Below, piece by piece: positions 1-64,000 of a stretch of DNA of 64,000 bases. The position numbers and the translations under genes are program-made. This stretch comes from Nitrospiraceae bacterium (GTDB taxonomy: Bacteria; Nitrospirota; Nitrospiria; Nitrospirales; Nitrospiraceae). Under the pieces are notes generated by a model. It was given only the letters and a program-made list of their open reading frames with translations. It made no database searches and had not been told where the DNA came from. Within the stretch, counting starts at the first letter, position 1, and every line of letters starts with the position of its first letter. The DNA lies in the NCBI GenBank assembly GCA_037446055.1, contig JBBIJI010000016.1, forward strand, positions 1-64,000, written 5' to 3'.

Positions 1-294
1 TTCGACTGGCTCAGGACAGGTGGGGGACCGTGGATGAACGATTGGCTTGGTGGCGGGAGCCACGAAGCCAGTCTTCATGACTGGTTCACGGGAGTCTGCC
101 GGAGGCAGTCTCCCGTGAACTCTTGGGGTCGGTCTTGTTCGCCTGATTCTCTTGTGCGGAGCCCAGCCGAAGGGGACTGTCCCCCTTCTTGGCCTCTTAG
201 GCCGGGGACTGTCCCCGTCCCCCCGAGCAGGTGAGGAGACTGATAGGATTCTCGGAACGTTTCTCTTCACGGCATGGCGGTGCTTCGTGACGCA

Positions 295-810
295 TCACAC
301 GGAAGGCAATTTCAGATCCGATGGTGTGTAGAGCTTCAACGCTTTGACGGCGCGGAATCGGGAGTCAGCCGACACCAACGCATCCGCCTGGATTCGAATG
401 GCGATCGCCGCGATCAGGGAATCATTCGTCAGCAACCCGTAGCGTTCCTGGATCTCCAGCGCTTGACTCATGAGGTCAGCCTCATGACAGGGCTCGAATC
501 CCATGCCGAGCGTCACGAGCGCCCTCACCTTGTCTCGATATAGCGAGAGACGCTTCACCGTGTCGGGTTTCCCCGCTAACTGCCGGGCGGGGTTTGGTCC
601 ACGAATGTGCCCGAGCATGATCGCTTCCTTGACCATGAGCAGGTGCATGGTCTCCTGCCACACCGGCTGAGGCAAGACTGCCGTCAGATCTCGCTCCTCG
701 ATTCGCCGCAAGAGCCGCTGCGTTTGGAGCGAGGCGGCCTCCTCGGCGTAGATCAAGATATTGGTGTCCAGCACGCAGTGGCTGCCGCTCGGGATGTCAT
801 CCGGATTCAT
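295..810 (-). CDS. vapC: PIN-domain toxin (VapC-like); start placed at the internal Met (MNPDD...) that overlaps the antitoxin stop by ATGA
   Basis: Motif VLDTNILIY and acidic PIN residues. The ATG at 810 overlaps the upstream stop TGA at 807-809, as expected for a translationally coupled TA pair. Confidence 0.7.
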   Translation of the reverse strand: MNPDDIPSGSHCVLDTNILIYAEEAASLQTQRLLRRIEERDLTAVLPQPVWQETMHLLMVKEAIMLGHIRGPNPARQLAGKPDTVKRLSLYRDKVRALVTLGMGFEPCHEADLMSQALEIQERYGLLTNDSLIAAIAIRIQADALVSADSRFRAVKALKLYTPSDLKLPSV

Positions 811-1049
811 AATTCCCACATATCCTCTGCAAGCAGATAGCGCAGTTCCTTTGGGGGAATTTTCATTGGACGCTCGCAAAACAGGTGATATGCCATCTCG
901 CGTTCCTTCGGGGAGGGCGCGTGTACCCGCAAATATCGGACCAGTGCGTCTTCGATGAGCTCATTGAGCGGCCGTCCTTCCTCTGCCGCGCGGCGTTTCG
1001 CGAGACGCATGACTTTTTCTTCCAACAGGGTACCCAACTTTTGCTTCAT
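807..1049 (-). CDS. small antitoxin (VapB/ribbon-helix-helix-like, 80 aa) upstream of PIN toxin
   Basis: 80-aa ORF directly upstream of, and overlapping, the PIN gene. It is charged and helical (LAKRRAAEEGRPLNELIEDALVRYL), typical of RHH antitoxins. Confidence 0.6.
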   Translation of the reverse strand: MKQKLGTLLEEKVMRLAKRRAAEEGRPLNELIEDALVRYLRVHAPSPKEREMAYHLFCERPMKIPPKELRYLLAEDMWEL

Positions 1050-1107
1050 ACCTCTTTCTCCTCTCCAGACAAGGGGAGACGCGCCAGTGGGGAGACTAAT
1101 CTAGAAA

Positions 1108-1123
1108 TCTTGACATGTCAAGA
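1108..1123. promoter_or_regulatory. perfect 16-nt palindrome TCTTGACATGTCAAGA about 60 nt upstream of the antitoxin start; candidate autoregulatory operator overlapping a TTGACA-like -35
   Basis: Read directly: tcttgacatgtcaaga is identical to its reverse complement. It sits in the TA promoter region. Confidence 0.35.
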
Positions 1124-1213
1124 TGGCTGTCACGCGTTAGAAAATGGGGACAGGACCCGGCAGAGAGTTTCCTTTCATGAGCCGGAGCCAGTCCCCATTT
1201 TCTTCCCGAGCGG

Positions 1214-1315
1214 GGCCCTTCGACAAGCTCAGGGCAGGCAGGAAAGGCCCTTCGATTCACTCAGGGCAAGCGGAAGCATGGGCGGCCTGCGGCCCTTCGA
1301 GTGCCTCAGGGTCCC
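1214..1315. repeat. three tandem degenerate copies of GGCCCTTCGA-N4-CTCAGGGCA (starts about 1214, 1246, 1291) in a GC-rich noncoding stretch
   Basis: Read directly in the sequence. The overlapping ORFs in this area translate to low-complexity R/G/A/P strings. Confidence 0.4.
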
Positions 1316-1673
1316 GAGCAGTGTCGAGGGACGAGCTAAGCCGAGTTGCGCCCCCTTGCGTCGGTTCAGAATCCGAAGAGTTTTGCGCGACCCGAAAACC
1401 GAGGGCACGAGCCTTGCGGCTCCAGAGGGGCTCTGGCCGCAGGCAGCGGAAGACCCTGCGGGGCTGGAGCCCGAGGGCAGAGAACCTCAGAGCCCTTGCA
1501 AGGCGAGTGACCGAGGCAGAGCGCGCCTGGCACGCCCCCTTGCCACCACAAGTCCCATCCAAGTAGGAGAACGCAAGGGGCGTGACAGGCGTTCAAGCGT
1601 TGCGACCGGGACGATCAAGGGCCTTGGGCCTCGAAAAAGGTTCGAGCGCGCTGAAGAAGGGCCCACCAAACCT

Positions 1674-1880
1674 CACTTCGTGCGTACCGGTCGCTCTTCT
1701 GTGGTTTATCGTGACTGACGCGACCGGATAGAGTCCTCAACCCACGACTTTCATTGCTCACTTCGTGCGTACCGGCGGCTATTCGGGCATAGCCCTCTTC
1801 ATTGACGCCGCCGGATATACCCCTCCAGTGGTTCCAGGGCCGTCTGAATCAAACTGCCCTTCGTGCGTACCGGTCGCCCT
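1674..1880. repeat. three dispersed copies of CTTCGTGCGTACCGG(T/C)(C/G)GC (starts about 1676, 1761, 1859; spacing 85 and 98 nt) upstream of the HPt gene
   Basis: Read directly. A related cacttcgtgcg motif recurs just 3' of the tRNA-Pro at about 17115. Confidence 0.4.
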
Positions 1881-1913
1881 TCAGGGGGTTGTGGCGCGGA
1901 AGACGCCACGGGT

Positions 1914-2228
1914 CTACCGCTTGTACACGACTTCGACGCGGGCGAGGTACTCGCTCAGGGAGTGGATCTGACGGTCGATGGCGGATTTGTCGCGCCGGTT
2001 GGCGGCCTGCTCGATAACGGCGCCTATTTCACTGATCCGATTGAATCCGTATCCTCCGCCGTCCCCTTTCATGCGATGGCCGAGGGTGCGGACGGTGCCG
2101 AAGTCTTCCCCTTCCAGCGCCGCTCTGAGCGTGACGAGGTCTTTCCCTCTATTTGCGAGAAAACCCGGGACGAGCTCGGCAAGATCCGGATCGATCGTCA
2201 CGAAAATTTTCCCGCCGTCGTCAGGCAT
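1914..2228 (-). CDS. histidine phosphotransfer (HPt) protein, 104 aa, translationally coupled to the hybrid kinase (TAATG overlap)
   Basis: Motif LGHRMKGDGGGYGF matches the HPt HxxKG signature. The ATG at 2228-2226 overlaps the kinase stop TAA at 2230-2228. The ORF track merged this gene into a longer out-of-frame 163-aa ORF. Confidence 0.65.
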   Translation of the reverse strand: MPDDGGKIFVTIDPDLAELVPGFLANRGKDLVTLRAALEGEDFGTVRTLGHRMKGDGGGYGFNRISEIGAVIEQAANRRDKSAIDRQIHSLSEYLARVEVVYKR

Positions 2229-4471
2229 TATGGGTCCAGATGTTTCTGGTATGCGGACAAAAGTTCCAACAAGGTCGTCTTCTTGATCGGTTTGGTCAAG
2301 TGGGCGTTGCAGCCCGCCTGGATGATCTTCGTCGTCTCTTTTTTCAAGGCGAACGCGGTCAGCGCGATGATGGGAGTCGGCGGCTGCTTGTGCTCTTCTT
2401 CCCACCGGCGGATGGCTTTTGTGGCTGCATACCCGTCCATGACGGGCATCTGCATGTCCATGAGGATGAGATCGAAGTGACCCGAAGTCACCTTTCCCAC
2501 AGCCACGGCTCCGTTCTCCGCCAGATCCAACTTGTGTGCGGTGCGCTTGAGGTAGGACTGGATCAAGAGTTGATTGTCCGGCGAGTCTTCCACCAGCAGA
2601 ATGCGGAGTGAAGCCGCGGGGCTCGATCCGTCGTCCTCTGCCGCGGGGGTATGAGCAAGATGGAGGCCTTTGGTCCGGCTCAACGCCATCCCGACGGCTT
2701 GCAGCAGATCGGAACGCCGGATCGGTTTCACCAGGTAGCCGCCGAGGCCGAGATCATAGGTTCTGGCGATGTCCTCAGCCCACCTGTCAGAAGTCAACAT
2801 GACGATGGTGAGGTCTTTAAACCCCGGACTGTTCCGGATCTGCTCCGCGACCTCAAATCCATTGCGGCCTTCTATTCTGCTGTCCAACAAGAGCAAGTCG
2901 AAAGGCCGCCCTTCATCGGACGCTCGTTCCAAGGTGATCAACGCCTCGTCATCCCGCTCTGCCTCCGTGACGACCGCTCCCCACGAGGCGAGCATCTCTC
3001 GGAGGATGAGCCGGTTCATCGGGAAATCGTCGACCACAAGAGTCTTGAGGCCTGCCAGATACGTTGCGAGGGAGGGCATGCCGGCAGACTGATCCGGTTG
3101 CGCGGCGAGCCGAACGGTGCAGTAAAAGGTGCTGCCTTGCCCGGCGGCGCTCTCCGCCCAGACGTCTCCGCCCATGAGCCCTGCAAGATGCTTGCAGATG
3201 GAGAGGCCCAGGCCGGTTCCACCGTATTTGCGGGCGATGGCCGGGCTTGCTTGCGTGAAGCTGTCGAAGATGCTTCGCAGTCGGTCGGTAGGAATACCAA
3301 TCCCGGTGTCGGATACGGAAAACCGGAGCGCCCCCGGTTCACGAACCAGGGGGTCGTTTTGGATCCGCATGACCACAGAGCCGTGGTCGGTGAACTTGAT
3401 GGCGTTCCCAACCAGATTGATGATGATCTGATGGAGGCGGGTTGGGTCGCCGATGAGGCGACATGGCACGTCGGGAAACAAATGGCAGGCCAGCTCGAGT
3501 CCCTTCTCGTTGGCGCGCAGGGCGAGAATCTCGATCGCTCTATCGATCAGATCGTTCAAGTCAAACTCGATGGACTCGAGTTCCAAGTGGCCGGCTTCGA
3601 CCTTGGAGAGATCCAGAATATCGTTCAAGAGGCCGAGGAGCGTCCCGCCGGCTCGGCGGAAGACCCGAACGTACTTGCGCTGTTCAGGGGTCAAGTGCGT
3701 CTCCCATAAGAGATCCGCCATACCGATGATCGCATTCATCGGTGTCCGGATCTCATGACTCATGCTTGCGAGAAATTCGCTCTTGGCCCGATTGGCGACT
3801 TCGGCCGCCTCTTTGGCGCTGGCGAGCGCCTGCGCCGTCATTTTTCGATCGGCGGCTTCCAGCGCCAGCGTCACCATGGTGGAGACGGTCACGGCAAAGG
3901 TCTGTTCTTCTTCCGTCCATCGGCGCGAGCCGCCGATGTGTTCGTGGCAGATGACGCCGATGCATCGGCCTCGCTGGCGAATCGGTGCGTCCAGGGTCGC
4001 GCCGATGCCCAGTGGAATCAGGTAGTCCTGAGCGAATTCCCGAGTCCGACCGTCCTTCCGGGCGTTTACGGCGGCAATCGTGTACTCTTCCGATTCCAGC
4101 GCGTCAAAGTACTCCGGGTATAACTGGAGGCTGCGGCTGGGACCGCTGGAATGACATTTCGCCTGGACTTCGTACAAGTCCTTCAGCTCGAGCGCCGACC
4201 GGTCGCGGTTCACCAGCCAGATGCCGCAACGCGCAACATTCAAGGTGTGTCCGGCCGCTTCGGTGAGCAAATGAAACGCCGTGACGAGATCGCCGTCGAT
4301 CAACGCGGGGTTATTCGCCAGGTTCAAGAGAGCATACTGGGATTTTCCAAGAAGACTCTTGCGTGAGAGGCGAATTCGGCTGAGCGTCGTCTGGGAACGC
4401 CTTCGGCCGGACCGGGAAGGCAGCGATCCCGTCCTGCGCGACACTCGTTGACGTGTAGATCGTCTCGGCAT
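2228..4471 (-). CDS. hybrid sensor histidine kinase (GAF - HisKA - HATPase_c - two receiver domains)
   Basis: H-box [17 protein letters not shown]-lid motifs DTGIGI and GGTGLGL. Two receiver segments ([10 protein letters not shown]..., [11 protein letters not shown]...[14 protein letters not shown]). The N-terminal start is uncertain because the leader is Arg-rich. Confidence 0.85.
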
Positions 4472-4589
4472 GATCCTGCCTCAGCCGTCTCGATAAAAAC
4501 CGCGCCTTGGGTGAGCGAAGGACTTTTGGGCGAGCAGAGAGGCCGTGGACGAGGGGTGATCGGTGCGGAGGACTAACCGGCCGGGATCG

Positions 4590-5594
4590 TCAGTCCTCAC
4601 GGAGGTTCTCGACGAGGGAGAGGACGGCGGCCTGTTTGATCCTGTTTCGCCCTTCCTGCTTGGCCTGGTAGAGAGCCTGATCGGCGGCCTTAATGAGGTC
4701 GCTGGGGAACGTGTGACGGGTCGGAACCGTGGTCGCGTATCCCAAGCTGATCGTCACCTGGCCGCCGTCCGAATGGGTAATGCCGAGAGATTCGACACGT
4801 CGTCGCAGGGTCTCTGCGATCATAGCGGCGCCCTCAACGCCGGTTCCCGGGAGGACCACGACGAACTCATCCCCACCATAACGAGCGACCAAGTCGCCGG
4901 GCCGGTTGACCGCGCTGGTAATGGCTCCTGCCACCTGCCTCAAGCATTCGTCCCCGGCCTGGTGGCCGTTCTTATCGTTGTAAGTCTTGAACCGGTCGAT
5001 GTCGAGCATGATGAGCGACAGCGGGGCGGCTTCGCGGACGGCGCGCCGCCATTCCTGCTCCAAGAAATCATCGAACTGCCGTCGGTTCGTAATGCCGGTG
5101 AGGCCGTCCAGGCAGGAGAGACGCAGCAACATCTGGTTCGCCTCCTGCAGTTGGCGCATGACCTCGAGCAACTCCTGCTCGCGTGCCCGGCGGCGATTGA
5201 TTTCATGGACCAAGCGAAGCACGGAACGGATCCGAGTCAGCAGCTCCATCTTGTTGATCGGCTTCGCGATGAAATCCATCGCGCCGGCGGCGAAGGCGAG
5301 CTGCAGGTCGACCGGGTCCGTCTTGACCGTGACCATGATGACCGGGGTATCACGGAAGCGTTCGATCGCCTTGATCTGGCGACAGGCCTCGATCCCGTTC
5401 ATCGGGGCCATGACGATGTCCATCAGAATCAGATCGACCTGGGCCCCGACGTGGTTCCCTCCCTCCATTCCCAGGACATGGAAGGCCGAGGAGGCCGAGT
5501 CGGCAACCAGAATATCCTGGTAGCCGGCCGAGGAGAGAATGGATTCAACCAAGGCCCGGTCGTCCGGAGAATCGTCAACAATCAGTATACCCAT
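4590..5594 (-). CDS. response regulator with GGDEF diguanylate cyclase output (PleD/WspR-like)
   Basis: Receiver motifs [11 protein letters not shown] and [19 protein letters not shown] core RYGGDEF. Start placed at MGILIV, which has a GGGAG Shine-Dalgarno 8 nt upstream. Confidence 0.85.
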
Positions 5595-5642
5595 GCGTGC
5601 TCCCTTCACAGGAACTCATCAGGTAGAGCCGAATGGTAGCAA

Positions 5643-6284
5643 CTAGTCTTTGTAAACGCCAGGATAAAGCTTTTTCACGCAGGCTGCGCAGAGACCGTGG
5701 CTGAATTCTGCTTCGGAATGTTCCTGGATATATTCCTCCAACTGCTGCCAAGAACCCTGGTCGTTGCGGATTTTCTTGCAGGAGGCGCAGATTGGCACCA
5801 ACCCGCGCAGGACCTTCACTTCTTTCAACGCACGCTGCAGCTCTTCGTTGCTCTTTTGCAGTTCGAGCTCGCGAGCCTTTCGTCGATCCATTTCGCGCTT
5901 CAGCGTAAGCGCGGAAGATACCCTCGCCAGCAACTCGACGTGGTTGACCGGTTTGGTGATGTAATCCATGGCGCCGGCGGCGAAGGCTTCCTGGAGGTTT
6001 GTCAGGTCGGTCTTTGCCGTCACCATGATAATCGGAATATCCCTCAGGTGGGCCTGAGCTTTGATGTGTCGGCAGGCTGAGACTCCGTCCATATCGGGCA
6101 TCAGCACATCCATTAAGATAAGGTCCGGCAGCACAGTGTGATTAGTGGCGGCCCCGACGCCTAACAGCGTGAAGCTTGCCTGAGCTGAATCAGCTATATG
6201 GATATCTCCGTGGCCAGCCCGGTTCAGAATCGAGCGAAGCAGCAGTTGCTGGTCAGGGGAATCATCAACGAGAAGAACGGTCAT
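5643..6284 (-). CDS. response regulator receiver fused to a C-terminal Cys4/His zinc-ribbon-like domain (CxxC...H...SHGxCxxC)
   Basis: Receiver motifs VLLVDDSPDQQ and DLILMDVLMPDMDG. C-terminal motif PICASCKKIRNDQGSWQQLEEYIQEHSEAEFSHGLCAACV. Confidence 0.8.
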   Translation of the reverse strand: MTVLLVDDSPDQQLLLRSILNRAGHGDIHIADSAQASFTLLGVGAATNHTVLPDLILMDVLMPDMDGVSACRHIKAQAHLRDIPIIMVTAKTDLTNLQEAFAAGAMDYITKPVNHVELLARVSSALTLKREMDRRKARELELQKSNEELQRALKEVKVLRGLVPICASCKKIRNDQGSWQQLEEYIQEHSEAEFSHGLCAACVKKLYPGVYKD

Positions 6285-6350
6285 GTCGGAATCCTGCGGT
6301 GGGTGTGGAAGCGGACCCTCACGCCGACCAAAGTATAGCAGGCGGAGAAC

Positions 6351-6797
6351 CTACTGAAGCTTTGCGCGAACGAGATCGCTCACTTGTTTTCCGTCGACGG
6401 TCTGACCCGCTGTCTTGGCCATCACAGCCTTCATGACCTGACCCATGTCTTTTGCAGTCTTCGCGCCGGTTTCCCGAATCGCCTGGTCGATCAACACAGC
6501 GAGGTCCTCCGGCGTGAGGGCTTTGGGGAGATAGCTCTCAATAATAGCCATCTCTTGTCGTTCTTTATCGGCGAGGTCTCTTCGATTCCCTTTCTCGTAT
6601 TGCTCGGCGGCCTCCTTCCGCTGCTTGATGAGGGTGCTCATGACGCGGCTCATCCCTGCGTCGTCGAGGTCTTTCTTCAGCTCGACCTCCTTGTTCAGGA
6701 TCGCAGCCTTTACCATACGGATGACGTCCATGCGGAGCTGGTTCCGACTCTTCATGGCAAGCTTTAAGTCTTCATCTAAGCGATTCCGCAAGGACAT
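6351..6797 (-). CDS. GatB/YqeY domain-containing protein
   Basis: 148 aa. The N-terminal LKxAMKxxD helix and the C-terminal GKxVSDLVKAKL-like tail are typical of the YqeY family. Confidence 0.8.
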   Translation of the reverse strand: MSLRNRLDEDLKLAMKSRNQLRMDVIRMVKAAILNKEVELKKDLDDAGMSRVMSTLIKQRKEAAEQYEKGNRRDLADKERQEMAIIESYLPKALTPEDLAVLIDQAIRETGAKTAKDMGQVMKAVMAKTAGQTVDGKQVSDLVRAKLQ

Positions 6798-7096
6798 ATC
6801 GCAACGCTCCTCTCAGCACCGTGCCGGTGCCGCTTTCAGGATAGCCCTCGTGTCAGGACCAGTCAATCCTTCGACAACCGCGGGCCTCCGAGGGAAGTCG
6901 TGAATGGTTGATGCGGAGGGCGCCTGTACCCCGAGGCTTCCACACGGGCCACGGGCGCCGTCGAGACGTCGACACGAAGTAATCTGCCGGAGGTTACGGG
7001 GGTGGTGGTATTTCGTCTGGAAAGAGATGTATCATGCTTGTGTCAGGAGAGCGTGACGCCCTTGGGCGGTCTGTGGACTCGGTTCGAGGTACGTCG

Positions 7097-7732
7097 ATGA
7101 ATCGGCCAGGCAAGGGCCTCCACGTGGTGACCGGCTTCCTGGTCTTGCCCCTGCTCGTTGGGTGCCACTCCTCGACCGCGTCTGTGGTTGCCGAGGAGCC
7201 TGCCTTACAGCTACCCTCTCTCGCGGTTCCACACGATGTCAAACGGCTGGCCGTGTTCTACCCGAAGTCCTCGAATCCGGAGTGGATGGAGGCTTATGCT
7301 CGTTTGGAAAGCGCGGCGTTCCTGTTGAAGCAGCAGCGGCCTGATTTAAAGATCGTCGATCGCTTCAATCTGCCGCTCCTGCTCGACGAACACCGCTTGC
7401 AATGGACGGGCTCGGTGTCGGAGGATTCCGCGATCCGATTAGGCCGACTCCTCGGCGTCGACAGCGTGTTGATCTATCGGATCGATGGCCCCACGATTCG
7501 AGACCGTTTCTTCGCCAGACACTCGAGCGATTTGCCGCCCATTACCGTGCTGAGCAAAATCATCAAGGTCGAAAGCGCGGAGGTGGTCTATCACAACGTC
7601 GTCACGGCACGGGCTGATGATGGAGCCGGCTGGGAGTTGTCGGACAGCCTTGACGTGGATCGGGTGAATCGGACGGCGTTGGAGCGGGGCATACGCCAGA
7701 CCGTCAACGACCTGCGGCAGGCATTTCAATAA
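7097..7732 (+). CDS. hypothetical lipoprotein
   Basis: Signal peptide with lipobox LLVGC after the internal Met at 7097. No recognisable domain. Confidence 0.5.
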   Translation: MNRPGKGLHVVTGFLVLPLLVGCHSSTASVVAEEPALQLPSLAVPHDVKRLAVFYPKSSNPEWMEAYARLESAAFLLKQQRPDLKIVDRFNLPLLLDEHRLQWTGSVSEDSAIRLGRLLGVDSVLIYRIDGPTIRDRFFARHSSDLPPITVLSKIIKVESAEVVYHNVVTARADDGAGWELSDSLDVDRVNRTALERGIRQTVNDLRQAFQ

Positions 7733-7768
7733 ATCCCACACACTGGAGACAAGGAAGGAGGAAAACGC

Positions 7769-7993
7769 ATGGACGGCTGGGCGGTCCGGACAAGGTATAC
7801 CTCTAAGTTAAGAGTCGCGATGGCGGTTGCAGTCGCCGTGGGAATGCTGGCTGCCGGTTGTGCTGCCACCGTTCAAAAGGAGCCGCCGGCACCAAGCCCA
7901 TCCCAAGTGCGGAGCAATGCCGATCGGGCCTTCGAGAAGCTCAAACAGGAGGAGCGGGAACGTCAGATCGACTCATCTGCCGTGTCAAAGTAA
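7769..7993 (+). CDS. small hypothetical lipoprotein (74 aa)
   Basis: Shine-Dalgarno AAGGAAGGAGG upstream. Lipobox LAAGC. Lys/Glu-rich C-terminus. Confidence 0.4.
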   Translation: MDGWAVRTRYTSKLRVAMAVAVAVGMLAAGCAATVQKEPPAPSPSQVRSNADRAFEKLKQEERERQIDSSAVSK

Positions 7994-8016
7994 CGTGACG
8001 GTGGACAACTGGGGGG

Positions 8017-9387
8017 TTAGGACTCTGAGCTCGTTCCTTTCGGCAGGAGCCAAGAGGAGAGCGGTTTCAGTAGCGGGAGTTCCCGGACCATCGCGCCATG
8101 GGAGAGTAATTCGACAGGTCGGGCTTCGCGAAACGTGCCGAGAAGAGCGGACACGACAACCAGCCGCAAGACGCCGGATAGCATGAATACAAATGGAAGA
8201 TTGGAAGGCGGCCGCACCTCCCAGGGGCCGAGGACGAGTTGATCGGGAACGAGGTTGACGAGCGAGCTCCCTAACAGGGCGCCGACGAACCACCCGCAGG
8301 CGTTGACAGCGTTGGCGACGGCGACGCCCTTCGCCTTGTCCTCGATCCGAACGACGTCAAAGACGTAATTTTGTAGACCGAGCGCCAGTCCTCCCCAGAT
8401 TACCCCCGCCAGAAAGTTCACGACTATCAGGACCATCAGGTGCGTCGTGAACAGATACACCATCGGCAGAAACGGCACGATGAATCCAGTGATCGCAAGG
8501 ACTTTTTTGCTGCCGAAGCGGTCACAGAGGTGGCCCCAGGGGTGGAGTGTCAGGAACTGTCCCAACATGCCGACGGCCATCCACAGACCATACTCGAGGT
8601 AGCTCCAGTGGAGATCCCGGAGCACGAAGACGACGAAGAACGGGCCCGCGATCACTACGCACAGATGGAGGAGTCCCGAGAACAAGAGAAACCGACGATA
8701 ATCCCGGCCGGCCGTTCGGCGCAGGAACTCGCGAAACGTCATCGCGTCTCCGGTCGTCTGGATGGGCGGAGGCTCATCAATGCGCGCGAGGAAGTGAGTC
8801 GACAGGCCACGGGCCAGCGCGGCTAACCCGAAGAGCAGCGCGAAGCCGCCCCACGCAATGTCCCAGCGCGCTCCTATATTCAGCAGCGAGCCGCCCAGGC
8901 CGAGCGCGAATACGCTCATGACCGCCATGACCTGGGCCCGCCGGCCGAAGTAGCTGCCGCGCTGCTTCGGCTCTACGTGATCCGTGATGACGCTCGTCCA
9001 CGGAGGAACTGCCACATTGCCCAATGCAAAATAGACCACCGCGCAGGTCACGACGAGCCACGCGCCTTGCGCAGGCCACAACAGAGGCAACAGGAGGGTG
9101 GGCAGCCAACAGAGGCTTTGGCCGATCCCGCCGCACAGGATCAAGGGGCGACGCCGTCCCAGCAGGTGCATGAGTTTGATTGAAACGAGCTGGGAAACGG
9201 TCGCGACCATCTGGGGCAGGGCAGAGAGCAGGCCGATCTGGAAGGCACTCGCGTGAAACAACAGGGCGAAGGCCGACAGGTAGTTATCCCCGAGTCCTTG
9301 AGTCACGGCCTGCCCGGCGCCGTCGTAGATGCCGTACCGGCGGCTGCGCGCCGCGTTGGCCTTGGGGTCCTGGATGGCTTCGGACAT
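8017..9387 (-). CDS. MFS transporter
   Basis: 456 aa with about 12 predicted hydrophobic helices. MFS-like loop GRRRPLIL between TM2 and TM3. Confidence 0.8.
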   Translation of the reverse strand: MSEAIQDPKANAARSRRYGIYDGAGQAVTQGLGDNYLSAFALLFHASAFQIGLLSALPQMVATVSQLVSIKLMHLLGRRRPLILCGGIGQSLCWLPTLLLPLLWPAQGAWLVVTCAVVYFALGNVAVPPWTSVITDHVEPKQRGSYFGRRAQVMAVMSVFALGLGGSLLNIGARWDIAWGGFALLFGLAALARGLSTHFLARIDEPPPIQTTGDAMTFREFLRRTAGRDYRRFLLFSGLLHLCVVIAGPFFVVFVLRDLHWSYLEYGLWMAVGMLGQFLTLHPWGHLCDRFGSKKVLAITGFIVPFLPMVYLFTTHLMVLIVVNFLAGVIWGGLALGLQNYVFDVVRIEDKAKGVAVANAVNACGWFVGALLGSSLVNLVPDQLVLGPWEVRPPSNLPFVFMLSGVLRLVVVSALLGTFREARPVELLSHGAMVRELPLLKPLSSWLLPKGTSSES

Positions 9388-9564
9388 TGAATGTTGAATG
9401 AGGATAAGAAATCGCGTGGCTGATTATAGCAGGAGCTCGATTTGCACTCAGTATCGGCTGATTGCGAGCGGAGTTGACCGCCTGCGGGACTCTCGATACC
9501 ATGAAGCGGTGGAGTTGATCCAGGCAACATCGCTTTTGGAAACAGGATGACGAGGAGGCCGAAT

Positions 9565-10212
9565 ATGAGCAGCGGGAGATTATTCAAGACTTGGCCTTGG
9601 CCTCGTAGCCTCATGCTGGGGTTGGCTGTTTTCTTGCTGTGGGGTGGGGCGGTCCCTTCACACGCGCGAGATCTCATGACGCCGAAAGAACAGAGCCAAA
9701 CGGAGGTCGATTCCTCTCAAAGCCCATCATTCGATGAGCAGAAGAAAGGAGTGCCTCAATCGATCTTCGTCTGGATCAAGATGGCGAAGGGGTACGAGGT
9801 GGAGTGGGACACGTTTGGACGGAAGGGCTGGTACACCCAGGACCCGCGCCTCAAACCGATCGAACCGACGACGACCTTCACCCCGGATGCGCCGGCCGTC
9901 TATATCGTGTTCGAAGTGGCGCCTCTGGAGGATCCCGCCCAGTTCAGCGCCCAATGGTTCTTGGAAGAGGAGGGCGGCAAGTTGTCGGAAGCACCGATCG
10001 GCAAAGATACGCTGGAAGTGCCCGGCCACGAACGGTACGGATTTCTCGAGCTCAAACGGCCGGGAGATAAATGGTCAAGGGGCAAGTATCTGGTGAAGCT
10101 CTTCATTACACCCTTGGGCCAACAGCCATTTCACGCGGTGAATCAGGTCGGTACCATGCGGTTTACGATCGAAGACGCCCCGGTGAAGTCCAGCTCTGCG
10201 GTGCAACCTTAA
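9565..10212 (+). CDS. secreted hypothetical protein
   Basis: Strong Shine-Dalgarno GAGGAGG before the ATG at 9565. Signal peptide ends in HA-RD. Confidence 0.5.
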   Translation: MSSGRLFKTWPWPRSLMLGLAVFLLWGGAVPSHARDLMTPKEQSQTEVDSSQSPSFDEQKKGVPQSIFVWIKMAKGYEVEWDTFGRKGWYTQDPRLKPIEPTTTFTPDAPAVYIVFEVAPLEDPAQFSAQWFLEEEGGKLSEAPIGKDTLEVPGHERYGFLELKRPGDKWSRGKYLVKLFITPLGQQPFHAVNQVGTMRFTIEDAPVKSSSAVQP

Positions 10213-10266
10213 CGTCCTTCCGCGTTCTCCAGCTCCTCTCCACAGCCGCTGCAGGGAGGCAGGGTA

Positions 10267-10548
10267 GTGGAACGCATTAAAGAGACCGATCCGGAAAAGC
10301 TCGCATTGCTCTATGAACGATTCAAGGACGTGTGCTTGGTTGAGAAGGAAGTGTGGAAGGAAATCTACATGCCTCGGGACGTGAAGCAGGGGCCTGTCCG
10401 TACCAATATTCAAGACCGATACGAAGTCGAAATCGACGATCCGATGATCGAGAATGCGATCGATGCGAACATCCCCCGCGGGTCGGCGGCGCTGGCGGCC
10501 GCAATCCAAGAGTACCGCCGGCACATTTCGTTTTACCGGGCCGCCTGA
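10267..10548 (+). CDS. hypothetical protein (93 aa, GTG start)
   Basis: Compact ORF preceded by GGGAGG. No recognisable domain. Confidence 0.35.
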   Translation: MERIKETDPEKLALLYERFKDVCLVEKEVWKEIYMPRDVKQGPVRTNIQDRYEVEIDDPMIENAIDANIPRGSAALAAAIQEYRRHISFYRAA

Positions 10549-10553
10549 GGCAC

Positions 10554-11174
10554 CTACTTAGCCGCCAATACCCGTTCCACTTCGTTTACCACCTCAGGCG
10601 AGAGCGGCTTCGCGCGGTGGTGAAAGCGACCCACCACGTTGCCGGAGCGATCCACTAAGTACTTCTGGAAGTTCCACTCCACTTCACCCGGAAAAGGGCT
10701 CTGCTCGGTCAGGTAGTGATACAGGGGGTGTTTGTCGGGCCCTTTCACGCTGATCTTGCCGAAGAGAGGGAAGGTCAGACTGTACTTCGTGTAGCAGAAG
10801 GTCTTGATTTCGGCGTTGGTCCCCGGCTCTTGCTGGCCGAAATTGTTGGCGGGAAAAGCCAGGATCTCAAACCCCTGCTCGTTGTATTGTTCGTACATAC
10901 TTTGCAAATCGGCATATTGCGGCGTGTTGCCGCAGAAGCTGGCTGTGTTGACCAGCAGGAGCACCTTGCCGCGGAACTCACTGAGTGAGACCGGTTTGCC
11001 GTCAATGTTGTCAAGCGTGAAGTCGTAAACGCTGGCGGTCTTGGCGGCCATCACCATCCGTCCTTTCTCGCTCGCCTGCGCAGCAGGGATCTCGAAGAGG
11101 TACCCTGCTGTGCAGCCCACAAGGATCCCGAGCCCAGAAACCAGGAACAGGGGCAGCGTTTTGGCGATTCTCAT
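10554..11174 (-). CDS. glutathione peroxidase family protein with lipoprotein signal
   Basis: Motifs LLVNTASFCG (catalytic Cys), FPANNFGQQEPG and WNFQKYLVD are GPx signatures. N-terminal lipobox LVGC. Confidence 0.85.
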   Translation of the reverse strand: MRIAKTLPLFLVSGLGILVGCTAGYLFEIPAAQASEKGRMVMAAKTASVYDFTLDNIDGKPVSLSEFRGKVLLLVNTASFCGNTPQYADLQSMYEQYNEQGFEILAFPANNFGQQEPGTNAEIKTFCYTKYSLTFPLFGKISVKGPDKHPLYHYLTEQSPFPGEVEWNFQKYLVDRSGNVVGRFHHRAKPLSPEVVNEVERVLAAK

Positions 11175-11192
11175 GTAATCTCCTTGGACAAG

Positions 11193-12086
11193 CTAACGTG
11201 TCAGCCGCAGGAGGGCGTCGATTCGCGCTTCGATCGGCGGGTGCGTGGCAAACAGGCTCATGAACCCGCCGGTTTTTCCGGAAATTTTCATGGTCGCCAA
11301 GGGTTCCTGGGTATCGTAGGCGAACTGGGTCCGATTCACCCAGTTGTCGATCGCCCGAAGCGCGGAGATCATCGAATCCTTCCCGTACACCTTCGCCGAG
11401 AAGGCATCCGCCCCGAATTCGCGACGGCGAGAGAACCAACTGATCAAGATCGAAGCGAGAATCGTCACGACGATTTGCAACACGATCGAAACCGCAATCC
11501 CGAGGCCGGCCTGATCCCGCTCCGCAAAGAAGCGACGAACCCACATCGAGATATAGTGGACGAACGTGTTCATGAGTCCGGCCAGCACGGTCGTGGCGAA
11601 CATGTCGCCGTTGTACACATGGCCCATCTCGTGCGCGAGCACGGCCCGCACCTCCTGCTCGTTCAGGTTGTTCAACAGGCCGGTCGAGACGGCGACCATC
11701 GAGTTGTTACGGCTGGGCCCGGTCGCGAACGCATTGGGATCCGGCGACTCGTAGATCCAGACTTCCGGCATCGCAATGTTCAGCCGTTGGGCAATCTCGC
11801 GCACCGAGTGGAAGATGAGCTGTTCCGCATGACTCCGGGGCTCCGTAATTTGATAACAATCCAGCATGGCGCGGGCGAACTGTTTGGAGAACAGCAGGCT
11901 GAGGAAGGCGCCACCGAAACCGAACACCATCGCCCAGACCAGCGAGGAAAGGTCGATTGATCCGCGTAGGTCGATCCCGAACATCGGCAGGACCACGTTG
12001 ATCAACAGCGGGGCTGTGATCCACAAGGTCATCATGATCAGAAAGTTGGCGATCAGCAGGAGCGCGATGCCTTTCAATGACTTCAT
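11193..12086 (-). CDS. htpX: protease HtpX (M48 family zinc metalloprotease)
   Basis: Active-site motif HEMGH and downstream GADAF-type motif. Four predicted TM helices. N-terminus MKSLKGIALLLIANFL is typical of HtpX. Confidence 0.9.
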   Translation of the reverse strand: MKSLKGIALLLIANFLIMMTLWITAPLLINVVLPMFGIDLRGSIDLSSLVWAMVFGFGGAFLSLLFSKQFARAMLDCYQITEPRSHAEQLIFHSVREIAQRLNIAMPEVWIYESPDPNAFATGPSRNNSMVAVSTGLLNNLNEQEVRAVLAHEMGHVYNGDMFATTVLAGLMNTFVHYISMWVRRFFAERDQAGLGIAVSIVLQIVVTILASILISWFSRRREFGADAFSAKVYGKDSMISALRAIDNWVNRTQFAYDTQEPLATMKISGKTGGFMSLFATHPPIEARIDALLRLTR

Positions 12087-12284
12087 CGATATCCTCCTTC
12101 AGGATCTTTCTCGAGGTCCCCCGCGACGCCGGGGCAACCCTCGGTGGCTCTAATTATACAAATCGTTCATTTGAAATGCACCCTGACCAGGATGCGGGAC
12201 TTCCCAAAGAAGATAACGCTGGACTATTCTTCGTCAAGCGGCAGAGTTGACCGGTTTCCAACCATCTGTTACATAGAGGGCGCG

Positions 12285-12731
12285 ATGAAACTCTCTGTAT
12301 TGTTGCTGGCCGGCGTGGGTTGGCTGCTTGCCTTTCTTCTTGTTGGTGGCGAAGGGGCAAGTAGTGAGCGTGCCGAAGACCAGGCCGGCTCCTCCCAAGC
12401 GGTCACGCTTGCGCTGTCTGCGGATGGAGTCCAACGGGGGACCATCACGCTGGACAGCTATTCCTTTGCACCCAGTCACCTCATCGTCGAAGCGGGGAAG
12501 CCGGTGGAATTGACGTTGAACAGCATCACCACCATCACGCCACACAACTTTGCCCTGAAGGAACCGGCGGCGGGGATGGATTTGGATCAAACCGTGTGGG
12601 GCGGCAAGAGCGCCGTCGTGCGCTTTACACCGACCAAACCCGGGACGTACGTCTTTTACTGTGATAAACAGTTGCTCTTTTTGAAGAGCCATCGGGATCG
12701 TGGGATGGAAGGAAAGCTTGAAGTCCGATAA
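12285..12731 (+). CDS. cupredoxin-like domain protein (secreted)
   Basis: Signal peptide. Candidate copper ligands H(NF), C(DK), H(RDRG), M within GTYVFYCDKQ...SHRDRGMEGKLEV. Shine-Dalgarno AGAGGG upstream. Confidence 0.5.
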   Translation: MKLSVLLLAGVGWLLAFLLVGGEGASSERAEDQAGSSQAVTLALSADGVQRGTITLDSYSFAPSHLIVEAGKPVELTLNSITTITPHNFALKEPAAGMDLDQTVWGGKSAVVRFTPTKPGTYVFYCDKQLLFLKSHRDRGMEGKLEVR

Positions 12732-13782
12732 AGGGTCTGCCACGCCTACGTCGTCATCCAAGCACACGCTCCTCCGCGACATTCTCAAACAAGTCTCCCG
12801 GTCGTTCTATCTCACGCTAACAGTGTTGCCCGGCAACGTGCGTGATCAGATGGGGCTCTCCTATCTGTTCGCACGGGCGGTGGACACGATTGCCGATACC
12901 GATCTCATCGACCGCAGCCAGCGCCTGATCCACCTCAAACAGTTTCGAGCGCAGTTCGAGTCGGAACAGATCCGCTATGACGAGATCCGGTCCATCCAGG
13001 CTGCATTATTGCCCCATCAGAAGGAATCGTCAGAGCGGACTCTCTTGCAACGGCTGGAAGACTGCTTCCGTCTATATCTCGATTTCGACCTCGCCGACCG
13101 GTCACGCATCCGCGAATTGATGTGCACCCTGCCCAACGGGATGGAGATGGATCTGACGCGGTTTTCCGCCACCTCGGCCGGGGAACTCGGAGCGCTGCAG
13201 ACATTGGCCGACCTGGATCAGTACACCTACTATGTTGCGGGCTGTGTCGGGGAATTCTGGACGAAGATGATGTGTGCGCACCGGCCGGCGTTGCGTGAAT
13301 GGGATGTGGCGAGGATGTCGGCGGTTGGGGTGAGGTTTGGAAAAGGATTGCAGCTTACCAACATCGTGAAGGACTTGCCGCGCGACCTTCACCGAGGTCG
13401 GTGCTACATTCCCGTGGACTTACTCAGAGAGCAAGGCCTCATCCCTGGCGATCTCCTGAACCGGGACGCGATCGTCGAGTTCCGTCCGGTCCTGCGGAGG
13501 GTGTTGGAGATCGCCCGCGACCACCTCGACCAAGGCTGGCTCTATGTCATGGCGATCCCCCGATACGAGATCCGTCACCGCCTCGCGTGCATGTGGCCGA
13601 TCCTGCTCGCGGGTGAAACCCTCGTACTGATCGCGCAGGCGGACAACCTCCTGGATCCCTCCATCAACGTCAAAGTCCCGCGTTGGAAGGTCTACGCGAT
13701 CATGGCCCTGACCACTCTCACCGGCGCCTGCGGGTATCTCGGCACGGCGTATTGGGGGAGGTTGAGGAAGCAAATCGTGTAA
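12700..13782 (+). CDS. squalene/phytoene synthase family protein (HpnC/HpnD-like)
   Basis: Motifs SRSFYLTLTVLP, YLFARAVDTIAD (Asp-rich substrate motif) and YTYYVAGCVGEFW. Confidence 0.8.
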   Translation: MGWKESLKSDKGSATPTSSSKHTLLRDILKQVSRSFYLTLTVLPGNVRDQMGLSYLFARAVDTIADTDLIDRSQRLIHLKQFRAQFESEQIRYDEIRSIQAALLPHQKESSERTLLQRLEDCFRLYLDFDLADRSRIRELMCTLPNGMEMDLTRFSATSAGELGALQTLADLDQYTYYVAGCVGEFWTKMMCAHRPALREWDVARMSAVGVRFGKGLQLTNIVKDLPRDLHRGRCYIPVDLLREQGLIPGDLLNRDAIVEFRPVLRRVLEIARDHLDQGWLYVMAIPRYEIRHRLACMWPILLAGETLVLIAQADNLLDPSINVKVPRWKVYAIMALTTLTGACGYLGTAYWGRLRKQIV

Positions 13783-14191
13783 ACCGCTCGTTTATGAAAG
13801 TAGCGAGGCTTGATGAAGTGCCGTAAAGAACTTTCGAGCCGACTCTCATGAAAAGAGCGGCGAAGTTGATGTGGTCTTGTGTGGAAGGAACGCGCAAATG
13901 TATGAGATTTGTTCTCCTTTTGGTTCCCAAGAAGCGGGTTGGCAGGTCCCAAAGTGCGCGCGTCCACTGAGGGCCTTACTGCGAGCCGCTCCCCGTTTTT
14001 TCGTCCCCACCTGGCTGGCGGGAAGACTTCGAGGCGACTTTGCTGAAGGAGCGAGAGAGCTGGGACGGAGAGATGGGGAAGGAAAACGGAGACTGACCGA
14101 GTCCGCGAGGGAATTTCCGAAGGTTTCCACCCCATTTCTCCGCCCCAGCCGCTCCTGAGGCGCGGAAGCCTCGTAGTCTTTCCGCCTGTCC

Positions 14192-14494
14192 CTATTTCTT
14201 TTGCGGCACCAGCATCTTCTCCCCCTTCCGATACACCGCGTAGATCGCTTGGGACGGGCAGGCGTCGAGGCAGAGCCGACAGCTTTCTAAGCAACGCGAC
14301 GCGTCGAACTTATAGGGGGGAGTCGAGAGCCAAGCTCCGGTGGGGCAGACGGGAATGCAGATGCTTTGATGGGTACACCGGTCGGGGTGCCGAACAAGGT
14401 GATCGCGGACGACCATCATGGGCTTGACTCCTTCAAAGAGGCCTTGCGAGAAGACCTCGAACATGTTCTTCTTCGGGATACTGCTCACTTCCAC
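14192..14494 (-). CDS. 4Fe-4S ferredoxin-type protein
   Basis: Two Cys clusters: CIPVCPTGA and CLESCRLCLDACP. Confidence 0.65.
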   Translation of the reverse strand: MEVSSIPKKNMFEVFSQGLFEGVKPMMVVRDHLVRHPDRCTHQSICIPVCPTGAWLSTPPYKFDASRCLESCRLCLDACPSQAIYAVYRKGEKMLVPQKK

Positions 14495-14898
14495 TCCTTC
14501 ACAAGCTGCTTTAGCCGGTCTTTGAGTTCGGGAATCTGCTCTAGATTATTTTGGATCGCGCCGAGTATTTTCTCCAGACGAGCCGCCTTGAGCGCCTCTT
14601 TATCTTTTTTGCTTAATCGGTCGAGTTCAGCGTACGCGGTGCTGTGTATTGGTTCGAGCAGCGGGCGCGCTTCGGCCAGCGCCTGCCCCAGCTCCCATGG
14701 TTCCGGTGTCAGCGAGGGGGCAATCATGAAGGCACCGTCGGAAAACACGATGACCGCAGCTCCTTGTTTGCTTGCCAGGGGCACGACGGACTGCACGGTT
14801 TTCCCTTGGCACGCCTTCCAATCCAGTGTCAGCCCGGGAAATTGCTTCACGAAGGCCACCTTCTCTTGATTGGCCTTCCATTTCTCCTCGACGGCCAT
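14485..14898 (-). CDS. hypothetical protein (138 aa) in the ferredoxin operon
   Basis: The ORF-track ORF was trimmed to the internal Met (MAVEEKW...) because the 5' part overlaps the upstream 2Fe-2S ferredoxin gene. Lys/Glu-rich helical C-terminus. Confidence 0.45.
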   Translation of the reverse strand: MAVEEKWKANQEKVAFVKQFPGLTLDWKACQGKTVQSVVPLASKQGAAVIVFSDGAFMIAPSLTPEPWELGQALAEARPLLEPIHSTAYAELDRLSKKDKEALKAARLEKILGAIQNNLEQIPELKDRLKQLVKEWK

Positions 14899-14918
14899 AT
14901 GGTCCACGTGATGGTGCG

Positions 14919-15269
14919 CTACGAGATGAGGGGAGGGACTTTCGCCGGAGCAGGGTGATCGGGCATGACAAGTCGCGTGACGACTTCGCCATTCATGATG
15001 TGGCGTTCCATGATCTCTCTCACGTCGGCTTCCGTTGTGACCCGATACCAGATACCCTCCGGATAAATCACCACGCTCGGTCCGAGCGCGCAATGATCGA
15101 GACAACCGGCCTTGTTGGCCCGTACGGTCCCTTTCAGGTTCAGCCGCTTCGCTTCTTGTTTGAAGATTGCGTGGAGCGTCTCAGATCCCTTGGCGGCACA
15201 ACAGCCCCGAGGGTCGTCCTGCGTCCGCTGGTTGATACAAACGAAGATGTGATGTTTAAATGTAGACAA
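14919..15269 (-). CDS. thioredoxin-like [2Fe-2S] ferredoxin
   Basis: Motifs HIFVCINQR, PRGCC, AGCLDHCALGP; four Cys spaced as in NuoE-like 2Fe-2S ferredoxins. Confidence 0.7.
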   Translation of the reverse strand: MSTFKHHIFVCINQRTQDDPRGCCAAKGSETLHAIFKQEAKRLNLKGTVRANKAGCLDHCALGPSVVIYPEGIWYRVTTEADVREIMERHIMNGEVVTRLVMPDHPAPAKVPPLIS

Positions 15270-15283
15270 CGAGTGCCCTATAC

Positions 15284-15679
15284 TCAGGGAGAGACCGGAG
15301 CCGACTGAGATTGGACCTGCAAATTTCCCATCAGGGCTCGTACTTCGACGGGATCGAGAAACGGTGAGCGCCCCTGAATACTTTCAAGAATCGCAGCGAT
15401 TTCTCGCACGCGCATGAAGGCTCGTTGCAGCTCTTCAGGCCGGCTGATAGCGGACGCCTGACCGGCGGCGCGTTTCTCGAACTCGGCCCGTATATCTCGA
15501 AAGTCGCGTTGCAGGTTTTTCTGCTTGGAACAGGTCTCGCAATACCATTTGGGGTTCTGATCGGAGGAGGGAGAGAGCCGATCGTAGGGCCGGCCAAAAA
15601 AGTCCTTTCCCAGGGACAATTTCATCAGCGGCTCGGTCGTAGCGCCACAGGCGTTGCAGACATGATTGGTTTCCTCCAT
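15284..15679 (-). CDS. zinc-ribbon hypothetical protein
   Basis: CNACG...CETC four-Cys arrangement. Start placed at the internal Met MEETNH. Confidence 0.45.
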   Translation of the reverse strand: MEETNHVCNACGATTEPLMKLSLGKDFFGRPYDRLSPSSDQNPKWYCETCSKQKNLQRDFRDIRAEFEKRAAGQASAISRPEELQRAFMRVREIAAILESIQGRSPFLDPVEVRALMGNLQVQSQSAPVSP

Positions 15680-15871
15680 GATCGACACTCCTCCTCCGGC
15701 TGGAACTTCACGACGCGGCAAGGCATCTTACAACAGCGTTCTCAAGGGTGTCTACGGGCTGGGAAGGGGAACCGCTACTTTTGGAGGGCTCGTCACGGGC
15801 GCCAAAGCGCATGATAATACAGCCATCAGTTTGATCCATGACCACCCCCAAATTCCCCAGAGGAGGCGCGC

Positions 15872-16975
15872 ATGATCATCGGGGTTCCGAAAGAAATAAA
15901 AAATCACGAGTACCGCGTTAGCTTAACCCCGGAAGGTGCGCAACTTCTGTGTCAGCGTGGCCATCGAGTGATTGTCGAACCCTCGGCGGGAATCGGGAGC
16001 GGCTTTTCGGATGAGGCCTATCGTGCGGCGGGAGCCCACATTGCTGCAAGCAAGGAAGAGGTGTTCGGGGAAGCCGATTTGATTGTGAAAGTCAAAGAAC
16101 CGCTCGTGCATGAGTGTCGTATGTTACGTCCGGGCCAAGTGTTGTTCACCTATCTGCACCTGGCTTCGTTGCCTGAAGTCACCAAAGCGCTGATCGAATC
16201 GCGTGTGACGGCCATCGCATATGAGACGACCGAGGGTCGGGATGGCAGCCTGCCTATGCTGAAGCCGATGAGTGAGATCGCCGGCCGCATGGCTGTTCAG
16301 GTCGGGGCTCGGTATCTTGAGCGGACGCAGGGAGGCAAAGGAATTCTCCTTGCCGGGGTGCCGGGTGTCGAACCGGGGAAGGTAGTCATCCTGGGCTCCG
16401 GCGTGGTGGGTAGCAGCGCAACGAGAATCGCGGTCGGGATGGGGGCTCAGGTGACCGTGGTCAGCAACGACCTGCAACAACTCCGTTCCTTGGACGATCA
16501 ATATCAAGGCCGTATCGTCACCTTGGCTGCCAGTCAAGCTTCGATCGACCGTATGGTGGAACAGGCGGACCTGGTGATCGGGGCGGTGCTCGTGCCGGGG
16601 GCCAAGGCTCCGAAGCTAGTTTCGCGCTCCACGGTCGCTCGCATGCAACCAGGTTCGGTGATTGTGGATGTATCTGTGGATCAAGGCGGTTGTTTCGAAA
16701 CCACCAGGGTGACAACGCATTCCGACCCGATCTATATCGTCGACGGTGTGCTCCACTACGGCGTCGCCAATATGCCGGGCATCGTGCCCTCGACGTCCAC
16801 CAGAGCCTTGACCAACGCGACGCTCCCCTTTATAGTTCGGCTGGTTTCGCAAGGAGTGGAGCAGGCGCTCCGCTCCGATCCCGGCCTTGCCAGAGGCGTG
16901 AACCTCATGGACGGCAGGGTGACCTGCAAAGGGGTGGCCGAGGCGCACGGGTTGTGTTTTACGCCCCTCTCGTAA
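15872..16975 (+). CDS. ald: alanine dehydrogenase
   Basis: N-terminus MIIGVPKEIKNHEYRV. NAD-binding motif VVILGSGVVG. 367 aa, the typical Ald length. Confidence 0.9.
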   Translation: MIIGVPKEIKNHEYRVSLTPEGAQLLCQRGHRVIVEPSAGIGSGFSDEAYRAAGAHIAASKEEVFGEADLIVKVKEPLVHECRMLRPGQVLFTYLHLASLPEVTKALIESRVTAIAYETTEGRDGSLPMLKPMSEIAGRMAVQVGARYLERTQGGKGILLAGVPGVEPGKVVILGSGVVGSSATRIAVGMGAQVTVVSNDLQQLRSLDDQYQGRIVTLAASQASIDRMVEQADLVIGAVLVPGAKAPKLVSRSTVARMQPGSVIVDVSVDQGGCFETTRVTTHSDPIYIVDGVLHYGVANMPGIVPSTSTRALTNATLPFIVRLVSQGVEQALRSDPGLARGVNLMDGRVTCKGVAEAHGLCFTPLS

Positions 16976-17004
16976 GACACGACAGTCCTTATCAGAATCC
17001 ATGT

Positions 17005-17083
<79 letters not shown>

Positions 17084-17570
17084 CCAAGCTTGCTCGACCC
17101 GCCCGCCAAACCGCACTTCGTGCGATCCCGCACTTCAAATGTGTGCGGGGATAAGTCCTTTGCCTCGGACTTCGCATGCTGGCTGGGACCCATAGCAATC
17201 CTGGAGGGCACCCGTTGCATTCCCGGAGCAATGTGCCCCGGTGCCCAGCGGCGAATCCGCGATTGCGGCGGAAGCGCTCATGAATAATGCGCGTTAGTTC
17301 GCGTCTCGTCCCGCCTCCACACAGCCCGCAGCCTGCCCAACTTGCACGTGTCGCTCACCCATCATCGACCCTTTGCCATGATGTCAGTGGAGAGACGCCA
17401 TCGGTTTTCTTGGCAATGCCCTTCAACTCTTCTTTGGGAGCCAACACGAGTCACCGTGCATATCTCCGTATTCCTTCCCTTCATATATTGATAAATCGCG
17501 TGACGCATGGAGGGAGGTATGAGATTATCCGGCTCGTGCGCCTGGACGGCCTGACGGGGGTCGTGAGGTC

Positions 17571-17867
17571 ATGACCAGCCCGCAGGATGAGACACCGAGT
17601 TCTGCGCGGATTCTCGTAAGCGGCGGGGTGCAGGGTGTGGGATTTCGCGCCTTTGCCAGACGTGTGGCGCTCCGCTGCGGGTTGACGGGCGGCGTCCGCA
17701 ACCTGGACGATGGCCGGGTTGAAGTCGAAGTCGAAGGCTCTCGGGGAAGCATCGGCGATCTGGTCGAAGCGCTTAAGCACGGGCCACCGGGATCGCGAGT
17801 CGATCGGGTCGATGTCCGCTGGCGCCCTTGGGCCAACCGGTATACGGACTTCGAAATCTGGTATTGA
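17571..17867 (+). CDS. acyP: acylphosphatase
   Basis: Motif VSGGVQGVGFRAF matches the acylphosphatase signature VxGxVQGVxFR. About 98 aa. Confidence 0.85.
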   Translation: MTSPQDETPSSARILVSGGVQGVGFRAFARRVALRCGLTGGVRNLDDGRVEVEVEGSRGSIGDLVEALKHGPPGSRVDRVDVRWRPWANRYTDFEIWY

Positions 17868-17901
17868 TCGAGGCTAGGTCGGATCAGGTTCATGAGGCAG
17901 C

Positions 17902-18876
17902 ATGCTCGAGCATGACGACGAGGTAAGCTATTCCCTCCACTCCGCAGACGCGGAGGCCGACGAGCAGGACGAGGAGGGAGAAAGTCCTCCGAAACGGCGC
18001 GGCCGACGCGGGAAGACTCGCGACAGGGAGGGCAACAGTCATTCTGAAGGCCTCGACACCATCAAGACCTACCTGCGGGAAATCCGCAGTTCCAGTCTGC
18101 TCACCTTCAAACAGGAACAAGAACTCGGCAAGCGGGTCATGGCCGGTGATGAAACCGCTCGCCAGAAGATGATCGAATCGAACCTGCGCCTGGTCATCAG
18201 TATCGGCAAGCGGTACGTAAACCGCGGCTTCCCGTTTTCGGATATCGTGGAGGAAGGCAACCTCGGATTGATCAAAGCGGTCGAAAAGTTCAACTACAAG
18301 CGCGGCTTTCGCTTCAGCACCTATGCATCCTGGTGGATTCGCCAGTACATCGAACGTGCCATCATCAATCAAGGCAAGCTTGTCCGCCTTCCCGTCCATG
18401 TCGTGGAACGTCTGAATCGCTACCTCAATAAAGTCGAGCACATGGTGCAATCGCTCGGTCGCGAGCCTCGTCCTGACGAGGTTGCGCAGCGCATGAAAGT
18501 GTCCGAAGAAGAGGTCTTGGACCTCAAACAGTTGCTTCGCACCACCTGCTCCCTCGACAGTCCGCTCAGCGACCGCTCCGACACCTTCCTGAGGGACATC
18601 ATCGAGGACCCCATGTGCCTCTCACCGGCGGACAGTGCGGAGGGGGTCCGGCGCAGAGAGGCCCTGATGTCCTGGGTGAGGGAGTTGCCAGATAAGGAGC
18701 GGACTGTTATTGTTGCCCGGTTTGGACTGGACGGGGGCGAAGCACAGACGCTCGAAGAAATCGGGCGTGATTTGGGCTTGACCCGGGAGCGTGTGCGACA
18801 GATCGAAAACGCAGCCCTTGTCCGTTTGCGCAATACCATCGAACGGAACACACTGACGCAGGCCGATCTGCTTTAG
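17902..18876 (+). CDS. RNA polymerase sigma factor, sigma-70 family group 1/2 (RpoD/RpoS-like)
   Basis: Region 2 motifs [40 protein letters not shown]. Region 4 motif [20 protein letters not shown]. Confidence 0.9.
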
Positions 18877-18889
18877 CAAGGGGTGCGAC

Positions 18890-19405
18890 ATGGACTATCG
18901 GACGCTAATCCGGGAGGTCCCGGATTTCCCCAAGCCCGGTATCGTCTTCTATGACATCACGACGCTCTTGAAGAACGCGCAGGCGTTCGGACGCATCGTC
19001 GACGAGCTTGCGGCGCGTTACAAGCATCAGGGGATCACGAAGGTCGTCGGGATCGAGTCGCGCGGCTTTATTCTGGGGGGCTGCCTGGCGAGTCGCTTGG
19101 GCGCCGGCTTCGTCCCCGTGCGGAAACCGGGGAAGCTGCCGGCCGACATCTACGAGGTGAAGTACAACCTGGAGTACGGGAGCAATTCCCTGGCCGTGCA
19201 CCGGGACGCGGTCGACATGGGCGAGCGAGTCCTGATCGTGGACGATCTGCTGGCTACTGGAGGGACTGCGGCAGCGACCGTGCACTTGGTTCGACAACTG
19301 GGAGGCGAGATTGCGGGGCTGGATTTTCTCGTTGAGCTCAAGAGCCTGAGGGGGCGCGACAAGTTGGTCGGCTATGAGGTGCACTCCACTATCCTCTATC
19401 CCTAA
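18890..19405 (+). CDS. apt: adenine phosphoribosyltransferase
   Basis: PRPP-binding motif VLIVDDLLATGGT and motif GIESRGF. 171 aa. Confidence 0.9.
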   Translation: MDYRTLIREVPDFPKPGIVFYDITTLLKNAQAFGRIVDELAARYKHQGITKVVGIESRGFILGGCLASRLGAGFVPVRKPGKLPADIYEVKYNLEYGSNSLAVHRDAVDMGERVLIVDDLLATGGTAAATVHLVRQLGGEIAGLDFLVELKSLRGRDKLVGYEVHSTILYP

Positions 19406-19509
19406 CCCGCCCAGACAGGGGTGAGAAAGGGCTTGTCAAAGGAGAGGGAGCGTGCTATGAATGCCGAACTTTTTTCGGATCAGTTGGTCTGAAGAGGTAA
19501 CAAGTCGCA

Positions 19510-20073
19510 ATGGCGAGCAAGCTCCAAACAAAGAAGAAATCGACAGCTCCGCCAAAATCAGCGAGTAAGTCAGCGACCAAGGGGCGGACAACGCCTGTAG
19601 CTCCGCCGCCGAAACCCGAGGTGTCGCGGGAAGAGCCGGAACCGGAACTTCAGCGACCCAAGATGTCGGCAAAGGAGCGTGAAGCTTACGAACACCGTAA
19701 GGATGCGCTCCAGCAGATGCTCATGCGGAAGCGTCAGGAAATTATGAGGGAGATTGAAGGGAGTCTGGGCCAGTCGTTGACCGAGGATCAACAGCGTCGC
19801 CTCGAGTCCGCCCGGGACGTTGGGGACCAGGCCTTGATGGATCTCGAGCGGGAACTGGGCATCTCGCTCATGGAAATGCGCAACCGTAAGCGGCAGCTCA
19901 TCGACGAAGCCCTCACGCGACTATCGGAGGGAACCTACGGGTTGTGCGCTGAGTGCGGGGTCGAAATCAGTGAGAAACGGCTGAATGCCGTTCCCTTCGC
20001 GCGACTGTGTGTGGAATGTCAGTCGAGACAAGAACTGCTGGAAAAGATCGAGAAAGAAGAAGAACGCGAATAG
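19510..20073 (+). CDS. DksA/TraR family C4-type zinc finger protein with Lys/Pro-rich N-terminal extension
   Basis: C-terminal motif CAECGVEISEKRLNAVPFARLCVECQ (C4 zinc finger), preceded by a coiled-coil region. Confidence 0.75.
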   Translation: MASKLQTKKKSTAPPKSASKSATKGRTTPVAPPPKPEVSREEPEPELQRPKMSAKEREAYEHRKDALQQMLMRKRQEIMREIEGSLGQSLTEDQQRRLESARDVGDQALMDLERELGISLMEMRNRKRQLIDEALTRLSEGTYGLCAECGVEISEKRLNAVPFARLCVECQSRQELLEKIEKEEERE

Positions 20074-20198
20074 TCTGCTCTGGTTTATCTGCCGACCTGT
20101 TCACTTTTTCTCCACATCGACAAGCGCCGTTCAGATCAGGCAACATGGAGCCGGGTGTCCGCTCCGTCCACTGACAGGCCCATGCTCATAAGAATGCT

Positions 20199-20897
20199 AT
20201 GACCACATCTGCCAAGAGAGCCGTCGTGTTGATGAGCGGGGGGCTCGACTCCACCATCACCGCGGCCATTGCCAAGCAGGATGGATATGCGCTTTTCGGG
20301 TTAACGGTCGCCTATGGGCAGCGTCACCTTGTCGAGGTCAAGCGGGCTCGTGCCGTGGCGCGAACCCTCGGCGTCGCCGAGCACCTGGTCGTCGAGCTGA
20401 ATTTGCGGGCTATCGGGGGCTCGGCACTGACCGGCGACCTGGCCGTGCCGAAGGATCGAACACCTCAGCAACGGAGAGAAGACATTCCTGTCACCTACGT
20501 GCCGGCCCGCAATACGATTTTCCTCTCCCTGGCCTTAGCCTACGCGGAAAGCCGCGATGCCGAGCGGATTTATTTCGGCGCGAACGTCTTGGACTATTCC
20601 GGATACCCCGACTGCCGCCCCGAGTTTCTTCAGGCGTTTGAAGCGCTGGCGCGCGCTGGGACGCGGGCCGGAGCAGAGGGACGGAGCATCACGGTGCGTG
20701 CGCCGCTGTTGCAGCTCTCCAAGGTCGAGATCATCCGGATGGGGGTGGCCCTCGGAATCCCATTCCACATGACCCACAGTTGCTACGATCCGGTTGACGG
20801 CGAGACCGCCTGTGGCCGCTGCGACAGTTGTCGGATACGGCTGGAGGCGTTCAGCAAAGCCGGAGTTGTCGACCCGGTTCCCTATGCGGTAAGGTAG
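20199..20897 (+). CDS. queC: 7-cyano-7-deazaguanine synthase
   Basis: PP-loop motif AVVLMSGGLDST. Zinc-binding C-terminal cysteines CGRCDSC. Confidence 0.9.
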   Translation: MTTSAKRAVVLMSGGLDSTITAAIAKQDGYALFGLTVAYGQRHLVEVKRARAVARTLGVAEHLVVELNLRAIGGSALTGDLAVPKDRTPQQRREDIPVTYVPARNTIFLSLALAYAESRDAERIYFGANVLDYSGYPDCRPEFLQAFEALARAGTRAGAEGRSITVRAPLLQLSKVEIIRMGVALGIPFHMTHSCYDPVDGETACGRCDSCRIRLEAFSKAGVVDPVPYAVR

Positions 20898-20904
20898 CCG
20901 GCCG

Positions 20905-21087
20905 ATGAGTGTCTCCCCTGAGGAGTTTTTCATGTATCTGACGATCTCACTGGTGATCCTGGTTCCAGTGGGGGCCCGGATCTACCGCCGCCTGACCCTC
21001 AAGCGAACGACTCGAATGCTCAAGGAACAGTTTGGATCGACGCAGGCGAAGAAGATCGATTCCGGCTCGGCGGGTTCCTCCACATGA
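20905..21087 (+). CDS. small membrane protein (60 aa)
   Basis: One hydrophobic helix. Immediately precedes the cytochrome c gene and overlaps it by 4 nt. Confidence 0.35.
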   Translation: MSVSPEEFFMYLTISLVILVPVGARIYRRLTLKRTTRMLKEQFGSTQAKKIDSGSAGSST

Positions 21088-21509
21088 CGGCACGTGACCG
21101 GCTGCGGGGGAAGGGGCTCGGCTGGAGGAGCTTGCCGTTCTTCGGCATCAGCCTGCTCGTGCTGACTGCGACGGCTTGCGGCTCGGGTGGTGATTCAAGT
21201 CCCTCGAGAGATGCGACGGGTCATTCCTCGGCCGTGCTGCAGGCAGGAGAGACGAAGTTCAACGCCAACTGCTCGGCCTGCCATGGGATACGCGGGGTCG
21301 GGACCGATCACGGGCCGCCGCTGGTCCATAAGATCTACCTGCCGAATCATCATCCGGACGCCGCCTTTCGCAGCGCGGCGGCGAATGGAGTGCGCGCCCA
21401 TCACTGGAATTTCGGCAACATGCCGAAGATCGAGACTGCGACACCCGACGACGTCGAGGTCATCATCGCCTACATCCGCTGGCTCCAGCAACAAGCCGGC
21501 ATCGAGTAA
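21084..21509 (+). CDS. c-type cytochrome (class I), lipoprotein
   Basis: Heme-binding CSACHG. Lipobox LTATACG. Distal Met candidate in NFGNMP. Confidence 0.75.
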   Translation: MTARDRLRGKGLGWRSLPFFGISLLVLTATACGSGGDSSPSRDATGHSSAVLQAGETKFNANCSACHGIRGVGTDHGPPLVHKIYLPNHHPDAAFRSAAANGVRAHHWNFGNMPKIETATPDDVEVIIAYIRWLQQQAGIE

Positions 21510-21687
21510 GATCTCGCCCGCGTCTCATCGCACTTCCCTGCGCTGCCGCAGCGGCTGCATCCTCGTTTGACTTTCTGGCCTGGTGGTTCGTAAGGTGAAT
21601 CCATAGGGGGTCGGCGCGCGGTCGCTGGACCAGTGATCAATCGAGAGTAGGCGTGGAGGCTTGTTCCATAGAGGAAGGAGGAACGCT

Positions 21688-22530
21688 ATGACCGGCTCAC
21701 TCAGCCGTCTGTTGGGGTGTGTAGGGGTCTGCAGCCTGGTTGTATTCTCGTCCGGCTGCGCATTGATCGCGATCGATGCGGGCCATGAGGGGGTGCTCGT
21801 GGAGAAGCCGTTCTTCTTCGGACATGGGGGGGTCGATCCGGTGCCGGTGAAGACCGGGCGAGTTGCGGTAGCGCTGACGACGCAGGTTATCGATGTTGAT
21901 GTCCGGCCGGTTCAATATTCCGAGCATTTCGACATTATCTCGGCTGAGAACGCGCCGGTGTCGTTCGATGCGTTTCTCATAGCCAATGTAGTAGAGGGCC
22001 GCTCGCCCGAGCTCATCAATCGCTTTGGCCCGAACTGGTACGCGAATAACGTGAAAGAGGCGTTCCGTACGTTCGTCCGCGAAGAGGTCCAAAGGTATCC
22101 GTTGTTCCAATTGACGACGGATCCCACGACGCGCACCAAGTTGCAGGACGCGATCGGACGCGAGGTCCAGACCAAGCTGATCGAAAAGCAAAACATCCCC
22201 ATCCGGCTCAACCGCATCGTGGTCGGCAGCATCCTGCCTCCGAAAGGGGTGCTGGAACAGACTGCACAGACGATTATTCAAGAGCAGCGCAAGATCACGA
22301 TGGTGGAGTTCCAGAAAGCGGAAGAGGCCAGGGAAAAGGCCGAACGACAGCGCGGCATCGCCGACCGGGCTTATCGGGAATCGCTGGGGCTGACCGCACC
22401 GGAATTCGTGGACTTGCGACGGATTGAGGTGCAAAAGGAAATTGTTCAACATTCACCGTCGGCCTTAACCGTCATAATGGGACTGGAACGTTTTGGGATC
22501 AATTTGCCACCGTTGGGCTCAGAGAAGTAA
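21688..22530 (+). CDS. SPFH/band-7 domain lipoprotein
   Basis: Shine-Dalgarno GGAAGGAGG before the ATG at 21688. Lipobox FSSGC. Coiled-coil Glu/Ala/Arg-rich segment typical of SPFH proteins. Confidence 0.65.
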   Translation: MTGSLSRLLGCVGVCSLVVFSSGCALIAIDAGHEGVLVEKPFFFGHGGVDPVPVKTGRVAVALTTQVIDVDVRPVQYSEHFDIISAENAPVSFDAFLIANVVEGRSPELINRFGPNWYANNVKEAFRTFVREEVQRYPLFQLTTDPTTRTKLQDAIGREVQTKLIEKQNIPIRLNRIVVGSILPPKGVLEQTAQTIIQEQRKITMVEFQKAEEAREKAERQRGIADRAYRESLGLTAPEFVDLRRIEVQKEIVQHSPSALTVIMGLERFGINLPPLGSEK

Positions 22531-22594
22531 ACACATTCCTGCCAGGATGCGGGGGCCCGCCGGGCATGCCCGGCGGGCCCTTCGCATAGGATGA

Positions 22595-23335
22595 TTACTT
22601 GACGAGCCAGACGCGGTAGGCTTTCGCGCTGGAAGGTTTGATGATCTTCCGGATGCCGACTTCGCCGGGATTCATCACATCATCGCCGGTGGGTGTTCTG
22701 TGCGCCGGATACCGGTCGGTTCGGATCAAGCTCCCCTGCTCATCGAGAAAATCCACCATCAGGTCGGCACTCTCCCGGAGTGATCCCTGGTAGGCCGTTC
22801 CGATCCAATCCAGACGCTTCAAGGCCCGATAGGTGACAACCAGGTAGCCGGACTCATCCCGGACGTTCACGATCTGAAGGACACGGTTCTGGTCGAGGGC
22901 GGGTGCTTGTTTACCGTTCGACACGGAGAGGAGGTAGCTCCGTGCGGCTCTCTGTACCTCGTCGGTCTGGAGCGCGCCCTTCACCTTGCAATACACAGTC
23001 CGCCCTTTCTCCGCGTGTTCGACGATCTGTAGATCACTGACATAGGAGGAGACCAAAAGCTGAATCAGGTCCCGGTATGCGGCGGAGTCGACGAGGGAGG
23101 CTGTCTCTTCGCGTACGACGGGAGAATTGGCGACTGCAAGACGGAGAGCCTCTTCACAAGCCAGCACTTTGGCATCGGCGAGGAGCATGGGATCGTGGAA
23201 GGTATAGCGATAGTCGCCGGTCACTTCGACACGAGTCGACTGGGCCGCGGCCTGAGTAGATCCTAGAAACAAGACTCCGGAGGTCAGTGTCAAAGCAGCG
23301 ATGGTCACACGGCAGGACGAAAGGAGGCGATTCAT
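22595..23335 (-). CDS. secreted hypothetical protein
   Basis: N-terminal signal peptide ends in AQS. No recognised domain. Confidence 0.5.
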   Translation of the reverse strand: MNRLLSSCRVTIAALTLTSGVLFLGSTQAAAQSTRVEVTGDYRYTFHDPMLLADAKVLACEEALRLAVANSPVVREETASLVDSAAYRDLIQLLVSSYVSDLQIVEHAEKGRTVYCKVKGALQTDEVQRAARSYLLSVSNGKQAPALDQNRVLQIVNVRDESGYLVVTYRALKRLDWIGTAYQGSLRESADLMVDFLDEQGSLIRTDRYPAHRTPTGDDVMNPGEVGIRKIIKPSSAKAYRVWLVK

Positions 23336-23442
23336 AACTAAGCCCTCCTCTATTTTGTGAGCCCTGTGGGGCGCGCAGCGTCGGGAGCAAACACTCCCGC
23401 TTGGATCATCCCGCGATCATGCTACCACGCGGTCCCGATCCA

Positions 23443-24351
23443 TCACAATCTGGCCGGTGGGGCCGTCTCACATGCGTCAACCAAGGCCTGCAGGGTCAAG
23501 GGAGCATTCCCCTCGCAGCGGTTGTTGACCAAGACATACGGCGTGCGGCCTTCGGCGACGGCTTCCGCTAATAGCGATAGGGTGTCTTGTCGCATGCGAA
23601 GCTGAGGTTCCACGATCCGATCGTACGGGCTGTAGCGTTGAACCGCCTGCTCGTACGGGACGCCATGCGGGGTGAGCAGCCGAAAGACCACGAACGAAGC
23701 CGGGAAGCGGTTTCCGAGCTGGGAGAATTGCTCCCGCAAGGGCGGCATCGCCGTCCAGTGGTTCAGCACGTGGGCGACATTGTGCGACTGAAGCAGGTCT
23801 TTGTAGCGGGTCCCGAGGAACGCCGGATTACGAACTTCAACGGCGTATTCCGGTCCGACAGGAAGTCCGCTGAGGAAGCGATCTAAAGCGGTGTAGAACT
23901 CATCCGGAGTCATCCCGGATCGCTGAAACTCGAAGATGAGGGGCCCCGCCTGGCTTCCTAGCCCTTCCAGGAACTGTTCCAAGACAAGGTCTCGAAACGC
24001 CTCGTGGTCCAGGAATCGCGGGTTCACTTTCCCGGCCTTGGCGCCGTAACGCCGAAGGTTGGCATAGGAGGGAATGGTCAACTCTTCCCAGACCTTGGCG
24101 CAAAACCGAAAATCGGACGGAACCTGAACGGCATAGTGGGCCAATTGTTCGGCGGTCGCCGGTCGGTAGAACGTATGGTCGATGCCGACCGTCCTGAACA
24201 AAGGAGCACCGCGGTATTCATAGCGGGCGTATTCCGACAGGCTATCCTTGGAAAACCGATTTGCTTGGTAGGTCTGGCGATAGACCAACCCCTGCCACCC
24301 TTCATAGGCCCAGGAACTGGTGCCAAACCTCACTAAGCGACGATCGATCAT
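23443..24351 (-). CDS. DUF72 (YecE-like) family protein
   Basis: Motif FGTSSWAYEGW near the N-terminus is characteristic of DUF72. Start trimmed to MIDRRLVRFGTSSW. Confidence 0.7.
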   Translation of the reverse strand: MIDRRLVRFGTSSWAYEGWQGLVYRQTYQANRFSKDSLSEYARYEYRGAPLFRTVGIDHTFYRPATAEQLAHYAVQVPSDFRFCAKVWEELTIPSYANLRRYGAKAGKVNPRFLDHEAFRDLVLEQFLEGLGSQAGPLIFEFQRSGMTPDEFYTALDRFLSGLPVGPEYAVEVRNPAFLGTRYKDLLQSHNVAHVLNHWTAMPPLREQFSQLGNRFPASFVVFRLLTPHGVPYEQAVQRYSPYDRIVEPQLRMRQDTLSLLAEAVAEGRTPYVLVNNRCEGNAPLTLQALVDACETAPPARL

Positions 24352-24538
24352 CAGCGCTATCTTGCCGGAATGGAATTCTTCCGACAAGAACCGCTGAGCC
24401 GGTGAATGCTTCTGTGAGTTATTACGCAGGGGAACCTCACCTCGGCCTGCGCGATAGACATTGAGCCTGACTGAATGGGCCGACGAAAAACCTTCAGGTG
24501 CCTTGACTTGGTCCAGGGCTTCACTCAGACTGCGCTCC

Positions 24539-26815
24539 ATGCCTGATATCACCGACCGAACGTTGCTCGATCGCCTTGCGGAAGTGGCAGGGATTGCCCC
24601 CGAGTACTACGATATCGAGGGCAGGCGGCATGAGACGTCGCCTAAGTCGAAGCAAGCGATTCTCACGGCGATGGGCTTCAACATCGAGAGCGATCAGGCC
24701 CTGAATGCGGAATGGGCTCGCTGGGAAGCGCGGATGTGGCAGACCGTCTCGGCCGCCGCCCTGGTCGTACGTACCGACGAGACCGCTCCCTGCTGGATCG
24801 TCACGCTGCCCTGTTCAAGCGGGGAAGAAGGATCTCTGGTCGTCTCGTGGCGGATCAGGCTCGAGTCCGGGGCTGAAATTTTGCTGGGTCAAGCAGGACC
24901 CGGTCTCCCGGTCGTGGAAGCCCATGTGATGGAGGAACGGAGATACGTGCGTTGTCCGGTGCGGCTGCCCACGGGGCTTCCCATCGGGTATCACGAGCTC
25001 TATGCGGAGATCATCACGGCTACCGGCCGCATGGAAGCCGCTACTCGTCTGATCGTCGCACCCCCGACTTGTTACGTGCCCCCGGCGTTGGCCCGTGGCG
25101 GGAGGGTCTGGGGCTTAAGCGTGCCGCTGTACGCCGTTCGTTCAAATCGCAATTGGGGGGCGGGAGACTTCGGAGATCTGCGAATCTTGGTCGAGCGAGC
25201 AGGGGCGACGCTCGGCGCCGACATCATCGGCTTGAACCCGCTCCATGCGCTCAAGAACCGGCGCCCGTACCACATCAGTCCCTACTCGCCCAACAGTCGA
25301 CTCTATTTGAACGAGCTGTACCTCGACGTGGGGCGTCTTGCCGAGGGGGGGGGGTCCACTGAATTGACCGATCTCCTCGTGAACGAGGAATTCTCTTCCT
25401 GGCTCGAGACGCTGCGGAAAGCCGAGCTGGTGGATTATGACGCGGTGGCCGACGCCAAACGCCGTGCTATCGAACGGGCCTTTGAGCTGTTCTTACGTGA
25501 GCACCTACAAGTCGAGGATGGTCGCGTCTCGGCGCGAACTGCGCTCGGCCGGGAATTTCTGAATTTTGTCGAATCGGAAGGGGAACCGCTGCGCCTGTTC
25601 GCGGTGCACGAGGTCTTGGCGGAAGACAGTCAGCGGCGCGTGCCGACGATCTGGTCGTGGCGCGACTGGCCCGAGGTGCATCGATCTCCGAGGTCCGCCG
25701 AAGTGGCGGCGATCGCCCGTCGGCGATGGGCGCGCGTGCTGTTCTTCCAGTACGTCCAGTGGCAACTGGGACGGCAACTGGGTGAAGTCCAGCAGCGTGC
25801 CACGCAGGTCGGCATGGCGATCGGGTTGTACCACGATTTGGCTCTCGGCAGCGATCTCAACGGCGCCGACGGGTGGATCTACCAAGAGGCGCTGGCGTTG
25901 GACGCAGAGTGTGGGGCTCCGCCTGATGCGTTCGCCCCCGAGGGGCAGAATTGGGGCTTTGCTCCGTTCGATCCTCTCCGGTTACGCGGCAGTGGATACC
26001 AACCGTATATCGATCTCCTGCGACATACTTTGCGGCATGGGGGTGCTATAAGAATCGACCACGTAATGGGTCTTTTCCGGCTCTTTTGGATTCCCAAAGG
26101 GCTCTCGGCTTCGGCCGGGACCTACGTCCATTATCCGTCCGAGGACCTGCTGGCGATCCTTGCGCTCGAGAGTCATCGAGCCCGCTGCATGGTGATCGGC
26201 GAAGACTTGGGGACAGTCCCGGACTGGGTACGGGAACAGTTAGCCAGGGTCAACGTGCTTTCATACAAGGTCTTCTACTTCGAGCGGACCTGGGATGGGA
26301 CCTGGAAGCCACCCCAATGGTACCCCCCGATGTCGGTGGCAGTGGTGACGACCCACGATTTGGCGACGCTCAGCGGCTTCTGGCTCGGAGAAGACCTGGC
26401 GGTGCGAGCGAAGCTCGGCCTGCTTCCTGATGCCCAGGCGCGCAACCAGGCGGAGGAAGCCCGCCAACGGGACAAGAAGCTGATCTTGCAGGCGATCGAG
26501 AAGGAGGGATTGCTCCCTGCAGGCCTGAGCCCCGATCCCGCGGCAGTTCCGACGATGACCAGCGAGCTGGCGAAGGCGATTCATGCATACCTGGCGAAGA
26601 CGCCCGCATGGGTTATGCTGGCAAACCTGGACGATCTCCTGGGAGAGGTTCGGCAGATGAACGTGCCGGGCACCGTCACCGAGCATCCGAATTGGTCGCG
26701 GAAGCTGCCGGTTGAGATGGAATCGCTCTGGGATCATCCACAACTGAAGTCGGTTGTGACCATGTTGCGCGACATCCGTCCGCGTCGAGCAGCTCTTGGG
26801 GAAGAGGACGCATGA
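24539..26815 (+). CDS. malQ: 4-alpha-glucanotransferase (amylomaltase, GH77)
   Basis: Motifs IGEDLGTVPDWV, RIDHVMGLFRLFWIP, LGADIIGLNPLHA. Start placed at MPDITDR. Confidence 0.85.
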   Translation: MPDITDRTLLDRLAEVAGIAPEYYDIEGRRHETSPKSKQAILTAMGFNIESDQALNAEWARWEARMWQTVSAAALVVRTDETAPCWIVTLPCSSGEEGSLVVSWRIRLESGAEILLGQAGPGLPVVEAHVMEERRYVRCPVRLPTGLPIGYHELYAEIITATGRMEAATRLIVAPPTCYVPPALARGGRVWGLSVPLYAVRSNRNWGAGDFGDLRILVERAGATLGADIIGLNPLHALKNRRPYHISPYSPNSRLYLNELYLDVGRLAEGGGSTELTDLLVNEEFSSWLETLRKAELVDYDAVADAKRRAIERAFELFLREHLQVEDGRVSARTALGREFLNFVESEGEPLRLFAVHEVLAEDSQRRVPTIWSWRDWPEVHRSPRSAEVAAIARRRWARVLFFQYVQWQLGRQLGEVQQRATQVGMAIGLYHDLALGSDLNGADGWIYQEALALDAECGAPPDAFAPEGQNWGFAPFDPLRLRGSGYQPYIDLLRHTLRHGGAIRIDHVMGLFRLFWIPKGLSASAGTYVHYPSEDLLAILALESHRARCMVIGEDLGTVPDWVREQLARVNVLSYKVFYFERTWDGTWKPPQWYPPMSVAVVTTHDLATLSGFWLGEDLAVRAKLGLLPDAQARNQAEEARQRDKKLILQAIEKEGLLPAGLSPDPAAVPTMTSELAKAIHAYLAKTPAWVMLANLDDLLGEVRQMNVPGTVTEHPNWSRKLPVEMESLWDHPQLKSVVTMLRDIRPRRAALGEEDA

Positions 26816-27969
26816 CCAAGCGGAACCGCATCATTCTCGCCATCGCCGCGAGCCTCTTCCTTGCCATTACCGTTACGGAAGTATTGTTTCCCGTGAACGT
26901 CGTCGGCGCTTACGGCTTGGTGCTGCCGATCCTGCTCGTTGCCACCCTGCGCAATCGAAATTTGATGTATGTGGTGTTGCTGCTGTGCGTCACCGTTACC
27001 TATATGGGATTGTTTCAACCGACGAAGAAAAAAGAGCGATTTACTGCGGCGGTGATCAATCGCACGGTGGTCGTGTGCGTGTTGACGGTGGTGGCCTATA
27101 TCGGCATGGCGTGGGAAGAGCGCAAAGCCAGGGAGGAAGCGGCGCGGGCCGCGTTGGCCTTACAAACGGACAACCTGCTCCGAGCCAATGCCCAATTGGT
27201 GGAAATGAAAGACAGGCTCAATCGCTCCGAACGACTGGCGGCGGTGGGGCAACTCGTGGCATCGGTGGCCCATGAAGTCGGCACGCCGTTGCATTCGATC
27301 GCCTGGCACGTCCGCTCCCTGGCGGAAGAACCAGGCGTGACCCCGGACATGAGGAAGCGAATCGACGTCATCGACGAGCAGATCGCCCGCGTCGTGCGGA
27401 TCATCCAAGACCTGCTGTCGTCGACCCGCCAGCGCAAGCCCGAGCCGCTCTGGTTGCCGCTTGAGAAGCTGGTCCAGCCGGTCGTTGCCCTGATGCGACC
27501 GGCCTACCATGCCAAACAGGTCATGTTATCGGTAGAGGGCGATGATAACGGACTGCGTGTATGGGCCGACGAGGAGAAGATCCACCAGGTGTTGGTGAAC
27601 CTGCTGACGAATGCGCTTTCTGCGACACCGGCAGGGGGGCAGGTTCGGATCGTCACGGCGCTCCGGGCTGCTTCCGCCGATGAATCGGAAACCATCAGGC
27701 AGGCCGGCCATTCGGCCGTGGAGACCATGATCACCCTGACGGTGCGGGACACGGGGTGCGGGATGCCGAAGGAAGACCTCGACCGGGCGTTCGAGCCCTT
27801 CTTCACGACCAAGGCGATCGGCAAAGGAACGGGCCTTGGGCTGTTCCTGAGCCGTGAAACGGTGCAGGCACACGGCGGGACACTGGACATCCAGAGCGAA
27901 GTTGGCAGAGGTACCGAAGTGATCGTGAGCTTGCCGGGCTTAAGGACCGAGTCTCTGGCGGCGATCTAG
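26812..27969 (+). CDS. membrane sensor histidine kinase (partner of the downstream NtrC-type regulator)
   Basis: H-box VAHEVGTPLHSI. ATP-lid motifs DTGCGM and GTGLGL. Hydrophobic N-terminal sensor. ATGA overlap with malQ. Confidence 0.8.
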   Translation: MTKRNRIILAIAASLFLAITVTEVLFPVNVVGAYGLVLPILLVATLRNRNLMYVVLLLCVTVTYMGLFQPTKKKERFTAAVINRTVVVCVLTVVAYIGMAWEERKAREEAARAALALQTDNLLRANAQLVEMKDRLNRSERLAAVGQLVASVAHEVGTPLHSIAWHVRSLAEEPGVTPDMRKRIDVIDEQIARVVRIIQDLLSSTRQRKPEPLWLPLEKLVQPVVALMRPAYHAKQVMLSVEGDDNGLRVWADEEKIHQVLVNLLTNALSATPAGGQVRIVTALRAASADESETIRQAGHSAVETMITLTVRDTGCGMPKEDLDRAFEPFFTTKAIGKGTGLGLFLSRETVQAHGGTLDIQSEVGRGTEVIVSLPGLRTESLAAI

Positions 27970-27974
27970 GAACT

Positions 27975-29405
27975 ATGTCGGGAAGTGCAAAGATTTTTGT
28001 TGTCGACGACGATGCGGTGGCCCGTGAGTTGCTCGCGGAAGCCCTGAAAAAGGAAGGCTACGACGTCGACGCGTTCTCGAACGGCGCGGAGGCGATCGCG
28101 CAGGGACAACGTACGAAGGCGGACGTGGTGCTCACCGACATCCGAATGGGAACGGTTGACGGGTTCGCGGTATTGCGCGAATTCAAGCGCTTCAGTGCGG
28201 ATACGCCGATCGTCTTGCTCACAGCCTTCGGTTCACTTGAAGGCGCCATCGAGGCGATCAAGCACGGGGCCTACGATTACTTGGCCAAGCCGTTCAATAG
28301 AGAAGAAATGAAGCTTGTTGTGCAGCGGGCGCTCGAGCACTGCCGCCTGGTCCGCGAAAATGAGCGCTTTCGGGAAGACTCGCGCAAGCGGGAGGAATGG
28401 TCCCAGCAGGTCCAGCAAGAACTGACGCAACTCGTCGGTCGGAGCCCCGCGATGCTGGAAGTCTACAAGCTCGTGGCGAAGGTCGCCCAGGGACGAAGCA
28501 CCGTTCTGATCGAAGGAGAGAGCGGGACCGGAAAGGAACTCATCGCGAAGGCCATCCACAGCAACAGTCCCCGCCGCGATCAGGCGTTCGTCCCGGTCAA
28601 TTGCGCGGCCCTGCCGGACTCGTTGTTGGAGTCGGAAATGTTCGGCTACGAGAAAGGGGCGTTCACCGGCGCGGTGGGCGCGAAGGCCGGGCTCTTCGAA
28701 GCCGCCAACGGGGGGACGCTCTTTCTCGACGAGATCGGCGATCTCGGGGCGGCCCTGCAGGTCAAGCTGCTCCGCGTCATGCAGGATCAGGAAGTGCGTC
28801 GTGTCGGCGGGACGACGAGCGTCAAGGTGGATGTCCGGATCATCGCAGCGACGAACCGTGATCTCACGGCCCTCGTCAAAGACGGTAAGTTCCGCGACGA
28901 TCTCTACTATCGCTTGAACGTCGTCCGCATTCTGCTTCCCTCACTGGCCGAGCGGCGGGAGGACATTCCAACGTTGGCCGATCACTTCCTCCGGAAGTAT
29001 GCCGGAGGCGCAGGGAATCGGGTGAAGGGATTCTTGCCGGAAACCATGACCCTCCTGACCCGGTATCGCTGGCCGGGAAATGTGCGAGAACTGGAAAACG
29101 CGATCGAGCGCGCCGTGTCCCTCAGCCACGGGCCGCTCCTCGTCCCGGATGATCTTCCGGAAGCGATCAAAAATGCCGAGTCCGACGGCCTCGGCACGGC
29201 GCAGTCGTTGGAACCGGGCGGCGGTGCGTTATTGACCCTCGAAGAAGTCGAGAAACGGCATCTGGTCAAGGTGCTCAAGGAGGCAAAGGGCAACAAGGTG
29301 CGGGCCGCGAAGATTCTTGGGATCGACCGCCGAACACTCTACCGGATGGCTGAACGGTTCGGCATCGCGCTCGGCGAGGATTCAGAAGGGACTGAGCAGA
29401 CCTGA
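27975..29405 (+). CDS. sigma-54-dependent Fis-family response regulator (NtrC-like)
   Basis: Receiver motifs ([14 protein letters not shown]). Walker [16 protein letters not shown] motif. Motif [12 protein letters not shown]-terminal Fis-type HTH. Confidence 0.9.
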
Positions 29406-29416
29406 AATTCTTAGGG

Positions 29417-29452
29417 CAAGTTCTGAGTTTTGAGTGTTGAGTTCTGAGTTGG
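29417..29452. repeat. family-1 low-complexity repeat (GAGTTCTGA/GAGTTTTGA/GTGTTGA units)
   Basis: Read directly: caagttctgagttttgagtgttgagttctgagttgg. Confidence 0.6.
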
Positions 29453-29517
29453 CAGAGAACGAAGGACTGCTCACGACACAGCAACAACCCGCTGGCACCC
29501 GACGAATCCGGCGTTCG

Positions 29518-29967
29518 TTAGAGAAGCCGCAAGGCAAGCTTGATGAGTCGGAGCTGGTTTTCCGCACTGTCCTGAACGGGTGGTTGGCTTCTTTCCCAGA
29601 AAACAAAAATCCCGTCTTTCCCCTCGTGGGTGACCTCCAAGGTCAGGTTCGTGCTGCTGTTCTGAGCCGGAGCAAGCGTCGCTTCAACCTGACTCTTCCC
29701 CGTTCCGAACCGCCAATGCAGCATCCAATTCCACGGACCGCCGGTTTGGCGACGATACCCCGTCGTCAGGCGTCCATTCTCCTGTTCATCGACGTCATAG
29801 CCCTGCTGCGTCAGGACGTCGATCACTGCTGTCTTCACCTGGTCCACGGGAGCCGCTAAGGTCGCTTCAATCCGATCGGATGGTGACGGGGGCATCCCAG
29901 AGCAGGCCGTCACGAGAAAGGCGACCGCCAACAGAGAGAAACTCGTTCTGGAATTCACAGCTATCAC
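29518..29967 (-). CDS. hypothetical lipoprotein
   Basis: Lipobox LVTACSG. No recognised domain. Confidence 0.5.
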   Translation of the reverse strand: MIAVNSRTSFSLLAVAFLVTACSGMPPSPSDRIEATLAAPVDQVKTAVIDVLTQQGYDVDEQENGRLTTGYRRQTGGPWNWMLHWRFGTGKSQVEATLAPAQNSSTNLTLEVTHEGKDGIFVFWERSQPPVQDSAENQLRLIKLALRLL

Positions 29968-30212
29968 TTGCGGAGGCGATAGACGAGGTGCGTGTCGGTC
30001 TGCGCAACCCCTTCGATCGCGTGGATCTTGGTCAGGACCAACTGCGTCAAGGCGTCCTGATCGGGCACTTCAACGATGGCGAAAATATCCGGTTTGCCCC
30101 AGCAAGGATCGATGGTCTTGATTTCTTTGATTTCCGAGAGGGCGCGAACAACGTCCGCCGTCTGTCCCGGCAGGACGTTGATGAGCACATAGGCGCGGTC
30201 TGACATCGTCAT
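29964..30212 (-). CDS. Lrp/AsnC ligand-binding (AsnC_trans_reg-like) small protein, 82 aa
   Basis: The C-terminal 80 aa of the ORF-track ORF form the stand-alone RAM domain pattern (YVLINV...IKTIDPCWGKPDIFAIVEV). Start trimmed to MTMSDRAY. Confidence 0.55.
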   Translation of the reverse strand: MTMSDRAYVLINVLPGQTADVVRALSEIKEIKTIDPCWGKPDIFAIVEVPDQDALTQLVLTKIHAIEGVAQTDTHLVYRLRK

Positions 30213-30369
30213 CGTCTCCAAGAACGATCGGTGCAATTGGAATCCAGCGCTCGATTGTGCGGTTCCAGATCTAACTAACGGATATTTGCGGGCGAAGTCA
30301 ATAATCCGGCCTGGAGAACGGTCTCTCCAAGAGACGCGTGGCTGGCGGACGAGGGGCTCAGCAACGAGG

Positions 30370-31617
30370 CTATTTCGGAGCCACGACCAGCTCGACCCGA
30401 TAGCGGGAGCCGACGCTGGTGACCTCTGCTTCAAATCCTGTGGGGTTTCCGATACGTCCTTCCGGATCGTACACAAAGCAGAAAAGCACGGCGTGGCCGC
30501 GTTGGCTGGAGAATCGCTCCATGTCGATCCGCAACTGGTCCTGAATCTCCCGCGTCGTTAGGCCGGGCCTGGTTTTCTTCACCACCGCCACAAGGCTCCC
30601 TTTGTTGAGTAGAAAAGCGGTCCGCGTCGCGCCATCGGAATAGCGCGGCACCCAATCCTCAGACCCCACCTCGTCGAACTGCAGCCGCAATAGCGCAAAG
30701 AAGAGGTCCTGGGCGTCGTAATCGTCTTCGACTTCCAGGGTCGCACGGTACTCCTTACGTAGTCGAAGCTGCCTTGCGACGATGTGAAAGCGGCTGCAGA
30801 CCTTCCGAAGGGTGGCCAGGGTGTCGTCCTCTCCACTGCGCGGCCCCGGTGACGCCTTCGTTGGCTCGACAGTCGCGGTGACGATCTCGGCGGGAGGGGG
30901 CGCAGATGCCTCCACGGTCTTGGGGACGGTGCCCGCTGAAGCTGGGGATGGTTGTGACGGCGCGCCCGCGGGCGGCTGACGGAGAACCGGGGTCGCCTGG
31001 GTGACGACGGCCGGCGCGGGAGGAGACGCCGATCGCGGGGGTGAAGGCTCGGCGGCGGGAGGGTGAACAACGGGAGCGACGGCTACCGGCGGTCCGGGTG
31101 GGGCCTGGTGATGGATCTGTGCCGCCGGGGCGGCTGGCGGAACCGGTGGAGTGCATGGGGCTCCTGGGGGCGGTGTGGCTGTCGCCGGAGCGGTGGCCAC
31201 CGGAGGGACCAATGTCAGCACAGGAGTCTGCGGACTCGGCGACGTAGTAGGGGGCTCCGGTGAAGGAGATGGCCGCAGGCCGAGAAGATCAAGCTTACGG
31301 TGCTCCAAATTGCCGATCAGTTTGTCCAACACATGGATCGTTTCGCTGATCTCGGCCTGGGATCCGGTACGCAGGCGATGGCCCTTGTTCTCTTGGTATT
31401 CGGGAGATCGATCTCCGAACAGGCGCTTGATGGCGTCGCGGATCTGGAGCTCAGTCCTCGCACGGACCGCGTCCCTATAAGGGAAGCCCTCGCCCCGCAG
31501 GTCCTCGACGGCGGCTTTGAGGGACTGAAGCTTCTCAATCCCTCGGTTAAGCTCTTCAACTGCAGCGGAAGTCTTCGAGCGCGGCTTTCCCAGTTCTGTA
31601 GCTTTGGTCCGTGCCAT
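30370..31617 (-). CDS. hypothetical protein with N-terminal coiled coil, about 120-aa Pro/Ala-rich linker and conserved C-terminal globular domain
   Basis: Low-complexity PxxP/APA segment. C-terminal region with an EVEDDYDAQD...K acidic pattern. Confidence 0.5.
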   Translation of the reverse strand: MARTKATELGKPRSKTSAAVEELNRGIEKLQSLKAAVEDLRGEGFPYRDAVRARTELQIRDAIKRLFGDRSPEYQENKGHRLRTGSQAEISETIHVLDKLIGNLEHRKLDLLGLRPSPSPEPPTTSPSPQTPVLTLVPPVATAPATATPPPGAPCTPPVPPAAPAAQIHHQAPPGPPVAVAPVVHPPAAEPSPPRSASPPAPAVVTQATPVLRQPPAGAPSQPSPASAGTVPKTVEASAPPPAEIVTATVEPTKASPGPRSGEDDTLATLRKVCSRFHIVARQLRLRKEYRATLEVEDDYDAQDLFFALLRLQFDEVGSEDWVPRYSDGATRTAFLLNKGSLVAVVKKTRPGLTTREIQDQLRIDMERFSSQRGHAVLFCFVYDPEGRIGNPTGFEAEVTSVGSRYRVELVVAPK

Positions 31618-31789
31618 AGAGGTTTGACGAGAAAAAGTCTAGCCGAGGGAGGGCGGGGACGCAACAAATCCGAGGATTTGCGCAGAAATCTGGATCGGCG
31701 TCAACGGGTGTCCGGCCGACGTCGGCTGACCGTTCCCATGACCCGGTGGAATTTCGCCTTTCCGAGAGACCGCGGATATACTGAAATCG

Positions 31790-32704
31790 ATGAGACGATT
31801 TTCCCTCCATTGTACGAGCGGCTTGGACGCTGTGCTCAACGAGCGCGGGCTGGCGTCTGCTGTCTTCGTCATGGTCCTGGTGATAGCACCTTCGTCCGGT
31901 TGGGCGAGTCCCGGGGATCAACGTCCCTTCTGGACCGAACAAGCCGTGTTCCATTTCGGCGATGATGTGTTCTTTACGGGCCGGGCGTCCTGCTCGCCCA
32001 ATGTGGAGGCGGGGCGTCAACGGGCTTTTTTGGCCGCCGTCCAAGAGATCAAGAATTTCGCACGCAGCGAGGAGGTCGGCGGATTTCTTTTGGAAACGCA
32101 GATGGTCTTCGAAGAGCCGCAGCCGAAGGATTGCCCCAACGGCACGACGACCGTCTGGCGCCTCCTTCGAGTCCCGAAGTCCTCGCTGAGCTCGTTGAAT
32201 CGGCGGTGGAGTCAGCCCAATGAACCGCACTACGATCAGCAGGGGATGCACGTGACGTCTGTGCGGAATCTCACCCCGCGGATCGGAATGCCGAAAGAGG
32301 AAATCTGGAATCGATTCGGCCAGCCCCGTTCCGTATGGATCACTCCAAGCAACGGGGACGTGACCTTGGAGTACCCGCAGTTTGGGTTGTCGCTGGTCTT
32401 GGATCGAGACGACGTGTTGAAAAGTTGGAAACTCGCCGGTCCTCATTTCCGGTCGACGGGAACCACGCCTGAATCATCGGGCCAGCCGACGAAAACTGTC
32501 TCGGCGCTCGAGCAGCCGGCCATCGATCTGACCGACAGGCTCCGGGAGCTTGAAGAGGAAGGTGATGCGGAAGCGCGGCGCGGGGCGCGGGCTTATTGCG
32601 CGGTGCGGTTTCCTGATGAAGTGAAAGGATTCTTTGACGCGCGAAGGGTGTGTGAGCAGCGTGAGTATGAACGCCTTCGAGGAGGAAGCCGTGGATCTCG
32701 GTAG
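31790..32704 (+). CDS. secreted hypothetical protein
   Basis: Signal peptide ends in GWA-SP. No recognised domain. Confidence 0.45.
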   Translation: MRRFSLHCTSGLDAVLNERGLASAVFVMVLVIAPSSGWASPGDQRPFWTEQAVFHFGDDVFFTGRASCSPNVEAGRQRAFLAAVQEIKNFARSEEVGGFLLETQMVFEEPQPKDCPNGTTTVWRLLRVPKSSLSSLNRRWSQPNEPHYDQQGMHVTSVRNLTPRIGMPKEEIWNRFGQPRSVWITPSNGDVTLEYPQFGLSLVLDRDDVLKSWKLAGPHFRSTGTTPESSGQPTKTVSALEQPAIDLTDRLRELEEEGDAEARRGARAYCAVRFPDEVKGFFDARRVCEQREYERLRGGSRGSR

Positions 32705-33221
32705 GACCGGGCGCCTTGCATTCCTATGGTTGATGGTCTCGCTGTTGGCGGGGACCGTAGCGACCGCCGCGCCTTCAGTCCAGGCTGAGAACCTGCTCAT
32801 GAAAGTGATCGAGGTGCCGCAGGGTGACCTGCTGACGGCCAGACTCGACGGACGATTCGTCAAGTTGAGGCTCTATGGGATCGATTGTCCGGAGCCGAAA
32901 CAGCGGTATGGGAGAGAAGCCAGGCGCGCCGTCGCCGGACTCGTCTACGGGCGTGAAGTGGTCGCCCGCCCCAAAGGGCAGGATGAGTCCGGGCGCCTGT
33001 TGGTCGAGATCATCTTCGAGGGGGGGCGGAATCTGAACCAGCTTCTCGTGCAAGAAGGGTTGGCTTGGCTGGTGTCGTCCACGTCGCCCAGTCCCGCCCT
33101 GGTCGAGATGCAGGAACGTGCCCGGTTGGAGAAACGAGGCCTGTGGCACGACCCCGCACCGGTTCCCCCGTGGCAATGGCGGGCGTCGCATCCGGTGAAG
33201 AAGAAGGCGAGGGTTAGATAA
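32667..33221 (+). CDS. thermonuclease (staphylococcal nuclease homologue, SNase-like), secreted
   Basis: Motifs LYGIDCPE, YGREA, LLVEI and GLAW match the SNase fold. Start set at the internal ATG at 32667. Confidence 0.7.
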   Translation: MNAFEEEAVDLGRTGRLAFLWLMVSLLAGTVATAAPSVQAENLLMKVIEVPQGDLLTARLDGRFVKLRLYGIDCPEPKQRYGREARRAVAGLVYGREVVARPKGQDESGRLLVEIIFEGGRNLNQLLVQEGLAWLVSSTSPSPALVEMQERARLEKRGLWHDPAPVPPWQWRASHPVKKKARVR

Positions 33222-33493
33222 GACCGGTGCCATCTGGGTTTGATCCCCGAGATTCCACTTCCTTCCACGGCACATTCCTTTCCGCTCCTCTCCAACGAAC
33301 ATAGCTCCAGCTTCTCGCTCTCACTTCCAGCTCTGATACTCGGGACATGGTCCCGTCCTTGCACTTCTAACGGAAGACTCGCACAACGGTGCTCTGATTT
33401 GTCGCCTTTGTCCTCAAAGGGGGAGGTTCGATTGTCGCGAAATGGGGCAAGAGGGCTTGACGGACGGAGAGCGGGCCGCCTAACCTGGGGGGC

Positions 33494-34897
33494 ATGAAGA
33501 GTCAGCGGGAAAAGACGATGACCGAAGAGTTGGGCGCCATCCTTGTCGTGGATGATGATGCCGAGATGCGGGATCTCGTCTGCGACGTACTGAGGGATCG
33601 AGGACATCAGGTGACGGCGATCGGCAGCGGGCAGGAGGCGCTCAAGCTGCTAGGCGAAGGGGATTACGATCTGGTCCTCACGGACCTGCGGATGAAGGGA
33701 ATGCTGGGTACCGAACTTTTGAATGAAGTCAAGCGGGCCTATCCGGACATCGGTGTCATCCTCATGACGGCGTTTGGATCCGTGGAAACTGCCGTCGAGG
33801 CGATGAAGCACGGAGCGAGCGACTATCTCACGAAGCCGGTGAAAAACGAGGAGTTGATTCGAGTGGTCGAGCGGGGAATCCGTGAGGCGTCGCTGCGCCG
33901 AGAAGTCAACCGGCTGAGGCGTGAGGTCCATAAAGAATACAGCTTCCATCAGATTCTCGGGAAGAGCAAGCCGATGCAGGAGGTGTTCGACCTCATCCGG
34001 CGCGTGGCCGACAGCCCGACGAACGTCTTAATTACGGGCGAGAGCGGGACCGGGAAGGAACTGGTCGCGAAGGCGATCCACTACAACAGCGATCGAAAGG
34101 ACGCGCCGTTCATTCCCGTCAACTGCGCGGCCATCCCCGAGCAACTCCTGGAGAGCGAGCTCTTCGGACACATGCGCGGCGCCTTCACGGACGCCAAGAT
34201 GGACAAGCGGGGGCTTTTCGAGGAAGCGCAGAAGGGAACCCTCTTCCTGGACGAGATCAGCGAGTTGCCGCTCATGCTGCAGGCGAAGCTGCTGCGGGCC
34301 ATTCAAGAGAAGGAAATTCGCCGGGTCGGTGCGACTAAGCCGATCGCGGTGGACGTGCGGATCATCGCCGCCACGAACCTAAATCTTGCCGACGAGGTCA
34401 AGGCGAAGCGATTTCGGGAGGATCTCTACTATCGGCTCAACGTCATCGAGCTCAAGCTGCCGCCTCTGCGAGAACGACGAGAAGACATCCCCTTGCTCGT
34501 CGACGCATTCTTGAAAAAGTGTGGAGAGACCCGCGGCAAAGCGGTGAAGGGCGTCGGTGAAGCGGCACTCGCCATGCTGATCGACTATACATGGCCCGGC
34601 AATGTGCGCGAATTGGAGAACGTGATCGAGCGGGCCGTGACTCTCAGCCGCGGCGAAAAGATTTCCCCCGACGATCTCCCGTCGACCGTACAGGGGGCGC
34701 GCGGCGACCGGCGCGTGCTCGACGAAGCCGCGGAGAAGACCCTGCCGTTGCATGAAATCGAGAAGGAATACATCAAGAAAATCCTCGAAAAGACCGGCGG
34801 GAACAAGTACCAGGCCGCCCACGCCCTTGGCATCGACCGCAAAACGCTGTATCGTAAGCTCGCCGAAATCGAAGGCAAGCCACAATCCGAAGAATGA
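33494..34897 (+). CDS. sigma-54-dependent Fis-family response regulator (NtrC-like)
   Basis: Receiver motifs (DLVLTDLRMKGMLG). Walker [16 protein letters not shown] variant of the GAFTGA loop. Motif [13 protein letters not shown]. Confidence 0.9.
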   Translation: MKSQREKTMTEELGAILVVDDDAEMRDLVCDVLRDRGHQVTAIGSGQEALKLLGEGDYDLVLTDLRMKGMLGTELLNEVKRAYPDIGVILMTAFGSVETAVEAMKHGASDYLTKPVKNEELIRVVERGIREASLRREVNRLRREVHKEYSFHQILGKSKPMQEVFDLIRRVADSPTNVLITGESGTGKELVAKAIHYNSDRKDAPFIPVNCAAIPEQLLESELFGHMRGAFTDAKMDKRGLFEEAQKGTLFLDEISELPLMLQAKLLRAIQEKEIRRVGATKPIAVDVRIIAATNLNLADEVKAKRFREDLYYRLNVIELKLPPLRERREDIPLLVDAFLKKCGETRGKAVKGVGEAALAMLIDYTWPGNVRELENVIERAVTLSRGEKISPDDLPSTVQGARGDRRVLDEAAEKTLPLHEIEKEYIKKILEKTGGNKYQAAHALGIDRKTLYRKLAEIEGKPQSEE

Positions 34898-34935
34898 CCG
34901 CCTCCTCCTGATCGTCTTAGGCCGGGATCGATCAC

Positions 34936-36840
34936 ATGAAGGTCGTCAACAGTCCCGCTATGCGTGTTGCGACTTGGGCGATTCCGGTTCTCACCGTCGC
35001 GATCTTTACGCTCGATTCGTTCACACCGGTCGGAGTGGCTGTATCGGTCCTGTATATCATCCCGCTGCTGCTGACGTTCCTCTCCTCGCGTGAACGAGAC
35101 CCGCTCTACTTTTCCGCGGTCGCGACAGGGCTCATCTGGGTTGACGTCCTGTTGAAGCCCGCCGGTCTGTCGATTCCCTATGCAGCGGTCAACCGTTTGT
35201 TGGGCACGGTAGTCATCTGGGGGGGCGCCCTGGCACTCGTCCATTACAAGCGGACCCGGCGCCAGTTGATGTCAGAACGCGTTGAGCGGGCTCATGCCGA
35301 GGCCCTGATGGAGGCGGCGCAGGAAGCCCGCGCCTACGCCGACACGGCCTTGTTGGGCGCGTCTGCAGGCCGTCGAGAAGCGGAAGAGAAGTTTCTGATC
35401 AGCCAGCTCAGGCTGGAAGGCGTCATCCAGTCGGCCATGGATGCCATCATCACGGTGGACCAGGACCAGAACATCGTGTTGTTCAATCATGCAGCGGAAC
35501 AAATGTTCGGATGGTCCGCGCAGGATGCCATTGGGCAATCGCTGGACCGGTTCATCCCCGCTCGGTTCCGAGCGGCCCACCATCATCACATGGCTGAGTT
35601 CGGCAGGTCGGGGGCCACATCCAGACGGATGGGGACGCTCGGTCATGTCGTCGGTCTCCGCGCGACCGGGGAAGAGTTTCCCGTTGAAGCGGCCATCTCG
35701 CAGGTCGGCGTCGAAGGGAAGAAGTACTTTACGGTGATCTTGCGGGACATTACCGAGCGAAAAAAAGCCGAAGAGGCCCTTCGCGAGAGCGAGGAACGGT
35801 ATCGCCGTTTGATCGAAGTGTCGCCGGATGCAATCCTCGTCAATCGCGGGGACCGGATCGTCTTCGTCAACGACCAAGGGCTAAAGCTGTTCGGGGCTGT
35901 GAAGGCGGAGGAAATCCTCGGAAGGTCCCCCCTCGATCTCTTCCATCCGGACTATCATCAGGCGATCCGCGAACGTGTGCATCTTCTCCGCGAGGGGGCG
36001 AAGACGGTTCCCCTAATTGAGGAAAAGATTGTCCGGCTGGATGGAACCGTGCTCGATGTCGAAGTCGCGGCCGCAAGCTTCGTCGATCAGGATGGAGTCG
36101 GCATTCAGGTAATGATTCGAGACATTACCGAGCGCAAGCATCTCCAGGCCCAGTTGCGCAAAGCCGAGCGGTTGGCGGAGCTAGGGACGCTTGCGTCCGG
36201 CATGGCGCACGAGATCGGGACGCCGATGAACGTGATCCTCGGCCGGGCTGAGTATCTTCTGCAGCGGGTGAGGGAGGAACCGATCAAAAAAGGGCTGCAG
36301 ACCATCGTCAATCAGGTCGAGCGGATCACGAAGGTGATGAATCAGTTGCTTGCCTTTGCGAGAAGGCGTCCGCTAGAACGGCGACCGCTCGATTTGCGGC
36401 AGACGATCAGGGATAACCTCGAAATGTTCCAGGAGCGACTCGCGCGCAATCGTGTCAAAGTCGAAACCTCGTTCGCAAGCTCCTGCCCCTTGATCTGTGG
36501 CGATCCGGATCAGATGAGCCAGGTGATCATCAATCTCGTGATGAACGCGGTACATGCGATGCCGGAAGGGGGGACGTTGTCCATCGCGCTCGCGCCAGCC
36601 GGCAATGAGATGGTCGCCCTGTCTGTGAGGGATACCGGACACGGAATACCGCCGGACGTCAAGGATAAGATCTTCGATCCTTTCTTCACGACGAAGGAGT
36701 TCGGAAAGGGAACCGGCTTGGGTCTCACGGTGGTGAAAGGCATCGTGGAAGAACATGGGGGGGCGATCCGCGTCGACAGTGAACCAGGAAAGGGCACGAC
36801 GTTTACCATTCACTTGCCGGCATATGCCACGGACCCCTAG
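34936..36840 (+). CDS. PAS-domain sensor histidine kinase (membrane N-terminus, two PAS domains, HisKA, HATPase_c)
   Basis: H-box MAHEIGTPMNVILG. ATP-lid motifs DTGHGI and GTGLGL. Two PAS-like segments (ITVDQDQNIVLFN..., ILVNRGDRIVFVND...). Confidence 0.85.
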   Translation: MKVVNSPAMRVATWAIPVLTVAIFTLDSFTPVGVAVSVLYIIPLLLTFLSSRERDPLYFSAVATGLIWVDVLLKPAGLSIPYAAVNRLLGTVVIWGGALALVHYKRTRRQLMSERVERAHAEALMEAAQEARAYADTALLGASAGRREAEEKFLISQLRLEGVIQSAMDAIITVDQDQNIVLFNHAAEQMFGWSAQDAIGQSLDRFIPARFRAAHHHHMAEFGRSGATSRRMGTLGHVVGLRATGEEFPVEAAISQVGVEGKKYFTVILRDITERKKAEEALRESEERYRRLIEVSPDAILVNRGDRIVFVNDQGLKLFGAVKAEEILGRSPLDLFHPDYHQAIRERVHLLREGAKTVPLIEEKIVRLDGTVLDVEVAAASFVDQDGVGIQVMIRDITERKHLQAQLRKAERLAELGTLASGMAHEIGTPMNVILGRAEYLLQRVREEPIKKGLQTIVNQVERITKVMNQLLAFARRRPLERRPLDLRQTIRDNLEMFQERLARNRVKVETSFASSCPLICGDPDQMSQVIINLVMNAVHAMPEGGTLSIALAPAGNEMVALSVRDTGHGIPPDVKDKIFDPFFTTKEFGKGTGLGLTVVKGIVEEHGGAIRVDSEPGKGTTFTIHLPAYATDP

Positions 36841-37111
36841 TTGACAGTCATCGGCCGCCAGTGATCGGTCCTGAAAGCTGAAAACCGATCACAGATCACT
36901 CCCATCGGTGACTGTGGCATCCGGCGACAGGTTCACCCCCCAGGGCTGGGGTCTTTGTCGCCAGGCCTTTATCGTCCAGCCTGCTGCCCGCCAGTAGCTT
37001 CCTAAAAGACCGACGCAATTCTGAACGGTTGGGTCCGAGCCGGAGATGCCGTTGATGGCATATGCCTTGCTCTGTTTGGCATCAGACATGAGCCAGCTGA
37101 GAGGACAATGA

Positions 37112-37510
37112 ATGATGGTGGAAGGGAGAAAACTAGCCGTGTTGCTGGTCGTGGAAGATGATCAAGAGATGCGCAGCTTACTCTGTGATGAACTGTGGGG
37201 CGAGGGGTACCACCTGCGGGAAGCCAAGAATGGAGATGAGGCGTTGGCGGCAGTGATGGAATGCACCCCAGACCTCATTCTCACGGACCTGAAGATGCCC
37301 GCCGGCGGATTGGATTATGTGAACCGGTTACGCACCTTCGCTCCTCACTGTCCGATCATTCTCATGACGGCGTTCGGGGATATCCAACTCAAGGCGGCGG
37401 CGCTGAGGTCAGGCGCCACCGCCTATTTCGACAAGCCGGTGCGGGTATCGGAACTCAAGGCTACGATCAAGCGGTTGCTTCTGAATAACGAACTAGGCAG
37501 TGGAGTTTGA
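37112..37510 (+). CDS. single-domain response regulator (CheY-like receiver)
   Basis: Motifs VLLVVEDDQEMR, DLILTDLKMP, PIILMTAFGD. 132 aa. Confidence 0.8.
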   Translation: MMVEGRKLAVLLVVEDDQEMRSLLCDELWGEGYHLREAKNGDEALAAVMECTPDLILTDLKMPAGGLDYVNRLRTFAPHCPIILMTAFGDIQLKAAALRSGATAYFDKPVRVSELKATIKRLLLNNELGSGV

Positions 37511-37608
37511 GGCGAGAGGCAAGGGGCCCGCAAAGAAGGAAGTCAACTTAGTAGCAGAACGTGCCTAGCCCCGTGCCGCCTGCCCTCCGACAATCACAGA
37601 GGAACGAG

Positions 37609-39003
37609 ATGGCCGGATCTCAACCAAAGCATCCTTCGAGCCCTCCCTTCAGTGACCCGGTTCTTACGGCGCGCCTCGAAGCGATCAAACAGCTCGCCGG
37701 AGGATTGACCGATCGAGTGGCGGTCATGGATCGCAACTTCAATGTGATCTACGCGAACGAGTCGGCGTGGTCATCGGCCGCTGTCAGGAGCTCCGAAGCT
37801 CGTCAGGCCAAATGCTACGAAGCCTTTGCCCATCAAGCCGATCCTTGCGGCAATTGCCCGGCCATCAAAGTGTTCGAGACGCCGGAGGTGCGAGGCGTCT
37901 CCTGTTCAATCGACGGCGCGGCTTGCGGCATGGAGCAGGCCTTTCCACTCATTTCGAGTCAGGGCGAGGTTGGCTCCATGCTGGTGCTGTTCAAGAACGA
38001 GCAAGGCCAAATGGTTCGGGATCTCAAGCCTGTACAGGTCGAGAGTCCGTCACCGACGGTACGGGAGTCGTTGGGGGGGCTCCTCGGCCGGAGTCCCGCC
38101 ATGCAGCAGCTCTTCGACTTGATCAGCCTCGTGGCCGACAGTTCGGCGACCGTTCTGATCCAAGGCGAAAGCGGGACCGGAAAGGAACTCGTCGCCAAGA
38201 CGATCCACGAATTGAGTTACCGTCGGGACAAGCCTTTCGTGGTCGTCGACTGCGGGTCGCTGCCGGAAACCCTCCTCGAGAGCGAATTATTCGGTCATAC
38301 GAAGGGGGCCTTCACAGGTGCCGTGGCAAATAAGCGGGGCCTCTTCGAAGAAGCCGACGGGGGCACGATCTTCCTCGACGAGATCGCCGACACGACGCCG
38401 ACGTTTCAGGCGAAACTCCTTCGCGTCTTGCAGGAAGGAGAGGTCAAGCGGGTCGGCAGCAACCAACCGATCAAGATCGACGTCCGCATCGTGTCGGCGA
38501 CGAACAAGGATCTCAGCGAACTCGTCCGGTCCAAGGCCTTTCGTCAAGATCTCTACTATCGGTTGGCGGTGCTGCCGTTGTATCTGCCGCCCTTGCGGGA
38601 ACGAAAAGAGGATGTGCCGCTCTTGGTGCAGCACTTTGTCGCCGCCTCGTGCAAGCGGCATCGCCAACCGATCAGAACGGTCTCTCCGGCCGTCATGCAT
38701 GCGTTGACGGAAGCGCCCTGGCCGGGCAATATCCGTGAGTTGCAGCACTACATCGAGCGCGCCGTGGTCACGACGACCGGTCCTGAATTGGAGTGCAAGG
38801 ACCTGATCGCGGCGCGATCGGAATCAACGGCGGACGATCTGCGATCCGTTTCCCGCGGCGCGGCGCAACAGGCGGAACGGACCCGGATCCTTCAGGCGCT
38901 CCGACAGGCCGGCGGCAATCGCTCGAAGGCAGCCAAGCTTCTCAAGGTCAGCCGCGCCAGTCTCTACAATAAGCTTCGCGAATATCAGATAGACGAAGCG
39001 TAG
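37609..39003 (+). CDS. sigma-54 enhancer-binding protein with N-terminal Cys-rich PAS-like sensor (no receiver domain); likely activator of the downstream multicopper oxidase
   Basis: Walker [16 protein letters not shown] present ([15 protein letters not shown]). Motif [11 protein letters not shown]-terminal HTH. Sensor region carries C-x10-C-x2-C...C...C ([18 protein letters not shown]...CSIDGAACG). Start placed at the ATG at 37609 with an AGAGGA Shine-Dalgarno; the ORF-track GTG at 37561 is also possible. Confidence 0.85.
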
Positions 39004-39329
39004 CGTGCGATTCCAGACCCTTTCGCAAGCTTCCGCTTTGTGTCGGCATCAACCGCTCTCTTGAGCCACTGGAAGATGCCAGTGAAAGGCGGCGAGGGTT
39101 TTTCGGGAGGGACATCTGCCCCAACACTCCCCACTTTGCGTGGATGAACGTCTAACGGATTAGACAGCGCAACTCGTTGAATTCAAAGTATCCGACGATC
39201 TACAAAAAGGTTTGTGTCTAACCGGGTGGAATTTCGCCTCGCCCGAACGTAGGGCTAAGTTTCCTCGACCGCGCGCTAACCCTTGGTTTCGTCGAAGTAA
39301 TTCCTTGCGAGAGCCGGCTGGACAATTTG

Positions 39330-39345
39330 CGGCACATGAGTTGCG
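39330..39345 (+). promoter_or_regulatory. candidate sigma-54 (-24/-12) promoter cGGCAC-N5-TTGCg
   Basis: Read directly: ggcacatgagttgc with GG-N10-GC spacing. It lies about 290 nt upstream of the multicopper oxidase start and immediately downstream of a sigma-54 activator gene. Confidence 0.5.
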
Positions 39346-39358
39346 GTTAGCCGAGGCC

Positions 39359-39434
39359 GCTGGTGAAGGTCTGGGTGATTTTGGACCGGCCTCCGAATGA
39401 CCCGCCCTCCGCAGCGGAGGGACCCTTCACCAGC
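39359..39434 (+). other. structured 5' leader: 11-bp perfect outer stem (GCTGGTGAAGG/CCTTCACCAGC) enclosing a 7-bp inner hairpin (CCCTCCG-cag-CGGAGGG)
   Basis: Read directly. It lies between the sigma-54 promoter and the upstream ORF/multicopper oxidase gene. Confidence 0.35.
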
Positions 39435-39472
39435 TCTTAATCTTTAATTAACTTAGGCAAGGGGAGAGACGC

Positions 39473-39550
39473 ATGGGCAAAAAGGCCGGACACGTTCCTC
39501 GCCTCAAGCCCCTCGCCTTGTGCCGCTACCCCAAGTTGCTGTTTCGGTAG
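39473..39550 (+). CDS. 25-codon upstream ORF (MGKKAGHVPRLKPLALCRYPKLLFR) with Shine-Dalgarno GGGGAG; candidate leader peptide or small protein
   Basis: ATG at 39473 preceded by aaggggagag with a 6-nt spacer. TAG stop at 39548-39550. Too short for the ORF track. Confidence 0.25.
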   Translation: MGKKAGHVPRLKPLALCRYPKLLFR

Positions 39551-39625
39551 GAGGCCGGGAACCACGGAGCAAGGCTGTTTACACGAACCGCGCGGACGCG
39601 GTCATTTCACACAAGGAGGCCAGTT

Positions 39626-42600
39626 ATGACGTCTTACTTCTATAACCCCAAGCGCAGGCGGTGTCGCGACCAGGCGATGTTCGGCCTGCAAGCTGCGGTG
39701 TTCGCGAGTAGCCTGCTCGCTGCACCGTGGCTTTTTGCGGCCGGGCCGGGAGATCAGTCCCATCAGGGACATGCGACTCCTGTCTCAATGCCGGGCTGGA
39801 CCCAAGCATTGAAGGGCCAGACGGTGGTGGAAAACGCCATCGAGGGCCGCGCGGGCAACGCGGAAAAGATGGAGATGCAGCACCATCGTTTAATGCAGAA
39901 GCTCGAGCAGCAGGCCCAGCAGGATGCCAGGGCCCAGCAGACATCGGGCGCCTTCAACAGTATGTCGATGATGCACCAATATATGGGCCAGGACGGCAGC
40001 AGCTTCCTGCTCATGACGGATGCGGCGAAGGGCGAACCGGTGTTGAGCACAGGCGGTCGTTGCCCGGCCAACGCACCGACCAAGCAGTACGATGTCTCGA
40101 TGATCAACGTCGAGATCACGCTGAACCGGTGGTTGGATTACTATCCCGGTTACATGTACGTGCTGACGGAGAACCTGGACAAGGTTCGAGCGGAGGAGGC
40201 GAAGAACAAAGCGGCACGAGAGAAGGAGGGGTTCGACCCCGGGGCGGTGAACACGGGATTGCAGGGCGATATGATTCAACCATTGGTCCTGCGCGCCAAC
40301 CAAGGCGATTGCGTCAAGATGACGCTCCGCAACCAGATGGAAGGCGAGGATGGGAGTCTGTTCATCCAGGCCTCCAGCATGATCGTGAGCGCGACGGGCA
40401 AGCCGGCGACGACAACCAATCCCGATTCGATCCTGGCGCCCGGCAAGTCGCAGGAATTCGAGTGGTATATCCACCCCCACATGCAGGAAGGGGTGCGGCA
40501 GTTCCATTCCTACAGCCATGACCGCGAGTTGACGGTGCTGGGATTGTTCGGAGCCTTCGTCATCGAGCCGAAGGGTTCCAGGTATCTCGACCCGTTGGGG
40601 ACCGGCCCGGCGCCTGAGGCGAAGAGCGGCTGGCAAGTGATGATTGATAACGGCTCGGGCCCGGATTTCCGCGAGCACGTGATTTTCTATCACGAGGTCG
40701 GGGACGAGGCGTTCCGGCCCCTGAACAAGAAGGGCGACTTCTTGCCCCAGCGCGATCCGCTTACGGACGCCTATCGTCCAGGCGGCCGCGCACTGAACTA
40801 CCGCAGTGAACCGTTCGGTATCGATCAGATGCATTTGCAGCACGAGTACTTCGGGTTCGAAGATGAATCCATGGCCTATAGCGCCTATACCTTCGGCGAT
40901 CCGCCGACGACGATTCCGCGCGGATATCTCGGTGACCCGACGAAGTGGCGTATTGTGCATGGCGGGTCGGAAGTGTTCCATTCCCACCATCCCCACAGCG
41001 GGTCCATCCGTTGGATCCGCAGCCCGCGCGCGGAACCGCAGGACTTCTGGGCCGCAGCAGCGGACGGGCCGATCAAGTACCCAGTGGTTCGTACCAAATC
41101 CGACCGGGTCGATGTGGAAGTCATCGGACCGTCTGAGGCGCTGGATCTCGAGGCCGAAGGCGGCGCCGGGCAGTCTCAGCATTTAGCCGGCGAGTTTCTG
41201 TTCCACTGCCACGTGGCGCACCACTATGTCGCGGGCATGTGGGGCTATGGCCGGGTGTATAACACGTTGCAAGTCGGCCCAGGCCACACCGACACGATGC
41301 CGGACCTCCGGGAGTTGCCGGACCGTCAAGGCCGCATCAAGATGGGCGTGACCTCCGATAAGCTCATCGGCACCACGGTGGACTGGTTCGGCAAGCAGTT
41401 CAAGATCGTGGCGCGCAACCAGAAGACCGATTGGAAAGCCAATCCGGCAGTCGTGAACATCAAGGATTGGGTCGAGATGTATCTGCCGGCGCAGGGCAAG
41501 CCTGGCCATACGGACGACGAAAAGGGCCAGATCATGTCCTATGACGCGACCGTGTGGGATTGGAAGTGGGATGGTGATGTCGCGAAAGGCGAGCGGGAGA
41601 GCACGGCCAAGTATCCGAAGTATCCCGCCGCGGCCAAGTGGGATGACAGCACCAGACCGAACATCCTGTTCGATCCGACAACAGGCAAGATGTCGTGGCC
41701 GCTCTTTAAACCGCACTTCGGCAAGCGGGTGCCGTTCTCGGCCAACCACAGCGGTGCGCCCTGGTTGGAGCCGATCCACCAAGACGAAAACGGCGAGCGG
41801 ACGAGCGAACCGGCGCGGCCTGGCGAAAACGGCCGTTGGAGCTTGTGTCCGGATAATGCCAACACGAAGTTCTACAACATCAAGTTCATCCGGCTTCCCA
41901 TCACCCTGGCCAAGAAGCAGGGGAAGGAACCGCCGATCGTGGACAAGGACGGTCTGATCTACGTCTTGGCCGAGGAAGAAAGGCTGGTTCGGGCCAACGA
42001 CGACCTGAAATATCCGCTCGTGCTCCGCGCGAACGTGTATGACTGCGTGGACTCGATCCTGACCAGCGAGTGGGACGACGACGACTTCACCAACTTTCAG
42101 GCGTCCAAGATCAACATCCATCCGCATTTCTTCCAGTTCGACACGGGGAACTCGGATGGGGTGATCTCGGGCTTTGAATACGAGATGTCGGTCCGGCCCT
42201 ATACCATGCACGAGAAGAAGAACAAGCATGGGTTGCCGGTGCCGATGAACTCCAAGCTGGTGGAGGCAGCGAAAGCCGGTGCGAAGTCGATCAAGATCAA
42301 GATGGCGACCGGTGCGACCAAGTATCACGTGAATACGGAGTTGCAAGTCGGCGCGGACTGCTTGGAGCCCAGCAAGGACACTACGACGTCCTTGAAGCGG
42401 GACGCGAGCTGCGCCGAAGTTGCACGGATCAAGGAAATCAGCGGCGACACGATCACGTTCCACAAGCCGCTGAAGCACAACCATCCGGTGGGCGATATCG
42501 TGACGCCGGAGTTCGTGCGCTATCGGTGGTGGGTGGACGTGGACATGGGGACCGTGTTCTGGCATGACCACGCGTTCGGCGCGACGACCTGGCCGCACGG

Positions 42601-44572
42601 CGGATTCGGCGTGACGATCGTGGAGCCCTACGGGTCGACCTATCATGATCCGAAGAACGGCAAGCTGGTCTGGAGCGGTCCGATCGCGGACATTCACAGC
42701 AGCGAGCCGATCGGCTATGGAGTCAGCGGCAGCTTCCGTGAGCTGATGGTGTCCATCCACGACACGGTGCCTCACACCGTGAACGTGATCCAGGCGGGTA
42801 ATCCGCCCGGACAGCCGGTCGAAGTGGCGCTGGAAGCCGGTAAGACGGTGTCGTTCCAGATGCCGGAAAAGATCCTCAATGCGCCGAATCAGTACATCAA
42901 CGGCGGGACGCATACGACGGGGAGCGGTCTCAACTTCAGAGCCGAACCCTTTGCGCAACGTCTCGCGAACAATCCCGATACGTCCAAGCTGTTCAGCAGC
43001 GCGATCCACGGAGATCCCGATACGCCCTTGCTTCGCGCGTATGTGGGTGACACCGTGGTGTTCCGCCTGTTGCACCAGCTCATGAACGAGTCCCACGTGT
43101 GGACGCTCTCCGGCCATACGTTCCTGACGGAACGGTTTGCGGGAGACGCCAATCGGAAGTACTCGATTCACGTCGGGATTGCCGAGCGGTATGACCTGGT
43201 GACCAAGGCCGGTGGATTCCAAGGCATGCCGGGCGACTACATCCACTTCAATGGCCGAAGCTCGCACTTCGCCGAGGGTGGGTGGGGTATCTTCCGTGTG
43301 CTGGGGAAGCACGCGGACGACCTGATGCATCTGCCGACCGGCACGAAGCCGGTGGAAATCCCGGCCGTGCCGTCGTCAGTGTGCCCGTCCGATGCTCCTG
43401 TGAAGAACTTCAACGTGGTGGCGATGGATCGCCCGATGAAGCTCAACGCGAAGGCGCCGGACGCGATCGAGGTGGACTTCGAGCGTAAGATCGAGATGAC
43501 CGTGCCTGAGGGCAAGATCTACGCACTCGAGGAGGAAGTGACCAAAGTGGCCGGCGAAGTGATGCCGAATCCGCTCACGCTGCGGGTCAACTTGGGTGAC
43601 TGCATCAAAGTAAACCTGAAGAATAAGATGAAGGCGAGCCGGGCGTCGTTCTTCGCGCCGGGCCTGGCCTTCGATCCGAAAGACAGCCTGGGCCTGAACG
43701 TCGGGAACAACCCCGGCGATCAGACGATCGCTCCAGGCGAAAGCCGGACCTACACCTACTACGCGCATCCTGCCAACAAGGAGACGACGTCGTTGGTGTG
43801 GGATGGTGGCAACATCGTGACGAATCCGCGCAATGGTCTGTACGGCGCGGTGATCGTCGGGCCTCGTGGGTCGCAGTATCGCGATCCGGTCACGGGCGCC
43901 GACATCTCGCAGAAGAACTCCTGGAGGGCTGACGTGATCGTCGATGCCAGCCTGCCGGAGAATGTCGGCAAGCGGAATTACCGGGATGTGGCCCTCTTCT
44001 TCCAGGACGAGGACAACATCATCGGAACCGCGTTCATGCCCTATGTGCAGAACGTCGCGGGGCTGACGGCGGTCAACTACCGATCGGAACCGTACAAGTT
44101 CCGCGAGGAGCAGGGGTGCTCGCTGGGCAAGATCTTCCAGCCCTGCGTCGTAGCTAAGCCGGAAGATCCGGTGACGCCGTTGATCGAGGCGCACGCCGGC
44201 GATCCGGTCCGTATCCACGTCATCGGCGCCAACAGCGAGCAAAACGGGATGTTCGGGATCGAGGGCCATGAATGGCCGATCGAGCCCTACATGCCAGGGG
44301 CCGACCAGATCAGCGTCGTGGAGTACGCCGGGTCCGAGACCCTGGATGTCTTCCTCCGCGGCGGTGCGGGCGGACCGTATCGTCAGGTGGGAGACTTCGT
44401 GTGGTCCAACACCCGGTTGCCCTACACGCAATCAGGTCAGTGGGGCTACCTCCGTGTGTTGCCGGTCGGCGACTCCCGGATTCAACCGCTCGGCGCTGCG
44501 GCAATGGGCGCCAAGCGTGCGGAGACTCTACCGGAGCCCCAGGCTATTCCGACGGCCATGAAGCAGGAATAG
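39626..44572 (+). CDS. giant multicopper oxidase-like protein (1648 aa, multiple cupredoxin domains; MofA/MnxG-class size)
   Basis: Shine-Dalgarno AAGGAGG 6 nt upstream. N-terminal RR-containing signal-like segment. Copper motifs HSHHPHSG (HxH), LFHCHVAHHYVAGMWGY (HCH...H...GM), HPHFFQFD and WHDHAFGATTWPHGGFG (HxH). Confidence 0.85.
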   Translation: MTSYFYNPKRRRCRDQAMFGLQAAVFASSLLAAPWLFAAGPGDQSHQGHATPVSMPGWTQALKGQTVVENAIEGRAGNAEKMEMQHHRLMQKLEQQAQQDARAQQTSGAFNSMSMMHQYMGQDGSSFLLMTDAAKGEPVLSTGGRCPANAPTKQYDVSMINVEITLNRWLDYYPGYMYVLTENLDKVRAEEAKNKAAREKEGFDPGAVNTGLQGDMIQPLVLRANQGDCVKMTLRNQMEGEDGSLFIQASSMIVSATGKPATTTNPDSILAPGKSQEFEWYIHPHMQEGVRQFHSYSHDRELTVLGLFGAFVIEPKGSRYLDPLGTGPAPEAKSGWQVMIDNGSGPDFREHVIFYHEVGDEAFRPLNKKGDFLPQRDPLTDAYRPGGRALNYRSEPFGIDQMHLQHEYFGFEDESMAYSAYTFGDPPTTIPRGYLGDPTKWRIVHGGSEVFHSHHPHSGSIRWIRSPRAEPQDFWAAAADGPIKYPVVRTKSDRVDVEVIGPSEALDLEAEGGAGQSQHLAGEFLFHCHVAHHYVAGMWGYGRVYNTLQVGPGHTDTMPDLRELPDRQGRIKMGVTSDKLIGTTVDWFGKQFKIVARNQKTDWKANPAVVNIKDWVEMYLPAQGKPGHTDDEKGQIMSYDATVWDWKWDGDVAKGERESTAKYPKYPAAAKWDDSTRPNILFDPTTGKMSWPLFKPHFGKRVPFSANHSGAPWLEPIHQDENGERTSEPARPGENGRWSLCPDNANTKFYNIKFIRLPITLAKKQGKEPPIVDKDGLIYVLAEEERLVRANDDLKYPLVLRANVYDCVDSILTSEWDDDDFTNFQASKINIHPHFFQFDTGNSDGVISGFEYEMSVRPYTMHEKKNKHGLPVPMNSKLVEAAKAGAKSIKIKMATGATKYHVNTELQVGADCLEPSKDTTTSLKRDASCAEVARIKEISGDTITFHKPLKHNHPVGDIVTPEFVRYRWWVDVDMGTVFWHDHAFGATTWPHGGFGVTIVEPYGSTYHDPKNGKLVWSGPIADIHSSEPIGYGVSGSFRELMVSIHDTVPHTVNVIQAGNPPGQPVEVALEAGKTVSFQMPEKILNAPNQYINGGTHTTGSGLNFRAEPFAQRLANNPDTSKLFSSAIHGDPDTPLLRAYVGDTVVFRLLHQLMNESHVWTLSGHTFLTERFAGDANRKYSIHVGIAERYDLVTKAGGFQGMPGDYIHFNGRSSHFAEGGWGIFRVLGKHADDLMHLPTGTKPVEIPAVPSSVCPSDAPVKNFNVVAMDRPMKLNAKAPDAIEVDFERKIEMTVPEGKIYALEEEVTKVAGEVMPNPLTLRVNLGDCIKVNLKNKMKASRASFFAPGLAFDPKDSLGLNVGNNPGDQTIAPGESRTYTYYAHPANKETTSLVWDGGNIVTNPRNGLYGAVIVGPRGSQYRDPVTGADISQKNSWRADVIVDASLPENVGKRNYRDVALFFQDEDNIIGTAFMPYVQNVAGLTAVNYRSEPYKFREEQGCSLGKIFQPCVVAKPEDPVTPLIEAHAGDPVRIHVIGANSEQNGMFGIEGHEWPIEPYMPGADQISVVEYAGSETLDVFLRGGAGGPYRQVGDFVWSNTRLPYTQSGQWGYLRVLPVGDSRIQPLGAAAMGAKRAETLPEPQAIPTAMKQE

Positions 44573-44650
44573 TACGCATTGAGTCATGAGGACCGGGTGG
44601 TACAGGGGAGGTCCCTCGCCACCCGGCCTTCAGTCTTGTCTGGTTTCTGA

Positions 44651-44695
44651 GGGGGGGGAGCTGCGCGCAATGTGTGGCTCCCCTGTCTTTTTTTA
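44651..44695 (+). terminator. rho-independent terminator after the multicopper oxidase gene
   Basis: Stem GGGGAGC/GCTCCCC with a 15-nt loop, followed by tgtcttttttt. Confidence 0.6.
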
Positions 44696-44713
44696 GAAGT
44701 TAGGAGTTTTTTT

Positions 44714-44790
44714 GAGTTATGAGTTATGAGTGTTGAGTGGGGGCACATGGAAGCTCAGAACCTTCAGCGCAGAACTCATAACTCAGAACT
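44714..44790. repeat. family-1 palindromic repeat element: gagttatgagttatgagtgttgagtgg ... cagaactcataactcagaact
   Basis: Read directly. The two arms are reverse complements built from GAGTTATGA/TCATAACTC units. Confidence 0.65.
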
Positions 44791-44808
44791 TTAGAAAAGG
44801 AGGCCGAA

Positions 44809-45738
44809 GTGAAACAAATCATGACAAAGGCCGTCGTCGCGGTGCTCGTAGCCGGCTGCCTCAGCGTCCCCGCCTACGCCTATGAAGAGGTGACGGTCAC
44901 CGATGGCGGGAGTATCTCCGGATCCGTCACGCTTGTAGGGGAGGTGCCGAAGCCCAAGGGGTACAACCTCACGACGCTGCCGGATGCCATCTATTGCGGA
45001 CGTATCTCTGACGGCAGGGGGTGGCGTCTGCTCCAGCCGTTCAATGTGGGTGAGCACGGAGAATTCCGCCAGGTCGTCGTGTTGCTCCAGGAAATCGAGA
45101 AGGGGAAACCGTTCGGCGCGTACAAGCCTCCTCGGATCGAGGCGCGGGATTGCCGCTTCATGCCGTTCGTGACCGTCGTTCGCGATCACCACGATGTCGT
45201 GGTCGTAAATATGGACCCGGCGATGCACGATATCCAGGCCTATGAAACCTCGCATCTGGGGCCTCGGGTCTTGTTCAACGTTCCGCTTCCCATCAGCCCG
45301 CGGTATCCCCACGAAGCCGGGCTCAGCGCGCACTTCCACAAGCATTACGAAGGCACGCCGATGAACCAAACGGTCAAGATGACCAAAGGCCGCGAGATTT
45401 TCACGATGCAGTGCGGGTTTCACGCGTACATGGAAAGCTGGGCGTTGGTCGTGGATCATCCCTACTACGCGATTACCGACCAAGACGGCCGGTTCGAGAT
45501 CGACGACATTCCGCCCGGCACATACAAGGTCACCATCTGGCATCCCTATGTGCGCGAAACGTACGAAGAGACTGTGATCATCAAGCCGAAAGAGGAGACG
45601 ACCGTCGGCTTCAAAGTCGCTGCTCCGACCGGCCGCCTTTATGCCAATCAAATGGTCGAGAACGCATACGTGCGCTACACGATTACGGAGGACGTTCAGT
45701 CCCAAATCATTCCGACGTTGGAGAAGCAGACGTTCTAG
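44809..45738 (+). CDS. secreted cupredoxin-like protein (amicyanin-type C-x2-H-x2-M site) fused to a C-terminal beta-sandwich domain (carboxypeptidase-regulatory-like)
   Basis: GTG start with AAGGAGG 5 nt upstream. Lipobox VAGC. Motifs HHDVVVVNMDP (candidate His ligand) and QCGFHAYM (Cys-x2-His-x2-Met). C-terminal motif DGRFEIDDIPPGTYKVTIWH. Paralogous to 59356-60177. Confidence 0.7.
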   Translation: MKQIMTKAVVAVLVAGCLSVPAYAYEEVTVTDGGSISGSVTLVGEVPKPKGYNLTTLPDAIYCGRISDGRGWRLLQPFNVGEHGEFRQVVVLLQEIEKGKPFGAYKPPRIEARDCRFMPFVTVVRDHHDVVVVNMDPAMHDIQAYETSHLGPRVLFNVPLPISPRYPHEAGLSAHFHKHYEGTPMNQTVKMTKGREIFTMQCGFHAYMESWALVVDHPYYAITDQDGRFEIDDIPPGTYKVTIWHPYVRETYEETVIIKPKEETTVGFKVAAPTGRLYANQMVENAYVRYTITEDVQSQIIPTLEKQTF

Positions 45739-45746
45739 TGGGCAAT

Positions 45747-45822
45747 AGTCATTCGTCATTAGTCATTGGCGGGGGTCATCGAATTCTTTCACCAATGACC
45801 ATTGACCCTTGACCAGTGACGA
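45747..45822. repeat. family-2 palindromic repeat element (GTCATTNGTCATT / CCAATGACCATTGAC units)
   Basis: Read directly: agtcattcgtcattagtcattgg ... caccaatgaccattgacccttgaccagtgacg. Confidence 0.65.
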
Positions 45823-45837
45823 AAAGGCACAAGAGGC

Positions 45838-46746
45838 GTGGCAGGACCGACACTACATGCCGGATTTGTAAGCCTGATGGCATGGAGCCTACTGTCCGCC
45901 GTCGCGCAGGCCGATCACCTCACGCCGAAACATGACCCCTGGGCGCAGCCCTGGGAGCTGGAGCGGTTGGCGTTGCTGGAGGTTCCCGATGACATGGTGT
46001 TCGTGCCGGCAGGATCGTTCTTGATGGGCAGCGATCCTCGGGTGGATCGCGCGGCTGGGCCGCAGGAACAACCGCAGCGATCGGTCGTGCTCGATGCTTT
46101 TGCCATCGACCGGTACGAGGTCACGAACGTTCACTATCTCCGGTTCGTGTTGGCCACAGGGGCCACGTGGCCGCCGTATTGGACGCAGGATCCCTTCCCG
46201 GAGAAGCAGTCGCGGCACCCGGTCATTGGGGTGAGTTGGGAGGAAGCGGATCGCTACTGCCGGTGGGTGGGGAAGCGTCTTCCGACCGAGGCGGAATGGG
46301 AAAAGGCGGCGCGAGGGGGCGATGGTCGCATCTTCCCCTGGGGCGACGAGCCGGCGGGGTGGATCAAGAGCAACATCGCCCATCCGGGGTCCAAACGAGG
46401 CGTGAAGTATCCCCCGTTGGCGAACGTCGACCGGTATGAGCGCGGCGTCAGCCCTTACGGGGTCTACCAGATGGCGGGCAACGTGAGCGAATGGGTCGCC
46501 GATTGGTTTGATCCTGAATATTACCGGAAAGGAGTCAACGAGAACCCGAGAGGGCCGGCCGACGGCGAAGACAAGGTCTTCAGGGGAGGGTCGTGGAACG
46601 AGGACCCGGAGGTGGCGCGATCGGCCGGGCGGAATGCGGCAGCGCCGGACCACAGGAGTTATCTGATCGGGTTCCGGTGCGCGAGATCAGTCATAAACGT
46701 CAATGGTCAATTGTCAATGGTCAACGGAGGCGGACAAAGTCATTAG
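45838..46746 (+). CDS. FGE-sulfatase fold protein, single-Cys PvdO/NirV-like subfamily, secreted (copy 1); C-terminal 19 aa encoded by family-2 repeat
   Basis: GTG start. Signal peptide ends in AQA. Motifs RGGSWNEDP and GFRCARS. The tail VINVNGQLSMVNGGGQSH is translated from the repeat gtcataaacgtcaatggtcaattgtcaatggtcaac. Confidence 0.8.
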   Translation: MAGPTLHAGFVSLMAWSLLSAVAQADHLTPKHDPWAQPWELERLALLEVPDDMVFVPAGSFLMGSDPRVDRAAGPQEQPQRSVVLDAFAIDRYEVTNVHYLRFVLATGATWPPYWTQDPFPEKQSRHPVIGVSWEEADRYCRWVGKRLPTEAEWEKAARGGDGRIFPWGDEPAGWIKSNIAHPGSKRGVKYPPLANVDRYERGVSPYGVYQMAGNVSEWVADWFDPEYYRKGVNENPRGPADGEDKVFRGGSWNEDPEVARSAGRNAAAPDHRSYLIGFRCARSVINVNGQLSMVNGGGQSH

Positions 46747-46852
46747 TCATCGGTCATTGGCGAAAAGTCTCTCTTGCCACCCAATGACCGTTGACCAATG
46801 ACATCTTCTGCTCCAGTGACCAATGACGATTGACCGTCGACCAATGACCGAA
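46689..46852. repeat. family-2 palindromic repeat element (long copy, about 160 nt)
   Basis: Read directly: reiterated tgaccaatgac/gtcattggtca units on opposing arms. It overlaps the 3' end of the preceding CDS. Confidence 0.65.
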
Positions 46853-46868
46853 ACAAGGAGGCCGAGTA

Positions 46869-47852
46869 ATGGAAGCGAAGAATATGGGTGCGTATAGGAA
46901 GCTTGAGTGGGTCATCAACGCGTTGCTGATCGCGGCAGCGATCCTCGCGCTGGTGAAGGTCGCGTGGGGACTCGATACGCAGGATATCACGGTCGAGTGG
47001 ACCGCTGAAGGGAAGAAGATCGCCGCGCAACGGGTGGCCGACTGGCCGGTCAAGGAGGAGATGGTCCTGGTCCCTGCCGGCGAATTTCTCATGGGCAGCG
47101 ACAAGAAAGTGGATCGCTTGGCGTATCGCTCCGAGATGCCGCAGCGCAGCGTGTATCTCGATGCATTCGAGATCGACAAATACGAAGTGACCGCGCTGCA
47201 GTACCTCAAGTTTGTGCTGGCCGCGAACCGGCCACCACAGCTCGACTGGCGATATGACGGCGGCAACTTCCAGGAAACCATGGCGCATCACCCGATCATG
47301 CACGTGAGCTGGTACGACGCGGACGCCTATTGTAAGTGGGCCGGGAAGCGCCTCCCGACCGAAGCCGAGTGGGAGAAGGCGGCGCGCGGGACGGATGGTC
47401 GGATCAATCCGTGGGGCAACCAGACGGCAGGATTGAGCCGGGCGAACTTCGGCCGCTCGGGACTGTCCGGGCCGGTTCGCGACCGGCCCGAACGGCTGCT
47501 GCTGTATCCGCCGATCATCTCGGTCGACAAATATGAGAACGCCGTGAGTCCCTACGGCATCCATCAGATGATCGGCAACGTGGCTGAATGGGTGGCGGAC
47601 TGGTACCAACCCGATTATTACGCGACGGCTCCGAGCCGCAATCCGAAGGGGCCGGAAACAGGAACGCAAAAAGCCTTCCGCGGCGGCGGCTGGATCGACA
47701 GCACCACCACGATGCGGGCGGCGATGCGGAATGGGACCGACCCCAACACGAAGATGAATTGGCTGGGCTTCCGGTGCGCGCGCGACGCGCAGAATGATCG
47801 GGCCCTATCTGAGTCGCCGCAGGTACGGGTCTCGCGGGCGAGTGGGGAATAA
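46869..47852 (+). CDS. FGE-sulfatase fold protein, single-Cys PvdO/NirV-like subfamily, secreted (copy 2)
   Basis: Strong Shine-Dalgarno AAGGAGG. Signal/TM segment. Motifs MVLVPAGEFLMGSD, RGGGWIDSTT and GFRCARD. Confidence 0.85.
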   Translation: MEAKNMGAYRKLEWVINALLIAAAILALVKVAWGLDTQDITVEWTAEGKKIAAQRVADWPVKEEMVLVPAGEFLMGSDKKVDRLAYRSEMPQRSVYLDAFEIDKYEVTALQYLKFVLAANRPPQLDWRYDGGNFQETMAHHPIMHVSWYDADAYCKWAGKRLPTEAEWEKAARGTDGRINPWGNQTAGLSRANFGRSGLSGPVRDRPERLLLYPPIISVDKYENAVSPYGIHQMIGNVAEWVADWYQPDYYATAPSRNPKGPETGTQKAFRGGGWIDSTTTMRAAMRNGTDPNTKMNWLGFRCARDAQNDRALSESPQVRVSRASGE

Positions 47853-47875
47853 GATTCTCGCTTGGGAGAGGGCGG

Positions 47876-48406
47876 GTGAACCTGGTCGTCCATATCCCGG
47901 AAACGTCGGTCGAAGCGACGCCCTATGTGCAGACACTCATGAAACGGGCGCCGAGCTTCACGATCGAAGGGCAAGACTGGATCGCGATTTTCCCGCAATT
48001 GCCCGATGCCATCGATCTGGCGCTCCAGATCGTGGGTGAAAGCGTCCGCGTTCCGGACGCCTGGGCGAGCATGAACGGACGGCAGATCTCGAGCCTCCTG
48101 CGGCTGTGGGCGAGGCTGGAGTGTTACCGCGAGAGCCTCGATGCGCCGAGCCCTGAAGAGCACTGCCTTCGCAAGGCGGGCAAACACAATCTTCTGGAGG
48201 GCTGCTCGGGCCCGACCTGTCCCGTGTCTTGCCAATTTGTGTGCATGCCATGCCGCGCGGAGATTCAGAGTAGCGGTGTACCGCCCGTCGAAGGGCACCT
48301 CTCGCGCCTCGCAGTCACCGCCGAGGTGGAGTGGTGCCCCAATCTTCGCCTGCCCGAAAACCGGCGAGTAGCGAATAGAGAACAGCGAACAGCGAGCAGA
48401 GAATAG
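47876..48406 (+). CDS. hypothetical protein with Cys-rich C-terminal region (CSGPTCPVSCQFVCMPC); 3' end runs into family-3 repeat
   Basis: GTG-start ORF immediately after FGE copy 2. Seven Cys in 25 residues. The last 14 codons are repeat-derived. Confidence 0.35.
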   Translation: MNLVVHIPETSVEATPYVQTLMKRAPSFTIEGQDWIAIFPQLPDAIDLALQIVGESVRVPDAWASMNGRQISSLLRLWARLECYRESLDAPSPEEHCLRKAGKHNLLEGCSGPTCPVSCQFVCMPCRAEIQSSGVPPVEGHLSRLAVTAEVEWCPNLRLPENRRVANREQRTASRE

Positions 48407-48510
48407 CCATGGAAAAGCTGATAGCGAGTAGCTGATGGCCAATAGCGAGCAACTCCGAGCATCCTGCTCCTGCTGTTTTCTATTCGCTACCAGCTATTCG
48501 CTGTTCGCTG
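48364..48510. repeat. family-3 palindromic repeat element (AGCGAATAG / GAACAGCGA units versus CTATTCGCT / TCGCTGTTC)
   Basis: Read directly: gagtagcgaatagagaacagcgaacagcgagcagagaatagcc ... ctattcgctaccagctattcgctgttcgctg. Confidence 0.7.
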
Positions 48511-48672
48511 TCCCCATCATAGGCCGAATGGCCTATTCCCCTGCCTGACAAGAATCACATTGGATGCCGGAGGCAGTCAAGGCGCCTCTGCGAAAGATTG
48601 CGTAGGCTTGCGGCGCGTGTGGGCTGTCTCGATACATCGACAATTCGACACATCTTACAAAGGAGGAGCGTG

Positions 48673-49365
48673 ATGAAGAGATACGATCAGAGAGTGAGGG
48701 CCACGAGCCTGATCATCATGGTCTTGCTGGCTCTCGGGACCATGTTTGCGCCCTGGTCGGCCTGGGCGGAGGAGACCGGCAATATGGTGGTGTTCAAGGG
48801 CGGGTTCATGAATCTGAGCGAGGACCGCGGCAGGCAGATTTTTACCGACACGAATGGCCTCACGGGAGTCAACGGAGGCAACGCCGGGTGGTATGTCGGA
48901 GCGTGGTTGGACTTGGGCCTTTCCAAAGATGCCTGGGGTCTGATGAAGGGAATCACAGGGATAGGAGAAATCGGTTTGCAGTTCAACCGGATCAATTCAG
49001 CGAGAGTGAATAACACCGCTGGGAGCGTGGCTGCCCATACTGTCACCGGTATTACCGCAGTCGATCCTCAGGTGGTCCAACTCACCATGGTGACCATCGA
49101 CGTGGCGCCGAAGCTGAAGTTTATGGAGGGCAACGCGTTTCGGCCCTGGATCATTCCTGTTGGGTTGGACATCCACGTGATCAGCCCCCCCTCGAATCGA
49201 ACGCAATATCTCGACGTCGGCGTGCAATTCGGCGCGGGGTTTGAATATGCAGTCTGGAAGGCCTTCAAGGTTGGAGCGGATGCCCGTTACCACTTGACGG
49301 CTAACATGACCAACACGAACAACTCTTACTTCCAGGTCGGGCCGTACGTCGGGATTACGTTCTGA
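48673..49365 (+). CDS. outer-membrane beta-barrel protein (OmpW/porin-like)
   Basis: Shine-Dalgarno AAAGGAGG. Signal peptide ends in AWA-EE. Alternating amphipathic strands. C-terminal Phe (GITF). Confidence 0.65.
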   Translation: MKRYDQRVRATSLIIMVLLALGTMFAPWSAWAEETGNMVVFKGGFMNLSEDRGRQIFTDTNGLTGVNGGNAGWYVGAWLDLGLSKDAWGLMKGITGIGEIGLQFNRINSARVNNTAGSVAAHTVTGITAVDPQVVQLTMVTIDVAPKLKFMEGNAFRPWIIPVGLDIHVISPPSNRTQYLDVGVQFGAGFEYAVWKAFKVGADARYHLTANMTNTNNSYFQVGPYVGITF

Positions 49366-49371
49366 TGGTAA

Positions 49372-49515
49372 GAAGCGAATAGCTGGTAGCAGGTAGCGGA
49401 TTGCTCTCGAACAGAAGCGAATAGCTGATAGCGAATAGCGGGTAGCTCTGAACTTCTTGCTGCAAGCTGTTCGCTACTTGCTATTCGCTATTCGGAGCTG
49501 CTCGCTACTTGCTCA
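49372..49515. repeat. family-3 palindromic repeat element, followed by a 14-bp perfect hairpin (CAACGGACAAGGTGG / CCACCTTGTCCGTT at 49543-49585)
   Basis: Read directly. Confidence 0.7.
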
Positions 49516-49732
49516 GAAAAGGGGAAGGAGCCTTGCCCAGCTCAACGGACAAGGTGGGGGCGTTCCTCCTGCCACCTTGTCCGTTCCCCGTTTGGCCCTC
49601 AAGTGAAGGGCCAATAGTGCAGAGCGGGATCTCCGGTATCGAGTTATATTTCTTGGGGATAGATTCCTGAGTGGTCTGCTCTGAACCCCGAACTCAATTC
49701 ATAATTCATCATTCATAATTCAGAATTGTTTC

Positions 49733-50839
49733 ATGCACCCCCCTCCACGCCTCGTCTACTGGGAAACCACGAAGCGCTGCAATTTACGCTGCGCGCACTG
49801 CCGTGCAATTCCGCAAACGCAGTCGTCTCCGGACGAGCTGTCGTTGGCCGAAGGCTTCAGACTCATCGACGCGATCGCCGAAGTGGGGCAACCCATTCTC
49901 GTGCTCACCGGCGGTGAGCCGCTGCTCCGGCGCGATCTCTTCGACTTAGCGACCTATGGCGCGTGGCGAGGGCTGCGAATGGCTCTGGCCACCAACGGGA
50001 CGCTTGTCAACCGCGACATGGCCAAACATGTCGTCGAGGCCGGATTCAAGCGAGTGTCGATCAGTCTCGACGGGCCGGACGCCGAGACGCATGACCGATT
50101 CCGCCGGGTACCGGGCGCGTTTGATCAAGCGGTGGATGGATTCATTCATCTGAAGGAGCTCGGCATGTCGATGCAGGTGAATACCACCGTCACCCTGCAG
50201 AACCGGGAACGACTTGAAGAGATCTATGAGTTGGTGCGGAAGCTCGGCGCCGACGCCTGGCATCTATTTTTGCTCGTCCCGGTCGGGTGCGGGCTGGAGA
50301 TCATGCGGACCGCCCAGCTCACTCCACGGGATTATGAAGAAGTGTTGTATTGGATCGACGAACTCGCTCAAACCGAGACGATGGAAATCCGCGCAACTTG
50401 CGCGCCGCACGCGCAGAGGATTCGGCTCCAGCGGCAGGCGATTGTTGAAGCCGGCGTTGATTCCCAGTCCGGTGATCGAACGGGTCGAGTTTCTAACTCA
50501 GAACTCAGAACTCAAGACTCAGAACTCCGAGCTTCCCGTCGCGGCTGCCTGGCCGGAACGGGCATTTGCTTTGTGTCTTATCGCGGGGAGGTCTTTCCAT
50601 GCGGCTACCTCCCGGTGTCAGCCGGGAACGTGCGCCAGCAATCCTTCAAATCTATCTGGGAGGAGGCGTCCGTTTTCGAGGAATTGCGTGATCCGAACTT
50701 GCTGCTGGGGAAGTGCGGAGTGTGCGAATATCGAATCGTCTGCGGCGGCTGCCGCGCGCGGGCCTTCGGGCAGACGGGCATTTATCTCTACGAAGAACCG
50801 TTCTGCAATTATCTTCCTGGCTCGGCGAGGACTGAATAG
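49733..50839 (+). CDS. radical SAM protein with C-terminal SPASM/twitch domain (anSME/NirJ/PqqE-like maturase); carries an in-frame repeat-derived 13-15 aa insertion
   Basis: Radical SAM motif CNLRCAHC. C-terminal motifs GCLAGTGICFVSYRGEVFPCG and CGVCEYRIVCGGCRARAF. The insertion VSNSELRTQDSELRAS is encoded by aactcagaactcagaactcaagactcagaactccgagc (50495-50532). No Shine-Dalgarno at the first ATG, so the start is uncertain. Confidence 0.8.
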   Translation: MHPPPRLVYWETTKRCNLRCAHCRAIPQTQSSPDELSLAEGFRLIDAIAEVGQPILVLTGGEPLLRRDLFDLATYGAWRGLRMALATNGTLVNRDMAKHVVEAGFKRVSISLDGPDAETHDRFRRVPGAFDQAVDGFIHLKELGMSMQVNTTVTLQNRERLEEIYELVRKLGADAWHLFLLVPVGCGLEIMRTAQLTPRDYEEVLYWIDELAQTETMEIRATCAPHAQRIRLQRQAIVEAGVDSQSGDRTGRVSNSELRTQDSELRASRRGCLAGTGICFVSYRGEVFPCGYLPVSAGNVRQQSFKSIWEEASVFEELRDPNLLLGKCGVCEYRIVCGGCRARAFGQTGIYLYEEPFCNYLPGSARTE

Positions 50840-50882
50840 CGAGCAGCGAACAGAGAATAGCGAGCAGCGAACAGCGGGCAGC
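50834..50882. repeat. family-3 repeat element (tgaatagcgagcagcgaacagagaatagcgagcagcgaacagcgggcagc); short partner arm gagctattcgctagttcag at 50968-50986
   Basis: Read directly. It overlaps the radical SAM stop codon. Confidence 0.65.
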
Positions 50883-51083
50883 TTTATGACGCCCTTTCCT
50901 TGTCCTTCCCCCGGGGACCCGTTGCTCCCCAAGATGCAGCGGGTGATGGGGAGGGAAGGGTGGGGGTGAGCTATTCGCTAGTTCAGATGAAAATAGTGCC
51001 CGGGACGGGGACAGGCACGCCGCTGCGGCGAGCCGGTCCCCTTCGAGCAAGATCGAGGGTCGAGCGACGGACGGGCGAGGGGC

Positions 51084-51902
51084 TTACGCGGCATTTCGAT
51101 ACAGGTAATCGGCGCCCACCGGTAAATGACCCAGCCATTGGAAGAAACGAGTCACTTCTTCACCGCGGAAAATGGAGCCATGTTGGGGGAGCATGGCGGT
51201 AATCCGGTACCCGGCCAGCTTCTTGATCATCCCGGCGACGGCCCGGTTACAGGACATGTACCGTTGGTGGAATCCCTGCATGGCTCTGATATGCGCGTCC
51301 CAGTTGTCGATGATGAGGTGGAAGGCATTGTCTTTATAGACAGACGCCCCGACATCGCCGGTAAATAAGAATCCGCTCTCCGAATCGAATAGCAGAATAT
51401 TCCCGGGTGAATGGAGATACGGCGCGGAAATGCACTCGAGGCGCCCTCCGCTCTTCAGCGTGATCGTCGCTCCTTCGTCGCCCACCGGGATATAGTTCAA
51501 CCTATAACTCTTCCCCGTGACATCCCGTGACTCGTAATGCGGCATGAACCGCTGCCACAGAGAGGAAATTACCAACTGGATGTTTTCGTTCCACTTCACC
51601 CAGCTCGGGAATGACGCGCAGATGTCGGGGTCTTGGTGGCTGAAATAGAGGTGCGAGACGGCGCTCGGTGACATCAGGTAACAGACCTTCTTGAATACCG
51701 GGGGGAAGCGGTCGAAGCCGCCGGGTTCCAGTAGGTAGCCTGCTCCTTCATCAATAATCAGATACGAGTTGCACTCGATTTCCTCTCCGGTGGAGTGAGC
51801 GCCGACCCAATAGATCTTGTGCGAGTCACCGTCATAGAGAAGGATGGGTTGGTCGGGGTCAACTGGCGAGTTCTTGAGTTCAAGCAATGGAAGCTTGGGC
51901 AT
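51084..51902 (-). CDS. MBL-fold protein, flavodiiron/ODP-like diiron domain without flavodoxin module
   Basis: Motifs HSTGEEIECNSYLIIDEGAGYLLEPGG, FSHQDPD and ITAMLPQHGSIFRG resemble the N-terminal beta-lactamase-like domain of flavodiiron and oxygen-binding diiron proteins. Confidence 0.6.
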   Translation of the reverse strand: MPKLPLLELKNSPVDPDQPILLYDGDSHKIYWVGAHSTGEEIECNSYLIIDEGAGYLLEPGGFDRFPPVFKKVCYLMSPSAVSHLYFSHQDPDICASFPSWVKWNENIQLVISSLWQRFMPHYESRDVTGKSYRLNYIPVGDEGATITLKSGGRLECISAPYLHSPGNILLFDSESGFLFTGDVGASVYKDNAFHLIIDNWDAHIRAMQGFHQRYMSCNRAVAGMIKKLAGYRITAMLPQHGSIFRGEEVTRFFQWLGHLPVGADYLYRNAA

Positions 51903-52181
51903 GCGAACACCTCCTCATGATTGGTAATGGGGTTATGCCCGGCCTCCAGACGGCATCTTAGGCGAAGCACGCCGCGATGCAAAGCCAATTCACCTTTTGA
52001 ACTTCGGCAGACGCCGGAGATCGATCCCCGAGCAACTCCGAGTAACAGGCGTGGGCAGCGAATGTATGGCGCGAACGGCAGGCAGCGAATAGCGAGGACG
52101 ATTTGGTGAAGCATGATTCGGTGATCCGGTGGAGTAATGTGCGAAACTTCGCCAGATCACCAAATCACCAATTCATACTTT

Positions 52182-52967
52182 TCACGGTCCGAGGTCTCGG
52201 GCGCACCGGAAGCCGAGGTCAAAAAACGTGCTCGCCGGTCCGAAGTAGTTTCGGTTGGTCGAGCGCAGGTCATAGAGCATGTTGTACCAAGAGCCTCCGC
52301 GCGCGACCTTGCTTCCGCCGCGAGCGGGCCCCGTCGGATTCCGATCGGGACTGCTCTTGTAGTAATTCACGTCGTACCAATCTGCGACCCACTCCCAGGT
52401 ATTGCCCGCCAGCTCATAGATCCCGTACGGGCTCTTCCCCGGCTCTAGACTTCCCACAGGCAACAGCGTCTCATACCCGATCCACGTCGCGCCGAAGTTC
52501 GCGCGGAGACGCGTCGGCTCCTCGTTCCCCCATGGGAACCTTCGTCCGTCGGTGCCCCGCGCGGCTTTCTCCCACTCGGCTTCGGTCGGGAGACGTTTCC
52601 CATAGTGGCGGCAGTAGGCATCGGCGTCATGCCAGGTGACGCCGACGACCGGACGACTGCCGTCGGTGACATGGTTCACATCCTTCCACTTCGACGGCGG
52701 CTCGCGACCGGTCTCTTGCATGAATCGACCGTATTGGGCAGTCGTCACCTCGAACTTATCCATATAGAACGCATCGAGGGAGACTCGATGGACAGGTTTC
52801 TCATCCGCCTCCCACCCTTCACTGCCCATCGTGAATTCTCCGGCTGGAACGAGAACCATCGGGGCGCCGTCCTTTCCGGTGATCTCGGGTGATCGTTCCT
52901 GAGCAAGGGCAAGTGCCGTCCACGAAATGACTGTTGCGAGGAGCGCGGTGAAGATTGAGAGTCGCAT
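52182..52967 (-). CDS. FGE-sulfatase fold protein, single-Cys PvdO/NirV-like subfamily, secreted (copy 3)
   Basis: Motifs MVLVPAGEFTMGSE, WHDADAYCRHYGKRLPTEAEWEKAARG, RGGSWYN and GFRCARDLGP. Start trimmed to MRLSIFTALL (signal peptide). Confidence 0.8.
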   Translation of the reverse strand: MRLSIFTALLATVISWTALALAQERSPEITGKDGAPMVLVPAGEFTMGSEGWEADEKPVHRVSLDAFYMDKFEVTTAQYGRFMQETGREPPSKWKDVNHVTDGSRPVVGVTWHDADAYCRHYGKRLPTEAEWEKAARGTDGRRFPWGNEEPTRLRANFGATWIGYETLLPVGSLEPGKSPYGIYELAGNTWEWVADWYDVNYYKSSPDRNPTGPARGGSKVARGGSWYNMLYDLRSTNRNYFGPASTFFDLGFRCARDLGP

Positions 52968-53440
52968 GGGCGGCGCCGTGCGTCGACTCAAACGATATAG
53001 CGAGGTCGCGGGCGATACGCCCTCAATAAGCTTGGCCATGCAAATCGAACGCCGAAGGGTATTCATTTGGCATCCCTTCTGGGCCACCAGAAGTTCGACA
53101 GCTCATCGAGCAAGGTCGATTGCCTCGATGCGCTCGGAAACGGTGAACCATACATCATTCTCCGTTGAGGCTCTCTCGACGAACGCTTCATACTTACTTA
53201 ACACCGCCCATTCTCTACAGCCCCGCCAGCGAAGGATCTCAGCGATAGGGAGCTTAACATTCGGTCCGCCCAGCCTTCTGTGGCATTGTGCAGCAGCTCA
53301 ATGAGGGTGTTTGTAGCTCTTTGACCCAGAGACGTACTGCATCCGCGCGGCAAGTCCCGTGGAATATCTTTCAACACGCATGAATAGTTAGCTCATTCCT
53401 CGGCTTGCTCGTGATTACAGGTGACGAAGAGGTGTAGTCC

Positions 53441-54214
53441 TTGCAACCCAGGTTTCTTGAGTACGCGCTTGCAAAGTCTTGCGCAAGTCCACGAGGCAGG
53501 GGAGTGAGACCCAAGCATTGCCTCATTGAAGGCTGCGACAGTTGCGGTTTACGTAGCAAGGCTGTGCTGTGCAACCTCACCGGAGAAGATCTCGCCGGCT
53601 TCGAGAAAATCAAGCGCTCCCTGATGTACGAACCTCAGCAGACGGTCTTCTACGAGGGCCATGCCTGCCTGGGCTTGTACTTGCTCTGTGCCGGCAAGGT
53701 CAAGCTTACCCGCTCTTCGGTCCGCGGCCAGCGACAGATCGTGCGCATCCTAGAGAGCGGCGAACTGATCGAGAAGCACGCGTTTCGGGCCAAGGCCATC
53801 CACGAAGTCACCTGTGAGACCCTGGAACCATCCCAGATCTGCCTGATCGAAAAGGAGCCCTACATGGCGCTCATCCAGCGCAACCCTGGGCTGGCCTTGA
53901 GCGTGATCCAACTCCTAAGCAGTGAACTGGGCATGAATATGGACCAGCTCGACCAGTTCACCTTCAAGACCGCGCGCGAGCGCCTGGCGGGACTGCTCGT
54001 GGAACTGGGCGAACGATTCGGCAAGAAGGCGGACGGCGGGCTTCTCGTGGGAATCACGCTCAAACGCGAGGAGGTGGCTGAAATGGCGGGCATCACCGTC
54101 GAAACGGCCATTCGGCTCCTCAGCGCCTTTCGGGACGAAGGACTCGTCAACATAGACGGACGAGCGATCACCCTCCTCAAGCCGGATCGCCTGGCCCGCA
54201 TCGCACGGCACTAA
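53441..54214 (+). CDS. Crp/Fnr family transcriptional regulator with N-terminal Cys cluster
   Basis: cNMP-binding fold (FYEGHACLGLYLLCAGKVKL). C-terminal HTH (REEVAEMAGITVETAIRLLS). N-terminal CLIEGCDSCG...C cluster reminiscent of FNR. Start uncertain (TTG in the ORF track). Confidence 0.75.
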   Translation: MQPRFLEYALAKSCASPRGRGVRPKHCLIEGCDSCGLRSKAVLCNLTGEDLAGFEKIKRSLMYEPQQTVFYEGHACLGLYLLCAGKVKLTRSSVRGQRQIVRILESGELIEKHAFRAKAIHEVTCETLEPSQICLIEKEPYMALIQRNPGLALSVIQLLSSELGMNMDQLDQFTFKTARERLAGLLVELGERFGKKADGGLLVGITLKREEVAEMAGITVETAIRLLSAFRDEGLVNIDGRAITLLKPDRLARIARH

Positions 54215-54216
54215 TC

Positions 54217-54412
54217 TGATAGCGAATAGCGAACAGCCAGCAGCTAACAGCAAATAGCGAGCAGCGAATAGCTCCGAGCGGCGCCTCTTTCAGCAGAATC
54301 CCCCTTTCTTCCCTGTCTTGCCCGGCTTATACCACCTAACTCTTAGCTGTTCCTAGCATTTAGCTACTCGCTATTCGCTGACTTTCGGCTACGCGCCACC
54401 TGCTGCTCGCTG
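54217..54412. repeat. family-3 palindromic repeat element (arms 54217-54275 and 54343-54412)
   Basis: Read directly: gatagcgaatagcgaacagccagcagctaacagcaaatagcgagcagcgaatagc ... tagctactcgctattcgctg. Confidence 0.65.
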
Positions 54413-54577
54413 ATCCCGAGCTATAGGTCCAAAGACCCATTCCTAGGCTTTGAGAAGAATCATAAGCCGGACCGGCTAACCACAGTGTTGGCTTACCTCG
54501 TTTTCTTTACTGTGGGCGTCGAAAAAGAAGGGTGCGGGCCGAACGCATGACGATGGCTCCCTCCACAGAGCCGGCCA

Positions 54578-55105
54578 ATGATGAGGCGATCACGGCGCAC
54601 ACGTAAGGAAGCAGCAGTGGACCCCGTGGCCCTTCTGAAACGGGAACACGAGATGATCCTGGAACAGTTGCACATGATCGAGGCCACGATCGGACCGAAG
54701 AGCAAGAAAGGAGCTGCGCTGTTGGAGCCGGGTCGAAGCACGCTCTGCGAACTGTTCCGTTTTTTCACCGGACGAGTGGACGTGCACTACAAGCGGGAAG
54801 CGACGCTGATTTCCGCGCTCAGTCGCGTTGTTGGGCGTAAGAACGGAGAACGCGAACAATTCGAGGGCTTGCTCTGTGAGCATCGCGCACTGAAAGCGGA
54901 TGCGGCGAGCATTATGAAGCGACTTTCGAAACACACTGCAACCCCGTCCGTTGCCGACGGCGCCGATCGGTTGGGAATTCGGTCGTTCGTGAAGCGCTTC
55001 CGCAGTCATATTGCATGCGAGGAGCGCATTCTCTACGTGCTGGCCGGCATGCGACTGAACGCCGAGCAAAAACAGCGCGTCGGTCATCGCATGTTGCAGG
55101 TCTGA
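54578..55105 (+). CDS. hemerythrin-like (HHE cation-binding) domain protein
   Basis: Motifs LLKREHEMILEQL, HYKREATLI and ACEERILYV give the H...HxxxE...H...HxxxxD-type spacing of hemerythrin-like metal sites. The 5' end is probably shorter than the ORF track shows. Confidence 0.6.
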   Translation: MMRRSRRTRKEAAVDPVALLKREHEMILEQLHMIEATIGPKSKKGAALLEPGRSTLCELFRFFTGRVDVHYKREATLISALSRVVGRKNGEREQFEGLLCEHRALKADAASIMKRLSKHTATPSVADGADRLGIRSFVKRFRSHIACEERILYVLAGMRLNAEQKQRVGHRMLQV

Positions 55106-55109
55106 CAAT

Positions 55110-55202
55110 GCAGCGAATAGCGAACAGCCGGCAGCGAGTAGCAGGCAGCAGGCAGCTCAAATCGACAAGCTGCTAGCTACTCGCTACTCGCTATTGGCTA
55201 CC
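55110..55202. repeat. family-3 palindromic repeat element
   Basis: Read directly: gcagcgaatagcgaacagccggcagcgagtagcaggcagcaggcagc ... tagctactcgctactcgctattggcta. Confidence 0.7.
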
Positions 55203-55290
55203 TGAAGAGAAGAAGGGAGGTGAGCTGACGGCAACAGTGGTCCCAGGCACAGCCAGTAATCTGACAGCGAGCGTTTTGTAGAGAGGAGGA

Positions 55291-56499
55291 ATGATCATGA
55301 GAAGGACAAGAGGAATGGTCGTCGCGATGATGGCGCTCACCCTCTGCGCGTTTGCGGCGGGTGTCGCGTTTGCGGCCGACCCAGAAGTCAAGACGCACAA
55401 GCAACCCTATCCGGACCGATGGAACTCGATCAAAAACCCGCCGGTGAGCAAGTTCGGTTATCCACCTGATATCTGGGCCGCCGAGAACATGTCGTTCCGG
55501 GCGACCGGCAAGATCGTCGAATACTACCTGACGATCGAGCAGATCAAGTGGAACATCGTCGGCGACGTGTACGTGACGCAGTGGGCGTTCAACGGGCAGG
55601 TGCCCGGACCGCTCCTGACGGCGACCGAGGGCGACATCGTCCGCATTACGGTCAAGAACAACACGACCATTGACCACACCATTCACCCGCACGGGTTCTG
55701 GGTGCCGGTCAATATGGACGGCGTGCCGAACATCACCCAGTTGTCGATCCAACCGGGCGAGACGTTCGTGTATGAGTTCATGGCGAAGCCCTCAGGGCAC
55801 CATTTCTATCACTGCCACGTGAACGCGGCGACGCACATGGACATGGGACTCTATGGGTCCTTCGTCGTGTATCCGCCGGCTGAAGCGGCGAACGGGACGA
55901 ATGCGAACCAGGTGGCCGATCCTGCAGCCAGAATCGACCGGGACTACGTGATGATCCTGGACGAGGTGGACACGCGGATCGACGACGGCGAGAGCGGAGG
56001 CATGGAACTCGGCCATCCGAGGAAGATCGCCAACTTCAACTACTTCACGATCAACGGCAAATCCTTTCCCGAGACGCCGATGATCTTCGTGCGGGAAGGC
56101 GACATCGTGCGGGTCCGATTCCTGAATTTCGGTTACTGGTCCCATGCGATGCACCTGCACGGCCATGCGTTTGCGCAAGCCAGTGCCGAGTGCGATCGCT
56201 GTCCGAAATACTGGGAGTTCAGGGACGCGATGAACCTGAACGCCGCGCAACGAACCGACATCGTCTTTAAGGCCAACAATCCCGGCCGGTGGGTGTTCCA
56301 CTGCCACCGGGTGCCCCACGCGACGAATGACGGAGCCTATCCGGGCGGACTCCTGACGATCATCGAGTACGAGAACAACCCGTACCTGCCGGTGATTCCG
56401 CAGTTGCCGTTGCCGGGGTTCAAGCACATGGACGATCCGAAGACCATGAACATGTCGCTGTCGCATAAGGCGATCAAGAAGCAGCTCGCGGGCGAATAG
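55291..56499 (+). CDS. two-domain multicopper oxidase (secreted)
   Basis: Shine-Dalgarno GAGAGGAGGA. Signal peptide ends in AFA-AD. Domain 1 motifs HTIHPHG and HHFYHCHVNAATHMDMG. Domain 2 motifs MHLHGHAF and WVFHCHRVPHATNDG. No NirK-specific signatures. Confidence 0.8.
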   Translation: MIMRRTRGMVVAMMALTLCAFAAGVAFAADPEVKTHKQPYPDRWNSIKNPPVSKFGYPPDIWAAENMSFRATGKIVEYYLTIEQIKWNIVGDVYVTQWAFNGQVPGPLLTATEGDIVRITVKNNTTIDHTIHPHGFWVPVNMDGVPNITQLSIQPGETFVYEFMAKPSGHHFYHCHVNAATHMDMGLYGSFVVYPPAEAANGTNANQVADPAARIDRDYVMILDEVDTRIDDGESGGMELGHPRKIANFNYFTINGKSFPETPMIFVREGDIVRVRFLNFGYWSHAMHLHGHAFAQASAECDRCPKYWEFRDAMNLNAAQRTDIVFKANNPGRWVFHCHRVPHATNDGAYPGGLLTIIEYENNPYLPVIPQLPLPGFKHMDDPKTMNMSLSHKAIKKQLAGE

Positions 56500-56576
56500 C
56501 CGTAGAACTGGAACGGTGCTTGAGGAGGTGAGGAGCTCCCGCTCCTCCCTCCCGGCGTCGAGAGGAGGGAGAGGTC

Positions 56577-56903
56577 ATGAAAATGTCACGGTTGTTACTG
56601 GTCGCGATCTCCTGGACGATCCTGTTTGGTGGCGTGGCATTCGCTGATCGCGTGGTCCATTCCGGGAATGTCACCAAGATCAACAAGGACTCCGGGGCGG
56701 TCGAGATCGAGTTACGGAACGGGGGAACGAAGGCATTTACGGTGACGGACAAAGACATTCTGGCCAGTCCCGTGTGGAAAAAGCGGCTCAACGTCGGCGA
56801 CGGCGTGGACATCACGGCCGACGGCGACAAGGTCATCACGGTGCTTCGCCGGAATCTGCCGGTCACGATCCGGCCTGCGGAGACCGCAGCGGCTCCTAAA
56901 TAG
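56577..56903 (+). CDS. small secreted protein (108 aa), tandem paralogue A
   Basis: Signal peptide ends in AFA-DR. Mature region is more than 90% identical to the product of 57040-57372. Confidence 0.55.
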   Translation: MKMSRLLLVAISWTILFGGVAFADRVVHSGNVTKINKDSGAVEIELRNGGTKAFTVTDKDILASPVWKKRLNVGDGVDITADGDKVITVLRRNLPVTIRPAETAAAPK

Positions 56904-57039
56904 GGAGGTCAAGAGACGGGAACGGGAAGTTCGGAATGAGTCCGGACTTCCGCTCACCTCAAGCCAAAGTCAGTTTCCTAATCCTGCCCGACCGTCTAGT
57001 AGATCAAGCGGAAGATCGTACCGAGGGGGAGGTAGAAGC

Positions 57040-57372
57040 ATGCTGATGAAGCCTTCGAAAGTGTTACTGCTCGTGATCTTAGGTGTGATTCTATCCGGCG
57101 GAATAGCCTTGGCCGGCGATCGCGTGGTCCATTCCGGGAACGTCACCAAGATCGACAAGGATTCCGGGGCAGTCGAGATCGAGTTGCGGAACGGGGGAAC
57201 GAAGGCATTTACAGTGACGGACAAAGACATTCTGGCCAGTCCCGTGTGGAAAAAGCGGCTCAACGTCGGCGACGGCGTGGACATCACGGCCGACGGCGAC
57301 AAGGTGATCACGGTGCTCCGCCGGAATTTGCCGGTGACGATCCGACCCCCGGAGGCGCCGGCGGCGAAATGA
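57040..57372 (+). CDS. small secreted protein (110 aa), tandem paralogue B
   Basis: Mature part is near-identical (DRVVHSGNVTKIxKDSGAVEIELRNGGTKAFTVTDKDILASPVWKKRLNVGDGVDITADGDKVITVLRRNLPVTIRP). Confidence 0.55.
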   Translation: MLMKPSKVLLLVILGVILSGGIALAGDRVVHSGNVTKIDKDSGAVEIELRNGGTKAFTVTDKDILASPVWKKRLNVGDGVDITADGDKVITVLRRNLPVTIRPPEAPAAK

Positions 57373-57677
57373 ACGAGCTACGACTGGAAGACGAGAAGCT
57401 GATAGGTGACTAGAAGCCTGGCAGCCCTCTTTTCCTCCTTGCACGGACGGAGACGAATCGGCGTTCTGACGGAGAATTTGTTTGGTGCCGTTTGGAGCAG
57501 CGGAGAGACACCTGCTGATGCGAAACGCCGCAGTGCAATAGGGAAGTTGGGAAAAAAGATCGCTGAATTGTGAATGTGAGTAAAGGCATCACTTCTGCCA
57601 GACCACATGGAAGGCGCGGTCATCACCGGGTAGTGCGTGTGAGTCCGAAATTGAAAATGGAAAAAGGGGGGATGGCG

Positions 57678-57986
57678 ATGAAAAACATCATGCCGGTTTT
57701 ATTCATCATGCTGGTCAGCGGCTCATTGACCATGGCCATGGCCGAGACGAAAGCGGAACGAGCGAAGGGCGCGCCCGTCAAGATCGTGCAAGGGACGCTG
57801 AAAGAAGTCGATGTGAAGGGCAAGACTGCAACGGTCGAAATCGTTCAAGGTCAAGCGGTGAAGCTAAAGCTATCTGAGGAAGCTGCAGACCAATTGGACC
57901 GAGTCGGCAAGAAGGCCGAGCGCGTCGAACTCCGGTTGTCGGCCGATGATGTCGTGCAGACGGTGGCGGTAGGGACCGGGCCATGA
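57678..57986 (+). CDS. small secreted hypothetical protein (102 aa)
   Basis: Shine-Dalgarno AAAGGGGGG. Signal peptide ends in AMA-ET. Lys/Val-rich beta-type sequence. Confidence 0.4.
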   Translation: MKNIMPVLFIMLVSGSLTMAMAETKAERAKGAPVKIVQGTLKEVDVKGKTATVEIVQGQAVKLKLSEEAADQLDRVGKKAERVELRLSADDVVQTVAVGTGP

Positions 57987-58009
57987 CCAGGATCGTGGGG
58001 TTGTGAAAC

Positions 58010-58408
58010 GTGAAGGACCACATGATCCGGGGTGTGCTGTGCGGTGCGGTCTTGTCGCTGATGCTGGATGGCTTTGCTGGCTCTGCCGTCTGGGCCGAGA
58101 CGATCACGGTCTCCATGAAGGGCCGGGGCTTTCATCCGGGACGAATCGAAGTGGAGGTGGGAGACACCGTTCAGTGGATCAACGACGATACGGAGCTCCA
58201 CGAAGTGGTGAGCGGGAAGTCGCCGTTCGACCGGGAGACAGGAGTTCCCTTGAATTCCGGCACTCTCATGTGGGACCAGCGATACACGTTCACCTTTAGG
58301 AAACCGGGGACGTATCCGTATATGTGCGTCATTCATCGATCGCTCAGCGACGTGACGGGTGAACTGGGGATGGTGGGAGAAATCGTCGTGCGTGGAGAAC
58401 AACCATGA
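58010..58408 (+). CDS. blue copper protein (plastocyanin/azurin-family cupredoxin) 1
   Basis: Motifs VGDTVQWINDD..HEV (His ligand) and GTYPYMCVIHRS...GM (Cys, His, Met ligands). Confidence 0.75.
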   Translation: MKDHMIRGVLCGAVLSLMLDGFAGSAVWAETITVSMKGRGFHPGRIEVEVGDTVQWINDDTELHEVVSGKSPFDRETGVPLNSGTLMWDQRYTFTFRKPGTYPYMCVIHRSLSDVTGELGMVGEIVVRGEQP

Positions 58409-58791
58409 CTAACTTGATGAGAGTGGCACTGGCGGGTGCCATGGCCATTTTTCTACTGGTGGCATATGCAGCGGAGCGGTCTGAAGCCGGCACTGTGAAA
58501 GTATCCATGAAGGATCGGCAGTTCACCCCCGACGTGCTCAAGGTGAAGGTGGGCGATACGGTCGAGTGGGTCAATGACGATCAAGACGTCCACCAGGTGA
58601 TCAGCGGGAAAGATCTCAGTGATCCGAACCTCGCGAAACCGCTGGATGGGGGGACGTTGCTGCCGGGTCAGTACTATCTTTACAAGTTTGAGAAGCCTGG
58701 AACGTATCCCTATATGTGCGTCATCCACTGGTCGCTGCAGTCGATTTCAGGAAAGGGCGGCATGCTCGGGGAGGTGATCGTTGAACCCTAA
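58405..58791 (+). CDS. blue copper protein (plastocyanin/azurin-family cupredoxin) 2
   Basis: ATGA overlap with the previous gene. Motifs VGDTVEWVNDDQDVHQV and GTYPYMCVIHWS...GM. Confidence 0.75.
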   Translation: MTNLMRVALAGAMAIFLLVAYAAERSEAGTVKVSMKDRQFTPDVLKVKVGDTVEWVNDDQDVHQVISGKDLSDPNLAKPLDGGTLLPGQYYLYKFEKPGTYPYMCVIHWSLQSISGKGGMLGEVIVEP

Positions 58792-59287
58792 CAATGGTCA
58801 TAAAGTTCGGAGAGCCCGCACGAGCGCGCACCGGCTGGTGGCTGTCGTGGTGGGAGCGATCCTGGCAATAAGCGTGACAGGGGGGCTCGTTCAGGCTGCT
58901 GAGCCGTCTGCAGGTTCGGAGAGCAAGAAAGGACCTTCCAGTGACTCATCGGTCGGTCAGCGGGCAGGCTTCGATATTTTTTTGATGGGGATCGTGACCA
59001 AGACCAACTACGAGGCGGCCCCGATCAGCATCACGATGAAGGTGATCGAGGGGGCGATGGAGCGGCTGGGACAAAACATAGAGGTGATCATCGAGACGGA
59101 TGAGGCGATCAAGCATTTCAAGAGAAGGGTGAGGGTGGGACAGGAGTTGGACACGCGCGTGCGGGTGGGCACCGACGGCAAGTTTTACATGGTGACGTCG
59201 CAACGTCGCGGCATCCCCTCGCGGGAGTTCAAGGGCGGGCCGACGATCGACGAGAGTGTGAAGAAGTTGCTGGAGTCCGGAGGATAG
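58781..59287 (+). CDS. secreted hypothetical protein
   Basis: Hydrophobic signal-like segment VAVVVGAILAISV. Start codon uncertain (TTG in the ORF track). Confidence 0.4.
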   Translation: MNPNNGHKVRRARTSAHRLVAVVVGAILAISVTGGLVQAAEPSAGSESKKGPSSDSSVGQRAGFDIFLMGIVTKTNYEAAPISITMKVIEGAMERLGQNIEVIIETDEAIKHFKRRVRVGQELDTRVRVGTDGKFYMVTSQRRGIPSREFKGGPTIDESVKKLLESGG

Positions 59288-59355
59288 GATCGTTCAGAAG
59301 TGTTCAGGGTGCAGTAGAACCGATGAAGGGTTTTTTAACCTAAGGAGGGTGTGCG

Positions 59356-60177
59356 ATGAACAAGTGGGGACTGATCGGCGTATGTGGGATAGCGACAGCA
59401 GCCTGGCTTTCCGCCGGGGTGGCAGAGAGTTTTGCTGCCGGGACCATAAGCGGGACAGTGACATTCGCGGGTAATGCGCCTGCGAACCCGAAAATTCGCA
59501 TCGCGAAGAACGCGGACTATTGCGGGACCGAGATCGAATTACCGGTCCTGGTGGTGAATCCGAAGAACAAGGGCGTCCAGTGGACGGTCGTCTATCTGGA
59601 AGGCGCCACCGGCGGGCCGACGCAGGAGAAATATGATTTGGAGATGGGCGATCCCAAGAAGAAGTGCGACTTCGTGCAGCATGTCGTCGCGATGGTCAAG
59701 AACAAAAACATTTCAATGAAGAACACCGATCCGATTCTGCACAATCCGCACACCTTCAACGATAAACACGCAACGCAGTTCAACGTCGCGCTCTCGGAAA
59801 AGGGTCAGGTGATTGAGCGGAAGTTGCGCGCGGGCGGACTCAATAAACTCCAATGCGACTCCCATGTGCATATGAACGGCTATGTGTATACGTTCGACCA
59901 TGGGTATTTTGCCGTCACCGACGGGGATGGCAACTTCAAGATCGGCGATGTTCCTCCGGGCAAGTACAAGGTCGTTGCCTGGCACGAGAGCTGGAAAGCG
60001 AAGAACATGGAGGATGTGACTCGCTCGATCAAGGAAGCGGAAGAGAAGATCAAAGCAGGCCATATCAAGCCGGAAGATGCCCAACTTGAGCGTCCGAACT
60101 ACGAAGACCACATCGTGCTGACCAAGGAGATCGAGGTGAAAGACGGCGAGGTCAAGGTCGCGTTTGAACTGAAATAA
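59356..60177 (+). CDS. secreted cupredoxin-like protein (C-x2-H-x2-M site) with C-terminal beta-sandwich domain; paralogue of 44809-45738
   Basis: Shine-Dalgarno TAAGGAGGG. Signal peptide ends in AAG-TI. Motifs QCDSHVHM and DGNFKIGDVPPGKYKVVAWH. Shares the N-terminal TxSGxVT motif with the paralogue. Confidence 0.7.
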   Translation: MNKWGLIGVCGIATAAWLSAGVAESFAAGTISGTVTFAGNAPANPKIRIAKNADYCGTEIELPVLVVNPKNKGVQWTVVYLEGATGGPTQEKYDLEMGDPKKKCDFVQHVVAMVKNKNISMKNTDPILHNPHTFNDKHATQFNVALSEKGQVIERKLRAGGLNKLQCDSHVHMNGYVYTFDHGYFAVTDGDGNFKIGDVPPGKYKVVAWHESWKAKNMEDVTRSIKEAEEKIKAGHIKPEDAQLERPNYEDHIVLTKEIEVKDGEVKVAFELK

Positions 60178-60189
60178 ACCCAGCTTGGG

Positions 60190-60265
60190 CGAACAGCAAG
60201 TAGCTGGCAGCTCGTAGCGGGCAGATGATTCCGGGCTGTCCGCTATGAGCTGTTCGCTCAGCTCA
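60190..60265. repeat. family-3 repeat element (gaacagcaagtagctggcagctcgtagcgggcag ... cgctatgagctgttcgctcagctc)
   Basis: Read directly. Confidence 0.6.
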
Positions 60266-60283
60266 TTGAGGAGAAGAAAGAAG

Positions 60284-60469
60284 ATGAACCGAGCAGAAGA
60301 ATCGGTGTTCTGGATCATGGCGGCCGGATCACTCTGGCCGACAATGGCGTTGGCGGAAGAGACCACGGTGTCCACGGGCGGCTACGGATCGACCGATTAT
60401 GCGTGGTTCACAGTGATCGGTCTTATCCTCGCCTACGGCGTGTATGACACATTCTTTAAGACGCCTTAA
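60284..60469 (+). CDS. small membrane protein (61 aa)
   Basis: Shine-Dalgarno GAGGAG before the ATG at 60284. Two hydrophobic segments. The stop lies inside an 18-nt perfect palindrome. Confidence 0.4.
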   Translation: MNRAEESVFWIMAAGSLWPTMALAEETTVSTGGYGSTDYAWFTVIGLILAYGVYDTFFKTP

Positions 60470-60477
60470 TTAAGGCG
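60460..60477. terminator. perfect 18-nt palindrome ACGCCTTAATTAAGGCGT spanning the stop codon; candidate hairpin terminator/processing site
   Basis: Read directly. The sequence equals its own reverse complement. Confidence 0.3.
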
Positions 60478-60501
60478 TGAGGCGGGAGGCCGAGGTCTTA
60501 C

Positions 60502-60571
60502 GAGTTCTGAATTCTGAGCTAGGAGTTCTTGCTGACAAGTCAGAACTCAAACCTTTCAATTCAGAACTGCT
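60502..60571. repeat. family-1 palindromic repeat element (cgagttctgaattctgagctaggagttcttgc ... gtcagaactcaaacctttcaattcagaactgc)
   Basis: Read directly. Confidence 0.65.
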
Positions 60572-60611
60572 GCCTCTCGCCCCATGCCCGGCTTGTTCAA
60601 GGAGGCCGACA

Positions 60612-61307
60612 ATGAGCGTTGGCACCCTGCGCGGTTTTGTAGCTCTTTACTTATTGCTGTTTGCCTTTTGCCTTGTCCCTTCACCGGGGTGGGCCCATGA
60701 GCTGAGCCAGCCGGTCCCGATCTTACTCGAGCGCATGCACGATACGCTCTTGCTGATCAACCGAGGGAAACCGGATCAGGCTTACGCGAAGGCGGCCTCG
60801 ATCCGGGAGGACTTTCCCGACACGAGCCGCGGACGTCTGATCCAGGAAGTCGGCTTGCTTCGCACGGCCGTGCGCCTCGATTCCGCCTATCGGACCTCGC
60901 TCGCGGAGGAGACTGCCGGCGCACTGGATCGGAAAGACGTGCCTCGCCTCCAGAAGGCGCTCTACTCTCTGTCATTCCTCCTCATCCTCGAAAAATTGGA
61001 CCGACTGGACCTGCTCATGCAGGATTCGAGCGCGCGCGTCGAAACCCGGGCCGCCGTGCTGGCGGTCGCCCATGACTATTTCTCCCACATGTTCGAGCGG
61101 CTCCTGAAATTCCGCGCGCCGGAGCAGATCAAAACGTTGGACCGATTGCTCGACCGAATGGCGGTCGCGGTCAAGCGGGGGGATGCGACTGGGCTGGAAG
61201 CCTTGCGGGCCGAGTTCCTGGCTGGGCTGGTTGACGGCTTTCAGGAGCAGCTTGTCGGCGCGCAGTTACGGTCGATCGTGGCTGCGGCCAAGGGATCAAG
61301 AGCATGA
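60612..61307 (+). CDS. secreted hypothetical protein
   Basis: Shine-Dalgarno GGAGG. Signal peptide ends in GWA-HE. Helical Leu/Ala/Arg-rich sequence. Confidence 0.5.
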   Translation: MSVGTLRGFVALYLLLFAFCLVPSPGWAHELSQPVPILLERMHDTLLLINRGKPDQAYAKAASIREDFPDTSRGRLIQEVGLLRTAVRLDSAYRTSLAEETAGALDRKDVPRLQKALYSLSFLLILEKLDRLDLLMQDSSARVETRAAVLAVAHDYFSHMFERLLKFRAPEQIKTLDRLLDRMAVAVKRGDATGLEALRAEFLAGLVDGFQEQLVGAQLRSIVAAAKGSRA

Positions 61308-61837
61308 CCGAACATCTCACAGTGAAAGCCCCGCCGCTGGCAGCCGTATTTGCGTGCCTCCTTCTCTTCGGGTGGGGCGAGCTGGCCGGCGCGCTCCAGG
61401 GCGGCTTTCGAACGCAGATTCTGGCCACCGCCGCGGAAGCGGCCAAAGAGTATCCGACCGTCCACCAGCTCACGGGCTTGAGCGATGTCGATCAAACCAT
61501 CGTGGAAGGGATCGCCCAGGAGGTCCTGGCGCGACTCCATCTCTTCCATACCCACACGCACGGGCTGGGCCTCGTGACGCTCGCGATGGTCACCGTCATC
61601 GCCAATCTTTCGGTCGCCGAACGGCTCCGGATCTTGTTGACGAGCTGGGTGCTGCTCGGATTGTTGTACCCGTTCGGATGGCTCACCGTGGCGATTGCGC
61701 TCCCGGCGAGGGGGAAGGCCGCAGCGTTTGCCCTGGCTGAACGGTGGTTCTTCATTCCGTTCGGCGGGCTTTATCTCTTGGGCGTGGGAACCTTGATCGC
61801 GTTGCTGGCCTGGCAGCTCATGCGAGGAATACGATGA
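61304..61837 (+). CDS. hypothetical membrane protein (4-5 TM)
   Basis: Overlaps both neighbours by ATGA. Hydrophobic helices throughout. Confidence 0.5.
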   Translation: MTEHLTVKAPPLAAVFACLLLFGWGELAGALQGGFRTQILATAAEAAKEYPTVHQLTGLSDVDQTIVEGIAQEVLARLHLFHTHTHGLGLVTLAMVTVIANLSVAERLRILLTSWVLLGLLYPFGWLTVAIALPARGKAAAFALAERWFFIPFGGLYLLGVGTLIALLAWQLMRGIR

Positions 61838-62838
61838 CCAGGATTGAGGAGCGAGGGCTCAGGATTGCGGTTCCTGAGGCCGACGCTCAGTCCTCGGCAC
61901 TCAATAGTCAGTGCTTGTCGAGGGCGCCGTTCTATTCCGGCGGGCAATACTTGCGGGAGCAGTTCCCGTTCCGGGTTTTCAAGATCGCGGTAGACGCCGG
62001 CTTCAACTGTCCGAACCGCAACGGCACGAAGGGGCACGGGGGGTGCATCTATTGCAACAACGCCAGCTTCAGCGCCAACAGTCGCACGATTCGCGTTCCG
62101 CTCGGCCGGCAGATCGAGGACGGAATGCGGTTCTATCAGGATCGGCTGCAAGGCGAGAAGTTCATCATCTACTTTCAGGCCTATACGAACACGTTCGGCC
62201 CGGTGGATTACCTGCGCACGGTCTATGATCAGGCGCTGGTGAATCCCGCCGTCGTGGGCCTGTCGATCGGGACGCGTCCGGATTGTGTGCCGGACGCGGT
62301 CCTGGATCTTCTCGCGGAGTACGAGCAGCGCACACACCTGTGGCTCGAATTGGGCCTCCAGAGCAGCCACGATGCGACGCTGCGGCGTCTCAACCGACGC
62401 CATACCTATGCGGAATTCACTGATGCCGTGCGTCGAGCCAAGCAGCGAGGACTCCGTGTGTGTGCGCACGTGATTCTCGGACTTCCGGGAGAGTCGCGGT
62501 ACATGATGCTGCAGACGGCGGAGCGGCTGGCGCGACTCGGGATCGACGGGTTGAAGCTGCATCACCTCTATGTGGCGAGGGACACGGCGCTCGAGCGCGC
62601 ATACCGGCGGGGGACGATTCGGGTCCTTGCGTTGCCGGAATATGTCTCGTTGGCCTGTGACTTTCTCGAACGCACCCCTACCGGGGTCGTCATCCAACGT
62701 GTGACGGGCGAGGTGGCCGAGGATTACGTGGTGGCCCCCCACTGGGGCGTCACCAAACTGCAGGTGGTCCATCGAATTCACGAGGAATTCGGACGGCGGG
62801 GAACGAGGCAGGGAAGCCAGGCGCCTTCGGCGAATTGA
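61834..62838 (+). CDS. radical SAM protein, TIGR01212 (YhcC-like) family
   Basis: Motifs FKIAVDAGFNCPNRNGTKGHGGCIYCNN and GLKLHHLYV are characteristic of this family. Start at the ATG at 61834 (ATGA overlap). Confidence 0.8.
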   Translation: MTRIEERGLRIAVPEADAQSSALNSQCLSRAPFYSGGQYLREQFPFRVFKIAVDAGFNCPNRNGTKGHGGCIYCNNASFSANSRTIRVPLGRQIEDGMRFYQDRLQGEKFIIYFQAYTNTFGPVDYLRTVYDQALVNPAVVGLSIGTRPDCVPDAVLDLLAEYEQRTHLWLELGLQSSHDATLRRLNRRHTYAEFTDAVRRAKQRGLRVCAHVILGLPGESRYMMLQTAERLARLGIDGLKLHHLYVARDTALERAYRRGTIRVLALPEYVSLACDFLERTPTGVVIQRVTGEVAEDYVVAPHWGVTKLQVVHRIHEEFGRRGTRQGSQAPSAN

Positions 62839-62840
62839 GA

Positions 62841-62885
62841 ATTCTGAATTCTGAATTTTCGGAGACGGCCAATTCATAATTCGCG
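62841..62885. repeat. family-1 repeat element (gagaattctgaattctgaatttt ... ccaattcataattcgcg)
   Basis: Read directly. Confidence 0.6.
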
Positions 62886-63008
62886 CCGTCTTATTCTGAG
62901 CGCGCGTTGGGAAGGGGCGAATGTGCCACCTCTTCTCGGGGGAAGGGAGTTTAATGACGGCCTCCTTGGACTTCTTTCCCCCCTTAACTGGCCAAGAAGG
63001 AGGATGCA

Positions 63009-63941
63009 GTGAACAGGCAAGGTCGATCAACGGTATGTGATGTGATAGGTGGGCTCGTGCTCGCGCTGATCGTGATGGGGGTTCCGGTCTGCTTCGCTGC
63101 GGCCGATGGAGGAGACCAAAGCCCGACCGACTATTTCACGAAGGGAATCCTGGCGAGCGAACGCGGACAAGTGGACCAGGCGATTGAAGAGTTTGAGAAG
63201 GTCGTGTGGCTCGATCCGGATCACGCGGAGGCGCAATACAACCTCGGCGTCCTCCTGGCGGAGCGCGAACGCTGGGACGACGCGATGGTCGCGTTGGCCA
63301 AAGCGGCCGACTTGCGGCCTAAAGACGCCGACGCGAGGTTGGCGATGGGGATTGTGGCTGGCCAGAAAGGGGACGACGACCGGGCCATCCACGAGTTTAT
63401 CGAGACGTTGAAGTTACAACCCGACTTGGCGGAAGCGCACTATCGACTCGGGCTCATCTACCAGAAGCGAAAGCTGGATGACATGGCGATCGGCCAGTAT
63501 CGACAGACCATCCGGTGCGATCCCGCGAATCTGCCGGCCCGGTTTGCGCTCGGCTTTCTGGCCGACAAGAAGGGCGACTTAGACGAGGCCATCAAACAGT
63601 TTCAAGAGATCACCACGCTGGACCCGCGCAACGCAGAGGGTTACTACAACCTGGGATTGGCCTACGGACGCAAGAGCATGGTCGGCTTGGCCGATCTCCC
63701 CACGCCCGATTTGACCGACTACAACACACTCGCCCTAGAGGCGTTTCAGAAAGTGTTGTCGTGGAATCCGAACCATGCCGGCGCGCGATACAACCTAGCG
63801 GTGGCGTATTTGTACCAGGGGGCCGGCGACGTCAAGCGAGCGCGCGAGCATCTGGACATTCTGGCGGGCATCGATCCCGGTCTTGCCGAGAAGCTGGCGG
63901 ACAAGATCGAGGCCGTGACGAGCAAGGAGGGAGCGCACTAG
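63009..63941 (+). CDS. tetratricopeptide (TPR) repeat protein, secreted/membrane-anchored
   Basis: At least six 34-aa repeats with A-x3-Y/N-L-G pattern (AEAQYNLGVLL, AEAHYRLGLIY, AEGYYNLGLAY, AGARYNLAVAY). GTG start after AGGAGG. Confidence 0.8.
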   Translation: MNRQGRSTVCDVIGGLVLALIVMGVPVCFAAADGGDQSPTDYFTKGILASERGQVDQAIEEFEKVVWLDPDHAEAQYNLGVLLAERERWDDAMVALAKAADLRPKDADARLAMGIVAGQKGDDDRAIHEFIETLKLQPDLAEAHYRLGLIYQKRKLDDMAIGQYRQTIRCDPANLPARFALGFLADKKGDLDEAIKQFQEITTLDPRNAEGYYNLGLAYGRKSMVGLADLPTPDLTDYNTLALEAFQKVLSWNPNHAGARYNLAVAYLYQGAGDVKRAREHLDILAGIDPGLAEKLADKIEAVTSKEGAH

Positions 63942-63975
63942 AAGTGACGAGTGACTGGTGACAAGTGACGAGTGT
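63941..63975. repeat. repeat element at window edge (GTGACGAGTGAC / GTGACAAGTGAC units), related in style to family 2
   Basis: Read directly: gaagtgacgagtgactggtgacaagtgacgagtg. Truncated by the window end. Confidence 0.45.
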
Positions 63976-64000
63976 GGCGTGCAACACAAGGCGGGAAACG

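Follow-up and report, generated by a model that had tools for sequence, protein, structure and literature searches.

Heptanucleotide-repeat arrays of the STRR type, mostly paired into hairpins beside stop codons, in a Nitrospiraceae copper-oxidase gene cluster

Heptanucleotide repeats, known since 1990, are in many bacteria the long simple repeats with the strongest over-representation, and to our knowledge neither a function nor a reason for the 7-nt unit has been established. REP/BIME and REPIN elements are another kind of intergenic repeat, composed of imperfect palindromes that are often found past stop codons in operons of Proteobacteria and fall into genome-specific families. REPs are defined palindromic units of 20–40 nt with conserved sequence, mobilised by RAYT transposases, and in E. 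coli they can act as 3′ mRNA stabilisers.

Three heptanucleotide repeats of Calothrix PCC 7601 are cited in PMC4692102, and a GAC(C/T)AAT repeat of eight units is located upstream of recO in Nostoc (bioRxiv 10.1101/2022.06.06.494920). The GGGAATC and GGGGAYT repeats of Xanthomonas and Nostoc, respectively, constitute approximately 180 intergenic arrays per genome with 2–26 units (Rehm et al., 2015, PMC4692102); some of these form plus/minus pairs capable of stem-loops, and they occupy the same gene gaps in related species with highly variable length and sequence (PMC4692102). Direct repeats of TAACTGA are also intergenic and occur in marine Beggiatoaceae, cyanobacteria, and Bacteroidetes (MacGregor, 2015, PMC4679880). 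Both inverted pairs and variation between strains have been described for such heptamer arrays (PMC4692102; PMC4679880; bioRxiv 10.1101/2022.06.06.494920).

The locus described here is a new Nitrospiraceae instance of this class of bacterial heptanucleotide repeats (STRR-type). The window, i.e., the whole analysed stretch of 64,000 nt, contains head-to-tail 7-nt units that are mainly intergenic, belong to several co-resident families, and vary in number between relatives. The strict historical definition includes a cyanobacterial host, and the host here is of another kind: the nearest named relatives of its alanine dehydrogenase and rSAM proteins are Nitrospiraceae/Nitrospira MAGs. The palindromic elements flagged in an earlier note on this DNA are confirmed to be real heptamer arrays. 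That note gave them a word of 8–10 nt, which has to be corrected to 7 nt: TRF periods of the main family (family 3) are 7, 14, 21, and 42, with period 7 found for every tract, and the whole window has 33 tracts of period 7, five of period 6, one of period 8, and none of periods 9–12. It also counted at least eight copies but listed only seven coordinates, all of which do hold repeats.

The unit of family 3 is AGCGARY (AGCGAAT/AGCGAAC), and its arrays are opposed head-to-head to give long hairpins just 3′ of stop codons. The pattern AGCGARYAGCGARYAGC, allowing at most one mismatch, has 23 matches in the window, every one within 48370–55199, and none across 100 dinucleotide-preserving shuffles, which puts the arrays far above chance. 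In six of the seven sites, an AGCGARY arm precedes an RYTCGCT arm and the two fold into hairpins of 80–200 nt (−44 to −74 kcal/mol, z = −2.6 to −6.4 against shuffles), so the long imperfect hairpins noted earlier hold for all sites except 52030–52096, which is a single arm. The copies are 62–86% identical over 36 nt and 81–196 nt in total length, with arms made of degenerate heptamers and with higher-order duplications of 14, 21, and 42 nt within the arrays. At least five heptamer families reside in the window: AGCGARY, CTGAGTT, GTCATTG/GTCAATG, AATTCWG, and AGTGACG. Among its 16 heptamer elements, 11 are paired (inverted) arrays and five are single arms, so an array need not form a hairpin. 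The arrays are no assembly artefact: over 49440–52839, the window is matched at 100% identity by an independent Logan assembly (L129).

The arrays are concentrated in the copper-oxidase gene cluster at 44.5–64 kb, where the density of period-7 arrays is 1.03 per kb versus 0.02 per kb in the preceding 1–44.5 kb, and where 13 of 18 gaps carry an array versus one of 26 (Fisher p = 2e-6). The earliest array begins at 29417, in line with the reported absence from the first 29 kb. The relatives are likewise enriched in the same cluster, with 0.4–1.0 arrays per kb versus 0 in the housekeeping flank. Fifteen of the 16 window arrays are intergenic or overlap just the end of an ORF, in keeping with the intergenic position noted earlier, and one is found inside an ORF. 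In 11 of 13 cases, the element begins between −53 and +11 nt relative to the preceding stop codon, and four hairpins terminate 14–18 nt ahead of the next start codon, sparing the ribosome-binding site. Five stop codons lie within an array, and the repeat thus supplies the C-termini and stop codons of five genes, which matters for annotation. Off-frames also close earlier after array-bearing genes, the median distance past the stop being 40 nt, as against 95 nt where no array is present (p = 0.0005).

Five syntenic Nitrospiraceae loci were compared with the window cluster, and the family 3 sites (E1 to E7) can be followed one by one. E1 (48362–48513) has a left AGCGARY arm at 48362–48407, more same-sense units at 48416–48446, and a right RYTCGCT arm at 48468–48513 (fold −62.2 kcal/mol, z −4.9); the upstream ORF (47876–48406) stops at a TAG within the array, and the same gap in the relative L130 is without an array, conserved sequence picking up at 48519. 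E2 (49372–49515) is a hairpin beginning 6 nt past the stop of an OMP-like gene, with an internal duplication of 42 nt, i.e., six units (−74.2 kcal/mol, z −6.4). It has a near-identical ortholog in L134 (368–507), and the place is taken by an AGCYNNC hairpin in L130 and a GGCAATA hairpin in L132. The left arm of E3 (50833–50988), at 50833–50883, contains a perfect 21-nt duplication and the rSAM stop codon and is homologous to L130 11099–11139; a separate G/C-rich hairpin (50890–50965) is found in the loop before the short right arm at 50966–50988 (−73.1 kcal/mol, z −4.1). E4 (52030–52096) is a degenerate remnant that lies between two genes of the minus strand and has its AGCGAAT words on the + strand, with neither a partner arm nor a hairpin on folding (z = +2.7).

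E5 (54217–54412) starts 2 nt past the Crp/Fnr stop with a left arm of eight units (54217–54275), and its right arm spans 54352–54412; the left arm has two units in L130, an exact indel of 42 nt (six units) relative to the window, and L134 is intermediate. E6 (55110–55202) is a hairpin 4 nt past the hemerythrin stop (−43.7 kcal/mol, z −4.1), sharing its first 18 nt identically with E5; the orthologous gap has a diverged copy in L130 (14285–14370) and none in L121. E7 (60186–60266) fills the spacer from the stop of a 273-aa gene to the ribosome-binding site of a 61-aa gene (−50.4 kcal/mol, z −6.3), and the site forms a series: no array in L121 (17-nt spacer), a left arm alone in L130, and a hairpin in the window, L124, and L134. 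The copies are thus not confined to the window, having orthologs in L130, L134, and L124; AGCGAAY arrays are found in many phyla, and the heptamer is also present in viral contigs.

The other families behave similarly. The sole array of the first 44 kb is a single CTGAGTT/AGTTCTG array (29417–29452, + strand) located 11 nt past a stop codon. The TGAGTTA … TAACTCA hairpin at 44707–44793 (z −6.0) is a clean insertion of approximately 92 nt with respect to L130, between a terminator tail and a ribosome-binding site, and adjoins sequence resembling its own unit. A GTCATTG … CAATGAC hairpin containing the unit GACCAAT fills the spacer from stop codon to ribosome-binding site at 45739–45823, where L130 has a GGCGAGA array instead. 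A nested GTCAATG/GTCATTG hairpin at 46694–46850 (−80.4 kcal/mol, z −11.0) shares 53 nt with the end of the FGE-sulfatase ORF, and the array contains the stop of that ORF; the equivalent place in L130 is a CGTGAAG hairpin. An AATTCAT array (49692–49729, + strand) ends 3 nt ahead of the rSAM start codon. In the rSAM/SPASM protein, the linker SNSELRTQDSELRAS is encoded by an AACTCAG array inside the ORF (50490–50533, + strand), where slippage by one unit would cause a frameshift, and this linker position is occupied by CGTGAAG in L130 and L132 and by CAGCACT in L133. The gap with the AGTTCTG/AATTCTG hairpin at 60497–60570 (z −3.6) has no array in L130 and L121 and a GAGGCGA hairpin in L134. The second rSAM gene has its stop codon in the first unit of the AATTCTG hairpin at 62829–62885, and this site has a GTGATCC hairpin in L124 and CAGCAGT/GCTGAAA in L134, the same conserved sequence following in each. 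Lastly, an AGTGACG array (63940–63981, + strand) begins at the TPR gene stop, the window end possibly concealing a partner arm; L134 has a GGTGAGG array at this place.

In these comparisons, arrays are shown to change by whole 7-nt units or multiples of them, with sites in the state of none, single arm, hairpin, or other family, and to turn over very fast between related Nitrospiraceae genomes. Family swaps occur even inside the ORF, among relatives with flanking genes 78–92% identical. A single family occupies many neighbouring gaps within one genome, and orthologous gaps elsewhere hold unrelated heptamers, while L121 retains the genes and lacks arrays at the orthologous gaps. L130, L132, L133, and L134 keep the gene order throughout the cluster, also at gaps with no element, a shorter one, or one from a different family; therefore, the elements postdate the cluster and did not assemble it, which overturns the earlier suggestion of recombination hot spots building the island. 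With approximately 20 genes in conserved order in at least six Nitrospiraceae genomes and spacers that are free of arrays, one-armed, hairpin-bearing, or filled by another heptamer, the cluster is a natural experiment in which the birth, expansion, and replacement of arrays can be compared directly.

Several other identities were considered for the elements. The terminator role proposed earlier is rejected, as a U-tract (T-run) follows none of the heptamer hairpins; the sole canonical terminator-like site of the region (44654–44693) is a separate structure. In the Rfam search of the window, only tRNA reached the gathering score and no element matched, and a relaxed search of 44–64 kb gave just spurious miRNA-hairpin matches far under threshold. 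The likeness to REP/BIME extends to shape and to position as intergenic hairpins 3′ of genes; a REP/BIME/REPIN unit is nevertheless rejected, since a conserved palindromic core and a fixed-length palindromic unit common to the copies are lacking. A MITE is also rejected, the insertion boundaries against L121 and L130 having neither target-site duplication nor discrete termini.

The explanation that we favour, with a probability of roughly 0.6, joins STRR-type arrays, slippage with inverted duplication, persistence in unconstrained DNA, and an intercistronic hairpin effect. A 7-nt seed beside or spanning a stop codon would be amplified through replication slippage, and the opposed second arm would arise by strand-switch (inverted) duplication or as a copy of a neighbouring array. 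The hairpin would withstand further slippage because arms of tandem repeats can pair in many registers, and arrays would persist only in unconstrained DNA from the stop codon to the next ribosome-binding site or regulatory sequence. In the transcript, a stable stem-loop without a U-tail would most likely act as a 3′ intercistronic barrier or processing structure, setting the relative stability of cistrons along a long co-directional cluster, and the closure of all three reading frames shortly after the gene would be a by-product. Such a role as candidate intercistronic RNA hairpins is plausible, and the mRNA-stabiliser role suggested earlier is a possible one. Slippage alone does not explain the presence of one family across seven neighbouring gaps of the window, the change of family at a site between relatives, or the 7-nt size of the unit.

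The arrays might instead be functionless, neutral by-products of heptamer-biased slippage in unconstrained DNA, with hairpins and frame closure incidental, a serious but rather unlikely account. It would suit the fast gain, loss, and family turnover among relatives, the array-free gaps of L121 between the same genes, and the abundance of arbitrary tandem heptamers in a large collection (39, 22, and 11 stretches for several sequences versus 2 for an octamer analogue). Arm mismatches have no G-U bias on the transcribed strand (26 versus 20), and arms pair with their own partner barely better than with arms belonging to different elements (permutation p = 0.076); thus, nothing indicates selection on structure. 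However, neutrality fits poorly with the strong concentration of arrays, seen in five genomes, in a single gene cluster despite 26 usable gaps in the housekeeping flank, with the re-occupation of the same gaps by different families, and with the 11 inverted pairs to five single arms. A genome might actively write its arrays, copy them, or homogenise them, or a genome-specific factor might read them in 7-nt steps; either would fit one family in many gaps together with unrelated heptamers at orthologous gaps and at the ORF position, yet we hold this to be clearly improbable.

A further reading, very unlikely in our judgement, would make the arrays recognition tracts for an RNA- or ssDNA-binding protein reading 7-nt steps, such as a cold-shock/OB-fold protein, as regulon marks or enzyme-written arrays. 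Genome-specific families recurring at many sites of one cluster and the cluster-specific enrichment conserved in relatives agree with it; a binding partner has been postulated for the Nostoc heptamer repeats (bioRxiv 10.1101/2022.06.06.494920), and one heptamer per protein is cited for CspB in PMC4679880. Against this, no candidate protein was identified, units are degenerate within arrays, orthologous sites accept unrelated heptamers or none, and inverted arms would hide the single strand in a duplex. Miniature mobile elements (REP/REPIN or MITE type) copied between intergenic sites by a trans-acting transposase are already disfavoured and very unlikely. The clean presence or absence between relatives, the filling of neighbouring gaps by one family where orthologous gaps elsewhere carry others, the shared start of E5 and E6, and the same heptamer in many phyla and viral contigs would agree with mobility, but the ends are undefined, the terminal inverted repeats are the arrays themselves without target-site duplication, copies are no more than 62–86% alike and of unequal length (81–196 nt), and orthologs differ by whole 7-nt units. 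No transposase, integrase, or reverse-transcriptase domain and no RAYT was found among the 50 longest ORFs of the window.

Compared with REP/BIME/REPIN, the window elements show only the heptamer as a fixed unit and differ in length, and those 50 ORFs include no neighbouring RAYT. The Xanthomonas and Nostoc units are G-rich and quadruplex-forming, whereas AGCGARY cannot form G4, and inverted pairs, a minority there, are the rule in the window. TAACTGA repeats resemble the window arrays in being mixed with other heptamers in spacers and missing from orthologous spacers of close relatives (PMC4679880). They are direct, with one inverted case reported, and are located mainly just upstream of start codons (PMC4679880), whereas the window arrays are mostly inverted and only that at 49692–49729 is so placed. 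Like the cyanobacterial STRR of Calothrix and Nostoc, the arrays are composed of tandem 7-nt units, mostly intergenic, in several families per genome and with variable copy number. The GTCATTG/GACCAAT family even shares its heptamer with the GAC(C/T)AAT repeat of Nostoc recO, and likewise with STRR2 TTGGTCA of Mazel et al. (1990). Unlike the cyanobacterial STRR, they reside in a Nitrospiraceae host, their dominant AGCGARY is no classic STRR unit, and they are mostly inverted pairs set against stop codons.

The family-3 elements (E1, 48362–48513; E2, 49372–49515; E3, 50833–50988; E4, 52030–52096; E5, 54217–54412; E6, 55110–55202; E7, 60186–60266) are heptanucleotide SSR arrays that are mostly paired as hairpins, adjoin stop codons, and are enriched in the 44.5–64 kb copper-oxidase gene cluster. 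The repeat words reported for them (GCGAATA, GCGAACA, GCGAGCA, and GCGAGTA) are phases of a single 7-nt unit, AGCGARY, as read across 48.2–55.4 kb. In Tandem Repeats Finder, every family-3 tract has a period of 7 and the super-periods 14, 21, and 42, and a lag-autocorrelation scan of the window gave 33 period-7 tracts vs five, one, and zero for periods 6, 8, and 9–12, respectively. The two-unit degenerate pattern AGCGARYAGCGARYAGC, with at most one mismatch, has 23 matches in the window, all within 48370–55199, and none in 100 shuffles. At six of the seven sites, an AGCGARY arm is followed 5–90 nt on by an RYTCGCT arm, and these six fold as the long stems described in the earlier note (−44 to −74 kcal/mol, z = −2.6 to −6.4), while 52030–52096 is a decayed single arm. 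The feature described there is real and its description largely correct, except for the length of the repeat words, which is 7 nt and not 8–10. A separate assembly from the same sequencing run matches the window at 100% across 49440–52839, which excludes an assembly artefact as the source of the arrays.

The same architecture is also built from other heptamer units elsewhere in the window. These include hairpins of TGAGTTA/TAACTCA (44707–44793) and GTCATTG/CAATGAC (45739–45823), a nested hairpin of GTCAATG and GTCATTG (46694–46850; −80 kcal/mol, z −11), and AGTTCTG/AATTCTG hairpins at 60497–60570 and 62829–62885, together with single arrays starting at 29417, 49692, 50490 (inside an ORF), and 63940. 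The AATTCAT array at 49692–49729 stops 3 nt short of the rSAM start codon, in Shine–Dalgarno position. Two CGTGAAG-family units (TGTGAAACGTGAAG, 57990–58009) lie immediately upstream of a cupredoxin gene, and the orthologous position in the syntenic locus L130 of a relative holds a four-unit CGTGAAG array (17172–17202). G/C-rich hairpins look like a second, non-heptamer repeat class: one (GGGAAGGGGCGAATGTGCCACCTCTTCTCGGGGGAAGGGAG..., 62908–62982) lies 3′ of a variable heptamer hairpin with approximately 90% identity in L124 and L134, a hairpin resembling it (CCCTTCCCC...GGGGAGGG) is held in the E3 loop (50890–50965), and several occur in L132. Two tandem repeats are also not heptameric: an 8-nt unit in three copies (CCAAATCA, 52152–52175) separates a pair of minus-strand genes, and a 32-nt unit in two copies (1214–1275) lies within ORF 885–1718.

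The closest named relatives of the alanine dehydrogenase (alaDH) and radical-SAM (rSAM) proteins are from Nitrospiraceae/Nitrospira MAGs; the exact alaDH and rSAM sequences matched only short Logan contigs of run SRR11582173, and an exact-protein look-up of the MCO returned no record. The array-rich 44.5–64 kb is a co-directional gene cluster encoding a 1648-aa protein with a multicopper-oxidase domain, CarboxypepD_reg proteins, three FGE-sulfatase-domain proteins, an OMP, two radical-SAM proteins, a Crp/Fnr regulator (53441–54214), a hemerythrin, a two-domain multicopper oxidase, and cupredoxins. The first 44 kb holds housekeeping genes and is nearly devoid of arrays, with a density of 0.02 per kb vs 1.03 per kb in the cluster, and arrays occupy one of 26 gaps in the housekeeping part vs 13 of 18 in the cluster (p = 2e-6). 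A recent local gene duplication is indicated by two tandem small ORFs, 56646–56893 and 57118–57365 (108 and 110 aa, without a Pfam match), which share 93% identity over 248 nt. The housekeeping part also encodes a DpnII/MboI-type restriction endonuclease domain protein (30370–31617, minus strand) and a PIN-domain protein (295–879, minus strand).

Measured from the stop codon of the preceding gene, elements start at −53 to +11 nt in 11 of 13 cases, and five stop codons (46746, 48406, 50839, 62838, and 63941) fall within arrays, so that the repeat encodes the C-terminal residues of those proteins. Since 7 is not divisible by 3, an array that carries TAG or TGA puts a stop in every frame; both off-frames have ended by a median of 40 nt past array-bearing genes vs 95 nt elsewhere (p = 0.0005). 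On the downstream side, four hairpins finish 14–18 nt short of the following start codon, so that the Shine–Dalgarno sequence stays clear, and the spacer remaining 3′ of E1 and E5 is a sequence conserved in relatives. This sequence (48519–48560 and 54421–54465, respectively), which precedes the OMP and hemerythrin genes and is conserved in L130, L132, L133, and L134, has an ATAGGCC-N4-GGCCTAT type palindrome and then a Crp/Fnr-like box (TGAC/TTGAG-AAGA-ATCA), and it probably serves as operator for the cluster's own Crp/Fnr regulator.

The most informative evidence is the comparison with relatives, which shows that the arrays turn over rapidly by whole units. The loci recovered share the gene order of the window cluster, namely, L130 (JGI, a 59.5-kb contig with the whole cluster, flanking genes 79–93% nt identical), L132 (GCA_016207025.1), L133 (GCA_964635345.1), L134 (GCA_037442105.1), and the metagenome contigs L124 and L121. 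The left arm of E5 has eight units in the window vs two in L130, an exact 42-nt indel, with L134 intermediate (alignment A5). At the site 3′ of the 273-aa gene (E7), L121 has a 17-nt spacer that lacks an array, only the left arm is present in L130, and the hairpin is found in the window, L124, and L134 (alignments A1 and A7). The 44707 hairpin is missing from L130, where ...GTTAGGAG runs straight into AGGAGGCC, a clean insertion whose boundary was taken from the raw sequences (the MAFFT alignment A6 misplaced it). The units themselves also differ: the CarboxypepD_reg to FGE gap holds GTCATTG in the window and GGCGAGA in L130; the 3′ end of the first FGE gene, GTCAATG/GTCATTG and CGTGAAG, respectively; the OMP to rSAM gap, AGCGAAT in the window and L134, AGCYNNC in L130, and GGCAATA in L132; and the rSAM2 to TPR gap, AATTCTG in the window, GTGATCC in L124, and CAGCAGT in L134, followed in all three by a conserved 75-nt sequence. 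Array density is 0.4–0.6 per kb in all four cluster-bearing relatives, and the housekeeping flank of the L130 contig (L247) has zero arrays.

Within ORF 49733–50839, a heptamer array (50490–50533) supplies the coding sequence for the linker that joins the radical-SAM core to the SPASM domain, with orthologous linker arrays in L130 (10716–10750), L132 (10732–10757), and L133 (10772–10809). The unit is AACTCAG in the window, CAGCACT in L133, and CGTGAAG in L130 and L132, where one unit has TTA in place of TGA and the frame therefore stays open. Slippage by one unit would put the sequence out of frame, and this array could therefore act as a frame-shift switch; the PDB alignment of the rSAM protein does not cover the linker.

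A REP/REPIN or MITE identity is ill-fitting, since the family-3 copies are divergent (62–86% identity over 36 nt) and variable in length (81 to 196 nt), with no discrete ends or target duplications at the element boundaries compared. Transposase, integrase, and reverse-transcriptase domains were absent from the 50 longest window ORFs, the set that was scanned. Despite the poor fit to mobile elements, seven consecutive gaps hold the same heptamer family and E5 and E6 share their first 18 nt, which suggests some local copying between neighbouring sites. A better fit of each arm to its own partner would be a sign of inverted duplication or compensatory evolution; the own right arm was the best partner of the left arm in three of six elements, a weak signal (permutation p = 0.076), and left arms pair nearly as well with the arms of other elements. 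The strand-of-selection test found no asymmetry between G–U and A–C mismatches (26 vs 20), and the G-rich arm comes first as a trend only, 12 vs 4 in the non-independent loci of Nitrospiraceae and 34 vs 18 in other genomes.

Of the roles suggested in the earlier note, termination is not supported for the heptamer hairpins, none of which has a U-tail in a terminator scan of the region; the single canonical terminator (44654–44693) is separate from them. Nor did the elements assemble the island as recombination hot spots, because the gene order of the cluster is unchanged in relatives with or without arrays. Rfam gave no match for the elements at the gathering score or at relaxed thresholds.

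A genome-collection scan with AGCGARYAGCGAAYAGC, which shows distribution and not copy number, returned at least 120 loci. The matches listed, among which the source genome does not figure, come from Acidobacteriota, Alphaproteobacteria, Bacteroidota, Planctomycetota, Chloroflexota, Patescibacteria, Gemmatimonadota, Nitrospiraceae, and others; approximately 100 of the 120 listed fall in a true AGCGAAY tandem array, and 19 have an opposed array no more than 200 nt away. The AGCGAAT ... ATTCGCT head-to-head hairpin is also found in Mesorhizobium, Bradyrhizobium, Xanthobacteraceae, and Rhizomicrobium genomes (loci L112, L060, L110, L101, L053, L028, L038, and L085, from Hyphomicrobiales and other Alphaproteobacteria), so the architecture is not Nitrospiraceae-specific. 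In viral contigs, three perfect AGCGAAT units form 39 stretches vs 22 and 11 for two same-letter permutations, that is, 2–4 times commoner than the same composition permuted, with two stretches for an octamer analogue and 37 for a (coding) hexamer analogue. A privileged status of this heptamer was rejected on these counts; tandem heptamers are favoured as a class, in line with earlier reports, and AGCGAAT is not uniquely special.

Slippage that began with a seed in or close to a stop codon may have given rise to the arrays, and the second arm would have been gained by strand-switch duplication or copied from a neighbour. The hairpins would persist because arms made of tandem repeats can pair in many registers, and they possibly serve as intercistronic RNA stem-loops.

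The literature search found no paper linking Nitrospira with heptamer repeats; heptanucleotide arrays are, however, a known, if poorly understood, kind of feature. Heptamers are the over-represented class of long SSRs in many bacteria; three heptanucleotide repeats were described in Calothrix, and Xanthomonas has approximately 180 GGGAATC arrays, some as inverted pairs, that keep the same gene neighbours in two species while varying extensively in length and sequence (PMC4692102). Beggiatoaceae, cyanobacteria, and Bacteroidetes carry TAACTGA arrays, which are missing from the orthologous spacers of close relatives (PMC4679880); the AATTCAT array at 49692–49729 resembles the start-proximal ones of Beggiatoaceae. 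Furthermore, Nostoc recO carries eight GAC(C/T)AAT units, for which a binding partner was proposed (bioRxiv 10.1101/2022.06.06.494920), and this is the heptamer of the GTCATTG family in the window.

Follow-up and report, generated by a model that had tools for sequence, protein, structure and literature searches.

An in-frame heptamer array in the inter-domain linker of an AhbD-like radical SAM/SPASM enzyme of a Nitrospiraceae bacterium is probably passenger repeat DNA in a permissive loop

The window, that is, the whole 64,000-nucleotide stretch of contig JBBIJI010000016.1 of a Nitrospiraceae bacterium that was analyzed, carries a gene for a radical SAM/SPASM protein with a short tandem repeat inside its reading frame (Table 1). 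Pfam placed the Radical_SAM domain at residues 11-168 and the SPASM domain at residues 272-331. The best NCBIfam match was TIGR04545 (AhbD), with 425.2 bits against an equivalog cutoff of 500 bits, and TIGR04053 scored 373 against a cutoff of 395. Because the TIGR04545 score was under the curated cutoff, the gene is referred to as AhbD-like only. Orthologues, with 65-83% identity, came from Nitrospirota. The ORF is intact, and it contains every invariant column of a 48-sequence alignment made of the window sequence and 47 homologues, of which 38 belong to the Nitrospira clade. As to the linker between the two domains, no solved AhbD-type structure was close enough to place this loop, the best match, 7vob, covering the radical SAM core only, and we used an AlphaFold2 model instead. 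The pLDDT values were <50 at residues 247-249 and 251-268, and according to this model the linker is probably a disordered, floppy loop.

Table 1. Repeat arrays, host gene, and repeat-encoded segments in the window
Feature	Position	Strand	Basis or remark
Family-1 array, single arm, 14 nt past the stop of ORF 27975-29405	29419..29451	-	TRF, lag scan, family scan
Inverted pair of family-1-like arrays (TGAGTTA.. / ..CAGAACTCATAACTCAGAACT)	44709..44790		Between giant multicopper oxidase gene and next gene
FGE1 19-aa lineage-specific tail and stop (gene 45838-46746)	46687..46746	+	Encoded by GTCAATG array 46695-46728
Further family-2 arms (AGTCATT.. and CCAATGAC..), nested hairpins downstream of FGE1	46738..46850		TRF
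Cys-rich gene (47876-48406), 16-aa tail and stop	48356..48406	+	AGCGAAY array 48364-48407; stop TAG within GAATAGC unit
AATTCAT heptamer array, ends 4 nt upstream of radical SAM start codon	49693..49728	+	TRF, lag-7 scan
AhbD-like radical SAM/SPASM gene, host of the in-frame repeat	49733..50839	+	ORF, 368 aa; Pfam domains
Hypervariable inter-domain linker, 33 residues (236-268)	50438..50536	+	Alignment, blastn, AlphaFold2
Family-1 array AACTCAG AACTCAG AACTCAA GACTCAG AACTC, translated as N255-L265	50495..50527	+	TRF, lag-7 scan, L164 register
AGCGAAC/GAATAGC array, from the last radical SAM codons; supplies the TAG stop (50837-50839)	50834..50882	+	TRF; family conserved in L081

Tandem Repeats Finder (TRF) described the linker array with a period of 7, 4.7 copies, 84% matches, and the consensus AACTCAG, and a lag-7 scan placed the same array at 50493-50527. 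The encoded residues lie within VSNSELRTQDSELRAS, upstream of C272, the first SPASM cysteine. The initial annotation had described a family-1 unit translated inside this protein, exactly in the linker that separates the radical SAM core from the SPASM cysteines, with the reading frame preserved, and all of this was confirmed. As in heptamer simple-sequence repeats (SSRs), 7-nt units follow one another head to tail, heterogeneous and in at least three copies. The array is imperfect, with only two adjacent units identical. A 21-nt duplication at the protein level (7 aa) was considered as its origin and rejected, since both TRF and the lag scan gave a period of 7 and not 21. The sole shared flank is the 4-nt CGAG found on both sides; as it is 4 nt long only and is absent in the relative L164, we rejected it as a target-site duplication.

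Since the contig is metagenomic and repetitive sequence is prone to errors, a sequencing or assembly artefact, or a pseudogene, had to be considered. A Logan contig of SRR11582173 (L083), which is a separate assembly with reads possibly shared with the window contig, was 100% identical over 49440-56106, array included. The identical sequence from a second assembler, the intact ORF with all invariant family residues, and the orthologous array of L164 (see below) make an artefact or a pseudogene extremely unlikely.

Among the 22 arrays of the window, 21 lie at gene boundaries, and the linker array alone is gene-internal. The recurring heptamer families were AGCGAAY (7 loci), GTCAATG (4 loci), and ACTCAGA (3+1 loci), so that the family of the linker array has three other loci on the same contig. 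Scanning the window for three AACTCAG units with at most 3 mismatches returned 6 matches at 3 loci, namely 29423-29450 (minus strand), 44766-44786, and 50495-50529, versus 0.00 expected from 100 shuffles. A weaker inverted partner was located at 44709-44742. This upheld the notion that the repeat family of the translated segment is present elsewhere in the window, the other copies differing from the array consensus at 3 of 21 nt. The intergenic site orthologous to 44709-44790 holds different repeat hairpins in the relatives L081, L164, and L166. A permissive Rfam search of 44000-56000 returned only sub-threshold microRNA-hairpin matches, located at repeat hairpins, and hence points to no known RNA family in that region.

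Arrays also extend into the 3' ends of two other genes. The conserved body of the FGE-sulfatase FGE1 ends with ..LIGFRCAR (residue 283), and the tail SVINVNGQLSMVNGGGQSH (46687-46743) follows. Tails of the FGE1 orthologues differ: L170 has none, L166 has CDAREA, and L081 has DARETLNVKREARAEVR. The Cys-rich ORF of 176 aa is likewise a genuine gene, conserved up to ..WCPNLRLP, after which comes the tail ENRRVANREQRTASRE (48356-48403). As had been stated initially, repeats do encode the C-terminal residues of both ORFs, the tails mapping onto the GTCAATG and AGCGAAY arrays, respectively. The additional claim that these copies had been inserted in frame was not supported, for the arrays border on the stop codon or include it, and the tails are read-through. 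Such tails would arise where an array begins at or within a stop codon, the stop is lost or missing, and the ORF continues into the array.

The closest syntenic relative, L081, is 86-87% identical in nucleotide sequence over the flanks and only 35% over the ~96-nt linker. The blastn homology with the window breaks at 50440 and picks up at 50537, and the L081 linker holds an unrelated GTGAAGC cassette. The picture was different for L164, which has about 72-74% nucleotide identity over the gene. Its linker aligns to that of the window with a single 3-nt indel, and the two arrays coincide in position and register, L164 having CACTCAG units in place of AACTCAG. This suggests that the window copy is old and has evolved in concert, and it points to long residence. 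As to lineage specificity, the array is absent from L081 and from nearly all 47 homologues, but present in register in L164.

A possibility raised by the initial annotation was that a mobile repeat had recently transposed into the gene, only an in-frame insertion in the linker having survived. The further family-1 copies in the window, the array-free linker of L081, and the occurrence of type-C palindromes in both intergenic DNA and the linker of other genomes (see below) would fit this scenario, but the homologous array of L164, in register and with units consistently one base different, does not. Moreover, window and L164 linkers share 57-63% identity, which is below the gene-wide value of ~72%, as for old, weakly constrained DNA, and the other family-1 copies fit the consensus too loosely (3 mismatches in 21 nt). 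Neither terminal inverted repeats nor a target-site duplication, as in MITEs, were visible around 50480-50540. The window copy is also single-armed, its linker forming no hairpin (fold z of +0.5 to +0.7), and it lacks the palindrome of elements of the RPE type. With neither recent mobility nor the anatomy of a mobile element in evidence, we consider recent transposition very unlikely.

We then turned to the linker of the relatives. Across the 47 aligned homologues, its length ranges from 12 to 51 aa, without conserved sequence. There are at least six linker types, built of heptamer arrays, hexamer arrays, or a dispersed palindrome, and their distribution does not follow the gene tree, which was built by simple neighbour joining and carries no support values. 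Repeat-like linker peptides occur in most Nitrospira-clade orthologues, and repeat-free linkers of 12-15 aa in several clade members (P0019, P0021, P0025, and P0039). At the DNA level, the median lag-6/7 self-identity of the linker was 0.45 in 15 clade members versus 0.28 (maximum 0.41) in 151 outgroup orthologues, and a fold z < -2.5 was obtained for 6/15 versus 2/151, the outgroup being mostly distant AhbD homologues from genome and metagenome contig scans, with at least seven close loci among the matches listed. Hairpin potential was strong in cassette types B, C, and D of the orthologues, although these are translated (z of -3 to -6); the L164 linker, like that of the window, has no hairpin.

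Turnover of the cassettes was observed between close relatives. Three different cassettes are found among proteins that are ~90% identical (P0010, P0148, and P0034). Searching for 21-nt length differences within 90%-identity clusters revealed no clean 7-aa step, most differences being terminal. Outside a ~130-nt tract that surrounds the linker, L168 and L169 are 98-100% identical; within it, L169 is 83-86% identical to L167, as compared with 65-70% elsewhere. The divergent tract starts ~34 nt inside conserved coding sequence, which argues for allelic homologous recombination and not for insertion of a naked element. This sole resolved recent change therefore spoke against insertion as the route of cassette change, and no insertion event was caught in progress among the relatives compared. 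As the only resolved change is recombination, in-situ slippage and convergence on common heptamers could still account for the heptamer types.

Linker repeats are shared with the rest of the genome in some cases, which was judged on partial contigs (10-64 kb) and holds for some genomes only. The GTGAAGC linker family has two other loci on the contig of L081 and one on that of L001, and no extra copy of the own linker family was found in the partial contigs of L164, L085, L165, and L170 that were compared. In L081, the FGE1-tail array (GTGAAxC GTTAAxC GTGAAGC GTGAAGC) is near-identical to the linker array, variant unit included. The type-C linker palindrome, CCCTCACCCTCCCCTCTCCCC..GGGGAGAGGG, is also dispersed in intergenic DNA when 4 mismatches are allowed (a strict-pattern search matched linkers only): a further 4 copies lie within 12 kb of L167, an exact 21-mer is present in L081, and copies were also found in L085, L084, and L171.

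These data bear on a purely local origin, in which a chance ACTCAGA seed would have expanded by slippage in a neutral linker, its likeness to the intergenic arrays reflecting a genome-wide bias. According to PMC4679880 and PMC4692102, which summarise Mrazek et al. 2007, heptamer SSRs are over-represented in many bacteria and are attributed to polymerase slippage, which would favour such an origin. The A/C difference between window and L164, extending to all units, can be read as in-situ homogenisation, and the L170 cassette resembles an expanded derivative of the hexamer type of L171. However, chance seeding would hardly give the same specific heptamer at 3 further loci in 64 kb, with 0 expected, nor two near-identical arrays in L081 that share a variant unit. 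In addition, the type-C palindrome is complex, dispersed, and ~45 nt long, so that slippage is impossible as the origin of the type-C linker. A purely local origin therefore seems unlikely.

In relatives with GTGAAGC arrays, the altered units are exactly those whose TGA would be in frame: 0/3 in-frame units keep the TGA versus 22/33 out-of-frame units, and intergenic copies keep it as well. As for the window family, the sequence of its reverse unit, CTGAGTT, would bring a TGA in every frame within three copies. From these sequences, an open reading frame alone seems to be required of the linker repeat. Of the earlier idea that selection had retained only in-frame insertions located in the linker, the open frame and the permissive loop stood, and insertion as the route did not.

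Alternatively, selection might maintain an intra-cistronic repeat or hairpin as a signal in RNA or DNA. As a matter of fact, most cassette types have strong hairpin potential although translated, the linker site is filled in most Nitrospira-clade orthologues, and arrays elsewhere sit close to stop and start codons. Furthermore, in the L172 orthologue (SRR22388051) a frameshift divides the gene precisely at the linker, and stop and start codons overlap as GTGA, an arrangement typical of translational coupling. Yet L172 may itself be pseudogenised or misassembled, the linkers of the window and L164 are hairpin-free, four clade members do with repeat-free linkers, and sequence, length, and structure type are all unconserved. 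We thus hold a functional element to be improbable, and equally so its variants, namely a translational pause between the radical SAM core and SPASM, a place where RNA is processed or terminated, a target of a heptamer-recognising protein, or a switch that slips easily and turns the gene off or splits it. As regards the latter, slippage should be slow because only two adjacent units of the linker array are identical. It is just as doubtful that the linker is a dedicated landing or retention site where an intra-cistronic hairpin or heptamer array acts. The roles conceivable under that assumption, to which we give as little credit, are a ribosome pause allowing the radical SAM core to fold or its cluster to be loaded before SPASM emerges, RNA processing or termination, and a split switch giving two coupled subunits as in L172. 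It is likewise improbable that the boundary arrays and the internal array together form a single system of post-transcriptional punctuation, for which a heptamer-binding protein might be the reader. Most cassette types other than that of the window nevertheless retain strong hairpin potential, and in these the structure itself could be selected.

By analogy, the window segment resembles Rickettsia palindromic elements (RPEs), but it is heptamer-built and recurs at one site. According to PMC10969869, which summarises Ogata et al. (2000 Science 290:347; 2002 Genome Res 12:808), RPEs are dispersed repeats of ~100-150 bp, found in intergenic DNA and in frame in conserved enzyme genes, where they encode a conserved peptide in protein regions predicted to be tolerant and are inserted at many different genes. 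Compared by description only, both cases involve a dispersed repeat in frame in a conserved gene, in a presumably tolerant region of a protein left intact. Here, likewise, families have several copies in the same genome (family 1 in the window; type C in L167, L081, and L085), the frame and catalytic motifs of the host gene are intact, and in the palindromic orthologue types B, C, and D both arms are translated, as in RPEs. In contrast to RPEs, the repeats are tandem arrays of 7-nt (or 6-nt) units or a ~45-nt palindrome, the sizes differ (33-38 nt for the window array, 45-150 nt for the cassettes), the window copy is not palindromic, and a single internal coding site in 64 kb carries many unrelated cassettes across lineages.

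A second comparison is with long heptamer SSRs, such as the cyanobacterial STRR, the GGGAATC type of Xanthomonas and Nostoc, and TAACTGA of Beggiatoaceae (PMC4692102, PMC4679880), the orientation of TAACTGA within coding sequence being limited by stop codons (PMC4679880). Common traits are heterogeneous tandem heptamers in few families per genome, mostly intergenic and near start or stop codons, with occasional inverted pairs, length and sequence that differ at a given intergenic site from one close relative to another, and a coding orientation restricted by stop codons. Those descriptions do not include what is seen here, a single protein linker filled in frame again and again with exchange of cassettes. 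Our literature search found no description of heptamer repeats in Nitrospira or Nitrospirota, and for repetitive extragenic palindromes in Nitrospira it gave incidental mentions only.

REP/BIME elements consist of a GTAG/CGTC-tagged palindrome and are mobilised by RAYT, a Y1 HUH transposase whose gene accompanies them. By definition, REPs seldom overlap coding regions (PMC12306157). The repeats described here share with REP/BIME elements and MITEs short dispersed palindromes at the 3' ends of cistrons, and the type-C family looks REP-like. On the other hand, the window arrays that were inspected showed no GTAG/CGTC head motif, no RAYT gene came to notice, and neither terminal inverted repeats nor duplicated target sites were identified. 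Contingency loci are phase-variable intragenic SSRs. Here too the unit is not a multiple of 3 inside an ORF, and L172 is frameshifted in a repeat-built linker; however, the tract is short and imperfect, and the host gene encodes a cytoplasmic enzyme of the housekeeping type rather than a surface or restriction-modification function.

The explanation we favour is that the linker segment is passenger repeat DNA in a permissive loop of an AhbD-like enzyme, and the translated repeat is most likely neutral. The finding of at least six repeat-built segment types in this loop among relatives indicates a tolerated dumping ground, not the site of one recent jump. In this Nitrospira-like genome, as in its relatives, short tandem arrays of heptamers are packed into the gene boundaries, frequently in inverted pairs, and several heptamer families recur at many loci. 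The ancestral spacer that separated the radical SAM barrel from the SPASM cysteines was probably only ~12-13 residues long; in the Nitrospira clade, repeats would have come to occupy this unconstrained spacer and be translated, the window having a one-armed array of the ACTCAGA family. Thereafter, cassettes may change in three ways: by slippage-type concerted evolution of the units; probably by template switching, which would keep the arms of hairpin-type cassettes complementary; and by wholesale replacement through homologous recombination with other alleles. Selection would act only for an open frame, through stop-free orientations, patching of units with an in-frame TGA, and a length that is a multiple of 3. 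Permissiveness, which we assume, is our sole account of why the linker was filled in many lineages and no other internal coding site in the window was.

If it were true that the repeats function in RNA or translation, their interest would be much higher. As it stands, short repeats from Nitrospira gene boundaries can become protein segments, and one permissive loop has been refilled repeatedly with unrelated repeat-built segments while the surrounding enzyme stayed nearly unchanged. For annotation and orthology pipelines, this means that linkers without homology and C-terminal tails encoded by repeats are to be expected in such genomes. The linker could also be used as a marker to tell strains apart at a fine scale within Nitrospira populations. 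The locus offers a natural system for how selfish or mutationally generated repeats enter proteins, for the rate of cassette turnover, with three cassettes within ~90% protein identity, and for the shuffling of cassettes between lineages by homologous recombination.

The array in the AhbD-like radical SAM/SPASM gene lies after the radical SAM core and before the first SPASM cysteine, C272, and codes for residues N255-L265. This confirmed the proposal of the initial annotation that a repeat unit is translated in frame in the linker between the two domains. A second assembly, the Logan contig of SRR11582173, possibly built from the same reads, matched the sequence exactly, which speaks against a sequencing or assembly artefact. 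Family-1 (AACTCAG/ACTCAGA heptamers) had 6 matches at 3 loci in the window vs 0 expected, a pattern beyond chance. AlphaFold2, run with a 48-sequence alignment, gave a confident overall fold (pTM 0.84) with pLDDT below 50 at residues 251-268; a floppy loop is therefore predicted for the repeat-encoded residues.

In the same alignment, the linker between ..RLQRQ and RRGCLAG ranged from 12 to 51 residues and was not conserved in sequence. Most linkers of the Nitrospira clade resemble translated repeats, and the types listed in the table were confirmed to be repeat-built in DNA, that of the window being common to P0007 (the protein of the relative L164) only. Linker self-identity at lag 6/7 had a median of 0.45 in 15 clade members vs a median of 0.28, with a maximum of 0.41, in the 151 AhbD homologues of the outgroup, and folding beyond that of shuffles (z below -2.5) was seen in 6/15 vs 2/151. 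Repeat-built linkers are therefore a Nitrospira-clade trait. Linkers of 12-15 residues without repeats were found in P0019, P0021, P0025, P0039, and P0044. Short clade linkers, together with those of the outgroup, suggest that the cassettes, that is, the repeat-built segments filling the linker, were added to a spacer that was short ancestrally.

Coordinates and composition of the features
Feature	Window	Relatives	Remarks
Linker array	50495-50527		AACTCAG AACTCAG AACTCAA GACTCAG AACTC
Family-1 copy	29419-29451		minus strand; 14 nt past stop codon
Family-1-like inverted pair	44709-44790		
Linker type A			SVKREAS..LHEAR; GTGAAGC array + complement
Linker type B			VEVKVKVE..QPQPQP; GAGGTT-type hexamers + complement
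Linker type C			PSPSPLP..GERAGVRGE; perfect palindrome CCCTCACCCTCCCCTCTCCCC..GGGGAGAGGGnTGGGGTGAGGGG
Linker type D			VRSLKFEVRS..SNCELRT; GTTCGAA arrays, both orientations
Linker type E			EARGEGLEARG..PRAPSLSA
Intergenic sites compared	44560-44812, 45725-45845, 46670-46872, 48340-48600, 49355-49730	L081, L164, L166	
Site between multicopper oxidase and next gene	TGAGTTA/GAACTCA	L081 GGACTGAG/CTCAGTCC; L164 GAGGTC/AACCTC	
GC-rich hairpin after multicopper oxidase	44655-44697	L081 ~5373-5414; L164 ~3492-3530 (related)	
Upstream stem-loop	49546-49583 (core 49552-49577)	L166 9912-9937; L170 9867-9892; L171 157-182	
AATTCAT array	49693-49728		
Downstream palindrome	50886-50965		
T-rich period-7 tract	60654-60681	L081 19791-19821	TTGCCTT-like
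Split gene		L172 1107-2212	
ODP-family gene	51084-51902		minus strand
Gene cluster	39626-57400	L081, L164, L166 (synteny); L165, L170	
Cluster gene 1			multicopper oxidase, about 1646-1648 aa
Cluster gene 2			CarboxypepD_reg-like protein
Cluster genes 3-4			two FGE-sulfatase-domain proteins
Cluster gene 5			Cys-rich protein, 176 aa in window, ~170 aa across relatives
Cluster gene 6			beta-barrel outer-membrane protein
Cluster gene 7	49733-50839		radical SAM/SPASM protein, 368 aa
Cluster genes beyond			Crp, hemerythrin (in relatives), 400-aa copper oxidase, cupredoxins

The same families occur outside the linker. ACTCAGA, the linker unit of the window, was present at 3 other loci there and GTGAAGC at none; in L081, the closest syntenic relative, the situation was reversed: GTGAAGC occupies the linker plus 2 further loci, and ACTCAGA is absent from the 21 kb. 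One of these GTGAAGC copies forms the tail of the L081 FGE-sulfatase protein FGE1 and is near-identical to the linker array (GTGAAxC GTTAAxC GTGAAGC GTGAAGC). In L167, itself type C in the linker, 12 kb contain an arm of the type-C palindrome at four intergenic sites; the arm was also intergenic in L081, L085, L084, and L171. Only partial contigs were sampled for family sharing, and in those of L164, L085, L165, and L170 the linker family was not seen a second time. The linker families found at other loci in the window, L081, and L167 support the notion that genomic repeats have been turned into coding sequence.

Comparison with orthologues gave a mixed answer as to whether the segment is lineage-specific. 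The window and L081 share 86-87% nucleotide identity on either side of the linker and only 35% across its ~96 nt, whereas L164, 74% identical to the window over the gene, carries an array at the matching position. The two linkers align with a single 3-nt indel, and L164 has GACTCAG CACTCAG CACTCAG CACTCAG exactly at the site of the AACTCAG units, three to four units carrying the identical A/C change. Such a uniform change is the signature of concerted evolution, by slippage or conversion, in a long-resident array, and a linker identity of 57-63% vs a gene average of ~72% fits old, weakly constrained DNA. The array in register, with its unit-wide change, speaks against the claim that the window's copy was recently mobile. 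In a neighbour-joining gene tree, computed without the linker and bearing no support values, the window grouped with P0002 (the L081 protein) and not with P0007; as the array is common to P0007, this points to a cassette swap in the lineage of L081 or of the window.

On this tree, cassette types were interleaved, and there were clear cases of sisters that share a long branch and differ in cassette. Three different cassettes were found among the ~90% identical proteins P0010, P0148, and P0034; cassette turnover is fast. Over the length of the gene, the loci L168 (type A) and L169 (type C) share 98-100% identity save for ~130 nt around the linker, a tract in which L169 is 83-86% identical to L167, as compared with only 65-70% gene-wide. 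The divergent tract begins ~34 nt upstream of the repeat, in the conserved codons H-A-Q-R-I-R-L-Q-R-Q-A, so the donor was another allele of the same gene. The change is best read as homologous recombination and not as insertion of a free element. In hairpin-type linkers, the two arms remain complementary. Quasi-palindrome template switching, a known mutational mechanism, would keep them so.

Since 7 and 3 are coprime, each trinucleotide of a heptamer comes to lie in all three frames within three copies. Read in the sense orientation, the unit of the window is free of stop codons, and its complement, CTGAGTT, contains TGA, so that this family would be able to code in the observed orientation only and with one arm only; in agreement, hairpins are absent from the linkers of the window and L164. 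In coding GTGAAGC copies, the in-frame TGA units were changed to TTA, TCC, and TTA (0/3 keep TGA), as against 22/33 out-of-frame units that retain it, as do intergenic copies. This avoidance shows array patching, albeit partly as a tautology for intact ORFs. In one orthologue, at the Logan SRR22388051 locus (L172), a frameshift in the repeat-built linker leaves a 251-aa radical SAM ORF and a 117-aa SPASM ORF, which overlap by GTGA, the GTG start of the latter lying on the TGA stop of the former; this may reflect fission of the gene, its decay to a pseudogene, or a mistake in the assembly.

FGE1 orthologues have a common end, LIGFRCA(R), followed by genome-specific tails. In L166, the FGE1 stop codon is the in-frame TGA of a GTGAAGC-type unit; the corresponding unit in L081 is TTA, and the ORF extends 12 codons more. 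The Cys-rich protein is encoded by a genuine conserved gene, its conservation stops at WCPNLRLP, and its tail is longest in the window. Repeats do encode the C-termini of both proteins, as initially annotated, but these tails arise by read-through and not by insertion: a downstream array adjoins the stop codon or provides it, and the ORF continues into that array.

The window contains ~22 short arrays of heptamers, frequently in inverted pairs, as detected with Tandem Repeats Finder and by scanning at lag 7. All but the radical SAM linker array map to gene boundaries; as a rule they begin no more than a few bases from a stop codon or finish shortly before a start codon. At orthologous intergenic sites each genome has a heptamer or hexamer hairpin, of a family that differs between genomes, and the arrays therefore hold their positions and vary in sequence.

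Other elements were also observed. After the giant multicopper oxidase gene, a conserved GC-rich hairpin (GGGGGAGCnGCGCGCAAnGTGTGGCTCCCC), followed by TTTTT in the window and L081, adjoins repeat hairpins of non-conserved sequence and looks like a genuine intrinsic terminator; the related hairpin of L164 has only a weak T-run. The AATTCAT array stops 4 nt short of the radical SAM ATG. No GGAGG-type ribosome-binding site is visible at this start, and AAGGAGG precedes the genes at 44809 and 46869 and the outer-membrane protein gene; initiation may be unusual or coupled. Further upstream, a conserved stem-loop (GGACAAGGTGGGGGCGTTCCTCCTGCCACCTTGTCC) holds in its loop GTTCCTCCT, the complement of a GGAGG ribosome-binding site, and stem differences between genomes appear compensatory (e.g., GGACGAGGTGAC..GTCACCTCGTCC in L170). 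It matched no Rfam family and could be a regulatory RNA hairpin. Directly downstream of the gene lies a C-rich/G-rich palindrome (..CCTTTCCTTGTCCTTCCCCC..GGGGAGGGAAGGGTGGGGG..), similar in flavour to the type-C linker palindrome of other Nitrospira genomes. The T-rich tract lies in both genomes near the 5' end of an ORF of 231 aa that is conserved; rather than being a boundary repeat, it probably codes for a hydrophobic N-terminal segment.

The host gene belongs to a conserved Nitrospira-type cluster, of which a HalD-like 2OG-Fe oxygenase is an occasional extra member. Because it scores below curated cutoffs (425 bits vs 500 for AhbD, and also under that of TIGR04053) and lies among copper-enzyme genes, it may encode a maturase for the copper-enzyme system instead of a heme synthase. 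A gene for an ODP-family metallo-beta-lactamase-fold protein, between it and the next FGE gene, is missing from that position in L081, indicating a lineage-specific insertion or a loss in L081.

In its effect, the linker array resembles the Rickettsia palindromic elements, the classic example of selfish repeats that enzymes carry in translated, in-frame form (PMC10969869). Judged by its form, it does not belong to that family: the copy in the window is not palindromic and is of another size. Its composition is like that of heptamer simple-sequence repeats (STRR, GGGAATC, TAACTGA), which are described as preferring intergenic DNA, forming inverted pairs, varying between strains, and being limited in orientation by stop codons (PMC4692102, PMC4679880). 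Hallmarks of MITEs and REPs are missing from it. A literature search for such repeats in Nitrospirota found no description.

Collectively, a repeat-derived, in-frame segment in a permissive loop stands, whereas recent mobility and C-terminal insertion do not. That the linker repeat is functional, as a pause site, processing site, or switch, seems improbable. We rather favour, as the likeliest reading, that it is passenger DNA, neutral in effect, within a loop that is disordered. What appears to be new is a single linker recurrently occupied by many unrelated repeat cassettes, and apparently also their shuffling by recombination.
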